From the NCBI GenBank assembly GCA_964406665.1, contig CAYOSQ010000001.1, forward strand, positions 135,412-199,411: 64,000 bases of DNA, in the 5' to 3' direction. Positions 1 through 64,000 of the stretch are shown here, one piece after another. The notes under the pieces were generated by a model. It made no database searches and was not told the origin of the DNA. It worked only from the letters and a program-made list of their open reading frames with translations. This DNA comes from an uncultured Planctomycetia bacterium. GTDB taxonomy: Bacteria; Omnitrophota; Gorgyraeia; VGKH01; JBHPFN01. Within the stretch, counting starts at the first letter, position 1. The number at the start of each line of letters is the position of its first letter. The position numbers and the translations under genes were made by a program.

Positions 1-1
1 G

Positions 2-952
2 GAGAATATCGATCTTCTCTCAGGTCCGGGGTGTCCGGTATGTGTCTCCTCGCAAGATTATATAGATAAAGCAATAGAATATTCAAAGCTAAAGGATGTA
101 ATTTTAACTACATTTGGAGACATGATAAGAGTGCCAGGAACAAATACTTCTTTAGAGAAACAAAGAGCTGAGGGTTCTGATGTTCGCATAGTATATTCTC
201 CTTTGGATTCTTTGGATATAGCTTCAAAAAATAAAGAGAAGAAAGTAATATTTTTAGCAGTAGGTTTTGAGACAACCATTCCTATAGTAGCATTAACTAT
301 ATTGCAGGCGAAAAAGATGGGCTTGAAGAATTTTTCTGTTTTTTGCTCCCATAAACTTATTCCTCCGGCGATGAAGGTTTTATTAGCTGACGAAAGGTTA
401 AATATACAAGGTTTTATATGTCCGGGACATGTAAGTACAATTATAGGTGCTCAAGCTTATAAATTTGTTGCCAGAAAATTCCACATACCTTGTGTTGTCG
501 CCGGGTTTGAGCCGATAGATATGCTTAAGGGAATTTATATGTTGGTTAAGCTAATATTAAAACAGAAGGCACAGGTCGAAATCCAATATAAAAGGGTGGT
601 AAGGCAGAAAGGAAATCCTAAAGCACTTAAAATAATATCCGATGTTTTTAAAGTCGCAGATGTCCAATGGCGGGGTTTAGGGATTCTCCCTAGAAGTGGA
701 TTAGTTGTTAAAGATAAATTTTCTGCTTTTGATGCTGAGAAAGTTATGCCTTTAAAGAAGATAGTTGTTAAGAAGACTAAATCTCAAGAAAGATGTCTCT
801 GCGGAGAGGTTTTAAAAGGTATCATTAAGCCAACTCAATGCCCCAATTTTGGCAAACAATGTAAGCCCTCTTTTCCTCTTGGGCCTTGCATGGTTTCATT
901 TGAAGGAGCATGCTCAGTATATTACAAATTTGGCAACAGGCGTTCATTTTGA
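2..952 (+). CDS. hypD: Hydrogenase maturation factor HypD (5'-partial; continues upstream of window)
   Basis: Frame-2 translation from nt 2 gives ENIDLLSGPGCPVCVSS, matching the HypD GPGCPVC motif. Downstream CPGH and the C-terminal Cys cluster (CLCGEVL, CPNFGKQC) are present. No start codon within the window. Confidence 0.85.
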   Translation, partial: ENIDLLSGPGCPVCVSSQDYIDKAIEYSKLKDVILTTFGDMIRVPGTNTSLEKQRAEGSDVRIVYSPLDSLDIASKNKEKKVIFLAVGFETTIPIVALTILQAKKMGLKNFSVFCSHKLIPPAMKVLLADERLNIQGFICPGHVSTIIGAQAYKFVARKFHIPCVVAGFEPIDMLKGIYMLVKLILKQKAQVEIQYKRVVRQKGNPKALKIISDVFKVADVQWRGLGILPRSGLVVKDKFSAFDAEKVMPLKKIVVKKTKSQERCLCGEVLKGIIKPTQCPNFGKQCKPSFPLGPCMVSFEGACSVYYKFGNRRSF

Positions 953-1006
953 TTGATTTATCTAAGGCAAAGTGCTAGAATTACTTAATAAACAAGGAGG
1001 ATTATT

Positions 1007-1492
1007 ATGGACGAGATATTAGAGATTTTAGAAAATGATGCTCGCATAACAGCAAAAGAAATAGCTACGATGACTGGCAAGTCCGTTGCTACTATAAAAA
1101 AAGCAATAAAAAAGCATGAGAAAGACGGAGTAATACTTAAATATAAAACCGTGATTAATAAAGAGCTTATACAGGAACAGCAGCAAATGGTTAGGGCGTT
1201 AATTGAGGTTAATGTTGCTCCTCAGAAGGATGTTGGCTTTGATTATCTTGCAGAGAGAATTTATCAGTTTCCTGAGGTCAACAGCTGTTATCTAGTTTCA
1301 GGTAGTTATGATCTCTTATTAATCGTTGAAGGTAAAGACATTAATACTGTAGCGAACTTTGTTTCTGCAAAGCTTGCTCCTATGGAAAATGTACGAGGCA
1401 CTACAACGCATTTTCTTTTGCAGAAATATAAAGAGGATAACCAGATTTTAAAAAAGAAGGATAGGCGTAAACGACTAGCAATATCGTATTAA
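1007..1492 (+). CDS. Lrp/AsnC family transcriptional regulator (HTH plus RAM domain)
   Basis: 161 aa with an N-terminal HTH (ARITAKEIATMTGKSVATI) and a C-terminal RAM-like fold. AGGAGG RBS lies 8 nt upstream. It sits directly upstream of an aminotransferase gene, the usual Lrp arrangement. Confidence 0.8.
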   Translation: MDEILEILENDARITAKEIATMTGKSVATIKKAIKKHEKDGVILKYKTVINKELIQEQQQMVRALIEVNVAPQKDVGFDYLAERIYQFPEVNSCYLVSGSYDLLLIVEGKDINTVANFVSAKLAPMENVRGTTTHFLLQKYKEDNQILKKKDRRKRLAISY

Positions 1493-1496
1493 AAAA

Positions 1497-2645
1497 ATGA
1501 AGATATCAAAACGTGTTGAACAAATGAAGCCCTCAGGTATTAGGGCATTTTTTGACCTTGTTTTAGGGATGAAAGATGTTGTGTCTCTAGGAGTAGGAGA
1601 GCCGGACTTTGTCACTCCCTGGAACATACGAGAAACAGCGATTTATTCTTTGGAGCAAGGGCTTACATCGTACACATCCAATAAGGGCATGATTGAGCTG
1701 AGAAAACAAATAGCTCATTTCTTAAAACAAAGATACGGTTTAAACTATGATCCTGAGGAAGAAATTCTGATAACTGTAGGCGTAAGCGAGGCATACGATT
1801 TGGTAATGCGCTCAATAATAAATTCTAACGATAGCATTTTAGTTCCGGAGCCGTCATATGTATCATATTATCCGCTTGTTTCTTTAACAGGGGGAAAACC
1901 GGTTTATGTAAAAACCAATATAGGAGATGGGTTTAAACTTAAACCGAAGCGCATTCATGATCTTTGCTCCAAAAATACCGTAGGACTTGTTATTAATTAT
2001 CCGGCAAACCCGACGGGAACATCTTATACCAAAGATGAGTTACGTGAAATAGCTAAAATCGCAATAAAAAAAGATTTAGTTGTTATTAGCGATGAAGTTT
2101 ATGACGAGTTGACCTACGACTATAGACACACTCCGCTTGCAACACTTAAGGGAATGAAATCCAGAACAGTTTATTTAAACGGATTTTCTAAATCATACGC
2201 TATGACAGGATTCAGAATTGGCTATGCTTGTGGACCTAAAAAAATAATACAAGCTATGACAAAGATTCATCAATATACCATGCTCTGTGCATCTATTACT
2301 GCTCAGATTGCAGCACGGGAAGCTCTAAGAAATAGCATGAAATCTGTCGAACAAATGAAGAAAGAATACCGCAGAAGAAGAGAGTTTGTTGTTGATGGAC
2401 TTAACAAGCTTGGGCTTTCTTGCAGAAAACCAGAGGGCGCTTTCTATGTTTTTCCTTCGATAAAAAACACAGGCTATAATTCTTTGGATTTTGCAGAAGA
2501 GTTGCTTAAGAAAAAAAAGGTTGCTTTGGTGCCAGGTACAGCATTTGGACCTTCGGGGGAAGGACATGTGCGCATTGCATTTGCTTCAAGCTTCGACAAC
2601 CTCAAAGAAGCTTTGCAGCGCACAGCTGAGTTTTTAAAAAGATAG
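1497..2645 (+). CDS. Class I/II PLP-dependent aminotransferase (aspartate/aromatic family)
   Basis: NPTGT motif and the SKSYAMTGFRIGY PLP-lysine region. 382 aa is a typical length. Confidence 0.85.
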   Translation: MKISKRVEQMKPSGIRAFFDLVLGMKDVVSLGVGEPDFVTPWNIRETAIYSLEQGLTSYTSNKGMIELRKQIAHFLKQRYGLNYDPEEEILITVGVSEAYDLVMRSIINSNDSILVPEPSYVSYYPLVSLTGGKPVYVKTNIGDGFKLKPKRIHDLCSKNTVGLVINYPANPTGTSYTKDELREIAKIAIKKDLVVISDEVYDELTYDYRHTPLATLKGMKSRTVYLNGFSKSYAMTGFRIGYACGPKKIIQAMTKIHQYTMLCASITAQIAAREALRNSMKSVEQMKKEYRRRREFVVDGLNKLGLSCRKPEGAFYVFPSIKNTGYNSLDFAEELLKKKKVALVPGTAFGPSGEGHVRIAFASSFDNLKEALQRTAEFLKR

Positions 2646-2689
2646 CACATGAATCTCTTCTTTGTAATATTGGGGATAAAGTTGATTAG

Positions 2690-3079
2690 ATGAGTAAGTC
2701 TAGTAAGCAGAAAAAAGATCTCGATTTCGAAATTTCATTTTACGAAAATATCTTAAAAAGAACGCCTGAGTTTTCCGAGGCACTTATTGCATTGGGCGAT
2801 GCTTATACAAAAAAAGGTTTTTATGTCAAGGGTCTGGAAGTAGATAAGAAGCTGTCTATTCTTAAGCCTGAAGACCCTATCATTTTTTACAATCTTGCCT
2901 GCAGTTTTTCTTTGTTGCGTGATATAGAAAAGTCACTGGATGCCCTTCAAAAAGCAGTTCTGTTGGGCTATGATGATTTTGTTTATATGCAAAAGGATAC
3001 AGATTTAGATAATGTGCGCTCAGATGTTAGATTTAAAGAAAAGATTTTAAAGTTTAAGCCACCGATTGCCAAGAAGTAA
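2690..3079 (+). CDS. TPR-repeat protein
   Basis: Short helical repeats (ALIALGDAYTKKGFY, YNLACSFSLL). No catalytic motifs. Confidence 0.45.
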   Translation: MSKSSKQKKDLDFEISFYENILKRTPEFSEALIALGDAYTKKGFYVKGLEVDKKLSILKPEDPIIFYNLACSFSLLRDIEKSLDALQKAVLLGYDDFVYMQKDTDLDNVRSDVRFKEKILKFKPPIAKK

Positions 3080-3098
3080 CAAAATCCCTTCATAATAT

Positions 3099-4202
3099 AT
3101 GGATATCAATAAGAACCCAAAGAAATATCACAGGATAAAAAATTTACTTTCGTTCCTGGATATCATCTTACAGGGTTCAATTTTATTGATAATTACGTTA
3201 TCCGGATTCTCTCTTTTCTTGAAAAATCAGGTGTCTGGAGTGTTTGAGAACTTTTATTTAGTTGTTGCCGGATATATCTTTTTGCTTGCGACAATTTTTT
3301 ATTTTATTACATTGCCAATAAGCTTTTTTGAAAACTATTATTTAGAACATCAATATAATCTTTCAAATCAAAAAATAACAAGCTGGTTTAAAGATAGTCT
3401 AAAAGAAACTATCATTGGATTATTGATTTTGCTAATCTGTGGAGAGTTTGTCTATTTTATCTTACGTAATTTTTCGGAGATTTGGTGGATTTTTGCCGGA
3501 TTTTTCTGGATATTTATAAGTGTAGTGTTGGCAAAAATTACCCCAACGTTGTTGATACCGTTATTCTATAAGTATATTCCTTTGGAAAAAGAAGAGCTGA
3601 AGGATAAAATTTTAAAATTGTTCAATACGCGTAAAGTTAAGATTAAAGATGTATATGTAATTAAATTTTCGGAGAAAACTAAAAAAGCTAATGCCATGGT
3701 TTGCGGTTTTAGTAAAAACCGTAGGGTAATTTTAACCGACACGCTTATTAATAGTTTTTCCGACGAGGAGATTGAGCAAGTCGTTGCCCATGAACTAGGC
3801 CATTATTGTGGTAGAGACATAACGAAGTTACTTTTTTTAAATTCAGTATGTTGTTTCCTGGCATTTTTTGTTGCTGATAAGGTTATAAGCACAACAGCTT
3901 TAAGATTCGGTTTTAGCGGTTTAGATGATATTGCCTTTTTTCCGATTTTGCTGTTGAGTCTCGTTGGAGTTGCTTTTTTGCTTTTACCTTTTCGTAACTG
4001 CTTTTCCAGATTTTTAGAGAAACGAGCGGATTTGTTTAGTTTGCAACTTACCAAAAACTCCCCAGCATTTATATCAGCCATGAATAAATTAGGTAGTTTG
4101 AACCTTGCAGATTTTAAGCCTTCTATTTTAGTAGAAATTTTTCTCTACAATCATCCTCCGATTGGAAAGAGGATTAAATATGCAAAAGAATTTAAAATAT
4201 GA
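3099..4202 (+). CDS. M48-family (Ste24/HtpX-like) integral-membrane zinc metalloprotease
   Basis: Multi-TM N-terminus, HELGH zinc motif (VVAHELGHY), downstream glutamate (EKRAD) and the C-terminal NHPPIGKRI motif typical of M48. Confidence 0.7.
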   Translation: MDINKNPKKYHRIKNLLSFLDIILQGSILLIITLSGFSLFLKNQVSGVFENFYLVVAGYIFLLATIFYFITLPISFFENYYLEHQYNLSNQKITSWFKDSLKETIIGLLILLICGEFVYFILRNFSEIWWIFAGFFWIFISVVLAKITPTLLIPLFYKYIPLEKEELKDKILKLFNTRKVKIKDVYVIKFSEKTKKANAMVCGFSKNRRVILTDTLINSFSDEEIEQVVAHELGHYCGRDITKLLFLNSVCCFLAFFVADKVISTTALRFGFSGLDDIAFFPILLLSLVGVAFLLLPFRNCFSRFLEKRADLFSLQLTKNSPAFISAMNKLGSLNLADFKPSILVEIFLYNHPPIGKRIKYAKEFKI

Positions 4203-6151
4203 AAAAGAGAAAAAAACATATTAATTCGGATCGGCGCAAATATCTAAGACTTAAGAGTGTTTTTCCTGTTGAGTTTAGGATTATGTCAGATAAGGATGAA
4301 CCATGGCAACAGGGGTTTACTTCTGATATAAGCAAAGGAGGTATTTGTCTAAAAGTTAACAACGTAGATGATAAATGGTTTTCTCAGCTTCAAGAAAAAG
4401 GTGTGGATATATCTTTACAGATAAATATTCCTATGTCTGCCGCAGCTACGCGTGCGGTTGCAAAAATTGTCTGGGTTAAGAAGGTCAAAGTAGGTGCTCT
4501 AAATCAATGTTTAATGGGCTTAGAATTTTCAAAGATAGATTCAGGAAATATTAACGGTATTGTACGCTATGGTCGCTGGATGGTGTATTCTGGTAAGGTT
4601 GCCGTAATAGCAATCTTGTTTTTGGCAACTTTAGCAGGTAGCATATTTCTAAATAATCAAAAGATGAGAAAAGAAAATGAAACATTAGTCGAAAAGTTAG
4701 TTGATAGCGCTAAAGAGGAATCAAAAATAAACAAACAGTTAGAAATTTTAACTGAAAGCAATAACGAAGCAGCAGTTCAGATTGAATCTTATTTAAGTAA
4801 AGTATCTAATTTGGAGATTAGAATTAATGAAGTAAAAACGCAAAAAGATAAAGACATGCTTAAGCAATTAGATAGTTTGAAAAAAGAGCTAGCTATCGCT
4901 GAAGAAAAAAAAGAAACCTTAGAGTTAAAATTAGCAGGTTCTAAACAAAGAAAAGAGTTAATTGATAAGGTTTTATTTTCTATAAAGGAGGAAAAGAAAG
5001 ATTTGCGGAAGGCTATGATTGATAAAATGTATAATTGGCTTGTTGTTCATCAAAACCCTCGTACTGGATTAATAATCAGCTATGAGGGGGATAGGCGTCT
5101 TCGGGACTGGGCATTCATTTATGATCAAGCCTTGGCCTCTCAGGCGTATATTCTATTCGGTGATTATGATCATGCTGAGAAGGCGTTCAATTTTTTCTTA
5201 AGACAATCGCATAAACAAGGACAGTTTTCTGGTTTTGCCAATGCCTACTATGCTTCTACAAGTAACGTAGCAGAACATGCTGTACATTGTGGTCCAAATA
5301 TTTGGCTGGGGATATCTTTGCTTCATTATCAGAGAGCAACCTTAGATGCCACGTATCTTCCTTTGGCTAAGAAAATTGCTGACTGGCTTATCAGGATACA
5401 AGAGCAAGATCCTTCTGGAGGTTTACGCGGAGGTCCTTCAGTTAACTGGTTTGCAACTGAGCATAACCTGGATGGCTATGCATTCTTTAACATGTTATTT
5501 GAGATAACAAATGAGGCCAAATACAAAATAGCTAGAGATAAAATCCTAAGCTGGTTGATTACCCATGCTTATGACCGCAAAGAAATTCCGATTAACCGTG
5601 GTAAAGGAGATTCTACCGTAGCAACTGATACATATGCCTGGTCAATTGCAGCTATAGGACCTAAGAAGCTCAAGAGAATAAAGATGGACCCAGATGAAAT
5701 TATGGCGTTTGCAGAAGATAATTGTGGTGTTTTTGTAGAATATGAAAGACCTAACGGAGAAAAGGTTGATGTTGAGGGTTTTGATTTTGCCAAATATCGT
5801 AATATGCCCCGGGGTGGAGTCATCTCTTCCGAGTGGACCGCACAGATGGTATTATCTTTTAAGATAATGCAAGAATATCATTTGAACCAGAATAATTTTG
5901 ATAAAAGTGTTTATTATTCTAAAAAGTATACCCATTTCTTAAATGAACTTGAAAAGCTACTTATTTCATCGTCTTCTCCGACGGGTCAAGGGGAAGGATG
6001 TCTTCCTTACGCAACCGAGGATAATGTAGATACCGGTCATGGGTGGAGAACGCCTCAGGGTCGTACCACTGGTTCGGTCGCCGGAACAACGTATACAATA
6101 TTTGCTCAGAAAGGTTTTAATCCGTTAAAGTTTTCTAAAGATGAAAAGTAG
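4199..6151 (+). CDS. PilZ-domain c-di-GMP receptor fused to TM helix, long coiled coil and a C-terminal alpha/alpha-toroid (glycoside-hydrolase-like) domain
   Basis: N-terminus carries both PilZ signatures, RRKYLR (RxxxR) and DISKGG (DxSxGG). A hydrophobic helix (VAVIAILFLATLAGSIFL) follows, then about 150 aa of heptad-rich coiled coil and a roughly 370 aa Trp/Tyr-rich domain. Start overlaps the upstream gene's stop (ATGA). Confidence 0.75.
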   Translation: MKKRKKHINSDRRKYLRLKSVFPVEFRIMSDKDEPWQQGFTSDISKGGICLKVNNVDDKWFSQLQEKGVDISLQINIPMSAAATRAVAKIVWVKKVKVGALNQCLMGLEFSKIDSGNINGIVRYGRWMVYSGKVAVIAILFLATLAGSIFLNNQKMRKENETLVEKLVDSAKEESKINKQLEILTESNNEAAVQIESYLSKVSNLEIRINEVKTQKDKDMLKQLDSLKKELAIAEEKKETLELKLAGSKQRKELIDKVLFSIKEEKKDLRKAMIDKMYNWLVVHQNPRTGLIISYEGDRRLRDWAFIYDQALASQAYILFGDYDHAEKAFNFFLRQSHKQGQFSGFANAYYASTSNVAEHAVHCGPNIWLGISLLHYQRATLDATYLPLAKKIADWLIRIQEQDPSGGLRGGPSVNWFATEHNLDGYAFFNMLFEITNEAKYKIARDKILSWLITHAYDRKEIPINRGKGDSTVATDTYAWSIAAIGPKKLKRIKMDPDEIMAFAEDNCGVFVEYERPNGEKVDVEGFDFAKYRNMPRGGVISSEWTAQMVLSFKIMQEYHLNQNNFDKSVYYSKKYTHFLNELEKLLISSSSPTGQGEGCLPYATEDNVDTGHGWRTPQGRTTGSVAGTTYTIFAQKGFNPLKFSKDEK

Positions 6152-8972
6152 AATCAGAATATATTATCATTTTCAATTGTTTGGTTTGATCATAGCCGCT
6201 GTTATGTTTTTTTATTCATATGCATATGCTTATAAACAGCCGCATTATATTATTGACGCCACCTTAGATGTTTCCAAGCATGTTCTTCAGGCCAAGGAAA
6301 GGGTAACATTTACCAATAATATTGACAGAGAAATCAAAGAAGTATTCTTTCATATTTATCCCAATCGGAAATTTACTGATAAAGAAAAAGATTTTATGTT
6401 GCGTTACGGTGGATACTTCAAGGTGAATCTATATCCTGAAGGTTTTCAGAGTTCTAGCATGACAATTGATTCTATTAAAGAAAATGGAAAACACCTAGAT
6501 TTTGAGATTATTTCTGAAGATGAAACTATTTTGCGAATTGGCTTACCCCAGTCATTATCTAAGGGGAAGTCGGTTGACTTAGACATAGAGTTTTCAGTGG
6601 TTTTGCCTCATGCATATGGTAGGTTGGGTTGGAATGATAATGTAATTAGTCTTATGCGTTGGTATCCCATTCTTTCGGTTTTAGACGAGGAAGGATGGCA
6701 CAATTATCCTTTTTATCCTTATCATCAGCCATTTTTCTCTGATTCCGCCCGGTATCAAGTAAACTTAACAATTGCCAAAAATTATGTGGTTGCACATACA
6801 GGAAGCGTGCAGGAAGAATTTATAAATTCCGACGAAACAAAAACTATTAAAATAGATTCACAGCTGCCTGTGCGGGATTTTGCTCTTGCCGCCAGTCCTG
6901 ATTTCCGCATATTTTCACTAGAGCATAATGATGTAGAAATAAGATCATACTATTTGCCTGGAGATGATTTCCTTGGAAAAAAAGCAGCTGAGTTTTCTTT
7001 GGCTTTGATGGAATATTATGCTGACCGCTTTATTGATTATCCTTACAAGACATTTTCTATAGCTTCTACCTATCTAGGTTATGGAGGAAATCAATCTTCA
7101 GGAATTATTTTTATCGACACTCGAGTTAACAAACTTCCTAAATTCCTTCTACGATATTTTGATTTTCTTATTTCTCACGAGACAGGGCATCAATGGTTTT
7201 ATAATTTGGTAGGCTCTGATGAATATAAAGAGATGTGGATAGATGAGGGCATCAACTCTTATTTTATTTCAGAGTATTTAGAAGATAAATACGGTCCTGA
7301 TGCCCAAGTTATGATTTTACCTAAATGGCTTCAGCCCTTCGTTCCAAATTTTTCTTTTAAAAGTGGTAGAATCGTACGTTATTTTTACCTGGCTAAAAGA
7401 GGATTAGACAGGCCTATCTTAGGAAAGCTTTCTAGTTTTAAAGAACCAAGCAGCATTTTTGCTTTGGCTTACGGAAAAGGTTCTATTGTAATTGAGATGT
7501 TGCATTCTTTAGTTGGTGAAGAAGCTTTTGCAAGAATAATGAAACAATATTTTAATAAATATACTTTCAAAAATATTTCTGTTTCTGATTTTATCAGGAT
7601 TTGTGAAAAAGAAAGCGGTAAAGACTTAGATTGGTTTTTCGATCAGTGGCTTAATACAGATAAGACGTGCGACTATGCTGTTAATAAAGTAAATAAAAAC
7701 AAAGTTGTTTTAGAAAATCGCGGTGAGATAATTATGCCGGTTAAAACGGAAATTTATTTTTCTGATGGTTCAGTTTTGAAAGATTCTTGGAACGGAGAAG
7801 GAGAAAGTAAGGAAATAGAAATTTTAGAAACTAGTCGTATAGAAAAGATTGTGGTCGATCCTGATAAGGCGATGTTGGATTTAGATAGGACTAATAATTT
7901 TTGGCCACGCTTGTTTGAAACCAAAGCAGTTCCGCTTTACTACGCTGTATACGAAATCCCTGTAGTTTTACCTGAAGATTCATATAGCTTTATTTATGGT
8001 CCGGAATTTATGAAAAATAGTGTAGGTATGCGCGTGAGCTTGCAAAAGCCTTACGATAATAATTTAAGTCTATTTACCGGATATGATCTTAATTCCAGCG
8101 TAATAAAATCAGTACTGGGATTTGAACAGAGAAACTTATTTAATAAACAACTTGCCGGTGGAATTGAATTTTTCAGAGACGAAGATTTAAGTGGTAAAAA
8201 AGAGGATTTAGATGGCGGCAAAATTTATTTGCGACGAGAACTTTGGCCAGCAGCCTATGGATTAACAGAGGTCAACGATCACATTACTTTTTATCTTTTG
8301 CGTAACCGAAAATTTGAAGGAAGTTTTATTGCATCAGGCAGAGAGGATCAGGAAGATATTTCGTATTCTAGAAAAGATGAAGCCATTACAGGAATTGATT
8401 TTAGCTTAGATAGATCCGGACCGTATTTTGATCCCGATTCCGGATACAGAGCTAAAGTTACCTTAGAACATGCAGGACATTTTTTAGGTGGAAAAGAATC
8501 GTTTTCCAGAGGGACAGTTGATTTCACAGGATATCATGGATTTTTGCCAGAGCAAAAACTTGCACTGCATCTTAAGAGCGGATGGGGTTTTCCTTCGGAC
8601 AAAAATCTGTTTGAATTAGGCGGCGACGAAAGTTTAAGAGGGTATGGCCGCAAGGCAATGCGCGGATCCCGTTTTTTCTTAGGAAGCCTGGAATACCGCT
8701 TTCCTTTAATTAGACAAACAAATTTGCGTTTATTAGATAATATAATTTCCATTTCTGCTTTTCAAGGCGTTGCTTTTTTTGACGCTGGTAGAATATGGCA
8801 TGGAGATGTAGAAAAAAGTAATATTAAAAAAGATGCTGGTTTAGGTTTAAGGGTTCATGTTGATATTGGTTCTTATTTAGAGAAGCTTATTTTGCGAATT
8901 GATGTTGCCCAGGCGATTAATGAACCCAAAGAAGACCCGCATGTGTGGTTTGGAATAAGTCACGCATTTTAA
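6141..8972 (+). CDS. Fusion protein: M1-family (gluzincin) metallopeptidase domain plus C-terminal Omp85/D15-type outer-membrane beta-barrel
   Basis: Signal-peptide-like N-terminus. HETGH-X18-E (HETGHQWFYNLVGSDEYKEMWIDEG) is the exact M1 HEXXH-X18-E signature. The C-terminal 300 aa has alternating beta-strand character (LRGYGRKAMRGSRFFLGSLEYRFPL) and ends in ...GISHAF with a terminal Phe, typical of Omp85/BamA-family barrels. Confidence 0.7.
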   Translation: MKSRIRIYYHFQLFGLIIAAVMFFYSYAYAYKQPHYIIDATLDVSKHVLQAKERVTFTNNIDREIKEVFFHIYPNRKFTDKEKDFMLRYGGYFKVNLYPEGFQSSSMTIDSIKENGKHLDFEIISEDETILRIGLPQSLSKGKSVDLDIEFSVVLPHAYGRLGWNDNVISLMRWYPILSVLDEEGWHNYPFYPYHQPFFSDSARYQVNLTIAKNYVVAHTGSVQEEFINSDETKTIKIDSQLPVRDFALAASPDFRIFSLEHNDVEIRSYYLPGDDFLGKKAAEFSLALMEYYADRFIDYPYKTFSIASTYLGYGGNQSSGIIFIDTRVNKLPKFLLRYFDFLISHETGHQWFYNLVGSDEYKEMWIDEGINSYFISEYLEDKYGPDAQVMILPKWLQPFVPNFSFKSGRIVRYFYLAKRGLDRPILGKLSSFKEPSSIFALAYGKGSIVIEMLHSLVGEEAFARIMKQYFNKYTFKNISVSDFIRICEKESGKDLDWFFDQWLNTDKTCDYAVNKVNKNKVVLENRGEIIMPVKTEIYFSDGSVLKDSWNGEGESKEIEILETSRIEKIVVDPDKAMLDLDRTNNFWPRLFETKAVPLYYAVYEIPVVLPEDSYSFIYGPEFMKNSVGMRVSLQKPYDNNLSLFTGYDLNSSVIKSVLGFEQRNLFNKQLAGGIEFFRDEDLSGKKEDLDGGKIYLRRELWPAAYGLTEVNDHITFYLLRNRKFEGSFIASGREDQEDISYSRKDEAITGIDFSLDRSGPYFDPDSGYRAKVTLEHAGHFLGGKESFSRGTVDFTGYHGFLPEQKLALHLKSGWGFPSDKNLFELGGDESLRGYGRKAMRGSRFFLGSLEYRFPLIRQTNLRLLDNIISISAFQGVAFFDAGRIWHGDVEKSNIKKDAGLGLRVHVDIGSYLEKLILRIDVAQAINEPKEDPHVWFGISHAF

Positions 8973-8991
8973 ATAAGAGGAGGATTGAGCA

Positions 8992-9524
8992 ATATGGATG
9001 TTATGGAGGCAATAAAGAAAAGGAAGAGTGTAAGAAGTTATTTAGATAAACCAGTTGATCAGAAGAAGCTAGATCTTATTTTAGAAGCTGCTCGTCTTGC
9101 ACCTTCTGCTGGCAACAGGCAGGAATGGCGTTTAGTAGTGGTCAAAGATAAAGCATTACGCAAGAAGCTTATGGGTGCGGCAAAGGATCAGCCTTTTGTG
9201 GGACAGGCCCCTGTGGTGATTGCTTGTTGTGCCCAGACCGACGGGCATATTATGACCTGCGGGCAGGCGTGTTATCCTATAGATGTAGCTATTGCAATAG
9301 ATCACATGACTTTAAAAGCCTCGGAAGAAGGTTTGGGTACTTGCTGGGTAGGGGCTTTTCATGAGGATGCTGTAAAAGAAGTTTTAGGAATTCCCCGGGA
9401 GATTAAGGTTGTGGAACTTCTAACATTAGGTTATGCTGTTGATGAAACTACAGCAGAGAAGAATAGGCTGCCAATGGATGAAGTTGTTGCATATGATTCC
9501 TGGAAGAAGAAAGACAAACAATGA
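8992..9524 (+). CDS. Nitroreductase family protein
   Basis: KRKSVRSY ... APSAGNRQEWR matches the nitroreductase FMN-binding N-terminus. AGGAGGA RBS sits 9 nt upstream of the ATG at 8992. The ORF track's 8985 start is a non-ATG alternative. Confidence 0.8.
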
Positions 9525-9778
9525 TTAAAACTATCGGATTGTTTGCTTCAGTAATTTTACCCTTATGGAATATTCCTTTGATCTTAAGGGTAATCAAAAG
9601 ACGTTCGTCTGCTGATATCAGTCTTTGGTGGGCTAACGGAGTATGGATATGCCTTGTTTTATTATTGCCGTCAGGGATCACTTCTGAAGATATCGTGTGG
9701 AAGACATTTACAATCGCTAATTTTATTTTGTTTAGTGCAGTTATTGCAGTAGTTTGGGCTTATCATAAAAAGACATGA
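9521..9778 (+). CDS. SemiSWEET-like PQ-loop sugar transporter (3-TM, 85 aa)
   Basis: 85 aa with three predicted TM helices. IPLILRVIKRRSSADIS resembles the PQ-loop/TM1-loop of bacterial SemiSWEETs of the same length. Translationally coupled to both neighbours. Confidence 0.5.
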   Translation: MIKTIGLFASVILPLWNIPLILRVIKRRSSADISLWWANGVWICLVLLLPSGITSEDIVWKTFTIANFILFSAVIAVVWAYHKKT

Positions 9779-10710
9779 AAGAAAAAGAATCCAAGAAAAA
9801 TAATGATTTTCGCTGTGGCTTTGTTGCCGTTGTGGGTAGGCCTAATTCTGGAAAGTCTACGCTGATTAATAAGATTTTAGGTAAGAAAATTGCCATTGTT
9901 ACCAGAGTGCCTCAAACAACCCGTAATGCTATACGCGCAATATACAATAGTAAAAATGCTCAAATAATATTTGTAGATACTCCGGGCATGCATGCGCCTA
10001 AAGATAGGCTGGGAAAATTAATGAACAGAACCGGCCAACAGACAGCGAATGACGCAGATGTTATATTACATTTGATGGATACATCCAAAGCTCCGGGAAA
10101 AGAAGAAGAGGTAATCGTCAAAGAGCTGGATAAGAAAAACAAACCAATTATCCTAGGCCTTAATAAAGTAGATTTGGAAGGAAAATATATTCAAGAATAT
10201 ATTGAATTATGGCAACGCATAACAGGCAAAGACATTAATAAATTAGGTAGTGAAATAATGCTAATGCCTTTATCTGGATTGACCGGAATACACATAAAAG
10301 AATTAATTGATGCTATAATTGATTTTCTACCAGAATCAGTTGCTTTGTATCCGCAAGATGCTGTTTCAGATTTTCCTGAGAGGCTTTTTATGGCTGAGAT
10401 TGTTCGAGAAAAGCTGTTTAATCTTTTAAGAGAAGAGATTCCTTTTGGCCTTAGCGTTAGCGTGGAAGAAGTGGAGGAGAGAAAGAAAAATATACTTGCT
10501 GTTTACATGGCGATAGTAGTTAGTAGGGAATCTCAGAAAAAGATTGTAATCGGGAAGAGAGGAAGCATATTAAAGAAGGCAGGGACGCAGGCTCGAAAAG
10601 AGCTTGAAAAGACGCTCAAGAGAAAAATATATTTAGAGCTTTATGTAAAGATTCGCAGGGACTGGAGAGAAAATACTCAAATATTACAAGAGTTAGGAGT
10701 TATTGATTGA
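9775..10710 (+). CDS. era: GTPase Era
   Basis: GFVAVVGRPNSGKSTLIN P-loop, DTPG, NKVD and a C-terminal KH domain. 311 aa. Confidence 0.9.
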   Translation: MKEKESKKNNDFRCGFVAVVGRPNSGKSTLINKILGKKIAIVTRVPQTTRNAIRAIYNSKNAQIIFVDTPGMHAPKDRLGKLMNRTGQQTANDADVILHLMDTSKAPGKEEEVIVKELDKKNKPIILGLNKVDLEGKYIQEYIELWQRITGKDINKLGSEIMLMPLSGLTGIHIKELIDAIIDFLPESVALYPQDAVSDFPERLFMAEIVREKLFNLLREEIPFGLSVSVEEVEERKKNILAVYMAIVVSRESQKKIVIGKRGSILKKAGTQARKELEKTLKRKIYLELYVKIRRDWRENTQILQELGVID

Positions 10711-10752
10711 TGTGTTTTAATATAAGATCTTGAGAAGGTTTCCTAAATAATC

Positions 10753-13149
10753 TTATTCTCCAGCTGTATAAAGCCCAGCGGGATGATGTGAAAAATTATA
10801 GTCGTTATCTACCAAACGAATTGTTATGCTAGCAAAATACCCAGGAAGTTCTCCGGGAGGTAATACATCTGGAGTGTAACGTGTTTCGTATTGGAATATA
10901 TTGTTTGATGAACTCGGACCATGAGAAGTCATGTCCCACGGCCAGCCCGCAAGTCCTTCGCTTCTGCAGGGTGATCCGGGAAAAGCAGAAGTAAATTCTG
11001 GGTTAGTACATTTTCTGGATTTGTTCCAATCAAAGATAGGCCAGCTAGAACCCTCGTCAAATTCTTTCCATTCAAAGTTGTTGTTTTCCAGATTAATAAA
11101 AGAACCAACTACTTTCCTGGTATATCCTGATTCTCCCCATCTTTCTAGCACTGCAGGTGGGTATGCTCTATAGCCGACAATAGAAACATAGTATTCAACA
11201 ATACCATTGTCATCTTCTCCGGCAACAGGAGCCATCTCGTCTTCATATAGCATTTCCCAATGGCCTTCATGCCAATCTTCATCTTCTACATAAGGATAAT
11301 CTGGATTATGAATTGTGTAAGGCAGCCCTCCTTCTGTAATTCCTGCGATACGTTCCATTTCATCAAGAAAACTTTCAGATACCGTAAAAGCCCTTTTTGC
11401 AGCGATTATTGCTGAAGGCTGCCAGTCATGACCTGCTTCTCCAACGTTATAATCACCCATGAGATAGATATTTTCTCTGGAAACTGTTGTTAGCGGCGCT
11501 AGTAGTGAGCGAGCCTTTGCTAGTGCTAGGTCGTAATCAGAATAAACAACACCATTTTGTGGCCAGATTCCATCAGTCTTCATTCTGTAAACATCTAGAG
11601 AGATAATATTTTCTTTTAATTGCCAGCTGTTGGTGTCGTGAAAAGAACGGTTGCGAGCTATCGTTTTGCCGCTGACGGGGCTTACATAGTCTCCATCAGG
11701 CTCAGGGCATATTAATAGTGGTTCAGGTTGTCCTTCTATATGAACTTGTATAGCAATTTCTTTGCTACATTCTTCAAAATTATTTATATACATACCCTCT
11801 GACTGAGCTTGGTTGAAATAAGTTGCTGAGTTAATTCGCGGAGGAGTAATGTGTTCAGCACCGGTATTGTGTTCAAGTATAACACCATCTAAAGAAGTGG
11901 GCATCCAGTCTTGCCAAGCACCAAGCTGCTCATAAGTGTTCGTAAAGTTAGCAGGTATATCTACAGGACTAACTGGATTAGGGTAGTAGTAACGAGTACC
12001 GCCCCACCAAAGGCCACCGCTTGTTCTCCAGAAGAGATCCCAGTCATAACTAGAACTAAGCCTTGTCGGGATTCTTTCTTCTGGCTGCCCGTTGGCGTTA
12101 ATCCTTACAGAGCGGTGGTACCGTTCTCCCGGAGCAGCATCTCCATAAATATAGTAATCACTATACATGTAAAGATCTTCGTTAATTAAATTTGGGTCAT
12201 GTCCTGTGGCAAGCTCACAGTTTCCTTCAGGAAGAATACAGTTAGCAAAGTCGCCTTCACAAGTTGCATATAGCTCGTTGCCAGGGCCAGCAGGGAGCTC
12301 ACCATTAAATGCGGGATTATCCATAAATAGTCCACTTCTTTCGCCGTAGACTTTTCCATCATGATGATGATAGTAGTCGTATTCCTCACCATTTAAATTC
12401 TGTGGGTCCCACCAGGGGTCACGCATCCAGTAGAGTATGTCATTCCAAGAAGGAGCATCGCCAATGACGTTACCATATTGATCATATGCTACATCTTCAG
12501 GAGGCATATAGGCATATGTGTTGTAGCTGATATATTGAGCAGCTTCTAATGTATTGATATTTTGAATAACTACACTATCAGCAAATTTTAGATTTCCGTT
12601 TGTGTGAATACTACCGCCTTCAGCTAAAAAAGTTGTCCAACCCATATACATACTGTAAGGACTAAACCAAAAGTATTCATACAGAGTGCTGATTGATACT
12701 TTAGCAGCCATGAGGTATGAGTTATCGGTTGTATCGCTTACGCCTCTGGCTAGAATAGCGAACTGTCCGTCTCCTTCATCTAGGTAGACTTTGGTAAAGA
12801 ATTTATCGTTTAAGGCTTTGTATTCTCCTGTTCCACCATCATGTTCTGCAATTGTGTCTAAAAAAACATGTAGAGGAGTACCGTAATCATATAAGAAAGT
12901 AGGGTCGGTATCCTCGGGGTCGAAGTAATGCGTTTTCCAGCTTGTGCCGTGATTTATTAGTTCGTAGTAGGCACACTCGAATCCTTTTTCAGCATTATAC
13001 TTTGCGCTAAGATCGCCGTAATTTTCACGAGCAATCAAATCTTCATTAATACTTTTTGCAAAGATAGCAGCAGAGAGAATTGTAAGCACTATAATAGTTG
13101 CAAAAGAACCAACGAGTAAGAAACCACATTTATTTCTTAGTCTTATCAT
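10753..13149 (-). CDS. Large secreted PilX-N-like (non-canonical pseudopilin-type N-terminus) putative pilus tip or adhesin protein, copy 2
   Basis: N-terminal MIRLRNKCGFLLVGSFATIIVLTILSAAIF resembles the PilX_N or GspK-type hydrophobic anchor. The roughly 770-aa body is rich in Trp/Tyr/Asp. It is paralogous (about 35% identity, shared blocks such as HTNGNLKF and GDYNVGE) to the ORF at 14815..17115. Confidence 0.55.
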   Translation of the reverse strand: MIRLRNKCGFLLVGSFATIIVLTILSAAIFAKSINEDLIARENYGDLSAKYNAEKGFECAYYELINHGTSWKTHYFDPEDTDPTFLYDYGTPLHVFLDTIAEHDGGTGEYKALNDKFFTKVYLDEGDGQFAILARGVSDTTDNSYLMAAKVSISTLYEYFWFSPYSMYMGWTTFLAEGGSIHTNGNLKFADSVVIQNINTLEAAQYISYNTYAYMPPEDVAYDQYGNVIGDAPSWNDILYWMRDPWWDPQNLNGEEYDYYHHHDGKVYGERSGLFMDNPAFNGELPAGPGNELYATCEGDFANCILPEGNCELATGHDPNLINEDLYMYSDYYIYGDAAPGERYHRSVRINANGQPEERIPTRLSSSYDWDLFWRTSGGLWWGGTRYYYPNPVSPVDIPANFTNTYEQLGAWQDWMPTSLDGVILEHNTGAEHITPPRINSATYFNQAQSEGMYINNFEECSKEIAIQVHIEGQPEPLLICPEPDGDYVSPVSGKTIARNRSFHDTNSWQLKENIISLDVYRMKTDGIWPQNGVVYSDYDLALAKARSLLAPLTTVSRENIYLMGDYNVGEAGHDWQPSAIIAAKRAFTVSESFLDEMERIAGITEGGLPYTIHNPDYPYVEDEDWHEGHWEMLYEDEMAPVAGEDDNGIVEYYVSIVGYRAYPPAVLERWGESGYTRKVVGSFINLENNNFEWKEFDEGSSWPIFDWNKSRKCTNPEFTSAFPGSPCRSEGLAGWPWDMTSHGPSSSNNIFQYETRYTPDVLPPGELPGYFASITIRLVDNDYNFSHHPAGLYTAGE

Positions 13150-13185
13150 GATAATTACCTCTTTAGCTGTCTAGGAAAACACCAG

Positions 13186-14775
13186 CTAGTTTCTTAAAGT
13201 AACAGAGCTTGTAATAGAAAATTCAAAAGGACCTGACATCATAGAATCTTTTGATGCTTCAATGATTATATTGACAGAGTCCGGATTGCTATCTTTAGGA
13301 TTTCCGCTTTCATCAAAACCTTGGAAATCAACCCGTATTATATTATCTGCGACAACCGAGAATGTATAGTTGTCTATGCTTCCCATATCTTCGGCAAAAA
13401 CTAAATTCGAGAAGAATTTTTTTATAGCACAAAATGGAGGACAGCCTCCTGGGTCTCGACCCTGTGCTGGCAGATCTTTATTATGCACCAGATATCCATT
13501 AGCAAAGTAGTTGTGATATGGGTTTACTTCAATGTTGTAAACTATTATCTTTTCATCAACAGCTTCTATGCTGGTAATTGTTTCTTCTTTTCCTTCCTGG
13601 GTAAGAAGAATATCACCTTGTTTTAGCTTACCTGCTCTAACCCATGCACCATTAGCGAAGAAAGGATGTTCTGTTGTTACTTTGATGCCATCATTGATTA
13701 TCAGATACCCTTGGACCTCATGCATGAATACTTCTTTTACTGTGTCTCCTAGCTTAGTTCGAGAATTTTCACTATAAGAGGTTACTTTATCTCCTGTAAC
13801 TATATTTTCAATAAACTTGTTAGTGCCATCAGCCATAAGAATAGAAGTGCCGGGTAAGAGACAGCCTTTATTATGAGCTAATATGTTATCAGCATAATAT
13901 GTATGATAAGGGTTAACCTCAAGGTTGTATACCAACACAGGTTCTTCGATCCTTTCTATGCTGGTGATTGTTTCTTTAGAGCCGTTTACCTTGGTTAACT
14001 CATCACCTATATTAAGCAAGCCGATATCTACCCATCTACCTTTATGAAATACTGGGTGGTTAGGTGTTGCCTTGATGCGACCATTGATTAAAAGATAGTT
14101 ATCTTCTTCATGAATAAATGTTTCCACTACCTTATCAGACTTATTTTTACCAGATTCCTGATCATAGGCTAATACAGTGTCTCCTACTTTAATTGCTTCA
14201 ATATCTTTAGTTGAACCATCAGCTAAAAGAATAGGGGTACCTGCGAGAAAACAAGGATCGCATTCACCGCAGTCTAATTCACAAGTATTACAGTCTTCTC
14301 CAATCTCTGGTTCGCAGCCTTTGATGCCACAATGGTTAGTTGCTATTAAGCGCATAAGTCTTCCAGCGTTCGCGGAAGAAAAATTACTATGGGGTACTAA
14401 ATATACAACTTCTTCATTAAGAATACCATCAGCGCCCCATTTAATTTCTCCATAGGGATCTTCTTTATAATATGTGCCCGTGATAGGATCGTCAGTAATC
14501 TGCGGTGTCTGTAATTTTATAAGATGTCCGATACAGGTATTAACGTGTTCTCCGGTACACTCTTCAATAAAAACATGACCGGAATCTGATTGTTCTAGCT
14601 CTTTGACCATGCGTTCCATTGAGTAGCGGGCCTTCTGTTGTAGGTCAACCATTGAAGAACTTCTAATCCAGGTATTTCTTCCTATTATAATAGTACCGAT
14701 AACAATACCAAGTATAAATATTGCTATAACAACAGTTGCCATAGTTTCAGAAAGGGTAAATGCTTTTCTGTTCAT
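13186..14775 (-). CDS. Prepilin-type N-terminal domain protein with Cys-rich repeats and two tandem Hint (bacterial intein-like, BIL) domains, copy 2
   Basis: N-terminus MNRKAFTLSETMATVVIAIFILGIV is a type IV pilin-like leader plus hydrophobic helix, with Ala at -1 and a conserved Glu+5. A Cys-rich EGF-like segment (CGIKGCEPEIGEDCNTCELDCGECDPC) follows. Two Hint modules each have an N-terminal Cys (CFLAGTPIL, CLLPGTSIL), a TxxH block (TPNHPVF, TEHPFF) and a terminal HN (LAHN, LVHN), then Lys rather than a nucleophile. Confidence 0.7.
   Translation of the reverse strand: MNRKAFTLSETMATVVIAIFILGIVIGTIIIGRNTWIRSSSMVDLQQKARYSMERMVKELEQSDSGHVFIEECTGEHVNTCIGHLIKLQTPQITDDPITGTYYKEDPYGEIKWGADGILNEEVVYLVPHSNFSSANAGRLMRLIATNHCGIKGCEPEIGEDCNTCELDCGECDPCFLAGTPILLADGSTKDIEAIKVGDTVLAYDQESGKNKSDKVVETFIHEEDNYLLINGRIKATPNHPVFHKGRWVDIGLLNIGDELTKVNGSKETITSIERIEEPVLVYNLEVNPYHTYYADNILAHNKGCLLPGTSILMADGTNKFIENIVTGDKVTSYSENSRTKLGDTVKEVFMHEVQGYLIINDGIKVTTEHPFFANGAWVRAGKLKQGDILLTQEGKEETITSIEAVDEKIIVYNIEVNPYHNYFANGYLVHNKDLPAQGRDPGGCPPFCAIKKFFSNLVFAEDMGSIDNYTFSVVADNIIRVDFQGFDESGNPKDSNPDSVNIIIEASKDSMMSGPFEFSITSSVTLRN
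13468..13868. repeat. About 400 bp direct repeat, roughly 95% identical to 17436..17836 (Hint-domain cassette shared by the two pilin-BIL genes)
   Basis: Direct sequence comparison shows long identical runs, e.g. gcagatctttattatgcaccagatatccattagcaaagtag. Antisense ORFs at 13568..13777 and 17536..17730 translate almost identically. Confidence 0.8.
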
Positions 14776-14814
14776 TCCTTGTCCCCCCTTGTTAGTTTAT
14801 ATGATATCACAGTA

Positions 14815-17115
14815 TTAATAATATTTAACATAATAATAATTGAATTCAGAGAGAGGTATTTCCATGTAGATTTGTTCGGTGAAACCAACATAATCTTCTG
14901 GAGGATACTCGCCTGTTTCATTGTATGATTTATCATATTTGAATTCGTTATTTGCAGCATAAGGACCAATGGCACCCATTGAACTTGGCCAGCCAGGGTT
15001 TGTGCGTTCTGGTCTGGCGACAGTGTTATCATATTGGCCTGGATTTCCAAAATCTTCTTCACTGATTCTTATCTTGGAACCAAGGACAGTTCTTTTACGC
15101 TGCGTCCAATTGCTAGGAGTGTTATTTAAATCTCCCACATCTTGATAAAAGCTCCAGTTTTCTAAAACCTTGGGTTCATAAGCACGGTGACCGATAGCAG
15201 AAATATTATAGGTATAGTCTTTATCTACATTATTGGCAACTGTTCCGTCATATATCGGCAGAGTTAACGGAGGAGGTTTTTCCAGCTCTTGGCATACCTC
15301 TTCTTTTGGATCGCAAGGCGGAGGATAGGCCTCTGGGTTATCTTTTAAATTAGCCATCCAGTTGTATCTATCACCAGGGTCTGCTGTTAAATCCCAGTTA
15401 GGTTCATAGGGATATTCAATATGAAATCTGGTTATTGGTAGAGCACTAGGATAGTTAAACACATCAGATAAAGTATATAAATCCATTGCACAGATTGCTG
15501 CAGAAGGTTGTTTATCAGTTGCGAGATCACCAATGTTATAATCTCCTTTTAAATGCAAGTTTTTCTCAGTTATCCAGGTAACCCCACCTTCTGGTAAAAC
15601 TTCGGCATTATCAACAACTATATTAGCTTCGGAATAGATTAATCCGTTTCCAGGAGAATTTCCGGATGCAAGCAGTTCGGAAAAATTAAATTCTGTTACG
15701 ATGTTTTCTTGCATGCTGTGAGTGTTTATAAAAGTTTTAATTTCTGCCACAAGGTGTCCGCCTATCCATACTTCTCCTGAGGCATCAGATGGATATGAAA
15801 CGCGCGCAATCTGTACGCTGATTTCAGTTCCGTCTTCGTTTGACCCGATATATATACCTGCATCTTGAGCTGCATCTGCATAGTTTGAAGCGGCTACTGA
15901 CAAGGGTTCAATGTATTCTGCTCCAGAAGAGTAATCTTTTATAACTCCGGCTAGATTTGGTTCTGAAGCTGTATAATCAGATAGAGCTTGGGCTTGTGAA
16001 GCAAAAGAAGTGTTTAGCCATTTAACTGTTATTTCTGATTCTGGGAATCCCCAGGCTTCAGTAATGCTCCAGTATTTGTTTATGGTGTATGGTGCCTCTA
16101 ACCTGTTGGGAAGTCTGGTTTCGTTAATCCAGGCAATCCTGTCATCGTCAGCATAGTTTTCTGGGGCTTCATCAGGAAGGGGAGGATCTGGGTCAATATC
16201 AGGATCCCAGATTGCCTGAGCGGCATTGCGAATATTATACTTATCTCCATACACATGTCCATAAGATCTATTTTCGTATGAATACTCTGAAAACATTCCT
16301 CCTGAATATGTTTCTAAAGATTCTCCGGAATCTGGCTCGTAATTTGCTGAAGTCCAAGGTGCATGATTATATTTATAGTAGCTTCTCCAGGTTTCATGTG
16401 GGCAGTCTGTACATCCGGGAGTTTCATCCATGAAGTCATCGATGAATTCATAGGGAAGCCATGACTTGGCATAATATTGAATATAATCTTTTGCAGAAAA
16501 TTCACTAACATTAAAAATTTCAACGGAGTTCTGAAATATGAAGCTTCCATTAGTATGCATCCTTCCACCGTCAGCAAGCCATGTTCTACTACTTAAATAA
16601 TATGTTGAAGGAGAAAACAAAAAATAATCATAAAGAGATTGTGAGATAGTTTTAGACATAAATATTCTTTCAGTGCCTTGATTTTCACTTAGTCCTTTGG
16701 AATATATAAAATAGTCATCACTTGAAGGGCTTTTAAAAACTTTTACAGCAAAGTCTAGCCCTAACCCAGATCCTTTAGAAATATAGCATCCGTAGGTAGG
16801 ACTTTCTGGATCTTCATCTATCGCGGTTAATCCAGATAGCGTTACCGTTGGAACAGTGCCTGTGGGAACAAGCAGGCCATCTGCCTTTACCGTATGAGTA
16901 ACCCAATTGAGACTATGTGAAATTTCATATCTTGCCAAATTCAATCCGGCATCTGCAGCACACTTAGATTCTATATTACTTTGTTGCCTGCGTATGTTTA
17001 AGTTGTCGTTTGCTATTCTAAAAAAGAATGCTGTGGCCAATACAGAAAGTGCTGTAACAACAATGTAAGTGCCAATGAGTACAAAACCCTTTTTGTTAAG
17101 TATTTTTACGTTCAT
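14815..17115 (-). CDS. Large secreted PilX-N-like putative pilus tip or adhesin protein, copy 1
   Basis: N-terminal MNVKILNKKGFVLIGTYIVVTALSVLATAFFF (PilX_N-like). 766 aa and paralogous to 10753..13149. Follows the pilin-BIL gene by 27 nt on the same strand. Confidence 0.55.
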   Translation of the reverse strand: MNVKILNKKGFVLIGTYIVVTALSVLATAFFFRIANDNLNIRRQQSNIESKCAADAGLNLARYEISHSLNWVTHTVKADGLLVPTGTVPTVTLSGLTAIDEDPESPTYGCYISKGSGLGLDFAVKVFKSPSSDDYFIYSKGLSENQGTERIFMSKTISQSLYDYFLFSPSTYYLSSRTWLADGGRMHTNGSFIFQNSVEIFNVSEFSAKDYIQYYAKSWLPYEFIDDFMDETPGCTDCPHETWRSYYKYNHAPWTSANYEPDSGESLETYSGGMFSEYSYENRSYGHVYGDKYNIRNAAQAIWDPDIDPDPPLPDEAPENYADDDRIAWINETRLPNRLEAPYTINKYWSITEAWGFPESEITVKWLNTSFASQAQALSDYTASEPNLAGVIKDYSSGAEYIEPLSVAASNYADAAQDAGIYIGSNEDGTEISVQIARVSYPSDASGEVWIGGHLVAEIKTFINTHSMQENIVTEFNFSELLASGNSPGNGLIYSEANIVVDNAEVLPEGGVTWITEKNLHLKGDYNIGDLATDKQPSAAICAMDLYTLSDVFNYPSALPITRFHIEYPYEPNWDLTADPGDRYNWMANLKDNPEAYPPPCDPKEEVCQELEKPPPLTLPIYDGTVANNVDKDYTYNISAIGHRAYEPKVLENWSFYQDVGDLNNTPSNWTQRKRTVLGSKIRISEEDFGNPGQYDNTVARPERTNPGWPSSMGAIGPYAANNEFKYDKSYNETGEYPPEDYVGFTEQIYMEIPLSEFNYYYVKYY

Positions 17116-17141
17116 TTTACCCCTCGCTTTTAGATGGCAAT

Positions 17142-18419
17142 TTATTCATTTACATTTACTGCTGAATGTAATGTTACCTCTAGCTCTCTACCGAGTAGAA
17201 ATATATTCTTTTTAGCCAAAATAGTTATTTTTATTACTTCCGGATTTGCTGCATCCGGTATTGCTGTAAATGTTATCCTATCTATATTTTGAGTGAGAAC
17301 ACGTTCTCCATAAAGCATGTCCGCATATGCGCATGGTGTTAAAAATATTGATCTAAAGAATTTATTAAGCGATGTCCAATCACCACAGTCTGGTGGGCAA
17401 TCGCCACCCCGGAGTTCCATCTGATAGTGCATCGCGGGCAGATCTTTATTATGCACCAGATATCCATTAGCAAAGTAGTTATGATATGGGTTTACTTCAA
17501 TGTTGTAAACTATTATCTTCTCATCAACAGCTTCTATGCTGGTAATTGTTTCTTCTTTTTCTTCCTGGGTAAGAAGAATATCACCTTGTTTTAGCTTACC
17601 TGCTTTAACCCATGCACCATTAGCGAAGAAAGGATGTTCTGCTGTTGTTTTGATATTATCATTGATTATCAGATATCCTTGGACCTCATGCATGAATACT
17701 TCCTTTACTATATCTTCCAGCTTAACTTGAGAGTCTTCATCATAAGAGGTTACTTTATCTCCTGTAACTATATCTTCAATAAATTTGTTAGTGCCATCAG
17801 CCATAAGAATAGAGGTGCCTGGCAAGAGACAGCCGGGATGGCAGGGACCGCAATCTGTTGAACAGGTACTGCAGGTTTCTCCTAGCTCTGGCTCACATAT
17901 TTCATTGCCGCAATGAGCAGGATTACATTCTCCGCAGTCTGGAATGCATTCATCGCAAATTTCGTAAGGGGTTTCGCATACCTCGTTTCCACAAACTGGA
18001 TCGATTGGTTGTTTTCTTACTAAACTGCCTTGATTTTCTCCTTGAGCCGGAACATAGTAGTAACCAAATTCATCAGGCCATCCATCAATACCCCATTTGA
18101 TTTGACCGGATTCATCATAATATGTTCCTGCTACTGGATCGTTGGTTATAATCGGGGCCTGAAATTCAATTACATCTCCTACACATTCAGTTTCTATGCA
18201 TCCAGTAACTGTGATGTGATCTGCATCTAGAGATTTTAATTCGTTTACAATTCTATCCATTGCAAACCGTGTAGATTGTGTCAGATCAGCATATGCAGAA
18301 TTAGTTAAGAATGTATCGCGACCAACTACAAGGGTTGAGGTAATCATTAAACCAATACCAACACAAATCGCCGTTACAACTAATCCTTCAAAAAGTGTGA
18401 AAGCTTTTCTATTCATCAC
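17142..18419 (-). CDS. Prepilin-type N-terminal domain protein with Cys-rich repeats and one Hint (BIL) domain, copy 1
   Basis: N-terminus MMNRKAFTLFEGLVVTAICVGIGLM (prepilin-like). Long Cys-rich stretch (CGNEVCETPYEICDECIPDCGECNPAHCGNEICEPELGETCSTCSTDCGPCHPGC). Hint domain CLLPGTSILMADG...TAEHPFF...LVHNKD. AGGAGG RBS upstream. First gene downstream of the riboswitch. Confidence 0.7.
   Translation of the reverse strand: MMNRKAFTLFEGLVVTAICVGIGLMITSTLVVGRDTFLTNSAYADLTQSTRFAMDRIVNELKSLDADHITVTGCIETECVGDVIEFQAPIITNDPVAGTYYDESGQIKWGIDGWPDEFGYYYVPAQGENQGSLVRKQPIDPVCGNEVCETPYEICDECIPDCGECNPAHCGNEICEPELGETCSTCSTDCGPCHPGCLLPGTSILMADGTNKFIEDIVTGDKVTSYDEDSQVKLEDIVKEVFMHEVQGYLIINDNIKTTAEHPFFANGAWVKAGKLKQGDILLTQEEKEETITSIEAVDEKIIVYNIEVNPYHNYFANGYLVHNKDLPAMHYQMELRGGDCPPDCGDWTSLNKFFRSIFLTPCAYADMLYGERVLTQNIDRITFTAIPDAANPEVIKITILAKKNIFLLGRELEVTLHSAVNVNE
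17436..17836. repeat. About 400 bp direct repeat, roughly 95% identical to 13468..13868
   Basis: See the paired repeat entry. Covers the Hint domain of copy 1. Confidence 0.8.
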
Positions 18420-18439
18420 AACCTCCTTTTAAATATCAT

Positions 18440-18572
18440 CTTAAGATTAAAAAACCCATCCAACTATAATGGATGGGCTCAATGCCACATTTCTTGTTGG
18501 CAACCCGGCTATCCTTTTACAAGGATCCTTGGTTTTGTGCCCCACCCTTACAGATGGTTTACCCTTTTTCAA
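18440..18572 (-). promoter_or_regulatory. c-di-GMP-I (GEMM) riboswitch aptamer plus intrinsic-terminator expression platform in the 5' leader of the pilin-BIL/PilX-like operon
   Basis: Minus-strand RNA reads GGGUAAACCAUCUGUAAGGGUGGGGCACAAAACCAAGGAUCCUUGUAAAAGGAUAGCCGGGUUGCC. The Vc2 GEMM consensus is GGCAAACCAUUCGAAAGAGUGGGACGCAAAGCC...AGCGGGGUUACC; the GNRA tetraloop, the GGGxCxCAAAxCC core and the AGCCGGGUUxCC 3' element are conserved. Immediately 3' is GAGCCCAUCC-AUUAUAGUU-GGAUGGG-UUUUUU (7-bp GC-rich stem plus U6) about 20 nt before the RBS and start codon. Confidence 0.8.
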
Positions 18573-18601
18573 CAAGCTATTTTACTATATCTTGTAGTCA
18601 A

Positions 18602-18629
18602 AGTATAGCATAAAAGCCAGTTTTTTCAA
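18602..18629 (-). promoter_or_regulatory. Sigma70-like promoter (TTGAAA-N16-TATACT) driving the riboswitch-led operon
   Basis: Minus strand reads CTTGAAAAAACTGGCTTTTATGCTATACTTTGAC. The -35 is TTGAAA, the spacer is 16 nt and the -10 is TATACT. The predicted TSS is about 25 nt upstream of the aptamer. Confidence 0.4.
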
Positions 18630-18703
18630 GGGGTTAAAAAAAATCGAAATATACAACTTTTTTTTAAAAAAAAGACATTTTTATCTTTTTTTAGAATTTT
18701 TTT

Positions 18704-18731
18704 GTTGCAAAGATAAAAAATAATGATATAA
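18704..18731 (+). promoter_or_regulatory. Candidate sigma70 promoter (TTGCAA-N16-TATAAT) for the divergent gene at 18788
   Basis: Sequence match only, in an AT-rich divergent intergenic region. Confidence 0.3.
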
Positions 18732-18787
18732 TAAAAAATACAGCAACAATTAGAATAAACAAAATCTGTAACTTTAATAAATAGAAT

Positions 18788-19756
18788 ATGATAAGAATAT
18801 TAAAGAGTCCTAGATTGAAACATGCAATTTTCATCGCCGCATGGCCTGGAATGGGAAGCGTTGCATTGAAATCAGCTATTTGCTTGAAAGATTCTCTGAA
18901 AGCTCAGGAATTTGCTAAGCTTGAGGCGGGAAAATATTTTTCTCCTCAGGCTGCGGTTATTGAAAATGGCTGCATAAGTGTGCCAAAGCCACCAGAGGGT
19001 AAATTTTATTACTGGAAGAATAAAAATGGAAAAAACGACATCATTATTTTTATTAGCGAAGCTCAGCCCTTGCAGGAAAAAAGCCTTGAATATTCAAAGC
19101 TAATTATTGATTTTGTTAGCAAGTTCAAAATAGACATGGTTATGACTTTTGCAGCTATGCCTTTACCCATTGACCATTATCAAGAACCAGGCGCATGGAT
19201 AACTGCAACTCACAAGAAAATATTTGAACGTACAAAAGGACTAAAAGCAAAGACCTTAACCTCTGGGCAGATAAGTGGATTAAACGGTTTATTTTTAGGT
19301 GTTGCCAAGCAATCAGGTTTAAACGGATTGTGTTTGCTGGGAGAGATTCCTCTTTATGCCGTGCACATAGATAACCCAAAGGCTTCTTTGGCAGTGTTAG
19401 AAGTTGCAGTAAAACTTCTTTCAGTAGAAATTAACTTTCAAGAATTAAAAGCAGCAGCTAAAACTATGGAACAGGAAATAGAAAAGCTTATTGAATATTT
19501 AAAGATTCCTCCGGAAGAGCATGCTAAGCCGATATCGGAAGAAGAAGTTGACGGAATAAAAAATATGTTGTCAGCTCAAAGCAATGTGCCTGATTCTGCT
19601 CGTCGAAGAATCGAGTCTCTGTTTAAGCAAGCCCAGCAGGATATTACCAGAGCTAATACGCTTAAAAAAGAGTTGGATGAGTGGAATGCGTATAAGGAGT
19701 ATGAAGATAGATTTTTAGATTTATTTAAGAAAAAGACTACAAGAAAAGATAACTAA
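18788..19756 (+). CDS. PAC2-family (ATP-grasp-superfamily carboligase-like, COG1938/COG2047) protein
   Basis: N-terminal IFIAAWPGMGSVALKSA resembles the PAC2 GxPGxGxVG motif. 322 aa with no other recognisable motif. Confidence 0.4.
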   Translation: MIRILKSPRLKHAIFIAAWPGMGSVALKSAICLKDSLKAQEFAKLEAGKYFSPQAAVIENGCISVPKPPEGKFYYWKNKNGKNDIIIFISEAQPLQEKSLEYSKLIIDFVSKFKIDMVMTFAAMPLPIDHYQEPGAWITATHKKIFERTKGLKAKTLTSGQISGLNGLFLGVAKQSGLNGLCLLGEIPLYAVHIDNPKASLAVLEVAVKLLSVEINFQELKAAAKTMEQEIEKLIEYLKIPPEEHAKPISEEEVDGIKNMLSAQSNVPDSARRRIESLFKQAQQDITRANTLKKELDEWNAYKEYEDRFLDLFKKKTTRKDN

Positions 19757-19801
19757 CAGCCACCTCAAAATAAACAATCATATCCAAACAATACCCTTTC
19801 A

Positions 19802-20488
19802 GTGAAAGCAGTTACTAGCGGTCAAATCCAGCAATTAGATAAGCAGGCTATTGAAGGCCTAGGCATTGATTCTCTGTTTTTAATGGAGAATGCAGGTAGG
19901 GGTGTTTCGCAATTCGTTGAAGAAATACTTAATAAAAAAAATAATGATAAAGTAGTTGTGATTTGCGGTAAAGGCAATAATGGTGGAGATGGCTTTGTTG
20001 TTGCGCGCCATCTCTTAAATAGAGGAAAAAGCGTCTCAGTCTTTTTGCTAGGTAAAAAAACAGATATCAAAAAAGATGCAGAAGCAAATCTTAAAAAGCT
20101 AAAAGCATTAAATTGTGAAGTTGCCGAAATAGCTGATGAAAAATCACAAAAATATTTTTATGATATTTTGCCGAACTCGGATATTTTAGTTGATGCTATC
20201 TTTGGCGTAGGGCTTAAGGGTCAGATAAAAGGCATAGCTAGTGATATTATTTCTGCAATGAATAAATCAAATAAACCGATTGTGTCTATCGATGTTCCTT
20301 CCGGATTAGATTCTACCACAGGGGAGATTTGCGGATTTTGCGTAAAATCAACTCTAACAGTAAGTTTTACACTTGCGAAACGAGGGTTTTTCTTAAAAAA
20401 CGGTCCTGAGTATATAGGCGAATTAAGCGTTATTGACATTGGGATTCCTAAAGAATTAGTAGCTAAAATAAGCCATGAAAGTAGCTGA
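19802..20488 (+). CDS. NAD(P)H-hydrate epimerase (YjeF N-terminal domain, Nnr family)
   Basis: VVVICGKGNNGGDGFVVARHL is the diagnostic YjeF_N motif. The start appears to be GTG. Confidence 0.75.
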   Translation: MKAVTSGQIQQLDKQAIEGLGIDSLFLMENAGRGVSQFVEEILNKKNNDKVVVICGKGNNGGDGFVVARHLLNRGKSVSVFLLGKKTDIKKDAEANLKKLKALNCEVAEIADEKSQKYFYDILPNSDILVDAIFGVGLKGQIKGIASDIISAMNKSNKPIVSIDVPSGLDSTTGEICGFCVKSTLTVSFTLAKRGFFLKNGPEYIGELSVIDIGIPKELVAKISHESS

Positions 20489-21140
20489 GAAGGAAACAAT
20501 TTCTAGCACCATAAGAATTTTAAAAAGAGAAGTTAAAAAGTTTAAAACGCCTTCTGTGACTGAAATAGCACTTGAGTTTAACAGCCCTTTTCATGTTTTG
20601 ATTTCTTGTATATTAAGTTTAAGAACGAAAGATTATGTAACTATAAAGGCATCGAGGCGGTTATTTGGGCTTGCCTCAACACCAAGTGATGTTTCCGGTC
20701 TTTCTGTTGCAAAGATTGAAAAATCAATTTATCCTGTGGGGTTCTATCATACTAAAGCAAAGAATATAAAAAATATCTGCGCGAATTTAATCAAGCGTTT
20801 TAATAGCAAGGTTCCCGATGATTTAGAATTATTGTTGAGTTTACCGGGGGTTGGTAGAAAAACAGCTAATTTAGTTTTAACCGAAGGTTTTAATAAGCTG
20901 GGTGTGTGTGTTGATACACACGTGCATCGAATTTCTAATCGACTCGGCTATGTTAAAACATCTTCACCTGAGCAAACCGAGATGTCTCTAAGAAAAAAGC
21001 TACCCAAGAGATACTGGAAGGTTTATAATTATCTTTTAGTAGCATGGGGACAGAATATATGTAGGCCAATAGGGCCCCGTTGCAGCATCTGCCAGATTAG
21101 TTTATATTGTAAAAAAAGTAATGTTATAAACAATAGATAG
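20475..21140 (+). CDS. nth: Endonuclease III (HhH-GPD base-excision glycosylase with 4Fe-4S cluster)
   Basis: HhH motif LPGVGRKTANLVL and C-terminal CRPIGPRCSICQISLYC, i.e. the C-X6-C-X2-C-X5-C spacing. Confidence 0.8.
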   Translation: MKVAEKETISSTIRILKREVKKFKTPSVTEIALEFNSPFHVLISCILSLRTKDYVTIKASRRLFGLASTPSDVSGLSVAKIEKSIYPVGFYHTKAKNIKNICANLIKRFNSKVPDDLELLLSLPGVGRKTANLVLTEGFNKLGVCVDTHVHRISNRLGYVKTSSPEQTEMSLRKKLPKRYWKVYNYLLVAWGQNICRPIGPRCSICQISLYCKKSNVINNR

Positions 21141-21146
21141 AAGAAA

Positions 21147-22151
21147 ATGGACAAAATACTTTTAGGCCATGGAAGCGGTGGGAAATTAATGCATTCTTTA
21201 ATTAAGGATGTTTTGATTAAACATTTAAGCAATCCTTATTTAGATAGACTTTCGGATTCTTGCATATTGAATATTGGTAAAAATAAGGTTGCTTTTACCA
21301 CGGACTCTTTTGTTGTAAAGCCGATATTCTTTAAAGGTGCTGATATTGGAAAGCTTTCTGTTTGTGGTACTATCAATGATCTTTGTGTAATGGGTGCAAG
21401 CCCACGATACCTTTCTTGTGGGATAATTGTCGAAGAAGGTTTTGAAATTAAAAAACTAGAGATTATTACAAAATCAATACAAGCTACAGCAAGAAAGTCA
21501 AAAGTCAACATTGTCACCGGTGATTTTAAAGTAGTTGAAAAAGGTTCTTGTGATGGAATATTTATAAATACAGCAGGGATTGGAGAAGTTTATCCTGGCG
21601 TAGATTTGAAAATTGAAAATATAAAACCCAAAGATAAAATTATTATTAACGGCTCAATCGCAGAACACGGTATTGCTGTGATGAAAGAGAGGATGGAGTT
21701 AGATTTTGATTTTTCAGTAAAGAGCGATTGTGCGTCATTGGATACGTTGCTGATACCATTACTTAAGATAAAAGGTGCAATAAAATTTATGCGTGATCCC
21801 ACCAGAGGCGGATTAGCTACGACTTTAAATGAAATATCCGCAGAAGCTAAATTAGGCATTATGCTTGATGAGAAAAGAATCCCTATAAAGAGACCAGTAA
21901 GAGCCGCCTGTGAGATTTTAGGTCTGGACCCTTTGTATATAGCCAATGAAGGTAAAGCAGTAATCATAGTTGATAGCAGAAAAGCAAATTCGATATTAAA
22001 GAGCATGAAAAAACATCCTTTGGGTAAAGAGTCAAGAATAATCGGCGAAGTAGTTGGTAAGCCAAAATCAAAGGTATGTCTTAATACTTTTTCCGGAGGA
22101 GTTAGAGTTGCAGATATGCTTACAAGTGATCCCTTGCCAAGAATCTGTTAA
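21147..22151 (+). CDS. hypE: Hydrogenase maturation factor HypE
   Basis: N-terminal ILLGHGSGGKLMHSLI. AIR-synthase-like fold. C-terminal ...LPRIC with the terminal Cys, matching the HypE PRIC tail. Confidence 0.85.
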   Translation: MDKILLGHGSGGKLMHSLIKDVLIKHLSNPYLDRLSDSCILNIGKNKVAFTTDSFVVKPIFFKGADIGKLSVCGTINDLCVMGASPRYLSCGIIVEEGFEIKKLEIITKSIQATARKSKVNIVTGDFKVVEKGSCDGIFINTAGIGEVYPGVDLKIENIKPKDKIIINGSIAEHGIAVMKERMELDFDFSVKSDCASLDTLLIPLLKIKGAIKFMRDPTRGGLATTLNEISAEAKLGIMLDEKRIPIKRPVRAACEILGLDPLYIANEGKAVIIVDSRKANSILKSMKKHPLGKESRIIGEVVGKPKSKVCLNTFSGGVRVADMLTSDPLPRIC

Positions 22152-22161
22152 ATTTTTTCAA

Positions 22162-22902
22162 ATGAAAACTAATCAATTTCAAGAACGGTTTTATCGAAAA
22201 TGGAGCAGTAGCATTAAGCTTAATAAAATTAATGTAGTTGAGCGCGAGTCTGACCTCTTGGTTTTAAGTGATTTTGTTATTGAAAAAAAAATAATTAGTA
22301 AATCAATTTTAAAATATAGAAAACAAATAGAAAGTTATATTAAAAAAAATAAAAATTTCTTAACAAGTTTAAAACCGATTAAAATAAATAAAATTTCTCC
22401 AGAAATTATAAAAAAAATGGCAAATGCTGCAAAAATTTCTGGCGTTGGTCCTATGGCGTCAGTTGCAGGGGCGATTTCTGAATATGTGGGAAAAGATTTT
22501 CAAAGAAAGTGTAAAGATTTAATAATAGAAAATGGAGGAGACATATTTATAAAGACATCAAAGAAAAGATTGGTGGGAATTTATGCAGGAAATTCTGAAT
22601 TATCAGGAAAAATTTCATTAGAAATAGATCCTGAAGATTCACCCTTAGGTATTTGTACCTCGTCGGGAACAGTGGGCCATTCTTTGAGTTTTGGCAGTGC
22701 AGATGCAGTTATTGTTATTTCTAATTCCGCGATTATAGCGGATTGTTTCGCAACTGCAATAGCCAACAAAATTAAAATCGAATCTGATATAGTTGATGCG
22801 TTGAAATTTGTAAAAATACATAAGGAAATTAAAGGTATTGTAATAATTTTCAAAAATATTTTAAGCGCATTTGGAAAAATAAAAATAGTTAAAAACAAAT
22901 AA
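22162..22902 (+). CDS. UPF0280/ApbE-superfamily-like conserved protein
   Basis: Gly-rich conserved blocks (GVGPMASVAGAI, GICTSSGTVGHSLSFGSADAV). The ATG at 22162 follows the hypE stop; the ORF track's longer 22054 start overlaps hypE in another frame and was not used. Confidence 0.4.
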   Translation: MKTNQFQERFYRKWSSSIKLNKINVVERESDLLVLSDFVIEKKIISKSILKYRKQIESYIKKNKNFLTSLKPIKINKISPEIIKKMANAAKISGVGPMASVAGAISEYVGKDFQRKCKDLIIENGGDIFIKTSKKRLVGIYAGNSELSGKISLEIDPEDSPLGICTSSGTVGHSLSFGSADAVIVISNSAIIADCFATAIANKIKIESDIVDALKFVKIHKEIKGIVIIFKNILSAFGKIKIVKNK

Positions 22903-23109
22903 AGATTTTTGCAAAAAAATAATTTTTTTTCAAAATTTTTTAAAAGTATGCAAAAAATTCTTGACAAAGTGTCGTCAATATGTTAAAAAAAAAATAGAAA
23001 TAATTTTTTGTAAAATTATTTTAGGAGGCAAAAATAAAAAATAAAAACAATATTCGGTAAATTGTTATTGGGCTTATTAGGGCCCTTTTTTCATTTTTGA
23101 GGAATAGAA

Positions 23110-24105
23110 ATGGGTAAAAAAGTAGGACTAACATATGACCTTAAGGAAAATTATAGCCTGAAAAAGGGCGATCCGGAAGATTTGTATGCGGAATTCGATC
23201 CAGAAGTTACGGTTAATAATATTGCTGCTGCCTTAGAAAGAAGAAAACACAAAGTAAAAAAGATTGGCGGGGTAAGTAATTTATTACAAAAGATAAATAA
23301 TCTTGATGTTGATATAATTTTTAATATTTCCGAAGGTCTTGTTGGCCGCAACCGCGAATCTCAGGTGCCTATAATCTTGGAAATGAATAATATTCCTTAC
23401 GTAGGTTCTGACGGCTTAACTTTAGCGCTCACTTTAGATAAAATAATGGCAAAAAAAATATTGGTCGCTGAAGGTATCCCCACGCCTAGATTTGTCGAAG
23501 TTCCCAATGCTGTTTCTTTAAACGGGCAGATGAACCACATGGAATATCCGCTTATTGTTAAGCCTAGGCATGAGGGTTCATCCAAAGGATTAAGTGATAA
23601 ATCCCGGGTTGAAAACGAAAAAGATTTGAAAGAGCAGATAGATTTTATAGCAACGACTTATAATCAATCTGTTTTGGTTGAAGAGTTTATTAGCGGTACT
23701 GAGTTTACAGTGGGTATCGTTGGGAATGAAGATCCCTTAGTTTTTCCTCCTGTCCAGGTAAAGATTGATGGAAAGACTGATCTGGGAGACATGTTTTATA
23801 CATTTGCCAGGATTTATTCTGATAGATTGCAATATCTTTGCCCTGCTGAGATTTCAGAAAGATTAGAAAAGAAGTTGAAGAATTTAGCGTTAAAAACTTA
23901 TCAGGCTATGGAATGTAAAGATTTTGGCCGCATTGATTTTAGAGTAGATGAGAAAGGCCATCCTTTTGTCCTGGAAATAAATCCTTTGCCGTGTTTATCT
24001 GTCGACGATGTATTTAATACCGTTACCAAAGAAATCGGCATGTCTTACGATGAGGTGGTAGATAAAGTGCTTCAAGTAGCTTTAGAGCGTTACGGCATAA
24101 ATTAA
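23110..24105 (+). CDS. ATP-grasp ligase of the D-alanine--D-alanine ligase family
   Basis: N-terminal pre-ATP-grasp region and a central ATP-grasp fold (EEFISGTEFTVGIVGN, RIDFRVDEKGHPFVLEINPLP). 331 aa. Confidence 0.65.
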   Translation: MGKKVGLTYDLKENYSLKKGDPEDLYAEFDPEVTVNNIAAALERRKHKVKKIGGVSNLLQKINNLDVDIIFNISEGLVGRNRESQVPIILEMNNIPYVGSDGLTLALTLDKIMAKKILVAEGIPTPRFVEVPNAVSLNGQMNHMEYPLIVKPRHEGSSKGLSDKSRVENEKDLKEQIDFIATTYNQSVLVEEFISGTEFTVGIVGNEDPLVFPPVQVKIDGKTDLGDMFYTFARIYSDRLQYLCPAEISERLEKKLKNLALKTYQAMECKDFGRIDFRVDEKGHPFVLEINPLPCLSVDDVFNTVTKEIGMSYDEVVDKVLQVALERYGIN

Positions 24106-24122
24106 ACACAAGAGGTGTTTAA

Positions 24123-25295
24123 GTGGCACAGACCACAATTCTAGAAAAAGAACAACTTACCCCAAAAGAAGCAAAGATATTCTTTGAGTATCAGAGAATT
24201 GATGCCTGGAATGATATTGAATTAGAAGATTGGGAAGATTGGCAGTGGCAACTTAAAAACCGTCTGCGTAGCAAAGATGATATATCCAAGATTATTACCT
24301 TAACCCAAGAAGAAGAGGATGGAATAAAAAAATGTAATGGTCGCCTACCCATGGCCATTACTCCTTACTGGTCTTCTTTGATGGATGCTCAAGATCCTAA
24401 TTGTCCTATCAAAAGACAGGCAGTTCCTTTAAAAGATGAATTTGTTACTTCCGATTGCGAAATGGCTGATCCTTGCGGTGAAGATAAAGATTCTCCAGCG
24501 CCGGGCTTAGTACATCGTTATCCTGATAGAGTATTGCTTCTTGTAACCGAGCAATGTGCAATGTATTGTCGCCACTGTACCAGAAGAAGAATGGTAGGCG
24601 AGAAGAAGCATCTTACTGCACCTTCTAAACTGGATGCGGCCTATGAATATATTAAATCTAATCGTAAGATCCGCGACGTGCTTATCTCTGGTGGAGACCC
24701 TCTTATGCTTGAAGATGATAAGTTAGAAGATATAATCAAAAATATTCGCTCAATTAATCATGTAGAATTCCTGCGCATCGGAACCAGAGTTCCAGTAACT
24801 CTTCCGCAAAGAATTACTGAAGAATTAGTTAAAATGCTTAAGAAATATGCTCCTATCTGGATAAGTTTACACTTCAACCATCCTAAAGAAATAACCAAGA
24901 GATGCAAACTTGCCTGCAGCATGCTTGCAGATAGCGGGTTTCCCTTAGGTAGTCAGACAGTATTGTTGAAAGGCGTAAACGACAGATCTCATGCTATGAG
25001 AAAGTTAATGCATGAACTCTTGAAAATTCGCGTTAGGCCTTATTATATCTATCAGTGTGATCCTGCCCAAGGTACAGGGCATTTCCGTACGTCAATTGCT
25101 ACAGGGGTTAACATTATGGAGAAACTACGTGGTCATACTTCGGGATATGCTGTTCCTACATATGTTGTAGATGCCCCGGGTGGGGGCGGCAAAATTCCTG
25201 TTAGTCCGGATTATGTTGTTTCGCATGATAAAGGTGTATATAACCTGCGTAATTTCCGCGGAGAAGAATATAGTTACTTGGAACCTCAAGAATAA
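24123..25295 (+). CDS. Lysine 2,3-aminomutase-family radical SAM protein (KamA/EpmB-like)
   Basis: CAMYCRHCTRRR is the KamA-type CxxxCxxC radical-SAM motif with the characteristic trailing RRR. GTG start follows an AGAGGTG RBS. Confidence 0.8.
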   Translation: MAQTTILEKEQLTPKEAKIFFEYQRIDAWNDIELEDWEDWQWQLKNRLRSKDDISKIITLTQEEEDGIKKCNGRLPMAITPYWSSLMDAQDPNCPIKRQAVPLKDEFVTSDCEMADPCGEDKDSPAPGLVHRYPDRVLLLVTEQCAMYCRHCTRRRMVGEKKHLTAPSKLDAAYEYIKSNRKIRDVLISGGDPLMLEDDKLEDIIKNIRSINHVEFLRIGTRVPVTLPQRITEELVKMLKKYAPIWISLHFNHPKEITKRCKLACSMLADSGFPLGSQTVLLKGVNDRSHAMRKLMHELLKIRVRPYYIYQCDPAQGTGHFRTSIATGVNIMEKLRGHTSGYAVPTYVVDAPGGGGKIPVSPDYVVSHDKGVYNLRNFRGEEYSYLEPQE

Positions 25296-25375
25296 CTTGC
25301 CTGTTATTTCTTTCCTATATATAGTTGCTTTCACAAAAAATTAAATTTTTAATTTTTTTAGAAGAAAAACCCTAA

Positions 25376-25399
25376 TAACTGCTTCTATTTAGCAGTTTT
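25376..25399 (+). terminator. Candidate intrinsic terminator after the kamA-like gene
   Basis: AACTGCT-N7-AGCAGTT (7-bp stem) followed by TTTTG. Weak, AT-rich stem. Confidence 0.3.
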
Positions 25400-25437
25400 T
25401 GTCCTGTTTTGCATAGAAAAGTTCTTTTTTAGATTCT

Positions 25438-25466
25438 CTTGACGTCTTTATGCATTTTATTTATAA
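25438..25466 (+). promoter_or_regulatory. Sigma70 consensus-like promoter TTGACG-N17-TATAAT upstream of the EF-G-like gene
   Basis: -35 TTGACG at 25438-25443, a 17-nt spacer and a perfect TATAAT at 25461-25466, about 65 nt upstream of the ATG at 25532. Confidence 0.4.
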
Positions 25467-25531
25467 TAAACCTTGTCTTTTTATAATATATTCTTCAAAC
25501 CTAAACATAAACCAATCAAAAAAAGGAAAAC

Positions 25532-27484
25532 ATGATGGAAGCAAAGATGAAACGAAATTTTATGATTGCTGGTCATGCTCATTGTGGAAAAACTTCTTTA
25601 GCCGAAGGTTTAATATTTGCCTGTGGATCTAGTCCGCGCAAAGGCAACGTAACCGAAGGCAATACTATAAGTGATTATGATGCAGACGAGATAGAGAGAA
25701 AAATTTCCATAGGAGCTTCTTTGCTTAACTGTGTCTACAAAAATCACCAGATACAGATGATCGATACTCCCGGATATGTTGATTTTGTAGGTGAAGTTAT
25801 CTCATCTGCAAGAGCTGTTGATGCGGCCGTAGTTGTGGTAGATGCTGTTTCAGGAATAGGGGTTGGTACTGAAAAGGCATGGGCTATTGCCGATGAATTA
25901 AACATGCCTAGAATAGTATTTATCAACAAAGTTGATAAGGAAGACGCTGATTTTAAAGAATCGTTAGCCGACATAAAAGAACAATTATCGAATAAGGTTG
26001 TTTCTATAGAATCTTTACAGGATTCAGATTTGATTGAGGCGGTTGCAGAGACAGATGATAAGCTTCTGGAGAAATATCTTGAAGCCGGAACTCTTTCAGA
26101 GGAAGAAGTAAAGACGGCTTTAAGAAATGCAGTTGCGCAAGGAAGTGTGTTTCCTGCAATCGGGGGTTCTGCCTTAAATGATACCGGAGTTAAAGAACTG
26201 CTTGAGTTTATCGTTGAGTATTTGCCCTCTCCTTTAGAGCATGGTGAAATTAAATGTATTGATGCGAAAACTAAAGAGGAAAAGCAGCTGGAAATTTCTG
26301 AAGCAGGTCCGCTAAGCGCATTTGTATTTAAAACTATATCCGATCCTTATGTAGGCCAGCTTACCCTTATTAGGATTTTTTCTGGTTCTATTGCATCGAA
26401 TACAGGTTTTTATAATGCGACAAAAGAGACTAAAGAAAGAATTGGCCAGGTTTGTTTTATGCAGGGAAAAGAACAGAAGCCTGTTGATGTTGCAGGTTGT
26501 GGTGATATTGTGGCAATTGCAAAACTCAAAAATACTTCGACCTCCGATGCTATCGCCGATGAAAAAAATCTGGTTTTATTTGATGCGATTAAGTTTCCCG
26601 AATCCGCAATTTCTATGTCTGTAAAACCAAAATCCCGTCAGGATGAAGAAAAAATTTCAGCTAGCCTTTTGAAATTAAGTTTAAGCGATCCGACTTTTAG
26701 GGTAAATCGAGATAAACAAACCAAGGAGTTGATTATTTCTGGTTTGGGAAATCTTCATTTAGATATTATGATTAAGAGACTTAACCAAAGATTTAAGGTT
26801 GAAGTTGAATTGGGAACCCCTAAAGTTCCTTATAAAGAAACAATTACCAAGACAGCCGAAGTTCAGCATAAGTATAAAAAACAATCCGGAGGACGAGGTC
26901 AATACGGCGATGTTACTATTCGGGTTGAGCCATTACCTCCAGGACAGGATTTTGAATTTGTGGATGATATTTTTGGCGGGGCAATCCCGAGAAACTTTAT
27001 TCCATCCGTGGAAAAGGGTGTAAAGCAGGCAATGGCAGAAGGTGCAGTTGCCGGTTGTTCCATAGAAGGAATTAAGGTTACTTTGTTTGATGGGTCTTAC
27101 CATGCAGTAGATTCTTCTGATATGGCATTTCAGATTGCCGGAGCCATGGCTTTGCGTAGAGCTGTCAAGGAAGCTGGGCCAGTGCTTCTGGAGCCGGTTA
27201 TGAACGTAGAGGTGGTTGTGCCGGGTGATTTTACCGGTCAGATATCAGGAGATTTTAGTTCTCGCAGAGGAAGAATAGTAGGGATGGACTCTAAGGGAAA
27301 GAATGAAGTGGTTAAAGCAACTGTGCCATTATCAGAGATGTTCAAGTATTCCTCAGATCTGCGCTCTATGACCGGAGGCAGGGGTTCGTATTCTATGAGC
27401 TTTGCTGGGTTTGAGCAGGTTCCTCAAAAAATTGCACAGGGTATTATAAGTAAATATCAGGCCGATAAGAAAGAAGAAGAGTAG
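25532..27484 (+). CDS. Elongation factor G-like translational GTPase (short EF-G paralog)
   Basis: G1 AGHAHCGKTSL, DTPG and NKVD, followed by EF-G domains II-V. 650 aa is shorter than canonical EF-G (about 700). Confidence 0.8.
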   Translation: MMEAKMKRNFMIAGHAHCGKTSLAEGLIFACGSSPRKGNVTEGNTISDYDADEIERKISIGASLLNCVYKNHQIQMIDTPGYVDFVGEVISSARAVDAAVVVVDAVSGIGVGTEKAWAIADELNMPRIVFINKVDKEDADFKESLADIKEQLSNKVVSIESLQDSDLIEAVAETDDKLLEKYLEAGTLSEEEVKTALRNAVAQGSVFPAIGGSALNDTGVKELLEFIVEYLPSPLEHGEIKCIDAKTKEEKQLEISEAGPLSAFVFKTISDPYVGQLTLIRIFSGSIASNTGFYNATKETKERIGQVCFMQGKEQKPVDVAGCGDIVAIAKLKNTSTSDAIADEKNLVLFDAIKFPESAISMSVKPKSRQDEEKISASLLKLSLSDPTFRVNRDKQTKELIISGLGNLHLDIMIKRLNQRFKVEVELGTPKVPYKETITKTAEVQHKYKKQSGGRGQYGDVTIRVEPLPPGQDFEFVDDIFGGAIPRNFIPSVEKGVKQAMAEGAVAGCSIEGIKVTLFDGSYHAVDSSDMAFQIAGAMALRRAVKEAGPVLLEPVMNVEVVVPGDFTGQISGDFSSRRGRIVGMDSKGKNEVVKATVPLSEMFKYSSDLRSMTGGRGSYSMSFAGFEQVPQKIAQGIISKYQADKKEEE

Positions 27485-28182
27485 TGAAGATAGCAGTTTT
27501 TGGTTTAGAAGATTTTCCGCTGGGCAAAAATAAATTACCGGATTTTCGCATAGACGCGCTAAAAGTTTCAACTAATCCTGCCAAGACAACATATATTCAA
27601 ATAGAATTTATTGATGAGCAGAATTTAAAGGATGCAGACGGTATTGTTGCTTTAGATACAAAGAAAGCTGATGTTGCTCTCTTGGATTTAGAGTTAATCG
27701 AAACCAGGTTATCGCGTAGCGAAAGCGAAACAGAAAAGAATTTTCTTCTGCGCCTACAAAAGGAGCTTGAGCAGGAACATTTTTTAAGAAACCTATCTTT
27801 TAATGAAGAAGAGAAGAGTATGGTTTCCACGCTCAATTTTATAACAATAAAACCAATATTATTTATTTCTCAAGAAGACAGTAGTGATTTAGATTCACTG
27901 ATGCTTAAAATGTTTAAAGCCGCAGGAATGATTTCTTTTATTACTGTTGGTCAAAAAGAGCTCAGGGTCTGGGATTTAAAACATGGTTTAAATGCACATG
28001 ATGCCGCAGGATGTATTCATTCAGATATTCAAAGAGGTTTTATTAAGGCAGAAGTTTTTAATTATAAAGATGTCGAATCATTAGGCGATATAAGGGATGC
28101 ACGCTTAAAGGCAATGCATTTGGAAGAAAAAGAATATATCGTTGAAGATGGAGATATCTTAAATTTTAGATTTAATGTTTAA
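27484..28182 (+). CDS. YchF-homologous protein with degenerate P-loop (DUF933/TGS-like C-terminal domain retained)
   Basis: C-terminus EYIVEDGDILNFRFNV and KPILFISQ align with E. coli YchF (DYIVKDGDVMNFLFNV, KPTMYIANV). The N-terminus MKIAVFGLEDFPLGKNKL stands in place of the GLPNVGKST Walker A. GTG start overlaps the upstream stop (TAGTG). Confidence 0.6.
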   Translation: MKIAVFGLEDFPLGKNKLPDFRIDALKVSTNPAKTTYIQIEFIDEQNLKDADGIVALDTKKADVALLDLELIETRLSRSESETEKNFLLRLQKELEQEHFLRNLSFNEEEKSMVSTLNFITIKPILFISQEDSSDLDSLMLKMFKAAGMISFITVGQKELRVWDLKHGLNAHDAAGCIHSDIQRGFIKAEVFNYKDVESLGDIRDARLKAMHLEEKEYIVEDGDILNFRFNV

Positions 28183-28205
28183 CTTTCTTAAAAAGGGGAT
28201 AAGCA

Positions 28206-29765
28206 ATGATTAAGGTTAAGCGTGCTCTGATAAGTGTCTCAGATAAATCCGGAATAATTGAATTGGCTAAAGGATTAAGTAAATTAGGTGTTGAGATACT
28301 CTCAACCGGTGGAACTGCTAAGCTTATAAGGAATGCGGATATTCCTGTTAAAGACGTAAGTGAGTATACAGGATTTCCTGAAATGCTTGACGGTAGAGTA
28401 AAAACATTACATCCTAAGATTCATGGTGGCTTGCTTGCTCTAAGAGATAACCCGGAGCATGTATCACAGATAAAGCAGCACAACATTGAGCCAATTGATA
28501 TGGTGGTAATTAATCTCTATCCTTTCGAGAAGGTAATACGTAAATCAAAAGTACAGATTGAAGAAGCGATTGAGAATATTGATATCGGAGGTCCATCGAT
28601 GTTACGCTCTGCTGCAAAAAACTACAGGAGTGTTGCAGTTATAAGCGATCCTAGCCGTTATAGAGAAATTTTAAACGAGTTAGATAACAATAATGGAATG
28701 CTTTCCGATGCTTTGCTTAGGGATCTTGCCATAGATACATTTACGCTTACTTCACACTATGATGGCATAATCTACGATTTTCTTAAATCTAGACTAAAGA
28801 AAGCACAGCTGGCAAAAGAAGATAATTCTGAAAGTGCAAATTTGACTTTTAATAAGGTGCAAGATTTGCGCTATGGTGAGAATCCTCATCAAGAGGCAGC
28901 TTTTTATGCAAACGCAAAAAAACTTTCGGGCTTACCTTTAGCAAAGCAGCTTCACGGGAAAGAACTTTCTTTTAATAATATTCTGGATTTAGATGCAGCA
29001 GTTAATATTGTAAGAGATTTTAAAAATCCTACCGCTGTCGTTATAAAACATACTAACCCTTGTGGATTAGCAGAAGCAAAGACGCTTCATCAGGCATTTA
29101 AAGATGCTTGGGATTGTGATAGTTTGTCAGCTTTTGGTAGCATTGTAGGATTGAATCGAAAAGTTGATGTTAAAACCGCAACCGCAATCTCTAAGGCAGG
29201 CTTTGTAGAATGTGTAGTGGCTCCAGCATATGACACGAAGGCGCTTACCGTGCTTAAGAAAAAGAAGAATGTTAGAATTCTAAAGCTGGATTTGAATAAA
29301 TTTAATGTTGAGCCGGATATTAAAAAGGTTGCTGGTGGAATTCTTATTCAGGACAGCGATAAGAAAGAAGTGACTTTAAAAGATTTAAAGATTGCTACTA
29401 AGAAGAAGCCTTCAAAGGCACAATTGAAATCATTGATGTTTGCCTGGAAAGTAGTTAAGCATGTTAAGTCCAATGCTATTGTGCTTGTACAAGGTACAAA
29501 AACAGTAGGTATAGGTCCGGGTCAAACTAGTAGAGTAGATGCAACCATTATTTCGATAAGAAAAGCCGGCAAGAGAACTAAGGGTGCTGTTTTAGCCTCT
29601 GATGCATTTTTTCCTAAGGAAGATGCTGTGCAGCAGATGGCTAAAGCTAAGATAAAAGCGGTTATTCAGCCCGGTGGTTCAATTGGAGATGAGCAGATAA
29701 TTAAGCGAGCGAACAAAGCAAGCATATCCATGGTGTTTACAGGAACGAGGCATTTTAAGCACTAA
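28206..29765 (+). CDS. purH: Bifunctional AICAR transformylase / IMP cyclohydrolase PurH
   Basis: MGS-like N-terminus (ALISVSDKSGIIELAKGL...ILSTGGTAKLI) plus the AICARFT domain. 519 aa. Confidence 0.9.
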   Translation: MIKVKRALISVSDKSGIIELAKGLSKLGVEILSTGGTAKLIRNADIPVKDVSEYTGFPEMLDGRVKTLHPKIHGGLLALRDNPEHVSQIKQHNIEPIDMVVINLYPFEKVIRKSKVQIEEAIENIDIGGPSMLRSAAKNYRSVAVISDPSRYREILNELDNNNGMLSDALLRDLAIDTFTLTSHYDGIIYDFLKSRLKKAQLAKEDNSESANLTFNKVQDLRYGENPHQEAAFYANAKKLSGLPLAKQLHGKELSFNNILDLDAAVNIVRDFKNPTAVVIKHTNPCGLAEAKTLHQAFKDAWDCDSLSAFGSIVGLNRKVDVKTATAISKAGFVECVVAPAYDTKALTVLKKKKNVRILKLDLNKFNVEPDIKKVAGGILIQDSDKKEVTLKDLKIATKKKPSKAQLKSLMFAWKVVKHVKSNAIVLVQGTKTVGIGPGQTSRVDATIISIRKAGKRTKGAVLASDAFFPKEDAVQQMAKAKIKAVIQPGGSIGDEQIIKRANKASISMVFTGTRHFKH

Positions 29766-29788
29766 TTAGTAGGAAATTAGATATGATT

Positions 29789-29821
29789 GGGCGATTCTTA
29801 CAAGAATCGCCCTTTTTTTTC
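29789..29821 (+). terminator. Rho-independent terminator downstream of purH
   Basis: GGGCGATTCTT-ACA-AGAATCGCCC is a perfect 10-11 bp stem, followed by T9. Confidence 0.7.
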
Positions 29822-30006
29822 TAAATTAGTTAGAATTATTGAGAAATCCTCGCTTATGAGCAATCCTATGCTCATTTTTAAATATTTCCTATTTAAATAT
29901 TTATTTCAGGTTAAAAACCATTGCTATACAATATGTTATAAGTTAATGCTTTCAATCATCTGCAGTGTGTATTAAAAAAACTATTCGAGTTTTTTCGAAT
30001 AATCCC

Positions 30007-30035
30007 TTGAAATTCATCCCGAAATAGGCTATACT
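30007..30035 (+). promoter_or_regulatory. Sigma70-like promoter TTGAAA-N17-TATACT upstream of the PAS-GGDEF-HD-GYP gene
   Basis: CCCTTGAAATTCATCCCGAAATAGGCTATACTATT. Same -35 and -10 hexamers as the two riboswitch-led loci. Confidence 0.4.
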
Positions 30036-30099
30036 ATTAAAAAAGCGCTTTCTTGCCTAGCCACGGACATATACATCTAAACTTTCAGAAAGGAAGTAT

Positions 30100-33000
30100 A
30101 TGTCTGAAAAAGACAAAAAAATTAGTCCTTCAAAAAACCGAACTGTGAATCGGTCTGCCCAGAACGATTCAAGCTTACCTAAGAAACTCTCCAATTGTAA
30201 AAAGATAGAACAGGCATACCTAGAAACAGAATTACATTGCTCCAATGCACTTAATTCTTTATTTGATTCAATTCTTATTGTTGATAGAGAGTTAAAAATC
30301 ACTTTAATTAATGACGCCTTTAAAGAATGGAATAAAAAACTTGGTTTGTCAGATAACATGGTGGGTAAATACCTTTTTGAAGTATTCCCGTTTTTGCCGA
30401 ATAAGGTTAAACAGGAATATGATCAAGTCATTCAAAAAAGGGAATCTCTAATAACCGAGGAACACGTAAATGTTTTAGGAAGAAACTTGATAACAGAGGC
30501 TAGAAAGATTCCAGTTTTAAGAAACGGTGAGACAGTTCAAATAATTACCATGATTAGGGATATTACTGAGCGTAAAAAAATAGAAGAGAGAATAACTAAG
30601 ATAAACAAATGCTTTCTTGATTTTAGCTCGAACGCTGATGAGAATATAAATAAATTAGTTGCTCTTTGCGGAAAAATAATGGGAGGAAAATGTTCTGTTT
30701 ATAATAGGCTAGAAGGAGGATTGCTTTGCTCAGTGGGGAAATGGAACACCCCTAAGGATTATAATTCTATTAGTAATCCTGAGGGACATATTTGTTATGA
30801 TGTTATCAAGCGCGGCAGTGGAAAGTTCTGGATAGTACGCAATTTACCTCAGTCACGTTATGGGCAATCAGACCCAAATGTAAAAAGTTTCGGACTGCAG
30901 ACTTATATAGGTATTTCTGTTTCTTTCAACGGAAAGTGCGTAAGCGCACTATGTGTTGTATATCAAGAGGATGTTGTTATAGATAATGACGATAAGAAAT
31001 TTATGCAGCTGATTGCTTCTGCCATTGCTTCAGAAGAGAAGCGTAAAGAATCAGAAAAGGCTTTGTTGACCAGCAAGGAAAAATACAAGACCTTAACTCA
31101 TAATGTTAACATAGGCATATACAGGAATACAGCTGGTTCTCATGGTAAGTTTATTGAGGCGAATCCTGCGGTCATAAAAATGTTTGGATATAAAAACAGG
31201 CGTGATTTTTTGATTCGAAATGTCTGCGATTTGTACCAAAATAAGGCAGATCGAGAAAAGTTTAGCAGGAAGTTATTGGAAAAGGGATTTGTCAAGAATG
31301 AAGAATTACGCCTTAAGAAAAAAGACGGAAAGGCTTTTCTTGCATCTGTATCTGCCGTTGCTATAAAAGATGATAATGGCGAGATCAAATATTATGATGG
31401 AATAGTTGAAGATATAACCGAGAGAAAACAATCTGAAGTTAAATTGCGTAAATCAGAAGAAAAATACAGATTTCTTTTTGAAAAAAGTGCGATTCTTGCC
31501 ATAGTTGTCGGTGAGGATAAAAAGATCAAAGATGTAAATAAGTGGACTTGGGAAACTTTAGGATATGCAAGAAATGAAATAATTGGAAAAACAGCTTTAG
31601 ATTTCGTTGTTCCTGAAGAAAGAGAAAGAGCGCGAGAGGAATTAAAAAAATCATTTAACGATGAAATATCCTCCGGTGTTGGAATTAACGTACTTGCCAA
31701 AGATGGCAGTACGCATACGATTCTTTTTTCTCCCGGACAGGTTTTACTGCAGGAAAAAGGTAAGATTTCCAGCATACTTCTAACAGGTTTAGACATTACT
31801 GATCGTAAAATATCTGAAAAAAATCAGCTTGATATGACATCACATTTGCGCGCCGTGGTAGCTGCAACCGATGAACTTATTAATTGTTCGAATCTTGAAG
31901 TTGTTTACCGCTGGGCAGTAGAATTTGCCAGAAATAAGCTAGGACTAGAGAGATGCGCGATATTTTTGGAAGAAGGAGGTTATGTTCAAGGTATTTATGG
32001 AACTGATAAAAATGGTAATACAACAGACGAACATACGAATCGTTTTTTAAAGAATGAATCCTGGAAACAGCGTTTTAGGATGCTTCATCCTCAAGACCCA
32101 AGTTGGGTGGTAGTTAAGGAGCCGCAGCTAGAATGGGATGGAGATAAAACTGTTCAAATAGGAGAAGGTTGGATTGTAATAACGCCTATTCAATCTACCC
32201 AACGTCCTATAGGCGTGTTGGTTAATGATACAGCCATAAGCGGTTGTGTATTAGATCCTATGAAGCAAGATACCTTGGCTGTGTTTTGTTCTCTCTTGGG
32301 AAACATTATTGAGCGTAAACGTGCAGAAAATAAATTAGAGATAGTTAACAAAAAACTACTTCAGTCAAACAGAAGGTTGAAACAGCTTGCTTTAAGGGAT
32401 TCTCATACTGGATTATATAATCATAGATATTTGGAAGAAGCAATCAATTCTGAATTCGACCGCGCAAAACGCTATGCCTATTCTCTTTCTGTAATTATGC
32501 TCGACATTGATTATTTTAAATCCATAAATGATGTTTATGGCCATCAGTTTGGTGACCTTATATTAAAACAGTTTTCCCGTCAACTTAAGCGTCTGGTACG
32601 TAAATATGATACTGTTATTCGTTTTGGTGGAGAAGAGTTTATTATTCTTTCCCCGGGTATTGATAGATTTACAGCCATGATTTTAGCCCGTCGACTCTTA
32701 AATGTTGTTAATTTATGCAATTTCGGCAATCAGGAAAATAGTATAAAGTTAAAATTAAGTTTGTCTATTTCTTCCTATCCTGAAGATAATGCTTCTAAAG
32801 GAATGGATTTGATTAATCTGGTTGATCAGATTTTAAACAGGGCAAAAGAAGATGGAGGAGATCGGGTTTATTCTTCCCAGGAGATGGGTAAAGAAAAAGA
32901 TCCGGTATTAAACAAGGTGGAAAGAAGTACCGATATTAATTTCCTTCAGGAAAAAATAGATAAGCTTACCAGAAGGGCGAACCAGAGTTTGATAGAAGCA

Positions 33001-33531
33001 ATCTTTGCTTTTGCAAAGACGATAAAATTAAAAGACGATTATACTGGAGAACATGTTGAGGAGACTGTGTTTTTTGCAACTGAAATAGCCAGAAGGTTAA
33101 AGTTGACTAAATTTCAAATTGAGCAGATTCGTCAGGCTTCGAAGTTGCATGATCTAGGTAAAATCGGCGTAAGCGAGAGAATTTTACGTAAAAAATCTAA
33201 ATTAACCAAGAAAGAATTTGATGAGATAAAAAAACATACTTTAATTGGAGCTGATATATTAAGGCCGATTCATTTTCTGCATGATATTATTCCGCTAATA
33301 CTTTATCATCACGAACGCTGGGATGGTACAGGGTATCCTTATGGGTTAAAGAAAGAAGAAATACCTGTTGGGGCCCGTATAGTAGCCGTTGCCGATACTT
33401 TTCAAGCACTCACCTCTGATCGCCCATATCGCAAGGCATTTTCTAAGGCTAAGGCAAAAACAATTGTTAGAGAAAATGCTGGTACGCAGTTTGATCCTAA
33501 AATAGTAAATGCATTTTTAGCTTTAACATAG
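30100..33531 (+). CDS. Multidomain c-di-GMP turnover protein: PAS/PAC sensor domains, GGDEF diguanylate cyclase and HD-GYP phosphodiesterase
   Basis: Several PAS-like blocks. GGDEF domain with DIDYFKSINDVYGHQFGD and an intact RFGGEEFIIL (GGEEF) active site. C-terminal HD-GYP with HDLGKIGV and HHERWDGTGYPYGL. Confidence 0.85.
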   Translation: MSEKDKKISPSKNRTVNRSAQNDSSLPKKLSNCKKIEQAYLETELHCSNALNSLFDSILIVDRELKITLINDAFKEWNKKLGLSDNMVGKYLFEVFPFLPNKVKQEYDQVIQKRESLITEEHVNVLGRNLITEARKIPVLRNGETVQIITMIRDITERKKIEERITKINKCFLDFSSNADENINKLVALCGKIMGGKCSVYNRLEGGLLCSVGKWNTPKDYNSISNPEGHICYDVIKRGSGKFWIVRNLPQSRYGQSDPNVKSFGLQTYIGISVSFNGKCVSALCVVYQEDVVIDNDDKKFMQLIASAIASEEKRKESEKALLTSKEKYKTLTHNVNIGIYRNTAGSHGKFIEANPAVIKMFGYKNRRDFLIRNVCDLYQNKADREKFSRKLLEKGFVKNEELRLKKKDGKAFLASVSAVAIKDDNGEIKYYDGIVEDITERKQSEVKLRKSEEKYRFLFEKSAILAIVVGEDKKIKDVNKWTWETLGYARNEIIGKTALDFVVPEERERAREELKKSFNDEISSGVGINVLAKDGSTHTILFSPGQVLLQEKGKISSILLTGLDITDRKISEKNQLDMTSHLRAVVAATDELINCSNLEVVYRWAVEFARNKLGLERCAIFLEEGGYVQGIYGTDKNGNTTDEHTNRFLKNESWKQRFRMLHPQDPSWVVVKEPQLEWDGDKTVQIGEGWIVITPIQSTQRPIGVLVNDTAISGCVLDPMKQDTLAVFCSLLGNIIERKRAENKLEIVNKKLLQSNRRLKQLALRDSHTGLYNHRYLEEAINSEFDRAKRYAYSLSVIMLDIDYFKSINDVYGHQFGDLILKQFSRQLKRLVRKYDTVIRFGGEEFIILSPGIDRFTAMILARRLLNVVNLCNFGNQENSIKLKLSLSISSYPEDNASKGMDLINLVDQILNRAKEDGGDRVYSSQEMGKEKDPVLNKVERSTDINFLQEKIDKLTRRANQSLIEAIFAFAKTIKLKDDYTGEHVEETVFFATEIARRLKLTKFQIEQIRQASKLHDLGKIGVSERILRKKSKLTKKEFDEIKKHTLIGADILRPIHFLHDIIPLILYHHERWDGTGYPYGLKKEEIPVGARIVAVADTFQALTSDRPYRKAFSKAKAKTIVRENAGTQFDPKIVNAFLALT

Positions 33532-33579
33532 TGCATTTTATTATTTTTTTATTCTCGCCGTAATTCTTTTCTTTTCAAC

Positions 33580-33608
33580 TTGCCAAAAGTAGCAAATAGA
33601 GTTAATAT
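33580..33608 (+). promoter_or_regulatory. Candidate promoter TTGCCA-N17-TAATAT
   Basis: Sequence match only, 28 nt upstream of the start at 33636. Confidence 0.25.
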
Positions 33609-33635
33609 AAAACCATCATAATATAAGGAGAAATA

Positions 33636-34535
33636 ATGGCTTGTAAGAATCATGGCGATAAAGAAGCAGTATATCAGTGTAATAGTTGTAATGGTTGTTT
33701 CTGTAAATCATGTATTGAAGAACGTAAGATCGGAGATTTTTCCGCTCTTATCTGTCGTGATTGTGGAGGCAAGTGTGATGAGCTTTTGGAAGATGGAAGA
33801 GTAAAGAACAAAGTAGAGCGTAAAGCACAGGTAACAGAGGTTGCGTCATTTTGGGTAGAGTTGTTTAGATCATTTCTGTATCCTTTGAAAAGCGGTGCCC
33901 GATCATTTCTCTTTACGGGAGCTATTTTCTTCGGTCTTTTTTTTAGATTCAGCAGGATGGCAGGAATTTTCGGACTGCCTTTAATAATAATTTTATGTAG
34001 CTATCTTCTTATCTATATATTTCAGATTATAGTTACCTCTGCATATGGTGATGATGAACCACCCGGATGGCCCGGAATGTCTCAATGGATTGATATGGTT
34101 TTTGGTCCGCTTTTATTTATTTTAATTGCCACTGTCTTGTGTTATGCTCCTTCTGTGGCATATGTCTATTATACTCACAATTTTGATTTTGTTTTCTGGT
34201 TATTAGTGTTAGGCGGGATGTTTGTTCATCCAATGTTTTTATTGCTTATAGCCATGACCGAAAAAATTGCTGCCTTAAATCCCTTGTTGGTTGTTGTTTC
34301 GATATTTAAGGTCCCGGTTGAGTATTTTGTGGCAGCAGTTATGTTTATACTTTTAGTAGGTATCCGCTATATATCTAGAGGGGCTTTTTCCGGAATTCCT
34401 TTCGTGGGATTTATAGTTCAGGAACTTTTGATGTTTTACTGTTTGATGGTGGAAATGCGCATTCTGGGAGTTTTTTATAGGTCTAACGAAGCACACTTTA
34501 GCGATGAAGATCCAGAAGCAGTAGAATCTGTATAA
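33636..34535 (+). CDS. Membrane protein with N-terminal double Cys4 zinc-ribbon/B-box-like module and about six TM helices
   Basis: N-terminal CKNHGDKEAVYQCNSCNGCFCKSCIEERKIGDFSALICRDCGGKCDEL has 9 Cys in 45 aa, then multiple long hydrophobic segments. Good RBS AAGGAGA. Confidence 0.5.
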   Translation: MACKNHGDKEAVYQCNSCNGCFCKSCIEERKIGDFSALICRDCGGKCDELLEDGRVKNKVERKAQVTEVASFWVELFRSFLYPLKSGARSFLFTGAIFFGLFFRFSRMAGIFGLPLIIILCSYLLIYIFQIIVTSAYGDDEPPGWPGMSQWIDMVFGPLLFILIATVLCYAPSVAYVYYTHNFDFVFWLLVLGGMFVHPMFLLLIAMTEKIAALNPLLVVVSIFKVPVEYFVAAVMFILLVGIRYISRGAFSGIPFVGFIVQELLMFYCLMVEMRILGVFYRSNEAHFSDEDPEAVESV

Positions 34536-34581
34536 ACAACAACTTCTTAAAACAGTTCTTCAATCCGCAATATAATTTTTA

Positions 34582-35922
34582 ATGGTTACATTTGTTGAAG
34601 CCCAAGAATATCTCGATTCTTTCGTTAATTACGAAGAAAAAATAAAATATTCCTATGAACATGGATTTCGTTTAGCTAGAGTAGAAAGCTTCTTAAAATC
34701 GTTAGGGGATCCACAAAAACATCTTCGTGCAATTAATGTTGCCGGTACAAAAGGCAAGGGTTCGACATGCGCATTTTTGGCAAATATTTTAAGTCAGGCC
34801 GGTTTTAAAGTTGGACTATATACCTCTCCTCATCTTGCTACAATTAGAGAAAGGATAAGGATCTTCAAAGGAGAAGAAGGCGGTTGTTTTTCTGGGCTGA
34901 TCTCTGAAGAAGACCTGTGCAAATATGTTGAACGCTTAAAATCTTTTATCGATGATTTTAATTTAATCTCATCTCAGGGAGAATTAACATTTTTTGAAAT
35001 ATGCACCGCATTGGCTTTTTTGTATTTTAAAGAAAATAGTGTAGACTTTACCATTTTAGAAACAGGGATGGGTGGTCGACTGGATGCAACTAATACTACG
35101 GATCCGCTTGTTTCAGTGGTTACCCCGATCAGTTTAGAGCACGCACAGCTTCTTGGTAGTAGCATTGCAGAGATATCTAGAGAAAAAGCCGGAATTATTA
35201 AAAACATAGATCAGATGGTTGTTGTCGCTCCTCAAGTAAAAGAAGCCCTTAATGTTATTCGCTCAAGATGTAAAGAGATTAAGGCCAAGAGTATTTTAGT
35301 TGGCGAAGATATTTTATTTGAGAAGATTAGTGGTAATGTTGAAGAGCAGGTATTCAATTGTTCCTGTGGACAAAAACAGTATTCTAAGCTACAATTACGC
35401 CTTATAGGAAAGCACCAGCTTGTTAATGCTGCTTGTAGTATAGGCGCTATTGAGGCACTTAAATCTTTCGATATTAATATTGCTGAAGAAGCAGTAAGAA
35501 GCGGTTTGCAAAATACCTGTTGGCCGGGTAGGTTCGAGATCGTTAGCAAAAAACCTATAATAGTTTTAGATGGAGCCCAGAATGCAGCATCTGCAGTTGC
35601 TTTAAGTAATACATTAGAAGAGCTGTTCGTTGGGAGAAATTTTATTTTTGTATTAGGTGTGAGTAGCGATAAGGATATAAAAGGAATATCTGAAATAATT
35701 TCTCCAATAGCAAAGAAGGTAATTTTAACTCAGGCACAAAGCTGCCGGGCAATGTCAGTTGATATAATGGAGGAATATTTTAAGCCAGATATTGTGCAGA
35801 AAACAAAAAACATATCGGATGCTTTAGATATAGCAAATACGATGATGGATGATAATAGCGTTATAGTAATTACTGGTTCGTTGTTTGTAGTTGCTCAAGC
35901 AAGAGAAAAATGTTTAAGTTAA
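34582..35922 (+). CDS. folC: Folylpolyglutamate synthase / dihydrofolate synthase (Mur ligase family)
   Basis: VAGTKGKGST P-loop of the Mur ligase family, and FolC-length architecture (446 aa). Confidence 0.8.
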   Translation: MVTFVEAQEYLDSFVNYEEKIKYSYEHGFRLARVESFLKSLGDPQKHLRAINVAGTKGKGSTCAFLANILSQAGFKVGLYTSPHLATIRERIRIFKGEEGGCFSGLISEEDLCKYVERLKSFIDDFNLISSQGELTFFEICTALAFLYFKENSVDFTILETGMGGRLDATNTTDPLVSVVTPISLEHAQLLGSSIAEISREKAGIIKNIDQMVVVAPQVKEALNVIRSRCKEIKAKSILVGEDILFEKISGNVEEQVFNCSCGQKQYSKLQLRLIGKHQLVNAACSIGAIEALKSFDINIAEEAVRSGLQNTCWPGRFEIVSKKPIIVLDGAQNAASAVALSNTLEELFVGRNFIFVLGVSSDKDIKGISEIISPIAKKVILTQAQSCRAMSVDIMEEYFKPDIVQKTKNISDALDIANTMMDDNSVIVITGSLFVVAQAREKCLS

Positions 35923-37331
35923 ATTTTGATGATACTATAACAGCCATATCTACTCCTTTGGGACAAGGCGGGATAGGCATTGTGCGTTTAAGCGGCAAGG
36001 ATGCTTTACCAATTGCCAATAAGATCTTTGTTTCAAAAGACAAAAAGAAGCCATCTAAATTTAAGTCATATACCGTTCATTACGGTTGGATTAAAGATGA
36101 TTACATGAAATCATCTTCCAAGAAAAAACAGAGCAGTGTTATTGATGAGGTTATTTTAACCGTGATGCGTTCTCCTAAGACATATACCAGGGAAGATGTT
36201 GTTGAGATTAACTGTCATTCAGGCATGGTGCCTTTAAGAAGAATTCTAGAAGCAGTGGTTAAGAATGGAGCGCGCTTAGCCGAACCGGGAGAATTTACGC
36301 GCCGGGCGTTTATTAACGGCAGGATTGATTTAATTCAGGCTGAGGCGGTTTTGGATATTATTCAGTCAAAAACAGAGGCGTCTTTTAAGCTCGGGATAAA
36401 TCAACTTAAAGGTGATCTTTCTGACAGAATAGAACATATGCGCAATGAAACCTTGGAGATGTTGACGCATGTAGAAGCTGATATTAATTTTCCTGATGAG
36501 GAAGATGTGAGTAGTTTACCTAAAGCGCGCCTGATAGGGCAACTTAAAAAAGTAAAATCACAGTTAAATGACATACTTTGTTTTTCTCAAGAAGGAAAAA
36601 TATTGCGAGAAGGTATATCTGTTGTTATATGTGGTAAGCCGAACGTAGGAAAATCATCTTTGCTTAATGCTATAATAAGGAAAGAAAAGGCCATTGTTAC
36701 AGCTGTTGCTGGAACAACTAGAGATTCTGTTGAGGACGAGGTAAGCTTATCCGGAATTCCTGTTAGGCTCATTGATACTGCTGGAATAGAAGTACCGGAA
36801 AATATCGTTGAAGAGGCCGCACTTCTTAAAAGCCGGCAGAATATCAATGAGGCAGACGTTGTAATTATGCTGTTTGATGCAAGTATGCCAATAAGTAAAA
36901 AAGACAAAAATTTAATCAGTGAGATTAAGGATAAGAATATTATTTACGCTGTAAACAAAATAGATTTACCTGAGAAAATAAATATTGATAAATTAAAGAA
37001 AATCTGCGGCGTTAAGAAAATTATAAGAATTTCGGCACTTAAAAAACAAGGACTTAATCTTCTTGAGAAGGCAGTAGTTAAAAGTATTATGTCTTCGACA
37101 GCTATTAACAGCGAGCAGATTATAATAAGCAACGTAAGACACATAACATTATTGAAAAGCATTAAAGAACACATTGATTGCGCAATCTCTTCTTTAGATA
37201 AGGCGTTGCCTATAGAATTTGTTGCTGAGGAACTAAAGGTTTCTTTAGATTTTTTTGACAGATTAATAGGTAATAGCGCAAGAGAAGATTTGTTAGATAA
37301 AATATTCTCAGAGTTTTGCATTGGTAAATAA
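35910..37331 (+). CDS. mnmE: tRNA modification GTPase MnmE (TrmE)
   Basis: N-terminal TrmE domain, central G domain (ICGKPNVGKSSLLNA, DTAG, NKID) and the C-terminal ...FCIGK tail. Confidence 0.85.
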   Translation: MFKLNFDDTITAISTPLGQGGIGIVRLSGKDALPIANKIFVSKDKKKPSKFKSYTVHYGWIKDDYMKSSSKKKQSSVIDEVILTVMRSPKTYTREDVVEINCHSGMVPLRRILEAVVKNGARLAEPGEFTRRAFINGRIDLIQAEAVLDIIQSKTEASFKLGINQLKGDLSDRIEHMRNETLEMLTHVEADINFPDEEDVSSLPKARLIGQLKKVKSQLNDILCFSQEGKILREGISVVICGKPNVGKSSLLNAIIRKEKAIVTAVAGTTRDSVEDEVSLSGIPVRLIDTAGIEVPENIVEEAALLKSRQNINEADVVIMLFDASMPISKKDKNLISEIKDKNIIYAVNKIDLPEKINIDKLKKICGVKKIIRISALKKQGLNLLEKAVVKSIMSSTAINSEQIIISNVRHITLLKSIKEHIDCAISSLDKALPIEFVAEELKVSLDFFDRLIGNSAREDLLDKIFSEFCIGK

Positions 37332-37350
37332 TCAAATGAAAGGAAAATAG

Positions 37351-37908
37351 ATGGATAAGAAAAAAATTGAGCAAGCAATAAAGATGATTCTAGAAGGGAT
37401 TGGAGAAGATCCCAAAAAGAAAGATTTGCAGGATACGCCAAAGCGTGTGGCCGAAATGTATGAAGAGATTTTTGCAGGGATATCGGCTAAGCCAGAAGAA
37501 GAGCTAGAAGTTATCTTAGATCAGAAACATGATGAGATTGTTTTATTAAAAGGTATTCCGCTTTATTCTGTATGCGAACATCATCTGCTTCCGTTTATCG
37601 GCAAGGCACATGTGGCTTATATTCCGAAAAATGGTAGAGTAACAGGATTAAGTAAGTTATCACGTGTTGTAGATACTTTGGCTAAGCGTCTTCAGGTTCA
37701 GGAAAGACTGACTACCGAGATCGCAGAAATAATTATGTCTAAGTTGAAACCTCGCGGAGTAATGGTTATAATAGAAGCAGAGCATCTTTGTATGTCAATG
37801 CGCGGAGTTAAAAAATCTGGTACACTAACAGTTACTTCGGCAGTTAGAGGAGTTTTTAAAGAGAACGAAAAGACGCGCGCAGAAACACTAGCTTTAATTA
37901 AATCTTAA
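37351..37908 (+). CDS. folE: GTP cyclohydrolase I
   Basis: [10 protein letters not shown] and downstream conserved blocks. 185 aa. Confidence 0.9.
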
Positions 37909-37909
37909 A

Positions 37910-38290
37910 ATGCAAGAAGAACAATATAGAAAAAGAAATTTCTCCAGAAGTTTTTCCCACGCGCTGCGCGGATTGATAACAATATGGAAAACTCAGCATA
38001 ATGCCCGACTTATTCTTATTATTGCTGTTGGTGTAATTGCTGCGGGAATAATAATGCAGATAAGCAATATCGAAATGATGATAGTACTTTTATCTATTGG
38101 TCTTGTGTTTGTTGCTGAAATATTTAATTCTATGGTTGAAGAAACAATTGATTTAATTCTTCTTTTACACTTAGAGAGAATAAAAGTTATCAAGGATATG
38201 GCAGCTGGTGCTGTCTGGATAGCATGCATAATATCAGTGGTAGTTGGTTATTTTGTTTTTATAAAACGCATAATTACTCTTTTGATGTAA
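37910..38290 (+). CDS. dgkA: Diacylglycerol kinase (DgkA)-family small membrane kinase
   Basis: 126 aa with 3 TM helices. IFNSMVEETIDL corresponds to the DgkA ALNSAIEAVVD motif. Confidence 0.6.
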   Translation: MQEEQYRKRNFSRSFSHALRGLITIWKTQHNARLILIIAVGVIAAGIIMQISNIEMMIVLLSIGLVFVAEIFNSMVEETIDLILLLHLERIKVIKDMAAGAVWIACIISVVVGYFVFIKRIITLLM

Positions 38291-38360
38291 CCCTTGCCTT
38301 AAAAAAACCTTCCGTTTATTTCTTTAAAGAAAGCGCTTTTATTTTTTGCCTTCTAACCTA

Positions 38361-38388
38361 TTGAAATCCAGAAAAAATATAGTATACT
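38361..38388 (+). promoter_or_regulatory. Sigma70-like promoter TTGAAA-N16-TATACT driving the second riboswitch and giant gene
   Basis: CTATTGAAATCCAGAAAAAATATAGTATACTTTCATTGG. The -10 ends about 35 nt upstream of the aptamer. Confidence 0.4.
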
Positions 38389-38424
38389 TTCATTGGAAAA
38401 ATGTCGATAAATCCTTAACGGAAC

Positions 38425-38535
38425 TCCGCAGTTTGCGGAGAGGCAAACCATTTGTAAGAGTGGGACGCAAAGCCACGGGTCTCACAATTAATAATTAATT
38501 GTGTTTATTTGAGGCGGCCGGGTTGCCGAAAGGTA
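38425..38535 (+). promoter_or_regulatory. c-di-GMP-I (GEMM) riboswitch in the 5' leader of the 2900-aa giant protein gene
   Basis: RNA reads ...CUCCGCAGUUUGCGGAGAGGCAAACCAUUUGUAAGAGUGGGACGCAAAGCCACGGGUCUCAC...GAGGCGGCCGGGUUGCCGAAAGG. Its 5' half matches the V. cholerae Vc2 aptamer GGCAAACCAUUCGAAAGAGUGGGACGCAAAGCC at 30 of 33 positions, and the 3' half conserves GGCCGGGUUGCCGA. The putative translation start is about 110 nt downstream. Confidence 0.8.
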
Positions 38536-38646
38536 AAAAATGGATACCTTTATGTAGCCCAGTCGTTTTTTTATTGAAAATTTCAAAAGGAGAGCTAAAT
38601 AAGCTATAAAAATACATAAAACTCTGAAAGGGTCAGGGGGCAAGTA

Positions 38647-41600
38647 GTGGTTTCTATAAAAAAGTGGGGAAAATTGCGGAACAGATGTATGAGTGTGTTT
38701 ATTGCACTCATTTTTTTATTCAATTCACTTACCCCTGCATATGCCTGGAGGCCAGGTAATCGTGGTGAACAAAGTGCGCTTGAATCTTTCGCGGCCGGAA
38801 GTCTTTCCGGAGGAATATCAGCCCTTACCATAGCTATGAATCCTATTGCTGGTGCACTAAGCAGCATAGCTTCAAATGTAGCCAGTACGGTTGTATATTA
38901 CAATGATTATGACAGCCAGAGCAAGCCTTGGTTTGATCTAAAGCTTTTTATTTTCTGGGGTCCTAAGATAAAAACATTTACCAAGGCGGAAGCAATAGGT
39001 ATGATTGCCGGTATTGTAGTTGGTGCTGCAGCAGGGTTTGTTGATGGAGCCATAACTGGAAATTCTGAAGAAATAGCAGCAGATGCTGCAGCTGATACTG
39101 GTTCTACGGCAGTTGTAGGCACAACCATTGGTTCTGTGGCAACAGCTGCCAGTCAAAGCTTTTTTAATAGCATGCTCAACGTTTTAACCAATATCGGTAA
39201 CTGGGTATGGAAGAATATGATTGTTGCTTCTTATAAGAACGCCAAAGAGATTTTATTAAGCCCAATAAAGACTATCATCAAAATTGTAAAGAACTTCAGT
39301 AAGATCATGCGAAGGTCCTGGGATTTATCTTTGTCTCTAGTGAAATCATTGGCTAAAACTCCAGTTGTTATCGCTAAAAATATTAGTAAAATCGCTAGGT
39401 CTATCTATAAAACTGCTTACAAGACAGCAGAGGTATCTTTGCGTTTAGCAAAGGCGTTTGTCTGGAATATACCTACAGGAATGCTCAAAAATGCATATTC
39501 TATGCTTAAGGCAACTTTTAACACTCTTACATCGGGATCATTCTGGAGCAGGACGTTTAATACTGTAGGCAGTAAGGCAGGAGCTTTGTTTAGAACACTC
39601 AGAGGCGCAGCTTCTTCTGTAGCAAAAAACATCGAACAGCTCTTTACTCAACCACTCAGTATTACCTTAAAGAATATAGGAAGGTGGCTTAAAGAGTTAC
39701 CTGTTAATTCAATTAATAGGATAAAAACGCTGGCTAAAAAAATTGGACAGAGAATAAAAAATGTTTCTCAAGCCACCAGATTTACAAATCCTTATTATCA
39801 ATATGGTGCCTTAGGGATAAAAGGGCTTCCGGCGTTTTTTGTCCAGCTTGCAGCAGACATAACTTCTGCAATGTACAGAGCTGCTTTTCAAGATGCAACT
39901 AAGGAAATTCTTGAGAAAAAACTTGGTCTGGATGAAAGCATTGCAGAGATCGCCGCAACAGAACTGATTAATAAATTTGCCGCTAAAACAATCAATCATA
40001 ATATTCTTAAAGCATTCGGCTCTGCTTTTGGCTGGGGCATAACCGCATACGGTGGTTTCATAACCGGCGAGATGCAAGAGCGTCTAAAATCAATCGAAGA
40101 GCATGGAAACAACGGAATAGAAGTGCAGGGTATAGTCGTCTCAGAAGATTCTTCTAGTCCAGATACATCAACCCAAGCCTATAACATAAAACTCAAACAG
40201 CTTGTTGGCGCAGGTGCTTTATTAAAAGATGGCACCTGGGTAAGACTTAGTGATGTTGAAGATGCCTCAGAGATAGTAGGCATAGCTGTAGCAACCGATC
40301 GAGGTGTTATCTTAATTGAACCTAATGTAAATATCATCAGCGCAGTTCAGGGATACAAGCAGGCTTTTATACAGGTAGCCAGATTATATATGAGTACCAT
40401 ATCTATGCCTGCTTCACTGAATCAACCAAGTCAAGATGGTGCTTTATCTATGTTGGTTAAGATAGGTGTACTAAAGCTCTTAAGTTACGGTAGTGGCCAT
40501 AGGGGATCATTGGGTAAGATCTGGAAGAAAAAGATAGCAGAGTTAATAGGTAAGCTTGCATCAGAATCTGCAGACAGTCCTGTGCCATCAGAGGAGCAAC
40601 TTGCAGCTTCAGATGAAAGTGAAAAAACCGAAGAGTCTCGGGAAGAAGCTGTAGAGGTTGCTAGCGCTGAATCCGGGGCATCAGTCCAAGATCAAGAAAG
40701 CTCCTCTGAAGAATCATCATCAGAAGAATCTGCGTCAACTGGCAGGAGAGAGCTTGTGTTAGAAAGCATTTCTGATTCATTTGATTCAAGTGGTAGATAT
40801 AATCCTCAAGCACATCTTTTGCCTTTTGGTGACCATCCTTATGGCGGCGATGGAGGAGGTTCCGATGAGTCTGACGAATCCGGAGAAGAAGATGATTCTG
40901 TGGTTTCAAGCTTTAGCTTCGAAGGAGAAACATTTACATTTGATGATCTAAAAAAAGTAGGAAAAATTTATAGAAGTGGTAGAAAAACAGGGATTTTTAT
41001 TTCTAATGCTATTAGAAATGGTGGAGGCTTACTTTCAGGCGGTGAAGATGAAGAAAGCATTGAGAGCGACGGCGTTATTTATACCAAGGTTGAAAATAGA
41101 GAAGTTATGATTATAGATTTAGAAACAGGAGAGATTAAGCACTTGACTGGTTCTGTAGGAGTCGTTCTTGTTACCCTTAGCGATGGATCTTCCTATTTTG
41201 CATTAGTGGATTTCGTGCAGTTGAAAAAAGATATTCAGGAGAGAAATAATTTTACTGACAGGGGAACTGAAATTTTAGCTTTTCTTCCACAGCCACTAGA
41301 AGAAATAAAGCCCCTACCCCCAAAGGAAGAAGAACAAGAAGAGCAGCCACAACTTCCCGAGCCAGTACATAAGAGAGAAGTTACTGTGGGAGGATCAGCT
41401 GTAACGGCTGCTTCAGAAGAGAGTTTTGATGAATCTGATGAATGGGGAGAGGTTACGCTGAGGCCTGAACCACAAACTCCTGAAGAAGAGCAGGAAGCAG
41501 AAGATAGAAAGGGCGGAGAGCGATTTAGTGTTGATTTAGCAGATGTCCCCGGAGCAGCGCTAGATGTTGGAGAGGCAGTTGTAAAAGTGCCTTTTGGGGT

Positions 41601-44600
41601 AGTAAAAGGAGTTGGCGGTCTTGCTGGATCTTTGCTTGGTCTTAAGAAAAAAACTCCAGCAGAATTAGCACGTGAGGCTGCAGAAGATGAAATTAAAATA
41701 GGGGAGCAGATTTTAGAGGAATTTAATGATTCAGATTCTGAAATTACTATTTCAGTAGATAATGAAGGAACTTCAGGAAGGTGTGGTGGTGCTTGTAGGC
41801 TTGAGGTTGATGATCCTTATGAAAGACCTTATCCGGAATATGAACATACTGGAAGATGTTTAAAAAGAGCCCTAGGAAGAGACCCTCAAAGAGCTAACCA
41901 GCTTAAAGCAATGATTAAACAGGTTGTTGCTTTAGGCAATGAGCTTATCGGTGATCCTAAGTTTCGTATTAAACATGTTAAGTTTACTGATAAATTTCCT
42001 TCCCATGCCAATTATTATACTAATACAATTTACCTTAATGTTGATGATTTTCTTTTGGGTTCACACAAAATAAAATACGATGAAGAAGGTTGTGCATCTG
42101 GGTTATGTTCTGAAGAAAGTGCTGGGGAACTTACACATCATGAAGCTTCCCATTTTATTGTTGATAGCAATGTTGATTTACAGCTTGATGAAGTTTATGG
42201 AAAACTTCTTGTTATGATGCAGGGTATTCCGGGATTTGCCCTTATGCCAGGTTCTCGACACACAGCACATCATTATTCAAAGACTAATCAAGAAGAATTT
42301 GCTGCAACGGGATTGGAACCGATTGTTAATTCTGGCAAAGGCAGTGCTTTTGCTGATTCAGTCCTAGCTTGGAAGCGTCGCGGTGATCCTAAGGCAGATG
42401 TTGCAGGTAATTTATATGTAAAATTTTCCCAGGATATTGCCGGACTTGAAGCTGATGAACGAGTGACTGCTCTTTATCCTCCGGGCAGTTTTGAATATAA
42501 AACTCCTGATAATTTAGATCATTATGTGCGCGAGGTGCTTTTAGATAAAGGTTTAGCTGAGCTTGTTAGAGAAAATATTTATTATGGATTTCATGCGGCG
42601 ATGCTTCATGCCCCGGATGCATTAATGGCTTCTTTGGAAAAAGTTATAAACGATCCGTCTTTAACAGCAAGTGATGTTCATACAATATTGGTTGGTTTAA
42701 ATGCTATAGATAAAAACTATAATAGTGAAAACTCTGTTGGTTTAAATTTATCGCGCATGTATCCTCATATGTTGCGCTTGATTGCTGATATGCAAAATGC
42801 AGTTAATCAGGGATATCCTAAGGAATCAGTTGGCAAAGTTGCTCCTTTAAGAAATGCTTCAGGAGAAGAGTTAGGCAGGATCGAATTTTCTGATATGGAT
42901 ATGATTAAGGGAAGCCATTTCTTCCAGTGGATGATACAGAATATTCCTAATATGGAAAACGGAATAAATCTGGATATCGCATTAAGCTTGTTGAACTCTC
43001 TCGATCCCGAGGGCGGCAATTCACGCGAGCAGTTGCGCAGCGCTTTAGCAGGGATCGAAATACCTGCTTTTGCTACAAGATTCAATTTGTCTCAATTGAG
43101 CTCTAGCGATCTTCAGCAGATGGACCCTGTTGAATTTATTGCAGGTTTAATCCGCGCCCAGCAATCTATGGATGCATTATCAGCTAATGAAGATTTTGCA
43201 GCAGAATTAGGTGGTAAAAGAATAGTTCTTAAAACTGGAGAGGCAAGAGATCTATTGCATTCTTCTAACGATGCATCTGAGCCGATTTCTATCGGAATTG
43301 ATCTGGCCAAAGATCAAAACCAGCTAGTAGCTGAGGCAATAGCAGGTGCAGGTTTAATCCTTGCGCCGAATCTACTTTTTTCCGATGAATTTAAACAGGT
43401 TCTCTCAGAGAATTCATTTACAGATATTTCTATATTGTTTAATCAAGATGGTAGTTTGGTTCAGCGCGGTGATTCTCAGGAGCTATTTCGAGTTTTAATA
43501 CCTGCATATGTATTGCATGGTGAAGATTTTGTTAATTACATTGAAAGTTATAAGGGTAAAAACCCAGATGCTTATAATACATTGTTGAGAGCCTTCGTTT
43601 TAATTCGTGAGCAAGTTTTTAAAGGGCACACATTTTTGGAAAATGGGGTAGACCCTTTTGCAGGAACCAAGTTAGGAGATATACCTGCAGTAACAGAGTT
43701 TAATTTGCAGAATTGGTTAAATGGTATTTTAAGACAAGAAGGCTCGGGATCATCTTCTTCAGATTCAACAAATATTAAAACTGGCTCACTTAATTTAGAG
43801 AGTAGTCATCAGAGTCGAGAACTTGTATTAGCAAGTGCTATGGATTCATTCAGCATGCAGGATAGATACAATCCTCAGGCACATCTGTTGCCCATGGAGC
43901 CACATCCAGTATCAGCCTCGGGAGAAGAATCTCAAGATCCTGTTGGGTCTATTACTGCAGGAGAATTTGCTCAATTTGGTCATATCTTGCGAAATAAGAT
44001 TTTACCAGACCTACAGTTAAGAGAAGAGTTCTTGCAAGAAGTAGTTAGTGCTCTTGAAACCGGAAATATGCGAATGCTTTCACTAGTGTTTAATACGACT
44101 GCTAACTTCTCTGATGTCTCAGAAATAGTTCATAGGCCAATGATTGAACATATTGCTTCGATGTCATCTTCTCAAGTAGAGAGGCTAGAATTTACTGATC
44201 AGATTATTCAAGGCTTACAGCAGAATAATAGGTTCAGCGCAAAACTAAAACAAGTTATCAGGGATCCGCGATTCGCTAAATCTGCAGATAAGCTTTTAGG
44301 TGTATTGTTTAAGTTTGATCCTGAAACATCCGGTATGATCGCCGCGGAGTTAGGAAATCATTATATCTGGAATTTACTGGATACTAAAGAGCGGCAACAG
44401 CAGCGCGATAGTGTTGATCGTTTTCTTAAAGATTATGGCTGGGAGATAGGCATGTGGGGATATGATCAAGATTTTTTATGGGAACCGAGTTTGACAACTG
44501 GTTCTCTTGACGGCCATAGTAGAAGATGGCTTAGAGTACCAATCAAAAGATCTTTTAATTTCAAAGAAGGAGGTTGGAGTGAAGAAAGTAGTCATGGCGT

Positions 44601-47349
44601 TACAGGAACAACTTGGTCAATTGGTTATCGTAAAGAAGGTTTAAGATTACCAAAAGATAGCCATGGCGAGATCCCTGAAGGATACCACTACTACGAGGTA
44701 GATCCAGATCCAGTTATTAACCACGAATTTTTCACACTTAACTATGCAAAAGGGGTAGCAAGCTTTGGTGTTGGACTTGGAAAACTTAGTCATATTTTCC
44801 GCGGCGGTAGGTACGATCCAGAAATAGGAGAAATTCGAGTTAACAAAACAGTAGGTTTGTTAAGTCTTGGTATTGGCTTCGGAGGTCCAGTTACTTATAA
44901 AGGTACCTATTTGGGACATTTTGGGTTTGAAGCTTATGTTGATAAAAAATTTGGATCTACGCATTCTAGTGCAGGAACAGATGTGGGGGTTGCCCTTGAA
45001 TACGGTTTACCATTAAGTCGGATGATCCCGAGCATCCGTTCTTCAAAACCCAAAACACCTCTTTGGGGACCAGGAACAATGCCAACACAGCCATCCAGTT
45101 CTAGCTCTACTGCTGAAGAGAAAAAGCCAAAAGAAACATCTTTGAATATTTCACCAGAGTTACAAAAACCTGCTGAACAACATGCTTCAACAGGAGGTTC
45201 TGGAATACAAATGGCTTCAGCTTCTCGAGAGCTTGTTTTAGAAGGTATCCCTGATTCTTTCGATTTAAGCGGCAGCTACAATCCTCAAACACATCTTTTG
45301 CCTTTAGAGCCGCATGGAAGAGCATCCGGGGGTGGATTAGATAGCAGGGCTAGAGCTGTAATGGAAAAAAGACAGAGAAGCGTGCAAACAAGAAGGGCAT
45401 ATGAAAAAAAGAGGGCTCAAATAGTGGGCGTAGAAGATACGCCGGATCTTTCTTTTGTAGATCGCAGTAATATATTTTTAGCGAAGATTTATGATAAGAC
45501 AGGTTTGGGCAATGGGAAAGCTAGAGAGATTAGAAATGATGCATATAATAAAGCAGTAGAAATTGGAGATGCTGAATCAGCTGCAGGAATCGCAGAAGAG
45601 CTTGGCGACCAGCTTTCTGGAGAAGATCTTTTTTCTAGAGCCGATATAAGATATGCGCAGGCAGATTCAGTTTTAACCAACCAGGCATCAGTGGACAGCA
45701 TATCCCTTGAAAGAGTTCATGTTAAAGCAGTGCAGATGCATGAGGGTGCTGGTGATGAAGCTCTGAAAGTAGGAGAAGCTGCGCTCGAAGCATTTGATTC
45801 AGCAATAGAAAATAAAGAAGGCCTCCCTGGTGGAAATGCATCATATCATATTAAGGCAGAAGAACATTATGTAAACGCACAAGAATGGATAGAATCAAGT
45901 AGCTTTTTTGATCCAACGGTAATTGCGAGGTTTAGAGAAAAGCAGTCTCAATCAGGGGAAGGTGCAGCCCGCATCCATATGGCAAAGACGTTATTCGAGC
46001 ATAATGAACCGATTGAAGCCCTTAACCATCTTTCTAGGATAACAATAAACGAAGAAAATAGAGACTGGGTGCAACAGGAATTGGATGAGGTTGATGTTCA
46101 TTTAGAAAGTGGAGATATGTTAAGAAAAAATTATCTTTGGAGATCTCGCAAGCTATTTGATTTTGTAATCGGAGGATTAAAAAGCAACAGCCCGTATGTT
46201 GATGTATTATCTAGTTCTTCAGCACCTACAATAGATGAAGATAATAGGCTACGTTTTAACTATTCAGAAAATGACAGCAAGGATCAATGGATCGGTAAAA
46301 CAGCTGTGATTTGGGGAGATGATATAATTGATGGTGGGAATAATTTAATTTCGGCATTTAGAAGAGATGGATTTAATAATTTATTTTATTTTTATGAAAC
46401 ACCTAATCGAAATGAATATTTTTATTCACCTAAAAATCGGTTCCAACAATTGAGACGTCAAAAAGGCATCTTGGCAGATGCTGCCTTAATTCCGTCAACA
46501 ATGCAAGATATTGTTGCTAGAATTTATGCAGATAGAAGTCTTGCTGATAGAGTGGCTTTTGGTCAACATGGAGACAGGAAAGTAGATACCTATTTTCCTT
46601 TTCTTAAATATGGATTCTCTCAGCTTAATCCAGGTAATTACGCTAGATATTATGCTCCTATTAGGGCATTGGTTAGAGGAGAAGCGGAAATTTATAATTG
46701 CTTTTTGGCTTCTGACGGCGTTCCAGTCGCTGATACGCATTATTACAATCGTAGAAATAGTAGGCCTTATACTTCTATGGTGTTAGAGGGTAGATTTGAA
46801 AATAAGAGAAATACATGGAGTAGGCAGTTGAGAAATTGGTTTGCAAAACGTACTCTGCCAGGGCATGTTTTGCGTCTTCCCCCTATGCTTACGAGTCTTG
46901 AAGATAGCACATTAAGAGTTATGGATTACAGAAATTTTTTAAATAGTGAGATTGAACAGATTGAAAGAATTCGAGGAAGCACTCCTCATTATAGAGATTT
47001 GACCTGGGTTACTGGAAATCAATATCCAAAGCTGCGAGCAAGAGACACAGAAGCTAATTTTAGGAATTTTTTACGTAAGCAACCACAGAATTTAGAGCTT
47101 TTCTATAGAATCCTTGAGATATCTGATAGCAGATATTTGACTAAAGAGGTTCAAAGAATTCAAACCCAAGTAGATAGAATAGGAGATGAAGATGATTTAA
47201 TGCAGATGATGAATTATCCAACTGGTCAGAAATTTACTGAGCTTATAAAAGGTGTTCAAAAAGCGCTTGGTGTAGAAGCTGATGGAGTTTTTGTCCCTGG
47301 TGGAGAAACTGATGCTGCCCTTAAGAAGGTTGAAGCGCAGATAAGATAG
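38647..47349 (+). CDS. Giant secreted or envelope protein (2900 aa) with signal peptide, Gly/Ala-rich and Lys-rich amphipathic N-terminal region, acidic Ser/Glu linkers, three internal conserved repeats, an HExxH motif and a C-terminal peptidoglycan-binding (PG_binding_1-like) domain
   Basis: One uninterrupted 8.7 kb ORF with a GTG start 8 nt after an AGGGGG RBS. N-terminus MVSIKKWGKLRNRCMSVFIALIFLFNSLTPAYA is a signal peptide. Repeats RELVLxxxxDSFxxxxxYNPQxHLLPxxxHP occur at about aa 700, 1725 and 2195. LTHHEASHF at about aa 1165 fits HExxH. The C-terminal FTELIKGVQKALGVEADGVFVPGGETDAALKKVEAQ matches the PGBD-1 consensus. Confidence 0.8.
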   Translation: MVSIKKWGKLRNRCMSVFIALIFLFNSLTPAYAWRPGNRGEQSALESFAAGSLSGGISALTIAMNPIAGALSSIASNVASTVVYYNDYDSQSKPWFDLKLFIFWGPKIKTFTKAEAIGMIAGIVVGAAAGFVDGAITGNSEEIAADAAADTGSTAVVGTTIGSVATAASQSFFNSMLNVLTNIGNWVWKNMIVASYKNAKEILLSPIKTIIKIVKNFSKIMRRSWDLSLSLVKSLAKTPVVIAKNISKIARSIYKTAYKTAEVSLRLAKAFVWNIPTGMLKNAYSMLKATFNTLTSGSFWSRTFNTVGSKAGALFRTLRGAASSVAKNIEQLFTQPLSITLKNIGRWLKELPVNSINRIKTLAKKIGQRIKNVSQATRFTNPYYQYGALGIKGLPAFFVQLAADITSAMYRAAFQDATKEILEKKLGLDESIAEIAATELINKFAAKTINHNILKAFGSAFGWGITAYGGFITGEMQERLKSIEEHGNNGIEVQGIVVSEDSSSPDTSTQAYNIKLKQLVGAGALLKDGTWVRLSDVEDASEIVGIAVATDRGVILIEPNVNIISAVQGYKQAFIQVARLYMSTISMPASLNQPSQDGALSMLVKIGVLKLLSYGSGHRGSLGKIWKKKIAELIGKLASESADSPVPSEEQLAASDESEKTEESREEAVEVASAESGASVQDQESSSEESSSEESASTGRRELVLESISDSFDSSGRYNPQAHLLPFGDHPYGGDGGGSDESDESGEEDDSVVSSFSFEGETFTFDDLKKVGKIYRSGRKTGIFISNAIRNGGGLLSGGEDEESIESDGVIYTKVENREVMIIDLETGEIKHLTGSVGVVLVTLSDGSSYFALVDFVQLKKDIQERNNFTDRGTEILAFLPQPLEEIKPLPPKEEEQEEQPQLPEPVHKREVTVGGSAVTAASEESFDESDEWGEVTLRPEPQTPEEEQEAEDRKGGERFSVDLADVPGAALDVGEAVVKVPFGVVKGVGGLAGSLLGLKKKTPAELAREAAEDEIKIGEQILEEFNDSDSEITISVDNEGTSGRCGGACRLEVDDPYERPYPEYEHTGRCLKRALGRDPQRANQLKAMIKQVVALGNELIGDPKFRIKHVKFTDKFPSHANYYTNTIYLNVDDFLLGSHKIKYDEEGCASGLCSEESAGELTHHEASHFIVDSNVDLQLDEVYGKLLVMMQGIPGFALMPGSRHTAHHYSKTNQEEFAATGLEPIVNSGKGSAFADSVLAWKRRGDPKADVAGNLYVKFSQDIAGLEADERVTALYPPGSFEYKTPDNLDHYVREVLLDKGLAELVRENIYYGFHAAMLHAPDALMASLEKVINDPSLTASDVHTILVGLNAIDKNYNSENSVGLNLSRMYPHMLRLIADMQNAVNQGYPKESVGKVAPLRNASGEELGRIEFSDMDMIKGSHFFQWMIQNIPNMENGINLDIALSLLNSLDPEGGNSREQLRSALAGIEIPAFATRFNLSQLSSSDLQQMDPVEFIAGLIRAQQSMDALSANEDFAAELGGKRIVLKTGEARDLLHSSNDASEPISIGIDLAKDQNQLVAEAIAGAGLILAPNLLFSDEFKQVLSENSFTDISILFNQDGSLVQRGDSQELFRVLIPAYVLHGEDFVNYIESYKGKNPDAYNTLLRAFVLIREQVFKGHTFLENGVDPFAGTKLGDIPAVTEFNLQNWLNGILRQEGSGSSSSDSTNIKTGSLNLESSHQSRELVLASAMDSFSMQDRYNPQAHLLPMEPHPVSASGEESQDPVGSITAGEFAQFGHILRNKILPDLQLREEFLQEVVSALETGNMRMLSLVFNTTANFSDVSEIVHRPMIEHIASMSSSQVERLEFTDQIIQGLQQNNRFSAKLKQVIRDPRFAKSADKLLGVLFKFDPETSGMIAAELGNHYIWNLLDTKERQQQRDSVDRFLKDYGWEIGMWGYDQDFLWEPSLTTGSLDGHSRRWLRVPIKRSFNFKEGGWSEESSHGVTGTTWSIGYRKEGLRLPKDSHGEIPEGYHYYEVDPDPVINHEFFTLNYAKGVASFGVGLGKLSHIFRGGRYDPEIGEIRVNKTVGLLSLGIGFGGPVTYKGTYLGHFGFEAYVDKKFGSTHSSAGTDVGVALEYGLPLSRMIPSIRSSKPKTPLWGPGTMPTQPSSSSSTAEEKKPKETSLNISPELQKPAEQHASTGGSGIQMASASRELVLEGIPDSFDLSGSYNPQTHLLPLEPHGRASGGGLDSRARAVMEKRQRSVQTRRAYEKKRAQIVGVEDTPDLSFVDRSNIFLAKIYDKTGLGNGKAREIRNDAYNKAVEIGDAESAAGIAEELGDQLSGEDLFSRADIRYAQADSVLTNQASVDSISLERVHVKAVQMHEGAGDEALKVGEAALEAFDSAIENKEGLPGGNASYHIKAEEHYVNAQEWIESSSFFDPTVIARFREKQSQSGEGAARIHMAKTLFEHNEPIEALNHLSRITINEENRDWVQQELDEVDVHLESGDMLRKNYLWRSRKLFDFVIGGLKSNSPYVDVLSSSSAPTIDEDNRLRFNYSENDSKDQWIGKTAVIWGDDIIDGGNNLISAFRRDGFNNLFYFYETPNRNEYFYSPKNRFQQLRRQKGILADAALIPSTMQDIVARIYADRSLADRVAFGQHGDRKVDTYFPFLKYGFSQLNPGNYARYYAPIRALVRGEAEIYNCFLASDGVPVADTHYYNRRNSRPYTSMVLEGRFENKRNTWSRQLRNWFAKRTLPGHVLRLPPMLTSLEDSTLRVMDYRNFLNSEIEQIERIRGSTPHYRDLTWVTGNQYPKLRARDTEANFRNFLRKQPQNLELFYRILEISDSRYLTKEVQRIQTQVDRIGDEDDLMQMMNYPTGQKFTELIKGVQKALGVEADGVFVPGGETDAALKKVEAQIR
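40741..40860 (+). repeat. Intragenic protein repeat 1 (GRRELVLESISDSFDSSGRYNPQAHLLPFGDHPYGG)
   Basis: One of three about 35-aa conserved motifs inside the giant ORF, each flanked by acidic/Ser-rich low-complexity linkers. Confidence 0.6.
43807..43920 (+). repeat. Intragenic protein repeat 2 (SRELVLASAMDSFSMQDRYNPQAHLLPMEPHP)
   Basis: Same motif as repeat 1. Confidence 0.6.
45221..45320 (+). repeat. Intragenic protein repeat 3 (SRELVLEGIPDSFDLSGSYNPQTHLLPLEPHG)
   Basis: Same motif as repeat 1. Confidence 0.6.
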
Positions 47350-47580
47350 AGAAGACCGGAGCTGTTAGTTCAAAATTAAAAAACCAAAGATCAATATCAA
47401 AAAAGCGATCGCTTTTGAGAATTTAATTCTAGCTTTTTGTAAAAAAGCTTTAATGTAGCAACCTTCCCAAAACTCATTTTACCTTGCCAAAACCTACCCA
47501 AATAGAGTAGAATAAGTGGATATAACAAGCTCTAATTTAAGAAGATAAGTACCTTTCTTTCAAGTAACAATATAGCAGAT

Positions 47581-48540
47581 ATGTTCAAAGACAAAAAAGT
47601 ATTAGTTGCTGGTGGCGCTGGTTTCGTAGGAGTGAATCTGATTAAAAGACTTCTAGATTTAGGTGCAGATATAACCGCCACGCTGCATAAAAAACCCGCA
47701 GTTTTGCAAGATGACCGCATTTCATATATTTACTGTGATTTAATAAAACCAGAAGATTGTGTTAGGGTAGTTAAAGATATTCAGTTTGTATTTATGTGCG
47801 CTGCTAATACGTCTGGTGCAGCAGTTATGGCTAAGACACCCTTGGTACATGTTACCCCCAATGTTATTATGAATACACTTTTTTTAGATGCTGCTTATCA
47901 GGCAGGGGTAGAGAAGTTTCTGTTTATTAGCAGCAATACTGTTTATCCTTCAACAGATCATCCTGTAAAAGAAGAAGAGATGTTAAGCGGAGATTTATTT
48001 GAGAAATATTTCTGCGTTGGTTGGATGAAGCGTTTTACTGAAATCCTCTGTCAGATGTATACCCAAAAGATTAAAAACCCAATGAAAACAGTAGTTGTGC
48101 GCCCGGCAAATATATTTGGCCTAGGAGATGATTTTCAATGGGAAACATCTCACGTGATTCCGGCATTAATCCGTAAAGCTATCGAGCGACATGACCCTGT
48201 TGAAGTTTGGGGAGATGGGAGCGATATCAAAGATCTAATCTTTATCGAGGATTTTATTGAGGGAATGTTGCTTGCTATGGAGAAGATTGATACGTTCGAC
48301 CCTGTTAACATAGGCACAGGAAAATCTATCAGTATAAAAGAAGCGCTTCAGATAATATTAAAAGTTGCTGGCTATAAAGATGCAAAAATTAAATTTGATA
48401 CTTCTAAGCCAACAATGATACCGAAAAGATTAATTGATGTTTCTAAAGCAAAAAAACAATTGGGGTTTGAGGCAAAAACCTCGTTTGAAGAAGGAATAAA
48501 GAAAACTATTCAGTGGTATAAGGAAAATCCAGCAAAATAG
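47581..48540 (+). CDS. NAD-dependent epimerase/dehydratase (GDP-L-fucose synthase-like)
   Basis: N-terminal Rossmann VLVAGGAGFVGVNL and the SDR-extended fold. 319 aa. Confidence 0.75.
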   Translation: MFKDKKVLVAGGAGFVGVNLIKRLLDLGADITATLHKKPAVLQDDRISYIYCDLIKPEDCVRVVKDIQFVFMCAANTSGAAVMAKTPLVHVTPNVIMNTLFLDAAYQAGVEKFLFISSNTVYPSTDHPVKEEEMLSGDLFEKYFCVGWMKRFTEILCQMYTQKIKNPMKTVVVRPANIFGLGDDFQWETSHVIPALIRKAIERHDPVEVWGDGSDIKDLIFIEDFIEGMLLAMEKIDTFDPVNIGTGKSISIKEALQIILKVAGYKDAKIKFDTSKPTMIPKRLIDVSKAKKQLGFEAKTSFEEGIKKTIQWYKENPAK

Positions 48541-48567
48541 ATTTAACTTATCAGTAGGAGTAAAAAT

Positions 48568-49578
48568 ATGATTATTAGCAGAACACCATTTCGCATTTCG
48601 TTTTTTGGCGGAGGAACAGATTATCCCGGTTGGTATAAAGATCATCCCGGAGCAGTGCTTGCAGCAAGTATTGATAAATACTGTTATATAAGCTGTCGAA
48701 TGCTGCCGCCATTTTTCAAATACAAATATCGTATTGTTTACACCAACAGAGAAGAAGTTAATAAGATATCTGAAATCGATCATCCTTCTGTTCGAGAAAC
48801 ACTTAAGTTCCTCAATGAAAAGAGAGGATTACATATTCATCATGATGCAGATTTACCTGCACGTACAGGGCTTGGTTCAAGTTCAACCTTTACTGTCGGT
48901 CTTCTGCATACGCTGTATGCTTTGCGAGGTAAAATTGTTTCCAAAAAACAACTGGCTTTAGAAGCAATTAATATAGAACAGAATTTGATTAAAGAACACG
49001 TTGGTTCGCAAGATCAGACAATCGCTGCTTTTGGCGGGTTTAACAAGATTGAGTTTCGACCGGAAAATATTGAAGTTCATCCTATAACAATAAATCCTGA
49101 TAAGATAGATAATTTTTCCCGTCACATTATGATGTATTTTACAGGTTTTTCCAGGATTGCCTCAGAAGTTGCGCGTCATCAGATTGAAGCTATCCCGCGC
49201 AGAAAAAAAGAGTTGCATGAAATGTATCAATTCGTGGGAGAGGCAGTTAAAATACTTAACAACAAAAGACCTTCGTTTATAGATTTTGGTAAGCTTCTAC
49301 ATGAAAATTGGAAGATTAAAAAAAGTTTAACCGGAAGAATATCTACATCATATATTGACAACATATATGAAACTGCGCGCAGAGCCGGTGCCACAGGAGG
49401 AAAGTTATTAGGTGCAGGTGGAGGTGGGTTTATGATTTTCTTTGTAAAGCCTTCTAGGCAGCCGAAAGTAAGAGAGGCATTGAAAAAATTACTCTATGTG
49501 CCGGTTAAGTTTGAATCTTTGGGAAGCCAGATAGTTTACTTCCGCCCCTACTACAATTTTGACCAGAATGGAAAATGA
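48568..49578 (+). CDS. GHMP-family sugar kinase (D-glycero-D-manno-heptose 7-phosphate kinase HddA-like)
   Basis: N-terminus RTPFRISFFGGGTDYPGW matches the HddA-type RxPxRISFxGGGTD. GHMP motif LPARTGLGSSSTF. Confidence 0.7.
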   Translation: MIISRTPFRISFFGGGTDYPGWYKDHPGAVLAASIDKYCYISCRMLPPFFKYKYRIVYTNREEVNKISEIDHPSVRETLKFLNEKRGLHIHHDADLPARTGLGSSSTFTVGLLHTLYALRGKIVSKKQLALEAINIEQNLIKEHVGSQDQTIAAFGGFNKIEFRPENIEVHPITINPDKIDNFSRHIMMYFTGFSRIASEVARHQIEAIPRRKKELHEMYQFVGEAVKILNNKRPSFIDFGKLLHENWKIKKSLTGRISTSYIDNIYETARRAGATGGKLLGAGGGGFMIFFVKPSRQPKVREALKKLLYVPVKFESLGSQIVYFRPYYNFDQNGK

Positions 49579-50288
49579 GTAATAAGCTTGCAGAAATAGA
49601 CAGCATAATTTTATGTGGTGGTTTAGGTAAACGATTAGAAAGTATTGCTGGTAGTAAGCCAAAAGCAATGCTTGAGATAAATCAAAAACCCTTCCTGGAT
49701 ATTCTTATTGAGTTTTTGATTAAATCCGGATGCAAAAGAACAATTTTGTGTATCGGACATCTAGGTGAAACAATTAAATCATATTATGGTCAGAGACAAT
49801 TGTCGATTGAAATTATTTTTTCAGAAGAAAAAGAACCATTGGGTACTGGTGGAGCAATAAAAAATGCAAAAGAGCTTATTAAAAGCGATACATTTCTTGC
49901 AATGAACGGAGATAGTTTTTGTAATGTAGGGCTGGATAAGTTTTTTGATTTTCACATTGAGAAAAATGCTTTATTGTCTTTGGTTTTGGCAAAATCAGAT
50001 AGTGTGAGCGATTATGCTAAAGTTGAGTTAGAAGATAGCGGAAGAATTACAAGTTTTCAGGAGAAGCCAGATATTTCCGGTGTAGCTTTAATTAATGCTG
50101 GAATTTATCTTATGAAAAGAGAAATTTTTTCTCATATGCCTGAAAACAATTCTTTTTCACTTGAGAAAGATGTATTTCCACAAGTACTTAATTTAGAATG
50201 CCATGGTTTCTTAAGTAGTTCACCTTGTATAGATATTGGCACACCCCAGAGATATGAAAATGCAAAGAAGGTTTTAACAAAAAGATAA
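49575..50288 (+). CDS. Sugar-1-phosphate nucleotidyltransferase (heptose-1-phosphate guanylyltransferase HddC-like)
   Basis: ILCGGLGKRL is the nucleotidyltransferase signature. 237 aa. Overlaps the kinase stop (ATGA). Confidence 0.75.
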   Translation: MSNKLAEIDSIILCGGLGKRLESIAGSKPKAMLEINQKPFLDILIEFLIKSGCKRTILCIGHLGETIKSYYGQRQLSIEIIFSEEKEPLGTGGAIKNAKELIKSDTFLAMNGDSFCNVGLDKFFDFHIEKNALLSLVLAKSDSVSDYAKVELEDSGRITSFQEKPDISGVALINAGIYLMKREIFSHMPENNSFSLEKDVFPQVLNLECHGFLSSSPCIDIGTPQRYENAKKVLTKR

Positions 50289-50290
50289 TT

Positions 50291-50992
50291 ATGACAGTTA
50301 CACTTATAATGCTTTGTTTAAATGAGTTGGAGTGCCTAAAGGTAATACTGCCACGCATAAACAAAGAATGGGTAGATGAAATTATTATTGTTGACGGACA
50401 TTCTACCGACGGAAGTATCGAATATGCTAAAGAACTAGGCTTTGATATTTTATTGCAGAAGGATAAAGGGGTTATTGCAGGTTATCAGGAAGGATTAGAG
50501 GCTGCCAAAGGAGATGTGATTATTACATTTACACCTGATGGAAATATGATACCGGAAAAAATTCCTGAACTGGCAGATAAGATGAAGCAAGGTTATGACA
50601 TGGTCACAGTTTCACGCTATGCTCAAGGAGCAAAGAGTTACGATGATACTTTAATATCTGGTTTTGGAAACTGGATGTTTACAAAATTAGTGAATATATT
50701 GTTTCGTGCTAAATATACTGATGTTTTAGGTTTTTACCGTGCGTTTAAAAAGGATATTTTTAAAAGACTGGATCTTGAAGGTGCTATAAGGATTAGCGTT
50801 GACACACAGCTATGTATTAGATGTGCTAAGAGAGGATTAAAGGTTGCAGATATACCAGGAGATGAACCCATAAGAATTAGTGGCGGAAGTTATAGGAGTA
50901 TTATTAAAAATGGCATTTTAGAATTGTTTACAATAATTGAGGAATTTTTTCTTATATTTGTTAGGCCTTTTAAGAAAGAAAAATTGTCATGA
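50291..50992 (+). CDS. Family 2 glycosyltransferase (polyprenyl-phosphate sugar synthase-like)
   Basis: IIVDGHSTDGS and the FTPDGNM DxD region. 233 aa. Confidence 0.7.
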   Translation: MTVTLIMLCLNELECLKVILPRINKEWVDEIIIVDGHSTDGSIEYAKELGFDILLQKDKGVIAGYQEGLEAAKGDVIITFTPDGNMIPEKIPELADKMKQGYDMVTVSRYAQGAKSYDDTLISGFGNWMFTKLVNILFRAKYTDVLGFYRAFKKDIFKRLDLEGAIRISVDTQLCIRCAKRGLKVADIPGDEPIRISGGSYRSIIKNGILELFTIIEEFFLIFVRPFKKEKLS

Positions 50993-51981
50993 AGATATTG
51001 ATTACCGGAATAACTGGTTTTGTAGGAAGTCATTTAGCGGAACATATACTTTCTCTAAAGCAGCGCCATAAGATTTTTGGTTTATGTCGCTGGAGAAGCC
51101 CGCGGAATAATTTATCAGAGGTTTTCGATAAGATCTCTTTGCTTGAAGCGGATCTCGGTGATGTTAGCTCTTTATCCAGACTGCTTAAAGAAAACAAGCC
51201 TGATGTTATTTTTCATCTGGCAGCTCAGAGCTACGTGCTTACAAGTTTTAATTCCCCCATTCAGACTTTGTGGACAAATGTTATTGGAACCGCTAATCTT
51301 CTTGAGGCAATAAGATTGACGGCAATTGATCCGGTTGTACATGTTTGTTCTTCCTCGGAAGTCTACGGACAAGCTCAGAAAGAAGATGTACCCATTAAAG
51401 AAACATGTTCGCTTCGTCCTGCCTCGCCGTATGCAGTAAGCAAGGTTGGCGAAGATATGGTAGCCTATCAATATTGGATTTCTCATAAAATCAAAACTAT
51501 ACGTACAAGAATGTTTACTCATACAGGTCCTAGAAGAGGGGATGTATTTGCTTTATCATTTTTTGCCAAGCAAGTTGCAGCTGCAGAATTAAATTTATGT
51601 AAACCAATTATCCGTGTAGGAAACTTAAAATCAGTACGCACTGTCTGTGATGTTCGCGATGCTGTCAGGGCATACTGGATTATGGTTAATAAATGTAAGC
51701 CCGGAGAAGTTTATAATATTGGCGGAAACCGTACGTTGACCGTGGGAGAGGCGCTAGATATTCTATTGTCTTTTTCACAAAAAAAGTGTGAAGTTAAGGT
51801 GGATCCAGAGTTATTGCGTCCTTCAGATATAACGTTGCAGATTCCCTGCATTGATAAATTCAAAGATGAAACTGGCTGGGAACCAGAAATCCCGTTAGAG
51901 AAAACTTTAGAAGATATGCTTAATTACTGGCGCGAGGAACTTAAGAAAAATCCCTGGCAAAGCAAAACCGTAGTTCGATAA
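50989..51981 (+). CDS. NAD-dependent nucleotide-sugar 4,6-dehydratase/epimerase (GDP-mannose- or GDP-heptose-dehydratase-like)
   Basis: MKILITGITGFVGSHL Rossmann motif and YAVSK (YxxxK) catalytic motif. 330 aa. Confidence 0.75.
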   Translation: MKILITGITGFVGSHLAEHILSLKQRHKIFGLCRWRSPRNNLSEVFDKISLLEADLGDVSSLSRLLKENKPDVIFHLAAQSYVLTSFNSPIQTLWTNVIGTANLLEAIRLTAIDPVVHVCSSSEVYGQAQKEDVPIKETCSLRPASPYAVSKVGEDMVAYQYWISHKIKTIRTRMFTHTGPRRGDVFALSFFAKQVAAAELNLCKPIIRVGNLKSVRTVCDVRDAVRAYWIMVNKCKPGEVYNIGGNRTLTVGEALDILLSFSQKKCEVKVDPELLRPSDITLQIPCIDKFKDETGWEPEIPLEKTLEDMLNYWREELKKNPWQSKTVVR

Positions 51982-51992
51982 ATTATAAATAT

Positions 51993-52946
51993 ATGAACAA
52001 GCTAATTTTAGATCTTTACAAAAAACTATACCTAATAAGAAAAAGTGAAGAAAAGATCATTAAACATTATTGTGAAGATGAGATGAAAACTCCTATGCAT
52101 ATGTCTATGGGAGGTGAGGCTATTGCAACAGGCGTTTGTCATGCGTTAAGAGAAAAAGATCAGGTTTATGGAACTTATAGGTCGCACGGAATATATTTAT
52201 CTAAGACAGAAGATGTAGATAGTTTTTTTGCTGAGATGTACGGGAAAGAGACGTCTTTATTAAAGGGAAGGGGCGGATCGATGCATTTGTTTGCTCCTGA
52301 TTGTGGATTTATGGGAACCTCTGCGATAGTAGGTAGTGCGATTCCTGTTGCTGTGGGAGCTGCTTTTGCAAATAAGGTAGCAGGTAATGATAAGGTTGTT
52401 GTTGTGTTCTTCGGTGATGGCGCTGTTGATGAAGGTGGTTTTTGGGAAAGTTTAAATATCGCCTGTCTTATGAAGTTGCCAATTATATTTATTTGTGAGG
52501 ATAATGGATTGGCAGTTCATACTACTACTTCAACAAGGCAAGGTTTTAAATCCATTACCGAAGTTGTTTCAAAATTTAATTGCAATGTGTTTAAAGATAA
52601 AACTACTGATGCGCAGATTATTCATAAATTAACCCGCGATGCAATTAAGGCACTTAAGTCAACGCAGATGCCTTGTTTTATTCATTTGAAATACTACAGG
52701 TATTTAGAACATGTGGGGGTTAACGAAGATTTTGATGCTGGTTATCGTTCGAAAACTGAATTTAGAAAATGGCAGAAAGATGATCCGGTTAAGTTGCAGA
52801 GGAATAAGTTGATGGAATCTGGTTGCAGTGAAGCTAAAATCAAAAAAGTAGAATTTGATATAAGCGATCGAATCAATAATAGTGTGGTCAAAGCCAAAAA
52901 AGCCAGCTTTGTCCAAAAGTCTGAACTTTACAGGGAAGTTTGTTAA
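51993..52946 (+). CDS. Thiamine-diphosphate-dependent dehydrogenase E1 component, alpha subunit
   Basis: ThDP-binding GDGAVDEGGFWESLN (GDG...N) motif. 317 aa. Confidence 0.75.
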   Translation: MNKLILDLYKKLYLIRKSEEKIIKHYCEDEMKTPMHMSMGGEAIATGVCHALREKDQVYGTYRSHGIYLSKTEDVDSFFAEMYGKETSLLKGRGGSMHLFAPDCGFMGTSAIVGSAIPVAVGAAFANKVAGNDKVVVVFFGDGAVDEGGFWESLNIACLMKLPIIFICEDNGLAVHTTTSTRQGFKSITEVVSKFNCNVFKDKTTDAQIIHKLTRDAIKALKSTQMPCFIHLKYYRYLEHVGVNEDFDAGYRSKTEFRKWQKDDPVKLQRNKLMESGCSEAKIKKVEFDISDRINNSVVKAKKASFVQKSELYREVC

Positions 52947-53986
52947 TGAGAAAAATCAGTTATTGTGAAGCCCTAAGAGAAGCTACTTTTTTAGAGATGG
53001 AAAGGGACCCCAAAATTTTTGTATATGGGATAGGCGTGCCGGATCATAAAGGAGTGTTCGGATCTACTTTTGGTTTACGGGAGAAATTTGGAAAGAGTAG
53101 ATGTTTTGATACTCCGCTTTCTGAAGATTCTATGACAGGTTTTGGTTTGGGTGCTGCAATAAATGGGATGCGGCCGATCCATATTCATATCCGCGTAGAT
53201 TTTTTGCTTTTGGCAATGAATCAAATCGCTAACATGGTGTCATGTTATAGGTATAGTTCAGGTGGCACTTTAAAAGTTCCTATGGTTATAAGAGCTGTAG
53301 TCGGCAGGGGTTGGGGTCAAGGTTGTCAACACAGTAAAAGTATGCACTCAGTCTTCGCTCACATACCAGGATTAAAAGTTATAATGCCCACTACTCCTTA
53401 TGACGCTAAGGGGATGCTTATCTCAGCTATAAGAGACAACAATCCGGTAATCTGCATAGAACATAGATGGCTTTACTGGCAGGAAGATGAAGTTCCTAAG
53501 AAATATTTTACTATACCCATAGGAGAATCAAATGTTTTGCGTAAAGGTAAAGACATAACGGTTGTAGGTACTTCTTGGATGAACGTTGAAGCGCTTCATG
53601 CAGCAAAGATTTTAAAGAAAAGAGGAGTAAGTGTTGAGATAGTTGATGCGAGAACTATTGCACCGCTTAATGACGAAATTATTGTTAGATCAGTGAAAAA
53701 GACCGGCCGTTGCATAGTGGCAGATAATGATTGGCTCAATTGTGGTTTTAGCGCAGAAGTAGCAGCTAGGGTATCGGATAAATGTTTTGGAAAATTGAAA
53801 CATCCTGTTGTAAGAATTGGTTTTGCACAAACACCCTGTCCTACAGCAAGGCATTTAGAGAATGAGTTTTATCCTAATGCAATTAATATTATAAAAGCGA
53901 TTGAAAAGATATTAAAATTAACACCTACTGATTTATCTAAAGAAGAATTCTATAGTCACGAGAAAAAGTTTAAGGGCCCGTTTTAA
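52946..53986 (+). CDS. ThDP-dependent dehydrogenase E1 component, beta subunit (transketolase-like Pyr and C-terminal domains)
   Basis: Transketolase pyrimidine-binding domain blocks (FDTPLSEDSMTGFGLGAAINGMRP). The ATG at 52946 overlaps the alpha-subunit stop (TAATG). Confidence 0.75.
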   Translation: MRKISYCEALREATFLEMERDPKIFVYGIGVPDHKGVFGSTFGLREKFGKSRCFDTPLSEDSMTGFGLGAAINGMRPIHIHIRVDFLLLAMNQIANMVSCYRYSSGGTLKVPMVIRAVVGRGWGQGCQHSKSMHSVFAHIPGLKVIMPTTPYDAKGMLISAIRDNNPVICIEHRWLYWQEDEVPKKYFTIPIGESNVLRKGKDITVVGTSWMNVEALHAAKILKKRGVSVEIVDARTIAPLNDEIIVRSVKKTGRCIVADNDWLNCGFSAEVAARVSDKCFGKLKHPVVRIGFAQTPCPTARHLENEFYPNAINIIKAIEKILKLTPTDLSKEEFYSHEKKFKGPF

Positions 53987-53988
53987 TA

Positions 53989-54708
53989 ATGTGTTGGTTG
54001 GATAAAACATCAATTGAAACAATTTTGCAATTAAGGGATAAATTTCAGATTTCAACTTTTGTTGAAACAGGGGCTTTTAAAGGAGTAAATGCTAAATTTC
54101 ATGCTCAGAATTTTAAAGAAGTGTTAACCTGTGATATTTCAGATGAATATATTGAGGCAGCTGAAAAAAGAACAGAAGATTGCAAAAATGTAAAAATATC
54201 TAAACAATCTAGCCCTGATTTTCTACGTTCATTCATTGAAAGATATAACAAGGAGAATAGAAAAGATATTGTATTTATTTATCTCGACGCTCATTTTTAT
54301 GACCCCGTACTTCCACCTGAAGAGAAATGGGTTGTTGTAAATGAATTAAAAGCTCTTATTGATTTTAAGAATTGTATAATCTGTGTTCATGATTTTGATT
54401 GTGAAGGATTAGGTCATTGTTGTTATAATGGTCAGCCATTAGGATGGCCGTTAATTAAAGAGCATATAATAAAAGTAAATCCCAGCTTTTACTTTTATAC
54501 AAATACAAGAGAGTTTTGTAACATTTATAATGAAAAAACAATCTCAGATGTTCTCGGAATTACGCTAGATGAGGAAACTCTAAGTAATATCCGATATGCA
54601 CATAGTAATGATGAGAAAACTTATCGCGGAATTTTATATTGTACACCGCAGGAGTTAGATTTAGAGAAATTTAAACTAAAAAAACTCGAGGTTAAAAATG
54701 GAACTTAA
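53989..54708 (+). CDS. Hypothetical protein, possibly class I SAM-dependent methyltransferase (TylF/FkbM-like)
   Basis: Weak motif-I-like VETGAFKGVNA only. It lies inside a sugar-modification cluster. Confidence 0.3.
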   Translation: MCWLDKTSIETILQLRDKFQISTFVETGAFKGVNAKFHAQNFKEVLTCDISDEYIEAAEKRTEDCKNVKISKQSSPDFLRSFIERYNKENRKDIVFIYLDAHFYDPVLPPEEKWVVVNELKALIDFKNCIICVHDFDCEGLGHCCYNGQPLGWPLIKEHIIKVNPSFYFYTNTREFCNIYNEKTISDVLGITLDEETLSNIRYAHSNDEKTYRGILYCTPQELDLEKFKLKKLEVKNGT

Positions 54709-55477
54709 TTTAAAGGGAAAGCATGTTTTAGTAACAGGTGCAAGCCATGGGATTGGAAGAAGTATAGCGATTGCCTTAGCTAGAGAAGGTTGCAATTTAG
54801 CAATCTGTGCACGGAAAAAAGAAGGACTAGATGATACAGCTAAAGAGATAAAATCAGAAGGCGTAGATTGTTTAAATCTTTCTGCGGATGTGTTGATAAA
54901 AAAAGATATTGATAAGGTTATTAAGACAGTAATGAGTTCCTGGGGGCAAGTTAATATTTTAGTAAATAATGTTGGTGGCGGAGGCCGCTGGGGAAAAGAA
55001 ATTTCAGAGGATACAGAAGATAAAGTTTGGGAAGATGTCTACAATAAGAATGCCATGGCAGCGGTTCGTTTTACAAAGGCAGTTTTGCCTTGTATGTTGA
55101 AAGAAAAATGGGGCAGGATAATAACCGTAAGTTCCATTTATGGAAAAGAAGCAGGTGGCAGGCCGTGGTTTAATATGGCTAAGGCAGCAGAGATAAGCTT
55201 GATGAAAACTCTTTCTTTGGATAGAAGATATGCGAGCAAGAACATTACTTTTAATAGTGTGGCTCCCGGTGCGGTTATGATTCCTGATACTGGCTGGGAT
55301 AAAATGCTGAAAGAAAAACCTGAAGAATTTAATGATTTTGTTAAGCAACTTCCTTTGGGGCGCATAGGCACACCTGAGGAAATAGCGAACTTGGTAGTAT
55401 TTTTGTGTTCAGAAAAATCAAGCCTAATAAACGGTGCTTGTATTGCGATCGACGGTGGAGAAAGCAAGAGTTTCTAG
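54698..55477 (+). CDS. Short-chain dehydrogenase/reductase (SDR)
   Basis: TGASHGIGRSIA cofactor motif, NNVG, and S...YxxxK (SSIYGKEAGGRPWFNMAKAA). Confidence 0.8.
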   Translation: MELNLKGKHVLVTGASHGIGRSIAIALAREGCNLAICARKKEGLDDTAKEIKSEGVDCLNLSADVLIKKDIDKVIKTVMSSWGQVNILVNNVGGGGRWGKEISEDTEDKVWEDVYNKNAMAAVRFTKAVLPCMLKEKWGRIITVSSIYGKEAGGRPWFNMAKAAEISLMKTLSLDRRYASKNITFNSVAPGAVMIPDTGWDKMLKEKPEEFNDFVKQLPLGRIGTPEEIANLVVFLCSEKSSLINGACIAIDGGESKSF

Positions 55478-55482
55478 AAGAT

Positions 55483-56481
55483 ATGATAAAACAAGAGATT
55501 TTAAAGAAGTTTAAGAAAAAAAATGTATTGGTTACGGGTGGCACTGGTTTAATAGGAAGACAGGTAGTGGATATTTTGTATAATGCCGGTGCTTTTGCAA
55601 AAATAGTTTCTCTAGATGAAATAAAAGTTAATGATAAAGTTGAGCATGTGGTAGGTGATCTATCCAGCTTTGAGTTTTGCAAAGAAATTACAAAAGGCAT
55701 GGATTATGTTTTTCATGTTGCAGGAGTAAAAGGCTCAATCGTAGTTACCAAAGAAAAACCTGCAAGCTTCTTTGTGCCGCTTTTAATGATGAATACAAAT
55801 ATACTCGAGGCCTGTAGGCTTAATAATATTTCTAAAATGGTGTATACCAGTTCTATAGGCGCTTATGCTAGTGCTGAAGTTTTTAAGGAAGATGAAAATC
55901 TAGATGGCCCACCTATGGATATGTTTCCTGGTTGGGCAAAGAGAATGGCAGAGCTACAGATTAAGTCTTATAAAATTCAGCATAGTCTTGATAATTTTGC
56001 TGTGGTAAGGCCCTGTAATGTCTATGGACCGGGAGATAATTTTGACCCTAATAATGCGATGGTTATTCCTTCCCTTATGTATCGAATATATAAAAAAGAA
56101 AATCCTGTGGTTGTCTGGGGAGACGGGTCTGCTATTCGAGACTTTGCTTATAGCAGAGATGTCGCAGAAGGGGTAATATTAGCTTTGTATCATGGGACGC
56201 GTTCTGATTTTGTTAATTTAGGAAGTGGTAGGGGTTATTCTATAAAAGAATTAGTTGAAACATTAAATAGCTTTCTTGATTTTCATTATAAGTTTGATAC
56301 AACAAAATCTTCAGGGTTTCCTAAAAGGGTGATGGATATTTCACTGGCTAAAGAAATTATTGATTACAACCCAAGTATTTCGCTTCTAGATGGGCTTAAG
56401 CAAACCTGGGAGTGGTTTATTAATAACGAAAAAGAATATTTAAAGCGGAAGAATTATTTCAAAGAAAATGATACCTCTTAA
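55483..56481 (+). CDS. NAD-dependent epimerase/dehydratase
   Basis: VLVTGGTGLIGRQVV Rossmann motif. The ATG at 55483 follows the SDR stop; the track's longer 55405 start overlaps the SDR gene. Confidence 0.7.
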   Translation: MIKQEILKKFKKKNVLVTGGTGLIGRQVVDILYNAGAFAKIVSLDEIKVNDKVEHVVGDLSSFEFCKEITKGMDYVFHVAGVKGSIVVTKEKPASFFVPLLMMNTNILEACRLNNISKMVYTSSIGAYASAEVFKEDENLDGPPMDMFPGWAKRMAELQIKSYKIQHSLDNFAVVRPCNVYGPGDNFDPNNAMVIPSLMYRIYKKENPVVVWGDGSAIRDFAYSRDVAEGVILALYHGTRSDFVNLGSGRGYSIKELVETLNSFLDFHYKFDTTKSSGFPKRVMDISLAKEIIDYNPSISLLDGLKQTWEWFINNEKEYLKRKNYFKENDTS

Positions 56482-56499
56482 AATCTCATTTATAAATTC

Positions 56500-57888
56500 A
56501 TGCCTAAACGTTTCATTTTTACATTAATTTTAATTTTTATTATTTGTGTAGTGCTCGAGGGTGCTTCTAGGTTTGTCGCACGAACGCGCCTTGTGCAACG
56601 TGTGCCTTCGTATCATTCAACTATGATGAACGATCCTATCTTGCATCATAAGTGGGTGCCTTCTTTAAAAAGAACAGATAGTAGCCGTTCAACTCCGTAC
56701 ACTTTAATTACCAATAAACAATCTTGGGTAGAAAAACATGATGTTTCAAAAATTAAACCGAGTAATACATTTCGCATTTTTTATGTTGGAGATTCAACAA
56801 CTCAAGGTGTTGTAGATGCTAAATACAAAATGGTTGAGATTGTTGAGCGGGAACTAAATAGAATTTACGAAGATCAAGATATTAATTTCGAAGTAATTAA
56901 TACTGGATCATCAAGTTATTCTTTTCTGCTTTATTATTTGTTGATAAAAACGCAACTACTGAATTATGATCCAGATTTAATTATGGTAAATATTGATATG
57001 ACAGATGTGGCTAATGATGCTGCTTATAGAAGGCTTATGGTCATGGATAGTTCCGGAGAGGTTGTTGCAATTCCTGCAGAGACTTCACAGAGATATATAT
57101 TGACACCGCAAGGGTATTCTAAGGTTGATTTGCATTTTACTCTGCCGCGAGCACTAGTTAGACATTCAGACTTTTTTTATCTTATTGATCTTTGTATCAG
57201 AAAAATATCTCTTAAGAGAACTAAGCTAGTAGAGCACAAGGAAGCGAATTGGCTTGAGACAACATGGTCGTCGACAATTACCGAGAATGTTACTGAGTCC
57301 ATAAAGGTTTTAGCCTCGACGGTTAAGTTGTTACATTCTTACGATGTGACTATGGCTTTTACCGGAGTTCCGCATTTCCCTCAATATATAGGAATGTGGT
57401 CTGTTAAGCCTCATAATGTTTTAGCAGAATTTTCTCAAAATACAAAAGTTGCTTATCTTAATTCTTATCAGGTGTTAAGGGATGAGATATTCGGTTCAAA
57501 ACTCTCTGATTACTACTGGGATTCTGATGGTACGCACTTTAATCGGGATGGCAACAGGATTTGGGCCAAGGCTCAATTAGATTTTTTACTTAATACAAAT
57601 AATCATTTGATTCCTTTTACTGTTTACAAAAAATCTGAAGTCATAGAAAATTTAAAGAGTTCTAGTAAGTTTTGGAAGCAGATTTCAAATCGACAGACAA
57701 AAAAACACGCGATTGTTTATTTTATTAACAAATACAAACAACAGGGCGTAATTATAAAAAAGTCTGCCAGCCGGTATGTTTTTTTGCTTGATAGTTTATC
57801 TTTGCAAAAACCAGAGCTACTATTAACCCCTTTTGATAAGTTATTGAGTGCACTTGCGCGTGCAGAGGACGATTTTAATAAGAACTGA
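56500..57888 (+). CDS. SGNH/GDSL-family hydrolase with N-terminal membrane anchor (putative glycan O-acyl esterase or transferase)
   Basis: N-terminal TM helix, then FYVGDSTTQG (GDS block I) and a distal DGTHFN (DxxH block V). Confidence 0.5.
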   Translation: MPKRFIFTLILIFIICVVLEGASRFVARTRLVQRVPSYHSTMMNDPILHHKWVPSLKRTDSSRSTPYTLITNKQSWVEKHDVSKIKPSNTFRIFYVGDSTTQGVVDAKYKMVEIVERELNRIYEDQDINFEVINTGSSSYSFLLYYLLIKTQLLNYDPDLIMVNIDMTDVANDAAYRRLMVMDSSGEVVAIPAETSQRYILTPQGYSKVDLHFTLPRALVRHSDFFYLIDLCIRKISLKRTKLVEHKEANWLETTWSSTITENVTESIKVLASTVKLLHSYDVTMAFTGVPHFPQYIGMWSVKPHNVLAEFSQNTKVAYLNSYQVLRDEIFGSKLSDYYWDSDGTHFNRDGNRIWAKAQLDFLLNTNNHLIPFTVYKKSEVIENLKSSSKFWKQISNRQTKKHAIVYFINKYKQQGVIIKKSASRYVFLLDSLSLQKPELLLTPFDKLLSALARAEDDFNKN

Positions 57889-57910
57889 AATAACTTATAT
57901 TTTTTTGTTA

Positions 57911-57947
57911 AATAGCTCCTAAGATATTTAGGGGCTATTTCTTTTTG
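57911..57947. terminator. Candidate bidirectional terminator between convergent genes
   Basis: AAATAGCTCC-N10-GGGGCTATTT imperfect hairpin followed by CTTTTTG, with a T-run on the opposite strand too. It overlaps the 3' end of the minus-strand ORF. Confidence 0.3.
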
Positions 57948-59824
57948 AATATTCCTATTATGGGAGGAAGGTTTTCTAGCGGACCAATTGTTTTTATAGG
58001 GTAATAATTTTGTAAGATCCAGGCAAAGACTTTTCTTTTTACAATAGAAGGCTTTTTAATAATAACAACAAAGTAATCTATTTTAGAATCAGCTAAGTGA
58101 GAAATTATGGTATCTTCGCTATAAGCAGCATCGTCGAGAATATAATATCTGGTAGGATTTTTTCTTGATGAGAAAAAGTTTATACTAAGAGCATCAGGAT
58201 ACGTAACAACCGTATCATTTTCTGAGGTATTTTTCTTTAAGTAATCTATGGTAGATAAAAATTTTAACCTGTCGGGGATATCGTTATAAAAAAATGTTCC
58301 ATAATCTGTTTTTATCGGTGCGGTTCTCATTGAGTATGCTTCTTTAGAGAATTGCCAAAGGTAGCCAACCGGCAGGAGAAAAAGGCAGATTAAAATTGAC
58401 GAAAAAAGCAGTTTTGAAATATTTCTTAAATATTTTTTAAAAAACGCAGATACGAATTTAAAAAAGAAAACATAATAAGATATGATAGCCAATACGTAAA
58501 GATAAAAACCTGCTCCGTGAGGATGTGCATGCAGTGGTGTTCTTAGGGTAGGCAAAAATGCTACTAAAAAAAGCGTTAGTAAAACTATGTTATTTTTATC
58601 CTTGGAAATTATTGATTTTACAAAAAGTATTGGAATTGTAACAAGAAATATTAGATTCAGACACATAAATTGAGGATATGTCCTTATTTTCTGGAATGTC
58701 TCTGAAGCAGTTAAGGGAAATCGCGTTTTCAAAAAATAATATAAAGAAACAAACAATGCTGCGATTAAAATACTACCTGCGAAAAGCATAAATATAGAAA
58801 TAAGTCTTTTCTTTTTTCCCGCAAAAAAGCAAGAAATGCCCTGGCAACCAATTGCTGCCAGAGAAATAATAGTTATGTGAGCAAAAAAGGAAAAAAATAT
58901 TATTGAACCTTTTTCTTTAAGAATAGTTACGAGATTTTCAAAAAATAATTTTGTACTTGAACCACTGTTTTGTACCAGTCCGCTATCGGCTGATAGGGCT
59001 GAGCTTCCGCCTAAGATGTAAATGGTGCTCATCAGAAGAGATTCTTTGATTCCAGCAAAAGCATCAAAAAATATCGCAAATAAAGCGTACGTACCTATTC
59101 CTAAGATAAGTGGAGCGGAGAAATAGTACCAACAATTTTTATAGGACTTATTTTTTAATAAGTGTATTATTCCGGCTATCAGGAAACCTAGCCAGACTAA
59201 AAGTGCAAGTGTAGGTCTAGATAGAAAGGCAAACGAGAGAAATAAACTCCAGAGGATTAGGTTTTTCTTTTTATCAGAGAAAATAAATTTCAGAAAAAAG
59301 TAAAGGGCACAAGAAGTAAATAGAACAAAAAAAGTGGAAGAGAAGCTGTAGGGGAGAATAAAATTAAAAATACCGCTAGAGGGCATATAGAAACCAAATG
59401 CAAACAAATAGAGAAATGTTATTGCTACTAGGGCGGCCGAAGGTCGGCCTAAAAACAGTCGAGAAATTTTATAAAGAACAAAAGATAGTGTTGTGGTTAT
59501 GGCGATACCTAGCCACACAAGGGTAAGTATTTTAACGCCGAAAAATTTGTACAACAGTGCAATAAAGTAAGGAGAAAGCAATCCATGAGGATGAAAAAGA
59601 TCTTTGTAGAGAATCCTGCCGTCAAGAATCTGTTGGGGGAATGATAGTTCATGAGGCGTGTCGTTAAAAAGATGCCCCCATTTTAACCAGCTTACAGAGA
59701 GAAGATAGATAAAAGAGCTTAATAAGATAATAATTATGATAATGGAAGATAGGTAGGGTTTTAATTTTTTAAGAAAGCTATGCAAGTTTTTTGTTTGGTT
59801 AAACATTTTTGAATTTATGCCCAC
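57935..59824 (-). CDS. Polytopic membrane protein, putative GT-C-fold glycosyltransferase (ArnT/PMT-like)
   Basis: 629 aa with at least 12 hydrophobic helices in the N-terminal two thirds and a soluble C-terminal domain. Assignment rests on topology and cluster context. Confidence 0.4.
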   Translation of the reverse strand: MGINSKMFNQTKNLHSFLKKLKPYLSSIIIIIILLSSFIYLLSVSWLKWGHLFNDTPHELSFPQQILDGRILYKDLFHPHGLLSPYFIALLYKFFGVKILTLVWLGIAITTTLSFVLYKISRLFLGRPSAALVAITFLYLFAFGFYMPSSGIFNFILPYSFSSTFFVLFTSCALYFFLKFIFSDKKKNLILWSLFLSFAFLSRPTLALLVWLGFLIAGIIHLLKNKSYKNCWYYFSAPLILGIGTYALFAIFFDAFAGIKESLLMSTIYILGGSSALSADSGLVQNSGSSTKLFFENLVTILKEKGSIIFFSFFAHITIISLAAIGCQGISCFFAGKKKRLISIFMLFAGSILIAALFVSLYYFLKTRFPLTASETFQKIRTYPQFMCLNLIFLVTIPILFVKSIISKDKNNIVLLTLFLVAFLPTLRTPLHAHPHGAGFYLYVLAIISYYVFFFKFVSAFFKKYLRNISKLLFSSILICLFLLPVGYLWQFSKEAYSMRTAPIKTDYGTFFYNDIPDRLKFLSTIDYLKKNTSENDTVVTYPDALSINFFSSRKNPTRYYILDDAAYSEDTIISHLADSKIDYFVVIIKKPSIVKRKVFAWILQNYYPIKTIGPLENLPPIIGIFKKK

Positions 59825-61347
59825 AAATTTCTATCTAGGTTTCTGTATTGTATGGCTTCAGAGATATGTTCGGGCAGGATATTTTTTTCACCGGATAAAT
59901 CAGCAATAGTGCGTGAGACTTTTAGAATTTTATCATGTGCTCGAGCGGAAAATCCAAGTTCATCCATTGCCATTTTAAGAAGTTTTTTGGATTCGTCATC
60001 GAGCGAACAATCTTGTTGTATTTGCTTATGGTTCATATGTGCGTTACAAAATATCTTCTTCGTCTTAAACCGTTTTAGTTGAATATCGCGGGCATTTTGG
60101 ATTCTTTGTTTAATATTCTGTGATGATTCAGCAATAGAACCGGAAGTTATATCGCTGTATTCTAAGGAAGGAACTTCGAGGTGGATGTCAATTCTATCTA
60201 AAAGCGGTCCAGAAATCTTAGATAAGTATTTCTGGATTTTTGTAGGTGTACAGCGACAGTTTTTCTTTGGATCTGTATAATATCCGCACGGGCAGGGGTT
60301 CATTGTGCAGACTAACATAAACTTGCTGGGGAATTTAAGCGCCTTGGTTGCTCGAGAAATAGCAACGATACCATCTTCTAAAGGTTGACGCAATGATTCA
60401 AGCACATCGCGATTAAATTCAGGTAGTTCATCCAAGAAAAGAATCCCATTATGTGCTAAGCTTATTTCACCCGGCTTTGGTATTGAGCCGCCACCGACCA
60501 AGGCTATATCAGAACAGGTGTGGTGAGGGTTGCGGAATGGTCGCTGCGTTACTATCCCGCCTTTATTAGGAATATTCCCTATAATAGAATGTATTTTAGT
60601 TGTTTCCAGGGCTTCTTGTAGAGTTAGGTCTGGGAAAATAGTAGGAATGCGCTTTGCTAGCATGGTTTTTCCGCTTCCTGGGGGGCCGATTAAAATTATG
60701 TTATGACCACCTGCAACCGCAACTTCAATGCCGCGTTTGACATGGCTTTGTCCTTTTACATCGGAGAAATCTATATTGTAGTGATTTAGCTGTTTAAGTA
60801 TATCTTTAGATTCTTTCTTATATACAGGTATGGCTTTTGAATCTGACAAAAAATTTACTGCTTGTGCAAGCGTTTTTATTGGATACACATTAATTGAATC
60901 AACAATTGCTGCTTCTTTAGCGTTATCTTGTGGAACAATAATGTTTGAGAATCCTTTTTCTTTTAGGCCGATGGCAATGGGTAGCACTCCTTTAACTGGA
61001 CGAACAGTTCCATCTAAGGCCAATTCTCCCAAAATAATAAAATTCTTCAGTTTTTCTTTATTAGTTTGGTTAGCGGCAGCTAATATGCTCAACGCGATCG
61101 GTAAATCAAATAGAGAACCTTCTTTTTTCAAGTCAGCTGGAGCAAGATTTATGATTATTTTGTCTATGGGGTATTTGAATCCGCTGTTTTTAATCGCAGA
61201 GCGGGTTCTCTCGCGACTTTCTTTGACAGCGTTATCCGGAAGGCCGACAATAGAAACACTAGGTAGGCCCCGGTTTATATCAGTTTCGATTTCTACAAGA
61301 TAGCTATCTAATCCTAGAAGCCCGAAGCTGTACGTTTTTGATAGCAT
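59815..61347 (-). CDS. YifB/ComM-family Mg-chelatase-like AAA+ ATPase
   Basis: N-terminal Lon-like domain, Walker A ILIGPPGSGKTMLAKR, and the Cys motif CPCGYYTDPKKNCRCT typical of ComM/YifB. Confidence 0.85.
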   Translation of the reverse strand: MLSKTYSFGLLGLDSYLVEIETDINRGLPSVSIVGLPDNAVKESRERTRSAIKNSGFKYPIDKIIINLAPADLKKEGSLFDLPIALSILAAANQTNKEKLKNFIILGELALDGTVRPVKGVLPIAIGLKEKGFSNIIVPQDNAKEAAIVDSINVYPIKTLAQAVNFLSDSKAIPVYKKESKDILKQLNHYNIDFSDVKGQSHVKRGIEVAVAGGHNIILIGPPGSGKTMLAKRIPTIFPDLTLQEALETTKIHSIIGNIPNKGGIVTQRPFRNPHHTCSDIALVGGGSIPKPGEISLAHNGILFLDELPEFNRDVLESLRQPLEDGIVAISRATKALKFPSKFMLVCTMNPCPCGYYTDPKKNCRCTPTKIQKYLSKISGPLLDRIDIHLEVPSLEYSDITSGSIAESSQNIKQRIQNARDIQLKRFKTKKIFCNAHMNHKQIQQDCSLDDESKKLLKMAMDELGFSARAHDKILKVSRTIADLSGEKNILPEHISEAIQYRNLDRNLWA

Positions 61348-61521
61348 AATGGCGTATGTTTTTGTTAAATTTAAAGTTTTGCGCCTGAGAAAATAGTTTT
61401 TTCTTTAATCGGAACAATTTTTTATCAATAAAAAAGCACTTGCTTTTTTATTGCGGTATATTATAATGAAACTAACATATTTTGCCGCTGGGGTCAAGTC
61501 TTAACAAACCTATAAAGTAAT

Positions 61522-62151
61522 ATGAAAAAGAAGGTAAAAAGGCTTTTAATAACATTATTTGTGCTTACGATTGTCGTATTGGCAAGCATATCGTTTGTCA
61601 GATACTTCTATCTTTTGAGTCAAAATTATAACTTGAACACTAAATTGCTTGATGTTGAGAAGAGAATCAAAGATTTAAATAAAGTAAAGCAAGAATTGCA
61701 GCTATCTCTTGAAAAAGAGAATAAGGAATATAAAGAAGTTTTAAATGACAAGGAGTCTCTTAAGGGACAGCTTGAAGAGTTGCAAGGAAAGCTTTTAGAA
61801 AGAGAGCTGGATTTAGAAGATACTCGCATTAAACTTTCTAAGGTACGGGGAGAAATAGAAGGTTTGAATAAAGACCAAGTTGTTTTGAGGGATCAAATCG
61901 GAGATTTGGAGATACAAATAGAACAGCTAACTAATGAGAGAGATGTTTTTGAAGCAAAGTTTAACTCACTTCCCGAATTAAAGAAGGCGATTAAGCTTTT
62001 GAGGAGTAAATTTTATGTAAAGCGTATTGAGATGCAGGAAGCTTTAGATGCTAAAGAATTAAAAGATGGCAATCAAGGTTTTCTCATTTGGCAAGGTAAG
62101 TCTACAATTAAAGAGAAAGTAAAAATAGAAGTACTCCCTTTTGAGCCATGA
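61522..62151 (+). CDS. Membrane-anchored coiled-coil protein
   Basis: N-terminal TM helix (LLITLFVLTIVVLASISFV), then about 130 aa of Leu/Glu/Lys heptad repeats. Confidence 0.4.
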   Translation: MKKKVKRLLITLFVLTIVVLASISFVRYFYLLSQNYNLNTKLLDVEKRIKDLNKVKQELQLSLEKENKEYKEVLNDKESLKGQLEELQGKLLERELDLEDTRIKLSKVRGEIEGLNKDQVVLRDQIGDLEIQIEQLTNERDVFEAKFNSLPELKKAIKLLRSKFYVKRIEMQEALDAKELKDGNQGFLIWQGKSTIKEKVKIEVLPFEP

Positions 62152-62603
62152 TACCGTTTTTTTCCCTCCTTCTGGAAAACAGAATTCTCTGGATAACCCT
62201 ATTAGCTTGGACAGTTGCTCAGCTTATAAAGGTTATTATTGGTGTTATTATAGAGAAGAGATTCAATTTCCGCTGGTTTGTTGGTACTGGTGGCATGCCT
62301 TCTAGCCATGCCTCAGGAGCTACTGCCCTGGCGGTAAACTGCGGCTTGTATATTGGGTTTGACTCTCCTATATTTGCGTTCGCTGCAGTGTTTGCCATGG
62401 TTACTATGTTTGATGCTCAGGGAGTGCGGCAGTCTACTGGAATACAGGCAAGGATCTTAAATAGAATTCTTGAGGACATATACTGGAAAGGAAAGATCGA
62501 AGAAAATAGACTTAAAGAATTGGTTGGTCATACTCCTTTTCAGGTAATCGTCGGGTCGATTCTGGGATTTTTCATTGCAGTAACCTTTTATATTTTCTAT
62601 TAA
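62148..62603 (+). CDS. Divergent PAP2-family membrane protein (DUF212 / COG1963, acid phosphatase / vanadium haloperoxidase-related)
   Basis: GGMPSSHASGATALA matches the DUF212 MPSSHSA motif. 4 TM helices, 151 aa. Confidence 0.6.
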   Translation: MIPFFSLLLENRILWITLLAWTVAQLIKVIIGVIIEKRFNFRWFVGTGGMPSSHASGATALAVNCGLYIGFDSPIFAFAAVFAMVTMFDAQGVRQSTGIQARILNRILEDIYWKGKIEENRLKELVGHTPFQVIVGSILGFFIAVTFYIFY

Positions 62604-62613
62604 GGAGTAATTA

Positions 62614-63435
62614 ATGCGTTCTAGAATAATACTTTTAGTCGGGGTTGCAGTAGTTATATTAGGAATTTTTTCTTTGGTTAATTCTTGCAGTAGAAGAAAA
62701 CTTTCAGAATCTTCAGGTGTAGATGTGGCAAAGAGTGCGCAAGAATTGCATGTTTTAGCCAAAGCTTTGTTGGAAGATGGAGATATTGTTGAAGCTAAAA
62801 ATTTATATAAACAGATAGTTTTCGATTTTCCAAATTTCAAACATATAGATGAAGTTAGGCAGAAGTTGGAAATATTAAATATGAAAATAATATTTTCAAT
62901 TGTTTCTGCTGGGGAATTGACGGTTATGCACGAGGTTCAATCAGGCGACACTCTTTCTAAGATTGCAAAGAAATATTCAACTACAGTTGAACTAATTAAA
63001 AGATCCAATGGGCTTAAAACTGATGTGATACAGGCCGGAAGAAAATTAAGAATTTGGACAGGGGTTTTTTCTATGGCGGTAGATAAATCACAAAATAAGC
63101 TTACTTTGAAATCTAACGATGAAATAATTAAAGTATATGATGTGGCAACCGGTGCGGAAAATTGTACGCCGGTGGGAACATTTACAATTAAAAGCAGGAT
63201 ACCCAATCCTGTGTGGTATAAAGACGGTGAAGCTATCCCTCCAGAAAGTCCGGAGAATATTCTGGGCACTCGATGGTTAGGTTTTGATTTGGCAAGTTAT
63301 GGTATTCACGGTACCACGCAGCCCGAGAGCATAGGACAACAAACAACTCAAGGTTGTGTAAGAATGCTCAACAAAGACGTCGAGGAATTGTACTCAATAG
63401 TTCCTTTAGAAACCGAAGTTGTTATTGTTGATTGA
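62614..63435 (+). CDS. LysM-domain L,D-transpeptidase (YkuD family)
   Basis: LysM (HEVQSGDTLSKIAKKYSTTVELIKRSNGL). C-terminal YkuD catalytic motif GIHGT...GCVRM. Signal/TM N-terminus. Confidence 0.8.
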   Translation: MRSRIILLVGVAVVILGIFSLVNSCSRRKLSESSGVDVAKSAQELHVLAKALLEDGDIVEAKNLYKQIVFDFPNFKHIDEVRQKLEILNMKIIFSIVSAGELTVMHEVQSGDTLSKIAKKYSTTVELIKRSNGLKTDVIQAGRKLRIWTGVFSMAVDKSQNKLTLKSNDEIIKVYDVATGAENCTPVGTFTIKSRIPNPVWYKDGEAIPPESPENILGTRWLGFDLASYGIHGTTQPESIGQQTTQGCVRMLNKDVEELYSIVPLETEVVIVD

Positions 63436-63492
63436 GGTTAAACAGGGCTGATAAAACCTGATCATAATTTTCAGAAAAATATAGGAAAATCC

Positions 63493-64000
63493 TTAGAGAA
63501 AAATGAATGGCTTAGAGTTTGAACAACCAATTATCGAGCTTGAGAAGAAAATTGACGAACTTAAATCTTTTGATAGCGATAAAGCTATCGATTTAACTTC
63601 AGAAATAAAAAAACTTGAGGAAAAACTTATCAAGCTTAAAAAAGAAACATATGAAAACTTAACTGCTTGGCAGAGAATTCAAATTGCCCGTCATCCGCAG
63701 AGGCCGTATACGCTTGATTATATAAATATGATTACCGCTGATTTTATAGAGCTTCATGGAGATAGGTTGTTCGGCGACGATTTGGCACTTGTTGCGGGAG
63801 TGGCCAAAATTGAAGATCAGAATATTCTAATTATGGGTCATCAGAAAGGGCGCGATACTAAAGAAAACCTGCAACGCAACTTTGGCTGCGCTCATCCCGA
63901 AGGGTACAGGAAAGCATTACGGTTTATGAAGTTAGCAGAGAAGTTTAATTTACCTATTGTAATCTTTGTGGATACGCCGGGTGCTTATCCAGGAATTGGC
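63493..64000 (+). CDS. accA: Acetyl-CoA carboxylase carboxyltransferase alpha subunit (3'-partial)
   Basis: [20 protein letters not shown]...[20 protein letters not shown]...[17 protein letters not shown] is the canonical AccA N-terminal half. Runs off the window end. Confidence 0.9.

Follow-up and report, generated by a model that had tools for sequence, protein, structure and literature searches.

Two pilin-like genes, g1 and g2, lie on the minus strand of the window, the whole 64,000-nt stretch of DNA analysed here, to which all coordinates refer (Table 1). The g2 product begins with a hydrophobic helix carrying an FTLxE motif, followed by two Cys-rich repeats, one Hint module (b'') and a C-terminal pilin part. 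In g1, two Hint modules (a and b) stand in tandem, linked by Lys-Gly; they share 51% amino acid identity, and only the second, b, matches the module of g2. The tandem pair is absent from an earlier note on this DNA. In both genes the Hint part probably interrupts a loop of the pilin body. The orthologue of g1 is L011:8993-10186, and that of g2 is P0002 in the Omnitrophota SAG AM-311-J20.

Table 1. Features of the pilin-Hint locus (positions in the 64,000-nt window)
Feature	Position	Strand	Remarks
Large partner gene 2	10753..13149	-	798 aa; shares 29% identity with the product of large partner gene 1
g1, pilin-like gene	13186..14775	-	529 aa; one Cys-rich repeat, two tandem Hint modules
Latest exchange tract in g1	13466..13671	-	206 nt
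Repeat copy 1, in g1	13466..13866	-	repeat search, blastn
Hint module b of g1	13480..13863	-	aa 305-432
Hint module a of g1	13870..14253	-	aa 175-302
Cys-rich linker of g1, upstream of module a	14254..14334	-	
Large partner gene 1	14815..17115	-	766 aa; hydrophobic N-terminus without Glu5
g2, pilin-like gene	17142..18419	-	424 aa from ATG at 18416; start in the ORF list is GTG at 18419
Latest exchange tract in g2	17434..17639	-	206 nt, 97.6% identical to 13466-13671; dS 0.05
Repeat copy 2, in g2	17434..17834	-	starts at the Gly codon preceding Cys1, ends within the Ala codon of 'KDLPA'
Hint module b'' of g2	17448..17831	-	aa 196-323; Cys1 ... TAEH ... His-Asn, then Lys
Cys-rich linker of g2, directly upstream of the module	17832..17996	-	two CGNExCExxxxxC..DCGxC repeats

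A third pilin gene, g3, is located on another contig (Ga0115649_1000937, 88 kb) and carries modules a' and b', here appended to a small pilin. Its a-KG-b arrangement is the same as in g1, at 85-89% identity (89% at the nucleotide level between a and a'), and the Cys1 codon of module a is precisely where the homology of g1 and g3 begins. The g3 contig was found in the same samples as the window, has a GC content of 0.361, and its tetranucleotide correlation with the window is 0.986, vs 0.985 within the window itself. Judged from composition and co-occurrence only, g3 probably belongs to the same Omnitrophota population as g1 and g2.

The candidate prepilin motifs of g1 and g2 are KA|FTLSE and KA|FTLFE, respectively, having Ala and not Gly at position -1; the general cleavage/methylation motif is G/A-F-x-x-x-E ahead of a hydrophobic helix. 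Both genes score 12 bits with Pfam N_methyl, vs a cut-off of 21.2, and three homologues exceed that cut-off: a pilin-Hint homologue in L018 (29.0 bits), a Hint-less one in L017 (31.1 bits; TIGR02532 22.5 vs 16.3) and a paralogue in L015 (21.6 bits). Genes for type IV pilus or type II secretion machinery were not detected among the window ORFs scanned or the flanking gene calls; in L017, the Hint-less pilin and a homologue of the large gene adjoin T2SSE and T2SSF genes. An AF2 model of g2, built from a five-sequence alignment, has a mean pLDDT of 53 and is confident for the Hint part only (residues 196-324 at pLDDT 80-92), so the minor-pilin class of g2 is not assignable by fold. Homologues of large partner gene 1 come after the pilin gene in every related locus. 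The two large proteins, thought earlier to be about 35% identical, proved more diverged (Table 1), and they have no family in Pfam or NCBIfam at E <= 1. A PDB profile search returned only a marginal match (E 0.15), to the hydrophobic helix. The earlier label of PilX-like, which would make them tip minor pilins of the PilX/GspK type, found no confirmation in PilX_N or GspK models or in structures; the tip-pilin features that remain are the position beside minor pilins and the N-terminal helix lacking Glu5.

The Hint modules match intein-like type A BIL / PT-HINT domains of 128 aa. Pfam PT-HINT was found above cut-off in g1 (E 2.2e-41) and g2 (E 2.8e-19), and Intein_splicing also scored above cut-off in the same scan. 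All five modules (a, b, b'', a' and b') start with Cys, have a block-B TxxH motif (TPNH, TTEH, TAEH, TSNH or TAEH), end in AHN or VHN, with the terminal His-Asn, and are followed by Lys at position +1. In the wider subfamily, 155 of 243 modules have Lys at +1, and only 12 have Cys, Ser or Thr. A PDB sequence search gave the BIL domain 2LWY (E = 9e-13) as best match, and Foldseek with the Hint model ranked the BIL structures 6Y75 and 2LWY at the top (TM 0.80-0.84 on target), 6Y75 being the best (E = 4e-13, TM 0.80 on target). BILs are defined by the lack of a Cys, Ser or Thr nucleophile at +1, which separates them from canonical inteins (PMC4031507). A canonical mobile intein was ruled out by Lys +1 and the lack of an endonuclease: the 128-aa modules have no homing endonuclease insert between blocks B and F, and Hom_end_hint matches extend no further than residue 31 of the splicing part. 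Canonical inteins occupy a conserved site in an essential or conserved protein; the hosts found here are pilin-like and evolve fast, and some of their paralogues have neither insert nor linkers. A polymorphic toxin was also ruled out. Beyond the Hint, g1 and g2 can be aligned with the C-terminal part of pilin paralogues that have no Hint, the genes downstream are the conserved large partners, and no toxin or immunity gene is seen.

The two genes share an ungapped direct repeat of 401 nt, spaced 3968 nt apart, with 29 mismatches (92.8% identity). The near-identical segment of about 400 bp described earlier is therefore real, only 2 nt away from the coordinates first given and less similar than the ~95% then estimated. 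The antisense ORFs at 13568-13777 and 17536-17730, once said to translate identically, are similar and not identical, and this similarity follows trivially from the DNA identity there. The repeat covers exactly one Hint module and a few flanking codons, from the Gly codon preceding Cys1 to five codons beyond His-Asn. Its identity is uneven: the gene-5' 195 nt have 24 mismatches (87.7% identity) and the gene-3' 206 nt only five (97.6%). Protein-level conservation was ruled out as the cause by synonymous-site analysis. Third-codon-position identity of g1 and g2 is 0.8-1.0 within the patch and 0.25-0.45 in the flanks, and dS is 0.16-0.18 within the patch vs ~2.8 over the N-terminal 70 codons, the flanks being saturated at synonymous sites. 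Such high identity in otherwise diverged genes is best explained by a recent copying of the complete Hint module between them.

The source is a metagenome assembly, and the patch, or the a-b tandem of g1, might in principle have been made during assembly, by wrongly joining or collapsing reads that come from related strains or loci. Two contigs stop at the repeat edge (L005 at 13868, L007 at 13880), and three short ENA contigs (P0157, P0160 and L013) are g3/g1 hybrids that switch within identical stretches of at least 60 nt, just as assembler path switching would look; with 400-800 nt repeated at 85-93% identity, these genes are the very places where metagenome assemblies break or are mis-joined. 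Yet contigs from at least nine JGI and ENA samples, produced by two pipelines, match the window at 99.97-100% over one or both copies and preserve the 29 inter-copy differences, with both copies in frame. Three contigs span the copy of g1, or both copies, with unique sequence on either side, and g3 independently has the tandem. As both copies recur in at least nine independent assemblies, collapse was rejected, on the evidence of assemblies rather than reads, and an artefactual origin of the patch or the tandem is hardly credible. The hybrid contigs could be real recombinants or assembler path switches, and assembly explains them equally well.

Comparison of the three b modules gives evidence on how the patch arose. 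The site patterns g1=g2 : g1=g3 : g2=g3 change from 14:12:10 in the 5' half to 28:3:1 in the 3' half, a significant mosaic (Fisher p = 4.6e-5), and dS between g1 and g2 is 0.27 in the 5' half vs 0.05 in the 3' 206 nt. The module tree is in conflict with the host-gene tree and orthology, module a of g1 clustering with the first module of P0002, the SAG orthologue of g2 (bootstrap 100, 72% amino acid identity). The a-b tandem is common to g1 and g3 at dS ~0.47. The patch was most probably left by recurrent non-reciprocal homologous recombination (gene conversion) within a small family of dispersed Hint modules. The earlier proposal of recent conversion or modular Hint exchange between older paralogues is thus upheld: synonymous sites are nearly unsaturated only within the module, the patch edges are the module edges, and the three-gene mosaic and the tree conflict point the same way. 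The recombination itself is an ordinary process.

Gene conversion would be the later part of this history. Modules would have spread first as whole-domain cassettes into unrelated or very old paralogous pilin genes, leaving usable DNA homology only within the modules, so that conversion tracts would be confined to them and synonymous sites in the host pilin parts would remain saturated. All three b copies, and likewise a/a', have an older layer in common, at dS ~0.3-0.5, and the latest event between g1 and g2 took in the 206 nt at the 3' end of the module. As the g1/g3 tandem is older than the g1/g2 similarity, this event probably overwrote an existing module and did not introduce a new one. 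Part of the mixing of site patterns in the 5' half could be due to parallel changes within a single variable loop and not to separate tracts. In the SAG relative, the modules of the two paralogues are unhomogenised (53% amino acid identity), which means that the locus does not always undergo conversion.

Modules in non-homologous host genes mean that at least one non-homologous insertion has happened, and the initial spread cannot be explained by homologous recombination. It may then be asked whether one recent duplication and insertion of the Hint module, by illegitimate recombination and with no later conversion, would be sufficient, the uneven identity being attributed to uneven constraint along the module. 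The non-homologous hosts and the coincidence of patch and domain edges fit this, as do the numbers of modules, which range from none to three per pilin gene among related Omnitrophota, and the tandem arrays common in the wider Hint subfamily (internal identity 30-100%). Such an insertion does not account for the significant mosaic, the dS contrast between the two halves is unexplained by protein constraint, and the g1/g3 tandem predates the similarity of g1 and g2; as the whole history of the patch, a single insertion is unlikely.

A programmed system, in which cassette exchange diversifies the pilins in the manner of pilE/pilS, is regarded as very improbable. Exchangeable modules are present in three genes, and one variable stretch, module codons 31-42 (SYSENSRTKLGD / SYDEDSQVKLED / SYDEESKTKLKD), has mixed site patterns and a dN/dS raised to 0.36; BIL domains have been reported in hypervariable regions of non-conserved proteins (PMC7765530), and the hybrid g3/g1 contigs could be taken as products of exchange, although assembly explains them equally well. 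The population is, however, essentially clonal across at least nine samples, and neither g1 nor g2 shows a second module variant. The likeness to antigenic or phase-variable pilins suggested in the earlier note finds no support, as what is swapped is a conserved catalytic domain, subject to purifying selection (dN/dS 0.1-0.35, catalytic residues intact), and not the exposed, variable part of the pilin, and exchange makes the genes more alike. The window has no silent partial cassettes: the three Hint matches are all in full-length genes, and g3 is full-length as well.

Gene conversion between paralogues is known as concerted evolution in tuf genes and rRNA operons, and Neisseria pilE/pilS is a special, diversifying case. 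The locus described here resembles these systems in having a short high-identity DNA tract in old paralogues, a mosaic structure and direct repeats 4 kb apart. It differs in that the tract does not extend beyond a single inserted domain, donors and acceptors are full-length genes, and the outcome is homogenisation, not antigenic diversification.

Type A BIL domains are said to have been described by Amitai et al. in 2003 and Dassa et al. in 2004, and 2LWY is reportedly the structure of a Clostridium thermocellum BIL. The modules agree with this type in length (128 aa), lack of an endonuclease insert, Cys1, TxxH and His-Asn motifs, and lack of Cys, Ser or Thr at +1. BILs are found, frequently as multiple copies, in secreted or surface proteins that are not conserved (PMC4031507, PMC7765530), and the hosts and copy numbers found here are of this kind; the modules are set apart by the type IV pilin-like host and by the strong preference for Lys at +1 in this subfamily. 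PT-HINT (PF07591) of polymorphic toxins is the best Pfam model for g1, an orthologue is named 'polymorphic toxin-type HINT domain-containing protein' at NCBI, and in both cases the module forms a recombination boundary between otherwise unrelated protein parts. Unlike in polymorphic toxins, the C-terminal part completes the pilin fold in place of a toxin, no immunity gene is evident, and the Hint itself is swapped instead of a downstream toxin tip. The top Foldseek match belongs to BIL2 of the Tetrahymena BUBL locus (6Y75/6TMM), which forms an isopeptide bond between the upstream C-terminus and a lysine (PMC8616854). The modules described here are followed by a conserved Lys; their flanks, however, are pilin parts and not ubiquitin-like domains, and the identity is only ~30%.

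Modular type IV pilins, in which a functional domain is grafted onto a pilin module, reportedly include PilB and PilC of Streptococcus sanguinis. The pilin-Hint proteins are similar to them in having an N-terminal class III signal, a hydrophobic helix and an extra globular domain with its own function, and differ in that the graft is a Hint of the autoprocessing type, in one to three tandem copies, which in g1 and g2 appears to interrupt the pilin fold instead of following it. The family is not a tiny one: among the 150 best representatives of clusters at 50% identity, at least 21 have the pilin-Hint architecture. A word-indexed protein search gave seven matches, the wider family being visible only by exhaustive profile search, and a metagenome scan with the pilin-Hint alignment gave a single locus, a duplicate of L012. 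Literature searches on pilins together with Hint or BIL domains returned incidental co-mentions only and no paper describing this architecture, which appears to be undescribed. Hint-less paralogues (L011:12728-13384 and pilins in L015 and L017) show the empty site, and the locus thus illustrates the spread of Hint modules as whole-domain cassettes.

The modules would be expected to form a thioester at Cys1 and to cleave at the terminal Asn. After export, the pilin may be cut, or its halves may be re-joined without a +1 nucleophile; that Lys +1 itself acts as the nucleophile is a pure hypothesis. More speculatively, and with rather little likelihood, the BIL modules could be the working part of a new pilus subunit that brings about ATP-independent covalent cross-linking or surface attachment of the type IV pilus tip in Omnitrophota. 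The Cys1 thioester would then activate the C-terminus of the N-terminal pilin fragment, and attack by Lys +1, or by a lysine on another subunit or on the target cell, would give an isopeptide bond, as in Tetrahymena BIL2, the nearest BIL in structure; gene conversion would keep copy number and sequence of the modules in step between the paralogues.

Since gene conversion between paralogues is routine, the interest of the locus lies in what is exchanged. Minor-pilin-like proteins, carrying none to three modules within them or at their end, appear to be a new class of host proteins for type A BIL/PT-HINT domains. Omnitrophota are a phylum of very small, possibly host-dependent bacteria, and, if the modules are active, cutting, splicing or covalent linkage of the exported pilins would be a new step in type IV filament maturation.

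Two pilin-like genes with Hint modules, g1 (modules a and b, in tandem) and g2 (module b''), alternate with two large partner genes in a co-directional block with intergenic gaps of 26, 39, and 36 nt. The large proteins are 29% identical, below the "about 35%" of the earlier note. Both g1 and g2 encode an N-terminal KA/FTLxE motif (slash, presumed prepilin cleavage site) and hydrophobic helix, followed by Cys-rich repeats (CGxxxCExxxxxCxxDCGxC) N-terminal to the Hint domains, the Hint module(s), and about 95 residues. Position -1 of the presumed site is Ala, not Gly, in g1, g2, and their orthologues in the Omnitrophota single-cell genome (SAG) AM-311-J20; more distant homologues have the usual KG/FTLxE. 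Immediately upstream of Hint, g2 has two copies and g1 a single copy of the repeat CGNExCEPxxGExCxxCxxDCGxC. The 368-nt interval between g2 and a divergent PAC2-family gene holds an imperfect, AT-rich palindrome, its 30-nt arms 73% complementary, which may be a regulatory site of the four-gene block. Two c-di-GMP signalling genes lie near the pilin locus; no pilus machinery genes were found near it among the window genes scanned.

Positions of the features discussed (nt of the window unless stated otherwise)
Feature	Position	Strand	Description
g2	17142-18419	minus	pilin-like, one Hint module
Large gene, 766 aa	14815-17115	minus	
g1	13186-14775	minus	pilin-like, two Hint modules
Large gene, 798 aa	10753-13149	minus	
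Module a	g1 aa 175-302		
Module b	g1 aa 305-432		
Module b''	g2 aa 196-323		
Direct repeat, g1 copy	13466-13866		
Direct repeat, g2 copy	17434-17834		
Cys-rich repeats, g2	17832-17996		
Cys-rich repeat, g1	14254-14334		
Palindrome	18639-18692		
c-di-GMP gene	4199-6151		650-aa PilZ-domain protein
c-di-GMP gene	30100-33531		1143-aa PAS/GAF-GGDEF-HD (HD-GYP-type) protein
Giant gene	38647-47349	plus	2900-aa ORF
g3	L020:10001-11302		third pilin-Hint gene, contig Ga0115649_1000937

Matches to the Pfam families PT-HINT (pretoxin Hint) and Intein_splicing exceed cut-offs in g1 and g2. Modules a and b are joined by Lys-Gly only and are only 51% identical. Every module starts with Cys1, contains a block-B TxxH, and ends in His-Asn, with Lys as the next residue; these are the features that reviews list for type A bacterial intein-like (BIL) domains, in which His-Asn is present, the +1 nucleophile is absent, and cleavage dominates over some splicing (PMC4031507; PMC7765530). 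The nearest solved relative by sequence is the Clostridium thermocellum BIL domain 2LWY (E = 9e-13), and by fold Tetrahymena BUBL BIL2 (6Y75) together with 2LWY, the model being confident in the Hint part alone. The modules keep their catalytic residues intact and have dN/dS values of 0.1-0.35, which speaks for their being functional; by family analogy they would form a Cys1 thioester, followed by cleavage at Asn.

Repeat search and blastn delimit one long direct repeat of g1 and g2, whose 401-nt copies align without gaps, differ at 29 positions (92.8% identity), and are offset by 3968 nt. It comprises module b or b'', the Gly codon preceding Cys1, and the KDLPA codons past His-Asn. The near-identical segment of the earlier note is thus real, placed there 2 nt off and at about 95% identity instead of the measured 93%; its antisense ORFs, described as translating identically, are similar only. 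In codon-aware sliding comparison of g1 and g2, nucleotide and third-position identities are 0.80-0.98 and 0.8-1.0 inside the patch, vs. 0.3-0.55 and 0.25-0.45 in the flanks. By the Nei-Gojobori method dS is 0.16-0.18 (dN 0.05) in the patch and about 2.8 over the N-terminal 70 codons, which indicates recent common DNA and not protein-level selection.

An assembly artefact as the source of the patch is hardly credible. Exact-protein look-ups found the source contig (128 kb, JGI sample 3300009008) and contigs of at least eight other JGI/ENA samples that are 99.97-100% identical to the window, and across them each copy retains the 29 differences. Two contigs stop at the repeat edge (13868 and 13880), a behaviour to be expected where a repeat hampers short-read assembly.

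The third gene, g3, came to light by cluster look-up with the unusual hybrid contig L013 as the starting point. Situated on an 88-kb contig sampled together with the window's contig, it encodes a 433-aa protein (P0156) composed of a small, unrelated 150-aa pilin, a GSCGT linker, modules a'-Lys-Gly-b', and a short Pro-rich tail; a gene for a 179-aa pilin-like protein follows. The contig stops 714 nt downstream of g3, possibly due to repeats. Its non-pilin part has a GC of 0.361 and a tetranucleotide correlation with the window of 0.986, equal to the window-internal value (0.985), so that g3 and the window very probably belong to one genome. The first homologous codon of g1 and g3 is precisely that of Cys1 in module a, and homology stops after His-Asn-Lys of module b. 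The g3/g1 hybrids on short ENA contigs (L013:1-3558; proteins P0157 and P0160) open with the N-terminus of g3 and a', continue with b of g1 type, and end in the g3 tail or in the g1 C-terminus plus the 798-aa gene. Since the switches fall within stretches of at least 60 nt identical between the g3 and g1 loci, the hybrids are explained either by genuine recombination or by path switching in the assembler. The 798-aa gene is called as two ORFs (272 and 331 aa) in L013, and their boundary coincides with one (L013:2555, window 12333) of only four substitutions against the window; this gene may be disrupted in the variant. In one sample (L019:610-615) an in-frame TGA, GGA (Gly) in others, stands exactly at the pilin/Hint junction of g3 and leaves the 150-aa pilin (P0008) detached from the Hint array, possibly as a pseudogenising or uncoupling change.

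Recent non-reciprocal sequence transfer has occurred among the three genes, confined to the modules and in several layers. Nucleotide identity and dS are 89% and 0.47 for a/a', 85% and 0.46 for b/b', and 84% and 0.50 for b''/b'. Across the b modules, the site patterns g1=g2 : g1=g3 : g2=g3 number 14:12:10 over the first 195 nt and 28:3:1 over the remainder (Fisher p = 4.6e-5), and g1/g2 dS falls from 0.27 to 0.05. A mosaic of this kind, seen at synonymous sites, is the expected product of repeated conversion tracts; a single duplication without later conversion, an unlikely origin, does not predict it. As the a-b tandem common to g1 and g3 is more diverged than g1 is from g2, the latest g1/g2 event overwrote an existing module and was not a new insertion. 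Low patch dS and the mosaic favour the recent conversion or modular exchange of the Hint cassette proposed in the earlier note, and the patch probably reflects recurrent gene conversion between the dispersed BIL modules. Programmed pilin variation is a very improbable source. RecA-type conversion would link the two direct repeats, 4 kb from each other, and would also involve the remote g3 locus, its tracts ending at the modules because usable homology would lie inside them only. The longest perfectly identical runs are at present 44 nt. The Cys-rich CGxC context preceding Cys1 is the sole feature common to the module-bearing, non-homologous pilin genes.

The host is an Omnitrophota bacterium; SAG AM-311-J20 (GCA_042571725.1) has the orthologous locus in the same PAC2-to-Era neighbourhood. 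There, a three-Hint pilin (g2 orthologue), a one-Hint pilin (g1 orthologue), and a Hint-less pilin (218 aa, also without the Cys-rich linker) are each followed by a large gene. The related loci L012 and L018 have one pair, with two Hints added behind a complete pilin body and one Cys-rich repeat within the pilin loop without any Hint there; L015 has one pilin with Hint and one without. In L017, T2SSE and T2SSF genes adjoin the large gene and a homologue without Hint that scores above N_methyl and TIGR02532 cut-offs. Hint-less paralogues align to g1 on either side of the insert, so the Cys-rich linker, Hint(s), and CPPxC..KFF form an insertion in a minor-pilin loop. A bootstrapped neighbour-joining tree groups g1-a with module 1 of the SAG g2 orthologue (100), g1-b with g2-b'' (100), and both L012 modules together (99), a module history at odds with host-gene orthology.

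Proteins with this Hint type number 15,630 in an exhaustive search. Of the 150 best cluster representatives, 21 join a pilin-type N-terminus to 1-3 Hints, and tandem arrays are common (2-6 modules, 1-10-residue linkers, internal identity 30% to 100%). The recombination itself is ordinary; what it acts on, BIL modules carried by type IV pilin-like genes in Omnitrophota, appears undescribed in the searchable literature. In the same representatives, the residue after His-Asn is Lys in 155/243 modules and Cys/Ser/Thr in only 12/243. As BUBL BIL2, structurally the closest BIL, forms a Lys isopeptide bond (PMC8616854), the conserved Lys is a lead towards a possible function in covalent linkage.

Follow-up and report, generated by a model that had tools for sequence, protein, structure and literature searches.

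A class-I c-di-GMP riboswitch with a putative P2-derived antiterminator upstream of a pilin-like/Hint operon in Omnitrophota

A leader RNA ahead of genes for pilin-like and Hint-domain proteins in an uncultured marine Omnitrophota bacterium raises two questions: which ligand it binds, and whether binding turns the genes on or off. We analyzed the whole 64,000-nucleotide stretch of DNA containing this leader (hereafter, the window), in which a sequence-only reading had proposed a GEMM (c-di-GMP-I) riboswitch with a terminator expression platform on the minus strand. That reading gave no ON or OFF direction. Our analysis confirms the observation of the aptamer, partly supports the interpretation placed on it, and describes a leader anatomy that, as read from the sequence, points to an OFF switch.

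Results

A class-I c-di-GMP aptamer on the minus strand

A cmscan search of the entire window with Rfam 15, using gathering thresholds, gave two matches, both to RF01051 (c-di-GMP-I). The match in the leader, at 18573..18496 on the minus strand, spans the full model (positions 1-87 of 87) at 61.5 bits, well above the gathering score of 35 (E 1.3e-9), and the strings previously quoted as the aptamer core, GGGUAAACC-AUCU-GUAA-GGGUGGGGCACAAAACC and GGAUAGCCGGGUUGCC, are present on that strand. All sequence-testable defining features of RF01051 are found in this segment, setting aside a tetraloop receptor that the family does not require. Alignment to the model places the Vc2 ligand contacts G20, A47, and C92 at window positions 18563, 18536, and 18500, and the interhelical pair C44-G83 at 18539 and 18509 (for the roles of these residues, see PMC4744006); the AAA linker joining both hairpins is also there (CAC-AAA-ACC). 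An AAA linker and a GNRA-type tetraloop on the first hairpin have been described for GEMM RNAs (PMC1950547), and the P2 tetraloop here, GUAA, is a GYRA loop of the GNRA type.

The RNA therefore resembles the type example of RF01051, Vc2 from Vibrio cholerae, in its three helices, G20/A47/C92, C44-G83, AAA linker, and GNRA-type P2 loop. Unlike Vc2, which combines a GAAA loop with a receptor, it has a GUAA loop and a P3 without the 11-nt tetraloop receptor, the receptor columns (CUAAG...UAUG) being gaps in the model alignment. The sequence-only reading had tied its proposal to a P2 GNRA loop paired with a receptor in P3; the loop is present and the receptor is not, but GEMM RNAs with GYRA loops normally have no receptor (PMC1950547), and its absence is therefore no count against membership. 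Judged from sequence and model alignment, minus-strand 18576..18493, which includes the P1 helix lying outside the Rfam model, is a canonical c-di-GMP riboswitch aptamer of class I and belongs to the subtype with a GYRA loop and no receptor (Weinberg 2007, PMC1950547; Table 1).

The helices are borne out by comparison of four related copies, namely the window copy, those of two orthologous loci (L007 and L013), and a second copy in the window: standard pairs fill 92% of pair cells and seven pairs are changed on both sides, compared with 35-49% paired when, as a control, the structure is slid by 1-3 columns. P1 covaries too, becoming ACGUUG/CAACGU in L013 and CUUUGUUG/CAACAAAG in a further locus, L008.

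A GEMM-I fold might instead bind 3'3'-cGAMP (GEMM-Ib) or belong to the GGC or UAU variant classes. In E-value-mode clan competition, RF03167 (c-di-GMP-I-GGC) does appear at 52.9 bits with an E equal to that of RF01051, but this falls short of its own gathering score (59), and where the GGC class is defined by a G replacing A47, this RNA has an A, for which reasons the GGC identity was rejected. Position 20 is a G, unlike the A that is reportedly typical of cGAMP-selective GEMM-Ib, and GGDEF, HD-GYP, and PilZ proteins are encoded nearby. Because G20, A47, and C92 are all present and RF03167 scores below threshold, we regard a different ligand as very improbable, and c-di-GMP is the ligand predicted from the sequence.

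Table 1. Positions of the leader elements, the operon genes, and other c-di-GMP-related features in the window, with the leaders of orthologous operons
Feature	Position	Strand	Description
Promoter-like site, sigma-70-like	18629..18602	-	TTGAAA, 16-nt spacer, TGcTATACT (extended -10)
P1 5' strand	18576..18570	-	CUUGUUG, read from sequence
P2	18557..18542	-	GUAA loop 18551..18548
J2/3	18541..18535	-	
P3	18534..18502	-	
P1 3' strand	18499..18493	-	CAACAAG, pairs with CUUGUUG
Linker	18492..18481	-	AAAUGUGGCAUU, 12 nt, between P1 and terminator
Putative antiterminator, upstream strand	18553..18535	-	CUGUAAGGGUGGGGCACAA; end of P2 5' strand, GUAA loop, P2 3' strand, J2/3
Putative antiterminator, downstream strand	18482..18464	-	UUGAGCCCAUCCAUUAUAG; terminator 5' arm and loop
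Predicted intrinsic terminator	18480..18449	-	GAGCCCAUCCA, loop UUAUAGU, UGGAUGGGUUU; -16.7 kcal/mol; U6
RBS	18427..18422	-	AGGAGG, 21 nt 3' of U tract
Gene 1, 424 aa	17142..18416	-	Pilin-like N-terminus (KAFTLFE then hydrophobic helix), Cys-rich repeats, one Hint domain (residues 195-325)
Gene 2, 766 aa	14815..17115	-	Pilin-like N-terminus KKGFVLIG
Gene 3, 529 aa	13186..14775	-	Paralogue of gene 1, two tandem Hint domains
Gene 4, 798 aa	10753..13149	-	Paralogue of gene 2 (29% identity), last in presumed operon
Second c-di-GMP-I riboswitch	38432..38530	+	RF01051, 66.1 bits
ORF, 2900 aa	38647..47349	+	Downstream of second riboswitch
1143-aa protein	30100..33531	+	PAS-GAF-PAS-GGDEF-HD-GYP
650-aa protein	4199..6151	+	N-terminal PilZ domain
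L007/L010 leader			SAG AM-311-J20 (GCA_042571725.1); RF01051, 50.5 bits
L013 leader			Annotated Candidatus Omnitrophica; RF01051, 60.7 bits
L008/L012 leader			RF01051, 31.8 bits, below gathering score; 41-nt insertion in P2

Leader anatomy and its conservation in orthologous loci

Three further Omnitrophota loci have the orthologous operon behind this aptamer-terminator arrangement, and all four leaders are flanked by a shared divergent PAC2-family gene on one side and by the first pilin-Hint gene on the other. The comparative set was built by scanning genome and metagenome contigs under the guidance of the 766-aa partner protein (five loci) and adding database protein searches and contig look-ups, for a total of four independent leaders; L015 and L016, truncated by the end of their contigs, and two loci without a riboswitch (L014 and L017) were left out. 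The operon is rare, with orthologues in only a handful of contigs in these protein searches and contig scans. Each of the four leaders comprises an aptamer, a P1 with covarying pairs, an unconserved linker, and a terminator hairpin. Transcription is predicted to start near 18595 on the minus strand, and the motif TTGAAA...TG(C/T)TATACT is kept at the same distance in L007 and L013, with L008 retaining the -10 only.

Downstream of the aptamer, an intrinsic-terminator expression platform had been proposed upstream of the first pilin-Hint gene, and this is supported by a hairpin with U6 and by the Hint match of that gene (PF07591, 2.8e-19). The hairpin (18480..18452) is GC-rich and is followed by U6 (18454..18449) as described, but its stem has up to 11 pairs and not the 7 bp first given; the distance of about 20 nt to the AGGAGG RBS agrees with the 21 nt counted from the U tract. 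A terminator consensus scan of the 1.2-kb region returned three terminator-like sites where shuffled sequence would give 0.6. All four orthologous leaders share the terminator core CCCAU...GAUGGG (CCCAUC in three, CCCAUU in L008), and the U tract of L007 is interrupted (UUUCUU). The start codon is likely the ATG at 18416, spaced 5 nt from AGGAGG, over the GTG at 18419, and the gene called on public contigs gives the same 424-aa product.

One part of the earlier interpretation fails on coordinates. The P1 3' strand was said to overlap the terminator 5' arm, but the 12-nt linker separates CAACAAG from the terminator, and a switching geometry in which P1 and the terminator share a strand was accordingly rejected. 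This linker is unconserved in comparison with L007, L008, and L013, is the least conserved part of the leader, and can pair weakly either upstream (GCCAACA/UGUGGC) or downstream (AUGUGGC/GCCCAU).

Some orthologous leaders carry additional elements. In the orthologous aptamer of L008 (4793..4913; the same in L012), the GNRA tetraloop of P2 gives way to a GC-rich insertion of 41 nt, which explains the aptamer's sub-threshold score, such that standard annotation would miss this aptamer. L013 (3725..3795) and L008 (4707..4795, equal to L012 3661..3749) have an extra conserved domain of about 65-90 nt, absent from the window, that separates the P1 5' strand from the aptamer core. It opens with a duplicate of the aptamer 5' end (AAAAGGGUAAGCC / AAAAGGGCAAACC) and includes two hairpins; L013 has UUCUAACG twice, and CGUUAGAAG is able to pair with one or the other. 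This domain might serve as a decoy in the form of a half-aptamer, or it might add a second layer of regulation.

A putative antiterminator formed with P2 and J2/3

With P1 set apart from the terminator, we searched everything upstream in each leader for the segment that pairs best with the terminator 5' arm. That segment is alike in the window, L007, and L013, and consists of the GUAA loop, the P2 3' strand, and J2/3. In the window, 18553..18535 pairs with 18482..18464 at -18.5 kcal/mol (5'-CUGUAA-GGGU-GGGG-CAA-3' with 5'-UUG-A-GCCC-AUCC-A-UUAUAG-3'), and the duplex energies of the window, L007, and L013 (-18.5, -21.2, and -22.7 kcal/mol) were equalled by 16, 5, and 26, respectively, of 2000 shuffles of the downstream segment. 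Complementarity between aptamer and terminator is weak and non-significant in L008/L012 (287/2000 shuffles), making it significant in three of the only four independent leaders compared. The GGG of P2 is universally conserved and accounts for part of the complementarity, some of which could therefore be incidental. We also considered, and rejected, an alternative in which the P3 3' strand (GGAUAGCCGGGUU) pairs with the 5' arm of the terminator; this pairing is present but weaker (-10.5 versus -14.3 to -18.5 kcal/mol).

The two strands differ between leaders in ways that keep them paired. The P2 3' strand of L013 reads AGAUGG in place of GGGUGG and is matched by AUCUU in place of AUCC in the terminator arm, and L013 gains an extra UUUGUG pairing opposite CACAAA of J2/3. 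If the terminator core must match the aptamer, then a kept core beside an unconserved linker is the expected pattern, and the terminator loop AUUAUAG would be common to the window and L007 because it is part of the antiterminator duplex.

Predicted folds depend on how far transcription has proceeded. For a transcript ending just before the terminator 3' arm, the MFE fold carries the antiterminator, with an ensemble probability of ~1, in the window, L007, and L013; in the window this fold lies at -38.2 kcal/mol, compared with -31.4 kcal/mol when the aptamer is enforced. At full length, the unconstrained minimum is the terminator with P2 intact (-45.7 versus -38.2 to -42.9 kcal/mol), and the terminator is likewise the best fold when the aptamer is enforced. 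The antiterminated state lies 3-10 kcal/mol above the terminated one, and leaving it for the terminated state by a direct path would cost an estimated 10-13 kcal/mol, a barrier that a kinetic trap could account for. Because the full-length minimum is the terminator even without ligand, read-through would depend wholly on kinetics, and these calculations suggest a switch that is kinetic in nature.

Direction of the switch

We consider it rather probable that the leader is an OFF switch, by which a rise in c-di-GMP would shut off transcription of the pilin-like/Hint operon at the termination step. In the absence of c-di-GMP, UUGAGCCCAUCCAUUAUAG, the newly transcribed loop and 5' arm of the terminator, would invade the aptamer, beginning at the unpaired J2/3 and then displacing the P2 5' strand, to give a 17-pair bulged antiterminator with CUGUAAGGGUGGGGCACAA that lets RNA polymerase read through. 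When c-di-GMP is bound, J2/3 (including A47) and P2 would be locked in the folded aptamer and deny the invading arm its toehold, leaving the 5' arm free to pair with its own 3' arm, so that transcription would stop before the RBS. Besides the full-length minimum, the small number of leaders, and the conserved GGG noted above, two considerations count against this model. P2 is a local hairpin that forms first, and would have to be opened by strand invasion. Furthermore, pili are commonly induced by c-di-GMP, and turning off a pilus-like operon at high c-di-GMP runs counter to this pattern.

Induction by c-di-GMP would suit the common biology, and an ON switch can be drawn through the linker: without ligand, GCCAACA from the P1 3' strand and C92 region would pair with UGUGGC of the linker and the terminator would form, whereas with ligand P1 would form and the freed AUGUGGC would pair with GCCCAU of the terminator 5' arm as an antiterminator. 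The first pairing is indeed seen in the unconstrained fold and the second when the aptamer is enforced, and L007 has analogous options (GC(C)AAC/GUUGC and GUUGC/GCAAC). However, the linker-terminator hairpin has just six pairs and a bulge, leaving CCA of the 5' arm as a toehold, and the terminator remains the best full-length fold with the aptamer enforced. The equivalent hairpin in L007 covers only the three outermost terminator pairs, the U-rich linker of L013 offers no such pairings, and the linker is the very part of the leader that is least conserved. We downgraded this ON arrangement because it is weak, still allows the terminator to form with the aptamer enforced, and is absent from L013, and we hold it to be unlikely.

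It is similarly doubtful that a genuine aptamer is followed by a hairpin and U tract acting as a ligand-independent attenuator or pause site, with control exerted elsewhere (RNA stability, translation, or Rho). Such an element would fit a terminator that is the thermodynamic minimum with or without the aptamer, as well as the interrupted U tract of L007, but an independent terminator would not be expected to have an arm whose conservation is matched to the P2 3' strand and J2/3. As for translation, none of the predicted folds of the leader convincingly sequesters the RBS, which lies 21 nt downstream.

The OFF direction that we favor has precedent in Clostridioides difficile, where class-I c-di-GMP riboswitches are known as transcriptional OFF switches (PMC11477304). 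Like Cd1 in the flgB leader of that species, the window leader has a class-I aptamer followed by an intrinsic terminator, and the prediction is that c-di-GMP favors termination in an operon for a surface appendage (PMC11477304). It differs from Cd1 in that its direction is deduced from sequence, in an antiterminator that would use J2/3 together with the loop and 3' strand of P2 and not the 3' side of P1 or P3, and in a cargo of pilin-like/Hint proteins in place of flagellar genes.

A second riboswitch with apparently opposite logic

The other RF01051 match in the window has a terminator of its own, in which GCGGCCGGGUUGC pairs with GUAGCCCAGUCGU (38514..38566, U7 to 38572, -24.7 kcal/mol). Here, the 3' strand of the aptamer's P3 doubles as the 5' arm of the terminator, an arrangement from which an ON switch is predicted. 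This is exactly the layout found in 78 of 322 GEMM RNAs, in which the right-hand hairpin shares its 3' part with the terminator (Weinberg 2007, PMC1950547), unlike the riboswitch at 18573..18496, where the terminator is a separate hairpin 12 nt beyond P1. From their sequences, the two window riboswitches appear to have opposite logic, one OFF and one ON. The 2900-aa ORF downstream of the second copy has no Pfam or NCBIfam match, and the GGDEF/HD-GYP and PilZ proteins encoded in the window (Table 1) indicate that c-di-GMP signaling is present.

The tip of P3 in the second riboswitch (window 38485..38501) is made by a 17-nt AT-rich palindrome, CAATTAATAATTAATTG, which recurs as a hairpin in the P1-terminator linker of the pilin-Hint leader of L008 (4919..4935) and L012 (3873..3889); it was found nowhere else in the window or the other loci compared.

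Operon cargo and relation to known c-di-GMP regulons

Downstream of the probable OFF-type leader lies a presumed four-gene operon (18416..10753, minus strand) with intergenic gaps of 26-39 nt, in which two pilin-like proteins bearing Hint domains alternate with two larger partners. The N-terminus of the gene 1 product is pilin-like by sequence and a pilin fold is putative: AlphaFold2 with a six-row alignment gave a mean pLDDT of 52.7 for the 424-aa protein, with the Hint domain alone confident, and NCBIfam minor-pilin and pseudopilin hits are sub-threshold and occur in the L013 orthologue only. The operon contains no pilus assembly genes. In the family alignment, Cys1, T-x-x-H, and the terminal HN of the Hint domain are invariant, and HN is usually followed by Lys or Gly, so that self-cleavage would be expected and not canonical splicing. 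No Pfam or NCBIfam family matches gene 2, and database homologues of the gene 2 and gene 4 proteins come from Candidatus Omnitrophota only, as do all named homologues. The identical 424-aa protein is encoded on a marine metagenome contig (JGI 3300009008 Ga0115649_1000312, 128 kb) and on several others.

The Hint domains vary in number, with one, two, or three per pilin-like protein (window 17142..18416 and 13186..14775, minus strand; L007 4615..6603 and 8993..10186), and are inserted between a Cys-rich linker and a conserved C-terminal domain of ~100 aa; an orthologue from another Omnitrophota genome (L015 2507..3511, 334 aa) has none at all. The gene 2 and gene 4 proteins (~770-800 aa) have pilin-like N-termini without Glu5 (GFVLIG, GFLLVG) and no known domain, and each protein of this type is always paired with a pilin-Hint gene. 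The Hint-bearing pilin-like proteins may be the most unusual thing in the locus, and we came across no publication that connects pilins with bacterial intein-like domains in this way.

GEMM RNAs have been associated with pilus genes before, including Geobacter pili assembly genes and pilM/O/Q, cpaA, and pulF (Weinberg 2007 Table 2, PMC1950547), and a type IV pilus operon of C. difficile is under a class-II riboswitch (PMC11477304). The present operon is like these in placing type-IV-pilus-like or secretion-related genes under a c-di-GMP riboswitch, and unlike them in that its pilin-like proteins are interrupted by one or two Hint domains and accompanied by partners of ~770 aa without a known family. 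The riboswitch class is long known and the window copy itself is routine annotation; the cargo is less ordinary. What goes beyond routine annotation is the host phylum, the cargo, the antiterminator from the P2 3' strand and J2/3, and the apparent OFF/ON pair. A literature search joining Omnitrophota and riboswitch found no paper describing such a riboswitch in this phylum.

Taken jointly, these features tentatively suggest a two-riboswitch c-di-GMP lifestyle switch in an ultra-small Omnitrophota bacterium, a composite that we put forward as possible rather than probable. An OFF-type riboswitch, whose terminator helix copies P2 and which works by P2-terminator strand exchange seeded at the ligand pocket in J2/3, would silence a lineage-specific operon of pilin-like proteins that autoprocess via embedded Hint domains, and a sibling ON-type riboswitch 20 kb away would induce a 2900-aa surface protein. 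The predicted consequence is that the operon and the 2900-aa ORF respond to c-di-GMP in opposite directions. The operon is otherwise unannotatable and the ORF has no known domain, and their indication as c-di-GMP outputs in Omnitrophota offers a functional handle on an uncultured lineage. The expression platform also provides a compact, testable case of an antiterminator built from a ligand-pocket strand (P2 3' strand and J2/3) and not from P1.

Elsewhere in the window, a 943-aa protein (6141..8972, plus strand) combines a Peptidase_M1 domain with a C-terminal Omp85 domain, and orthologues sharing both domains lie near the pilin-Hint operon in L008 and L015.

Follow-up and report, generated by a model that had tools for sequence, protein, structure and literature searches.

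The 2,900-codon gene that begins at position 38647 of the window (the whole 64,000-nt stretch of DNA analysed here) is preceded by a leader that probably acts as a class I cyclic di-GMP (c-di-GMP) switch of the transcriptional ON type. The gene encodes a very large protein, predicted to be secreted or anchored in the membrane, and its host most likely belongs to the candidate phylum Omnitrophota. On the strength of its covariance-model match, the aptamer in this leader is assigned to the class I c-di-GMP riboswitches, a known class with a new host gene. Both the riboswitch class and the logic of terminator-based ON control are textbook knowledge. What is new is that the switch is conserved in front of the genes for a rare group of very large Omnitrophota proteins, some of which are followed by giant genes headed by a C39 peptidase domain.

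Aptamer, promoter and terminator of the leader

To locate structured RNAs, all 4,227 families of Rfam 15 were compared with the whole window using cmscan. Only two matches exceeded the curated thresholds, and both belong to RF01051 (c-di-GMP-I/GEMM; gathering score, 35 bits), one at 38432-38530 on the plus strand and the other at 18496-18573 on the minus strand. The plus-strand match covers the complete model (positions 1-87 of 87) with a score of 66.1 bits and an E-value of 1e-10. An earlier sequence-only reading of this DNA had proposed a plus-strand GEMM aptamer located between a promoter and the ORF of 2,900 aa, and the sequences and coordinates that it quoted proved right within a few bases (the U-run is at 38566-38572). 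The two checks that it had suggested, an RF01051 covariance-model search and a comparison of orthologous leaders, were both positive, with the E-value given above and with a riboswitch in 10 of 11 loci as described below.

In the cmscan alignment, helix 1 of the aptamer occupies 38443-38468 and carries a GUAA tetraloop, and helix 2 occupies 38471-38524, its apical hairpin being long and AU-rich. All invariant consensus letters occur in the aptamer, namely the G before GC (38442; consensus position 11), GCCGAA and the run GCAAAG; the stretch GGCAAACC...AAAGCC is located at 38442-38474 and GGCGGCCGGGUUGCCGAAAGG at 38513-38533. A consensus fold of 11 related aptamers by RNAalifold recovered both GEMM-I helices and predicted 18 base pairs, eight of which show compensatory changes. 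With regard to the tetraloop and its receptor, the GUAA loop is present, and the internal loop of helix 2 (CUCAC / UGA) is poorly matched to the receptor consensus (CUAA / uAu), as judged from the aligned sequences. In addition, a short 5' hairpin (CUCCGCA-GUU-UGCGGAG, 38424-38440) adjoins the aptamer in the minimum free energy (MFE) folds; it is not kept in relatives, being missing from the leaders of L002, L003 and L007 (three of the related loci introduced below).

Upstream of the aptamer, a scan for sigma-70-type promoters identified a plus-strand site with 10 of 12 matches, consisting of TTGAAA (38361-38366), a 16-nt spacer and TATACT (38383-38388). Four sites of this quality were found and 3.4 were expected, so the promoter put forward in the sequence-only reading does not rise above chance as a single site. 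What speaks in its favour is recurrence: a TTGACA-like -35 element and a TATACT or TATATT -10 element were observed at the equivalent place in relatives with enough upstream sequence, for example L002, L003, L005, L007, L009, L012 and L013. The operon upstream of the site ends at 38290, its last gene being dgkA-like (37910-38290). Farther upstream, 5 kb 5' of the riboswitch, the plus-strand gene at 30100-33531 encodes a 1,143-aa PAS/GAF-GGDEF-HD_5 (HD-GYP-type) protein, which from its domains is likely to be a c-di-GMP synthase/hydrolase.

Folding of the leader revealed an intrinsic terminator at 38515-38572, in which CGGC.GGGUUGC (38515-38526) pairs with GUAGCCC.GUCG (38554-38565), followed by a run of seven U (38566-38572). 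An apical hairpin (AAAGGUA/UACCUUU) occupies 38529-38551. The segment 38505-38580 forms one dominant hairpin with a free energy of -26.9 kcal/mol (z -4.1) and then the U7 run, and the MFE folds of the whole leader include the terminator hairpin. The possible secondary hairpin and the U-run that had been pointed out in the sequence-only reading are therefore the apex and the tail of a single intrinsic terminator, and the 5' arm of this terminator is the 3' arm of the aptamer. More precisely, the terminator 5' arm (38515-38526) overlaps the 3' arm of aptamer helix 2 (GGC GG CCGGGUU, 38513-38524) over a shared stretch of 38515-38524. By the cmscan pairing and this overlap, 38513-38524 is the putative switching segment common to both structures. 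The rest of the leader (38573-38646) contains a run of five G (38635-38639) 7 nt 5' of the GTG, which is likely to be a Shine-Dalgarno element.

The terminator at 38515-38572 was missed by a simple terminator scan because the loop limit of that scan was 3-8 nt. The sole terminator-like site that the scan returned, a hairpin followed by T7 at 38689-38711 (ATGAGTGTG...CACTCAT TTTTTTA), was rejected. It lies inside the signal-peptide codons and is conserved in relatives because the sequence encodes MS..IALIFLF, so that the hairpin is probably a coincidence and not a terminator.

With the 3' arm of aptamer helix 2 serving a second time as the terminator 5' arm, the aptamer and terminator folds exclude each other. 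When the leader was folded without constraints, the terminator-containing structure had a free energy of -46.9 kcal/mol, compared with -31.1 kcal/mol for the most stable structure in which the aptamer pairs are retained; these nearest-neighbour energies ignore tertiary contacts and co-transcriptional kinetics. Since the terminator-containing fold is much the more stable, termination would be the default state and an aptamer stabilised by its ligand would be needed for read-through. From this architecture we infer a polarity of the ON type.

Conservation in relatives and alternative readings

DNA was retrieved for 12 further loci of the gene family (L002-L013, with L003 identical to L006). RF01051 matches were found directly 5' of the family gene and on the same strand in L002 (52.9 bits), L003/L006 (53.0 bits), L005 (51.8 bits), L007 (50.4 bits), L008 (40.7 bits), L009 (49.8 bits), L010 (47.4 bits), L011 (60.8 bits) and L012 (53.7 bits). 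With L004, whose sequence ends 114 nt 5' of the gene, left out and the window counted, 10 of the 11 loci that could be assessed have the aptamer-terminator unit ahead of the family gene. In L013, which contains the most divergent family member (P0049), no aptamer was detected even at a permissive threshold, and a promoter-like site is found 40 nt from the start codon. Thus, the link between the aptamer and the family is not obligatory.

The upstream neighbours vary among the ten riboswitch-bearing loci (UbiA, acyl-carrier/ketoacyl-synthase genes and others). All ten carry a CCGGGYUGCC arm followed by its complement and a U-run. Comparison of these terminators revealed covariation at several pairs, with U-A replaced by C-G at arm position 6, G-C replaced by A-U at positions 4 and 8, and A-U replaced by G-C at position -1. 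Moreover, a G-to-A change in L005 breaks an aptamer pair and is compensated in the terminator.

Two further sequence elements were noticed in the family leaders. The first is a partly palindromic AGTTTTAAAAAGT motif, which most family loci carry between terminator and start codon; it is located at 1303-1315 in L002, approximately 20-32 nt 5' of the start codon in L007, L008, L009 and L010, and approximately 45 nt 5' of it in L003/L005. The riboswitch-less locus L013 also carries a motif of this type (ACTTTAAAAAAC), and the version in the window (38573-38590) is degenerate; the motif may serve in translation initiation or as a site for protein binding. The second is the 9-mer GCCACGGA, the same as the 5' arm of aptamer helix 2, which recurs at the coding start in L003 (2905-2925), L004 (25-40), L005, L007 and L009, where it supplies the codons for (E/K)-P-R. 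This recurrence may be a coincidence of the conserved MI(E/K)PR N-terminus, or the 9-mer may be a second partner of the switching arm.

The overlap of aptamer and terminator in all ten loci also bears on the direction of control. If the aptamer were real but the switch worked as an OFF switch or at the level of translation, c-di-GMP would lower the expression of the large gene. OFF switches are common among c-di-GMP-I riboswitches, Cd1 of C. difficile (PMC6366702) being an example, and both polarities may occur in the present genome, as the terminator of the second aptamer in the window does not overlap its aptamer. In the leader of the large gene, however, the terminator 5' arm belongs to the ligand-binding fold, so that the bound aptamer and the terminator cannot coexist, and the start codon and the G-run lie 75 nt beyond the terminator, where no predicted pairing with the aptamer covers them. 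We therefore regard such an arrangement as improbable for this gene and retain the ON switch as the preferred reading.

The second aptamer (18496-18573, minus strand) scores 61.5 bits. Its terminator (GCCCAUCCA...UGGAUGGGU followed by U6, approximately 18458-18487) lies wholly 3' of the aptamer, and this riboswitch may work in the opposite direction to the one at 38432-38530. It leads four minus-strand genes (17142-18419, 14815-17115, 13186-14775 and 10753-13149), the products of which have type IV pilin-like (class III) N-terminal signals (KAFTLFE, KGFVLIG and similar); two of these products (425 and 529 aa) contain pretoxin-HINT/intein-like domains. Both aptamers in the window thus precede genes for exported proteins, as the surface-remodelling regulon suggested in the sequence-only reading would have it. 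The regulated cargo nevertheless looks more like pili and exported effector or attachment proteins than like general envelope remodelling, and the regulon itself is something that we infer rather than observe.

As for the ligand, we take G20, A47 and C92 (Vc2 numbering) to be the ligand-contacting nucleotides of the class, and the conserved unpaired G of the window aptamer is mapped to Vc2 G20. The presence of G at this position suggests c-di-GMP rather than cGAMP as the ligand. In work on Geobacter GEMM-Ib riboswitches, an A at the Vc2 G20 position reportedly leads to binding of 3',3'-cGAMP. It is very unlikely that the window aptamer senses 3',3'-cGAMP or another cyclic dinucleotide in such a GEMM-Ib-like manner, given that G occupies the position both in this aptamer and in nine of ten family aptamers and that the gene for a GGDEF/HD_5 enzyme (30100-33531) is nearby. 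The aptamer that favours such a reading is that of L011 (2069-2187, 60.8 bits), which has A at the G20-aligned position (AAAAAGCAAAC), and this riboswitch could differ in ligand specificity.

Finally, the idea that the element is a decayed or chance aptamer-like sequence, with a hairpin and U-run that merely terminate the dgkA-like gene, is effectively refuted by the comparative data: the upstream operon does need a terminator somewhere and the promoter scan alone does not exceed chance, but the model match is full-length (E-value of 1e-10), compensatory changes are present, and the promoter-aptamer-terminator unit travels with the family gene into ten genomic contexts.

The large protein, its family and the C39-headed genes

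The regulated ORF extends from GTG 38647 to 47349 on the plus strand (2,900 codons); public gene calls start at ATG 38689 and yield 2,886 aa. The protein is exactly the same as P0007 from public assemblies and differs by one residue from P0001. The sequence-only reading had called this gene giant, a term that does not apply: at 2,900 aa it is better called very large, as it is below the cut-offs in use in the field (at least 10,000 aa, or more than 30,000 aa). Comparison of the 2,900-aa protein with Pfam, NCBIfam and PDB sequences gave no match, even at E-values up to 0.1-1.

The family-defining part of the protein is an N-terminal module of residues ~12-230 (38680-39336), delimited by family search, alignment and hydropathy. 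It contains a signal peptide at residues 14-33 (ending in ...LTPAYA, with WRPGN following the cleavage position), a YYNDY motif and, according to hydropathy, a strongly hydrophobic Gly/Ala-rich helix at residues 114-138. The product of the large gene is predicted to be secreted or membrane-anchored.

Farther along the protein, the motif RELVL...YNPQxHLLP occurs in three near-identical copies, at residues ~701 (40744-40827), ~1724 (43813-43896) and ~2194 (45223-45306), with the consensus (S)RELVLExIxDSFDxSGxYNPQxHLLP. Each copy follows an acidic Ser/Gly/Glu-rich linker, and together they split the protein into four blocks. The motif was not found in other family representatives; its copies could be docking or processing sites. 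A double-glycine (C39) cleavage site at the three repeats was considered and rejected, as the repeats contain no GG and are missing from other members. In addition, a single HExxH motif (HEASH, residues 1165-1169; 42139-42153) is a possible zinc-protease signature, with no supporting profile or structure match. AlphaFold2 models of residues 1010-1420 (single sequence) and of the N-terminal 250 aa (alignment of nine rows) had pLDDT values of 39.8 and 44.5, respectively, both of which are too low for fold comparison.

A word-indexed search of 5.8 billion proteins retrieved only the protein itself and P0002 (3,073 aa), which shares the first ~640 residues with the window protein at 38% identity. 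When the first 650 residues were compared by HMMER with 1.84 billion representatives, 36 proteins were detected at E-values up to 1e-3. Nearly all of these are 1,000-3,800 aa in length, and the matched region lies at the N-terminus, or close to it, in almost every one. The word index recovered eight members with concatenated N-terminal segments as the query; the 26-row N-terminal alignment gave no match there, probably owing to an excess of Gly/Ala-rich words. Members of the family share the pattern ...ALIFLFN..PA(Y/W)A.R.GNYG...MYY..Y...KGQ..SM.AG, and those with a source name come from Candidatus Omnitrophota. Judging from these names of homologues, the window too probably derives from a bacterium of this phylum. 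The conserved N-terminal module spans ~110-230 aa, and the remainder is unrelated between members. Cargo domains are sparse and varied: Peptidase_M23, HopBA1, OmpA and ChaN/Tiki were each found in one member.

In five loci (L002, L007, L009, L010 and L012), the next sizeable gene downstream starts with a Peptidase_C39 domain. In L007, L009 and L012 the stop codon of the family gene overlaps the start codon of this gene or almost touches it, and a 108-aa ORF intervenes in L010. The C39-headed gene encodes 10,850 aa in L007 and at least 4,062 aa in L012. No C39 gene was found downstream of the large gene in the window. There, a plus-strand run of sugar-nucleotide and polysaccharide genes (47581-57888) begins 231 nt 3' of the large gene and includes epimerases/dehydratases, a GHMP kinase, a nucleotidyltransferase, a family 2 glycosyltransferase and transketolase-like subunits. 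A promoter-like site (47484-47513) lies ahead of these genes, and no clear terminator was seen between them and the large gene.

It was also observed that in nine related loci the ORF continues upstream in frame, adding an M(x)8-15-GGKGE(I/V)LxFS extension before the signal peptide (1329-1420 in L002, with equivalents among L003-L012). The remnant of this extension in the window (38620-38650) is degenerate and out of frame (...KGSGGK and then TAG); directly behind this stretch lies the GTG or ATG start of the gene. The GG extension and the downstream C39 gene co-occur in L002, L007, L009, L010 and L012, the loci in which the downstream gene is visible; the window and L013 have neither of them. 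This co-occurrence hints at C39 cleavage after the GG of the N-terminal extension.

Predicted operation of the switch and comparison with known systems

c-di-GMP is a second messenger that typically signals the attached state. In the mechanism that we propose, transcription would start from the TTGAAA/TATACT promoter, and the aptamer (38432-38530) would be made first. With c-di-GMP bound, aptamer helix 2 would keep the segment 38513-38524, the terminator stem would be blocked, and RNA polymerase would enter the 8.7-kb gene; without the ligand, the more stable terminator would form and transcription would halt near 38572. Through c-di-GMP, the attached state would in this way permit the cell to make very large and costly exoproteins, with which it would attach to other cells or attack them. 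Such a logic would be economical, as a transcript could be aborted at about nucleotide 180 instead of being committed to 9-40 kb.

A broader but considerably more tentative reading, which we put forward as a possibility worth pursuing, is that the promoter, the ON riboswitch and the N-terminal module form a phylum-specific Omnitrophota cassette. Contact with a host or prey cell would raise c-di-GMP, which would then license operons of 9 to more than 40 kb, comprising a very large exoprotein with polymorphic cargo and then a C39-headed giant protein, whose peptidase could cleave between GG and KGE of the conserved N-terminal ...GGKGE motif. If true, this would offer a first way to approach how the giant genes of these nanobacteria are regulated.

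Few bacterial genes are as poorly understood as the very large and giant ones of Omnitrophota, which have almost no annotated domains and come from uncultivated hosts, and no published information on their regulation was found in the literature searched. A conserved gate of the kind described here predicts expression at high c-di-GMP, typically in the attached state, and can be tested in vitro without culture. Moreover, the combination of RF01051 and the N-terminal module offers a sequence tag for finding these operons in metagenomes. It has been suggested previously that the large and giant genes of Omnitrophota serve in attachment or predation, and in attached cells of V. archaeovorus (Omnitrophota) peptides from giant ORFs were threefold higher than in unattached cells (Seymour et al. 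2023, PMC10066038). A c-di-GMP or attachment trigger is consistent with this observation, which is circumstantial. Neither that survey nor the study by West-Roberts et al. 2023 (bioRxiv 10.1101/2023.11.21.568195) mentions riboswitches or c-di-GMP, and a full-text search for Omnitrophota together with riboswitches returned only an unrelated study of ComFB, as preprint and in published form. A description of a c-di-GMP gate on very large Omnitrophota genes was thus not found in the literature searched.

Compared with Vc2 and the RF01051 class in general, the window aptamer is alike in its full-length match, its two-helix architecture, the GNRA (GUAA) loop and the conserved G, GCAAAG and GCCGAA elements. 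It differs in the long AU-rich insertion in helix 2, the off-consensus receptor-like loop, the uncultivated host, probably of the Omnitrophota, and the terminator that reuses the aptamer 3' arm. Cd1, in the flgB leader of C. difficile, is an OFF switch of the same aptamer class in which the ligand promotes termination (PMC6366702); control of termination is common to both, whereas the predicted polarity is opposite, as the ligand-bound fold of the window would use up the terminator 5' arm.

On the protein side, the family resembles polymorphic toxin and effector architectures in its conserved N-terminal module and variable cargo, and pretoxin-HINT proteins are encoded behind the other riboswitch. 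However, neither a toxin domain nor an immunity gene could be recognised in the window locus, so that this is a matter of resemblance, not membership. With regard to the giant genes of Omnitrophota, defined as encoding more than 30,000 aa (very large, at least 10,000 aa) and reported to have C39 domains near the N-termini of their proteins (West-Roberts et al. 2023), the shared features are the very large size and poor annotation of the ORFs, the signal peptides at the N-termini and, in L002, L007, L009, L010 and L012, C39 domains in the downstream genes; the window differs in that its ORF has only 2,900 aa and is not followed by a C39 gene.

The closest parallel to the proposed control is Bc2 of Bacillus thuringiensis, a c-di-GMP-I riboswitch for which ON switching has been demonstrated by experiment and whose intrinsic terminator precedes cap, the gene of the collagen adhesion protein (PMC4933901). 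In both systems a class I aptamer and a terminator come before the gene of a large protein that is exported or located at the surface; the default state is repression and c-di-GMP allows read-through, as shown for Bc2 and predicted here. The window, in contrast, belongs to another phylum and its riboswitch serves an unrelated protein; furthermore, the unit stays together with a protein family (1,000-3,800 aa) and in several loci heads an operon in which a C39-headed gene comes second.

Follow-up and report, generated by a model that had tools for sequence, protein, structure and literature searches.

The 2,900-aa protein analysed here is encoded by one 8.7-kb gene within a stretch of 64,000 nucleotides, referred to below as the window, and is best described as the product of a single-gene unit for a c-di-GMP-induced, Sec-exported and membrane-anchored envelope or surface protein, a reading to which we assign a probability of roughly 55%. 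The protein family is new, and its regulation is of a known kind. The uncultured Omnitrophota, nanobacteria that may live as predators or depend on hosts, are known for very large, unannotatable proteins, and a literature search combining Omnitrophota and riboswitches returned nothing relevant on the regulation of giant proteins; neither riboswitches nor c-di-GMP are mentioned in the Omnitrophota giant-protein papers (10.1101/2023.11.21.568195; 10.64898/2026.06.07.730766). Here, one family of exported proteins of ~3,000 aa is linked to a conserved regulatory element that can be read from sequence, a predicted c-di-GMP ON-type riboswitch; this affords a testable statement on when such proteins are made, and the leader RNA of ~150 nt is accessible to in vitro assays that need no culture.

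The gene and its riboswitch leader

The following elements make up the gene and its leader:

38361..38388 (+): promoter-like TTGAAA-16-TATACT, a consensus match only (10/12 positions), ~45 nt 5' of the aptamer
38432..38530 (+): c-di-GMP-I (GEMM-I) riboswitch aptamer (RF01051, 66.1 bits, E = 1e-10, full model 1-87)
38511..38572 (+): hairpin resembling a terminator, with U7 behind it, the predicted expression platform; the 3' strand of the aptamer's second helix serves as its 5' arm (GGCGGCCGGGUUGCC)
38635..38640 (+): Shine-Dalgarno-like AGGGGG, read from the sequence, 6 nt 5' of the GTG
38647..47349 (+): coding sequence of the 2,900-aa protein (2,900 codons, GTG start)

An earlier note on this DNA had reported a single 8.7-kb ORF without internal stop codons, and this holds: the frame at 38647-47349 (+) contains zero internal stops, the remaining frames being stop-rich with 33 stops in 1.1 kb. 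As ~6% stop codons are expected at the local composition, 2,900 open codons cannot, by our own estimate, have arisen by chance. The residues KKW right behind the GTG align with the homologue P0002, and the GTG start is therefore favoured over Met15. An identical product of 2,886 aa (counted from Met15) is encoded on four independently assembled contigs from at least two samples, including contigs of 128 kb and 284 kb, so that an assembly error, named in the note as a way in which the ORF could fail, is unlikely; two assemblies compared over 28.7 kb differ by only 3 mismatches. That the locus is not a functional gene, being either an assembly chimera or a decaying gene with a meaningless C-terminal part of 2,250 aa, could be argued from the C-terminal 78% of the protein, which has no homologue anywhere searched, and from the absence of an extension ahead of the signal peptide and of a C39 peptidase partner gene, both present in relatives. 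This explanation is effectively refuted, since a frame of 8.7 kb cannot persist open by chance in DNA of 40% GC, the agreement between contigs and between assemblies speaks against it, internal repeats are kept at the protein level (see below), and promoter, riboswitch, Shine-Dalgarno site and signal peptide are all intact.

Gating by c-di-GMP, also proposed at the outset, is supported by the strong aptamer, whose score over the full model lies above the RF01051 gathering score of 35 bits. Homologous aptamers, scoring 51.8-53 bits, precede the related genes at loci L001, L003/L006 and L005. The sequences AGGCAAA and UUGCCGA occur in all giant-gene leaders, and the alignments show conservation of a G at the model position that stays unpaired ahead of the first helix, and of the 3' UGCC; we take this unpaired G and the C near the 3' end to be ligand contacts favouring c-di-GMP over cGAMP. 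As the 3' strand of the aptamer doubles as the 5' arm of the terminator, aptamer and terminator are mutually exclusive, and an ON switch is predicted. In folding calculations, the terminator conformer reaches -52.0 kcal/mol versus -38.4 kcal/mol with the terminator 3' arm blocked, and this conformer is favoured by 12-22 kcal/mol in 4/4 leaders. The overlap recurs in L001, L005 and L006; L006 and L005 differ by a compensatory G>A / C>U change, and the U-run of both is weak (CUUUCUAUUUG). A simple terminator scan missed the leader hairpin because its stem is long and interrupted. Aptamer and terminator thus arranged stand before the family gene in all four loci having upstream sequence. The riboswitch is predicted to be off by default and turned on by c-di-GMP, to be read with the reservation that ON/OFF behaviour of c-di-GMP riboswitches is not safely extrapolated from sequence (PMC6366702). 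The neighbouring genes are unrelated (housekeeping, lipid, sugar) and differ between loci, and the gene is therefore regarded as a single-gene unit; next downstream lies a gene for an NAD-dependent (sugar) epimerase.

A conserved N-terminal module with exchanged C-termini

The family is a tiny orphan family of five loci, one of which (L003) lies in a Candidatus Omnitrophota MAG. Through this homologue only, the bacterium carrying the window is most probably placed in Omnitrophota. Its members have only one part in common with the protein studied here, the N-terminal module of aa 1-640:

38647..38745 (+): predicted Sec-type signal peptide, aa 1-33, read from the sequence, with AYA|W as predicted signal peptidase I site
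38797..39060 (+): two Gly/Ala/Ser-rich hydrophobic segments, aa 51-85 and 114-138, with a small basic loop between them (Kyte-Doolittle)
39199..39786 (+): cationic amphipathic-helix array, aa 185-380 (hydrophobic moment, charge)
39787..40566 (+): rest of the conserved module, aa 381-640, with the motifs Y.YG..G.KGL and LD...AE

The signal peptide named in the earlier note can be read as a basic n-region (MVSIKKWGKLRNR) and a 15-residue h-region (CMSVFIALIFLFNSL), followed by TPAYA|W, which has the small residues at -3 and -1 expected of a signal peptidase I site; PAYA|WRPGN is invariant in all five relatives. The single Gly/Ala-rich hydrophobic stretch described behind it resolves into two segments with Kyte-Doolittle peaks of 1.47 (aa 53-75) and 1.92 (aa 114-132) that recur in all family members, the second being a glycine zipper of four GxxxG motifs. 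The loop joining them has a net charge of +1 to +3 and the sequence past the second segment is acidic. We infer that the two segments form a membrane hairpin anchor. This topology is deduced solely from hydropathy and the positive-inside rule; should the first hydrophobic segment not span the membrane, most of the protein would lie in the cytoplasm. The very basic amphipathic segment reported next is present as well, at a length of ~195 aa (aa 185-380) and not 250 aa. It has a net charge of +30, a pI of 11.4 and a mean helical hydrophobic moment of 0.469 versus 0.228 +/- 0.03 in shuffles (z = 8.1), and the interval from the second hydrophobic segment (TM2) to YxxYG which contains it spans 109-311 aa among relatives. 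The final part of the module comprises a helical portion with both motifs, a small unit of beta-like appearance and an amphipathic helix. That the protein is genuine, very large and exported by a Sec-type route, with modules segregated by charge, is supported.

The ~640-aa module is common to four relatives, and the remaining 2,250 aa, in the following termed the payload, are unrelated to theirs. The three full-length relatives have a different C-terminal region in common, hhalign of the payload against the profile of that region giving a probability of 0.5%, and in all three a C39 peptidase gene follows directly downstream. Near the 2,900-aa gene, no C39 or other peptidase gene was found, and the relatives' pre-signal extension is missing from its product.

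Polymorphic toxins combine a conserved N-terminal trafficking part with an exchangeable C-terminus. The present family resembles them in that the N-terminus is conserved and the C-terminal region completely swapped between members; it differs in that no toxin, pretoxin or immunity domain was detected in or beside the gene and in that the exchanged part comprises 2,250 aa rather than a small terminal domain. The protein might hence be conceived as a membrane-attacking effector of a predatory or epibiotic cell, the N-terminal module, by its glycine zipper and its cationic helices reminiscent of antimicrobial peptides, inserting into or permeabilising a target membrane and the C-terminal modules serving as exchangeable toxic or degradative payloads. 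Such a weapon would fit the strongly cationic amphipathic array, for which a weak match to the CAP18 LPS-binding peptide was obtained (E = 0.88, Pfam segment search), an operon in the window that lies behind a second riboswitch and encodes two pilin-like proteins with pretoxin-HINT domains, and the predatory lifestyle proposed for Omnitrophota (10.1101/2023.11.21.568195). We nevertheless consider it unlikely: the gene has neither a known toxin domain nor a small immunity-like gene downstream, where the sugar epimerase follows, no secretion-system genes are linked to it, and the membrane-active part adjoins the signal peptide, a position from which anchoring in the membrane of the producing cell itself would be the simpler role.

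Payload modules, internal repeats and the HExxH motif

Three 30-residue repeats, which the first reading of the sequence had missed, divide the payload into modules:

40747..40839 (+): repeat 1 (RELVLESISDSFDSSGRYNPQAHLLPFGDHP), inside a Ser/Glu/Gly linker
41734..43746 (+): module B, aa 1030-1700, with a Cys cluster and HEASH (aa 1165-1169, nt 42139-42153)
43816..43908 (+): repeat 2 (RELVLASAMDSFSMQDRYNPQAHLLPMEPHP), the 30-aa motif
43909..45096 (+): module C, aa 1755-2150; aa 1960-2125 are rich in Gly and aromatic residues and look beta-like
45226..45318 (+): repeat 3 (RELVLEGIPDSFDLSGSYNPQTHLLPLEPHG), the 30-aa motif
45319..47346 (+): module D, aa 2225-2900; its last ~45 aa (from ~nt 47212) are the stretch earlier called PG_binding_1-like

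The strongly acidic Ser/Glu linkers that had been pointed out are found at aa 640-1030, with a net charge of -58. An exhaustive phmmer search with aa 1000-2190 against 1.84 billion representative proteins retrieved only the protein itself. Pfam, NCBIfam and PHROGs yielded nothing meaningful for the whole protein, 8 segments, 4 sub-regions and three relatives, and searches of PDB sequences gave chance-level matches only, both for the whole protein, the HExxH region, the C-terminal 72 aa and aa 2530-2740 and for the N-terminal profile A3 and the relatives' C-terminal profile A5. Module C has neither a homologue nor a family match, no family is supported for module D, and no adhesin, enzyme or binding domain was detected in the protein. 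Several candidates were set aside: an outer-membrane beta-barrel at aa 1960-2125 was suggested by composition only and has no profile match, and VAFGQHGD...EIYNCFLASDG in module D, read as caspase-like (clan CD), found no support in PDB-sequence and profile searches. A phage origin, for instance as a tape-measure protein, was likewise rejected; viral contigs scanned with the N-terminal module and module B held no relatives of either, and there is therefore no sign of such an origin.

The repeat motif, RELVL..DSF....YNPQxHLLP, is conserved in three copies of 30 aa at aa 701, 1724 and 2194. Between copies, 21-23 of 40 residues are identical at just 57-65% nucleotide identity, with 9-11 of the identical residues encoded by different codons; judged by these sequences, the repeats are under protein-level constraint. 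The motif is absent from the relatives and from the rest of the 64-kb window. Sortase B substrates carry a C-terminal sorting signal of the NPQTN type with a hydrophobic segment and a basic tail behind it, and NPQ(A/T)H occurs three times here. This sortase-B-like reading and a PEP-CTERM reading were both rejected because the motifs are internal, being followed by acidic or Gly-rich linkers, with no membrane segment behind them.

Alternatively, the three motifs might be cleavage sites of a polyprotein precursor, at which Asn-Pro self-cleavage or a protease would free three payload proteins from the membrane-anchored N-terminus after export. Asn-Pro scission is a known self-processing chemistry, as exemplified by NPTH in FlhB/YscU and Asn42-Pro43 in reovirus mu1. 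The motifs are kept at the protein level though their DNA has diverged, and each is embedded in a Ser/Glu/Gly linker of low complexity, placed exactly where one globular-looking module gives way to the next. Additionally, a C39 peptidase gene lies directly 3' of each of the three full-length relatives, and peptidase processing of Omnitrophota giant proteins has already been proposed (10.1101/2023.11.21.568195). This precursor model is, however, held to be doubtful, as the motif recurs neither in the relatives nor elsewhere in the window, the 2,900-aa gene itself has no peptidase partner nearby, and conserved linear motifs could equally be explained as docking or binding sites.

Two attractive annotations from the first reading are to be corrected as unsupported, namely the metalloprotease and the peptidoglycan anchor. 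Taken together, they had described a peptidoglycan-tethered surface zinc metalloprotease with HEASH as catalytic motif and the last 60 aa as PG_binding_1 anchor. The HExxH does exist, as HEASH at aa 1165, and it lies in the sole Cys-containing stretch (5 Cys, aa 1046-1154), which is His-rich. On its own, it is not above chance, with an expected count of 0.084 and at least one HExxH in 8.1% of composition-matched shuffles. A hydrophobic strand (NTIYLNV) ~35 aa ahead of HEASH and the Glu in NQEEFAATG may resemble the spacing of anthrax lethal factor (M34) and MtfA-type gluzincins. Glu1215/1216 sits 46-47 aa past the second His of HEASH, an HTAHH cluster is found at aa 1205-1209, and no family alignment fixes the position of a third zinc ligand. 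Peptidase matches were obtained neither in Pfam and NCBIfam nor among PDB sequences at E <= 10, even with the isolated 196-aa HExxH region, and an AlphaFold2 model of aa 1030-1345 computed without alignment is unusable for judging the fold (pLDDT 40.8). On these grounds, the protein may or may not be proteolytic.

Tethering to the cell wall is not supported. The C-terminal IKGVQKALGVEADGVFVPGGETDAALKKV loosely resembles, on inspection, the first two helices of PG_binding_1, a fold of ~60-70 aa. PG_binding_1 (PF01471) gave no Pfam match at E <= 10 with the whole protein or its last 121 or 361 aa, PDB matches at E <= 10 included no PG-binding chain, and BLASTP against an approximate PG-binding domain sequence produced no alignment. 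The resemblance spans at most ~40 residues before the stop codon, which would truncate the putative domain, and the AlphaFold2 model of aa 2751-2900 (no alignment, pLDDT 37.6) is unusable for judging a three-helix bundle. As a whole, the tethered protease must be called improbable.

Proposed mode of action and comparison with known systems

For the c-di-GMP-induced, membrane-anchored surface protein, the following course of events is proposed. At low c-di-GMP, transcription would end at the leader terminator; when c-di-GMP rises, the ligand-bound aptamer would block the terminator and the 8.7-kb mRNA would be made. High c-di-GMP accompanies the attached or sessile state in most bacteria. After predicted cleavage of the signal peptide at AYA|W, the glycine-zipper-like hydrophobic segments would form an inner-membrane hairpin with the basic loop inside the cell, and all beyond residue ~135 would lie outside the cytoplasm. 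There, the cationic amphipathic array may rest on the membrane surface, the acidic, linker-separated payload modules reaching outward. The payload could then mediate contact with a surface, host or prey cells and may include an enzymatic, zincin-like module, with the three motifs acting as processing or docking sites between modules. As no adhesin, enzyme or binding domain was detected, a role in adhesion or contact is argued from analogy and architecture; an envelope or cell-contact function appears most likely on these grounds. A more far-reaching variant would be an Omnitrophota-specific delivery system, triggered by c-di-GMP, in which the N-terminal device, glycine zipper plus cationic helix array, enters a membrane and an exchangeable payload is cut at the three Asn-Pro motifs into effectors on commitment to a host or prey. 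Such cutting could use self-processing chemistry or a protease undescribed for motifs of this kind, and we give this variant little credence. With its 2,250 aa and three conserved inter-module motifs, the payload lends itself to structure prediction and proteomics.

A close regulatory parallel to the proposed surface protein is found in Bacillus thuringiensis, where the Bc2 RNA, as a class I c-di-GMP ON riboswitch, controls the collagen adhesion protein gene cap by antitermination (PMC4933901; PMC6366702). In both cases an intrinsic terminator comes behind a class I aptamer and directly ahead of a single gene whose product is a large exported surface protein, termination being the default and ligand leading to read-through. 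In contrast to the present case, the host of Bc2/cap is Gram-positive, and collagen-binding and cell-wall-anchor domains can be recognised in Cap, whereas the 2,900-aa protein probably stems from a diderm Omnitrophota bacterium, has no recognisable domain and shows ON behaviour by prediction only. In Clostridioides difficile, c-di-GMP riboswitches gate the adhesins CD2831 and CD3246 as well as the HExxH metalloprotease Zmp1/PPEP-1, which processes them (PMC6200980, PMC6366702). The theme of surface adhesin and zinc protease recalls the first reading of the present gene, but in C. difficile adhesin and protease are separate proteins under opposite switches. Moreover, PPEP-1, which we take to be an M34-family enzyme, is recognisable as a peptidase, while none of the peptidase profiles is matched by the HExxH region of the 2,900-aa protein.

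LapA-type adhesins share with the present protein the theme of a very large c-di-GMP-dependent surface protein with an N-terminal retention element and proteolytic release. LapA itself, however, carries RTX repeats, leaves the cell by type I secretion, has no Sec signal peptide and is controlled post-translationally via LapD/LapG instead of by a riboswitch. Giant proteins of Omnitrophota comprise 10,000 to >100,000 aa and contain SecA-like domains and numerous transmembrane helices (10.1101/2023.11.21.568195; 10.64898/2026.06.07.730766), the archaeovorin and dockerin types measuring >10,000-30,000 aa and carrying SecA_DEAD or dockerin/discoidin domains besides many transmembrane helices (10.1101/2023.11.21.568195). 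Signal peptide, transmembrane architecture and largely unannotatable sequence are common to these giants and the protein described here, which presumably comes from the same phylum. C39 peptidases are associated with them, too; in the three full-length relatives, C39 is a separate downstream gene. Unlike the giants, our protein is devoid of Pfam domains and has no more than 2-3 hydrophobic segments, and SecA-like domains are lacking because there is no Pfam match at all. At 2,900 aa, it also lies far below the >10,000-30,000 aa of the giant genes described for Omnitrophota (10.1101/2023.11.21.568195).

The 64-kb window contains further c-di-GMP signalling elements, namely genes for PilZ and PAS-GGDEF-HD proteins and the second riboswitch. 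The latter precedes the pilin-like operon, two proteins of which carry the pretoxin-HINT domains, and its predicted logic is opposite to that of the riboswitch analysed here, which suggests a c-di-GMP-controlled switch between two surface programmes.

Authenticity and riboswitch of the giant gene

On translation, the giant gene (38647-47349, + strand) gives 2,900 stop-free codons, and 33 stops appear when 1.1 kb of its DNA is read out of frame. The 2,886-aa product (from Met15) is recorded on four contigs from different assemblies, among them contigs of 128 kb (JGI) and 284 kb (also at NCBI), and the window differs from the ENA copy of the locus (L002) at 3 of 28,661 bases. Hence, the single uninterrupted ORF of the earlier note is confirmed, and a frameshift or assembly artefact, which that note had named as a possible flaw, is excluded for practical purposes, its probability being negligible.

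Leader of the giant gene (window coordinates)
~45 nt upstream of the aptamer: promoter-like TTGAAA-16-TATACT
38432-38530: complete c-di-GMP-I aptamer (Rfam, 66.1 bits vs gathering score 35)
~38511-38572: long hairpin and U7, the most stable structure downstream of the aptamer
38647 (+): GTG start codon, six bases past AGGGGG

The 5' arm of the hairpin, GGCGGCCGGGUUGCC, doubles as the 3' strand in helix two of the aptamer, so that aptamer and terminator are mutually exclusive. Without ligand, the terminator conformer is the favoured one (-52.0 vs -38.4 kcal/mol with the terminator's 3' arm blocked). This layout is predicted to work as an ON switch: c-di-GMP, once bound, would stabilise the aptamer, and the polymerase would read through. 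An ON mechanism was experimentally characterised for the Bc2 RNA before cap, a Bacillus thuringiensis gene for a collagen adhesin, a precedent for the regulatory logic predicted here (PMC4933901). Further precedents are the adhesin and Zmp1 riboswitches of C. difficile (PMC6200980, PMC6366702); switch direction is not safely extrapolated from one species to another (PMC6366702).

Relatives and the shared N-terminal module

Among 5.8 billion proteins, a word-indexed search recovered only the window protein and a single relative, P0002 (3,073 aa, same metagenome), with similarity limited to the first ~640 residues (38% identity). Scanning genome and metagenome collections for patterns gave four more matches, and distinct family loci number five when L003 and L006 are counted as one.

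Matches from the pattern scans
L003: contig of a Candidatus Omnitrophota MAG, deep lake cast
L006: longer copy of the L003 locus, 2,583 aa
L004: activated sludge, 2,859 aa
L005: 3' end missing

In all four loci with upstream sequence, a c-di-GMP-I aptamer (52-66 bits) lies 70-120 nt ahead of the start codon, and its 3' strand serves as the 5' arm of the hairpin that follows. Additionally, one base pair inside the terminator hairpin differs between L006 and L005 in a compensatory way (G>A / C>U). Since the same overlap recurs in each of these loci, the association of riboswitch design and giant-gene family is, as judged by comparing them, conserved and not accidental.

Past residue ~640, the three full-length relatives are alike over most of the sequence, a C-terminal region of ~900 aa (33-42% identity) included; the window protein has no part in this similarity. 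The profile of this region reached an hhalign probability of 0.5% against the last 2,260 aa of the window protein, and an exhaustive phmmer search with aa 1000-2190 of the latter against 1.84 billion representatives returned only itself. The window protein and its relatives have the following N-terminal module in common.

Shared module, in order
Signal peptide: invariant PAYAWRPGN spanning the cleavage site
First hydrophobic segment: NP at its centre
Short basic loop: YY.DY....P.F..K.F...KTF.K.E
Glycine zipper: M.AGIV.GAAAGF, four GxxxG in the window protein
Stretch of acidic or neutral charge
Cationic amphipathic array: within the interval from the second hydrophobic segment (TM2) to the later YxxYG motif, 109 to 311 aa among relatives
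Helical part: motifs Y.YG..G.KGL and LD...AE
End: small beta-looking unit, then a last amphipathic helix

In the window protein, the signal peptide (basic n-region, hydrophobic core of 15 residues, AYA|W) is followed by two hydrophobic segments rich in Gly and Ala (aa 53-75 and 114-132). Residues 185-380 are cationic and amphipathic (net charge +30, pI 11.4; mean helical hydrophobic moment 0.469 vs 0.228 +/- 0.03 in shuffles, z = 8.1), and aa 640-1030 carry a net charge of -58; by these hydropathy, moment and charge figures, the signal peptide, Gly/Ala segments, basic amphipathic stretch and acidic part had been correctly described from the sequence. Under hydropathy and the positive-inside rule, the basic loop between the hydrophobic segments would be cytoplasmic and everything past residue ~135 outside the cytoplasm.

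As a whole, these features are best read, at a probability of about 0.55, as a giant protein induced by c-di-GMP and exported by Sec, which the conserved N-terminal hairpin and cationic helices would retain in the inner membrane, and whose acidic, modular, lineage-specific payload would be displayed outside the cytoplasm for contact with a surface, host or prey. The cationic array and the differing payloads might also belong to a membrane-attacking effector with exchangeable payload, which we regard as unlikely.

Ahead of the signal peptide, the relatives carry a conserved extension with the pattern ...N(M/I)GG(R/K)GEIL(I/V)FS..., absent from the window gene; the Gly-Gly pair in this pattern could be a C39 peptidase target. 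In all three full-length relatives, a membrane-anchored Peptidase_C39 gene (E ~1e-12) starts 9-25 nt past the giant-gene stop; the L004 product continues for at least 920 aa.

Pre-signal extensions and Peptidase_C39 genes
L001: extension 1329-1450; C39 gene 10575-11519
L004: extension 22-130; C39 gene 8604-11363
L005/L006: extension 9914-10030
L006: C39 gene 17674-18879

Upstream of the GTG, window 38611-38646 reads ...KTLKGSGGK-stop in another frame, possibly a decayed remnant of the extension. The 64-kb window contains no C39 homologue anywhere. Giant proteins described from Omnitrophota are much larger (>10,000 aa vs 2,900 aa), have SecA-like domains and are associated with C39 peptidases. 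The two papers on them make no mention of riboswitches or c-di-GMP, and a full-text literature search combining Omnitrophota with riboswitch terms gave nothing relevant. The giant-protein family has no detectable sequence relationship to any described family. Hence, the kind of regulation, a riboswitch-gated large surface protein, is known; the protein family it rests on is undescribed.

Payload, protease and cell-wall claims

The earlier note had proposed a surface protein tethered to the cell wall and possibly proteolytic. Its HExxH motif is present (HEASH, aa 1165, inside the sole Cys-containing part), although 8.1% of shuffles contain at least one (0.084 expected from 56 His and 225 Glu) and no peptidase family matches the window protein in Pfam, NCBIfam or PDB sequences, nor the isolated 196-aa HExxH region even at E <= 10. 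The single-sequence AlphaFold2 model around the motif (pLDDT 40.8) is too low for use. As to a third zinc ligand, a Glu is present 46-47 residues past the second His, and a hydrophobic strand precedes the motif; this arrangement presumably fits gluzincins of the lethal-factor/MtfA type, so the idea of a putative gluzincin-type metallopeptidase is still alive. The claimed match of the final 60 aa to PG_binding_1 is not supported: nothing was found at E <= 10 in Pfam or among PDB chains, the PG-binding domain of a phage endolysin (approximate sequence) gave no BLASTP alignment, the resemblance is confined to ~40 residues ahead of the stop codon, and the C-terminal model (pLDDT 37.6) is too low for use. 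A peptidoglycan-tethered metalloprotease is rated unlikely. The L004 protein has its own unrelated HExxH (HEKDH, aa 2722, ~8170-8300) near the C-terminus, in a region missing from other relatives.

Globular-looking stretches of the payload alternate with Ser/Glu/Gly-rich linkers, and in each of three such linkers a 30-residue motif occurs once.

Motif copies
aa 701: RELVLESISDSFDSSGRYNPQAHLLPFGDHP
aa 1724: RELVLASAMDSFSMQDRYNPQAHLLPMEPHP
aa 2194: RELVLEGIPDSFDLSGSYNPQTHLLPLEPHG

Pairwise, 21-23 of 40 residues are identical at a DNA identity of 57-65%, with 9-11 of the identical residues encoded by different codons; the motif is therefore maintained by protein-level selection. No further copy occurs in the window and none in the relatives. 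Because it sits between modules, it is a candidate site of processing or docking. Self-cleaving Asn-Pro bonds are known, and the resemblance of the motif's invariant Asn-Pro to these is only a lead. A polyprotein cut at the three motifs, compatible with the membrane-held display reading, is possible but rather improbable. One of the window/ENA differences (45277-45279, aa 2211) changes the repeat-3 Asn to Lys (YNPQTH to YKPQTH), natural variation at a position needed by the self-cleavage model.

The Gly/aromatic-rich aa 1960-2125 (window ~44524-45020), with alternating hydrophobic residues (G, Y, F, W, T and V make up 44% of aa 2001-2100), resembles a small beta-barrel or beta-sandwich; profile searches gave no match. 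At aa 2632-2688 (~46540-46710), VAFGQHGD ... 45 aa ... EIYNCFLASDG is reminiscent of clan CD (caspase-like) peptidases and their His-Gly / Cys dyad, placed behind hydrophobic strands, a reading with no Pfam or PDB support.

Neighbourhood and second riboswitch

Housekeeping, lipid and nucleotide-sugar genes surround the giant gene and differ from locus to locus, so it stands as a unit of its own. Elements of c-di-GMP signalling abound in the window: one protein with PilZ, another with PAS-GGDEF-HD, and a second riboswitch.

Neighbouring features (window coordinates)
4199-6151: 650-aa protein with N-terminal PilZ domain
6141-8972: next gene, 943-aa fusion of Peptidase_M1 and Omp85-type outer-membrane barrel
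18573-18496 (-): second c-di-GMP-I riboswitch, 61.5 bits
18419-10753 (-): four-gene operon after this riboswitch
30100-33531: PAS-GGDEF-HD protein, 1,143 aa, with a likely role in c-di-GMP turnover; the giant gene lies 5 kb downstream

The terminator of the second riboswitch (CCCAUCCA/UGGAUGGG and U6) lies clear of the aptamer, and this points to an OFF switch, opposite in logic to that of the giant gene. All four operon products have type-IV-pilin-like N-termini (MNRKAFTLFE..., KKGFVLIG..., KCGFLLVG...), and pretoxin-HINT / intein-like Hint domains are present in two of them, one in the 425-aa and two in the 529-aa product, with Cys-rich CGNE(V/I)CE-type stretches on either side. The Peptidase_M1 and Omp85-type barrel combination is unusual.
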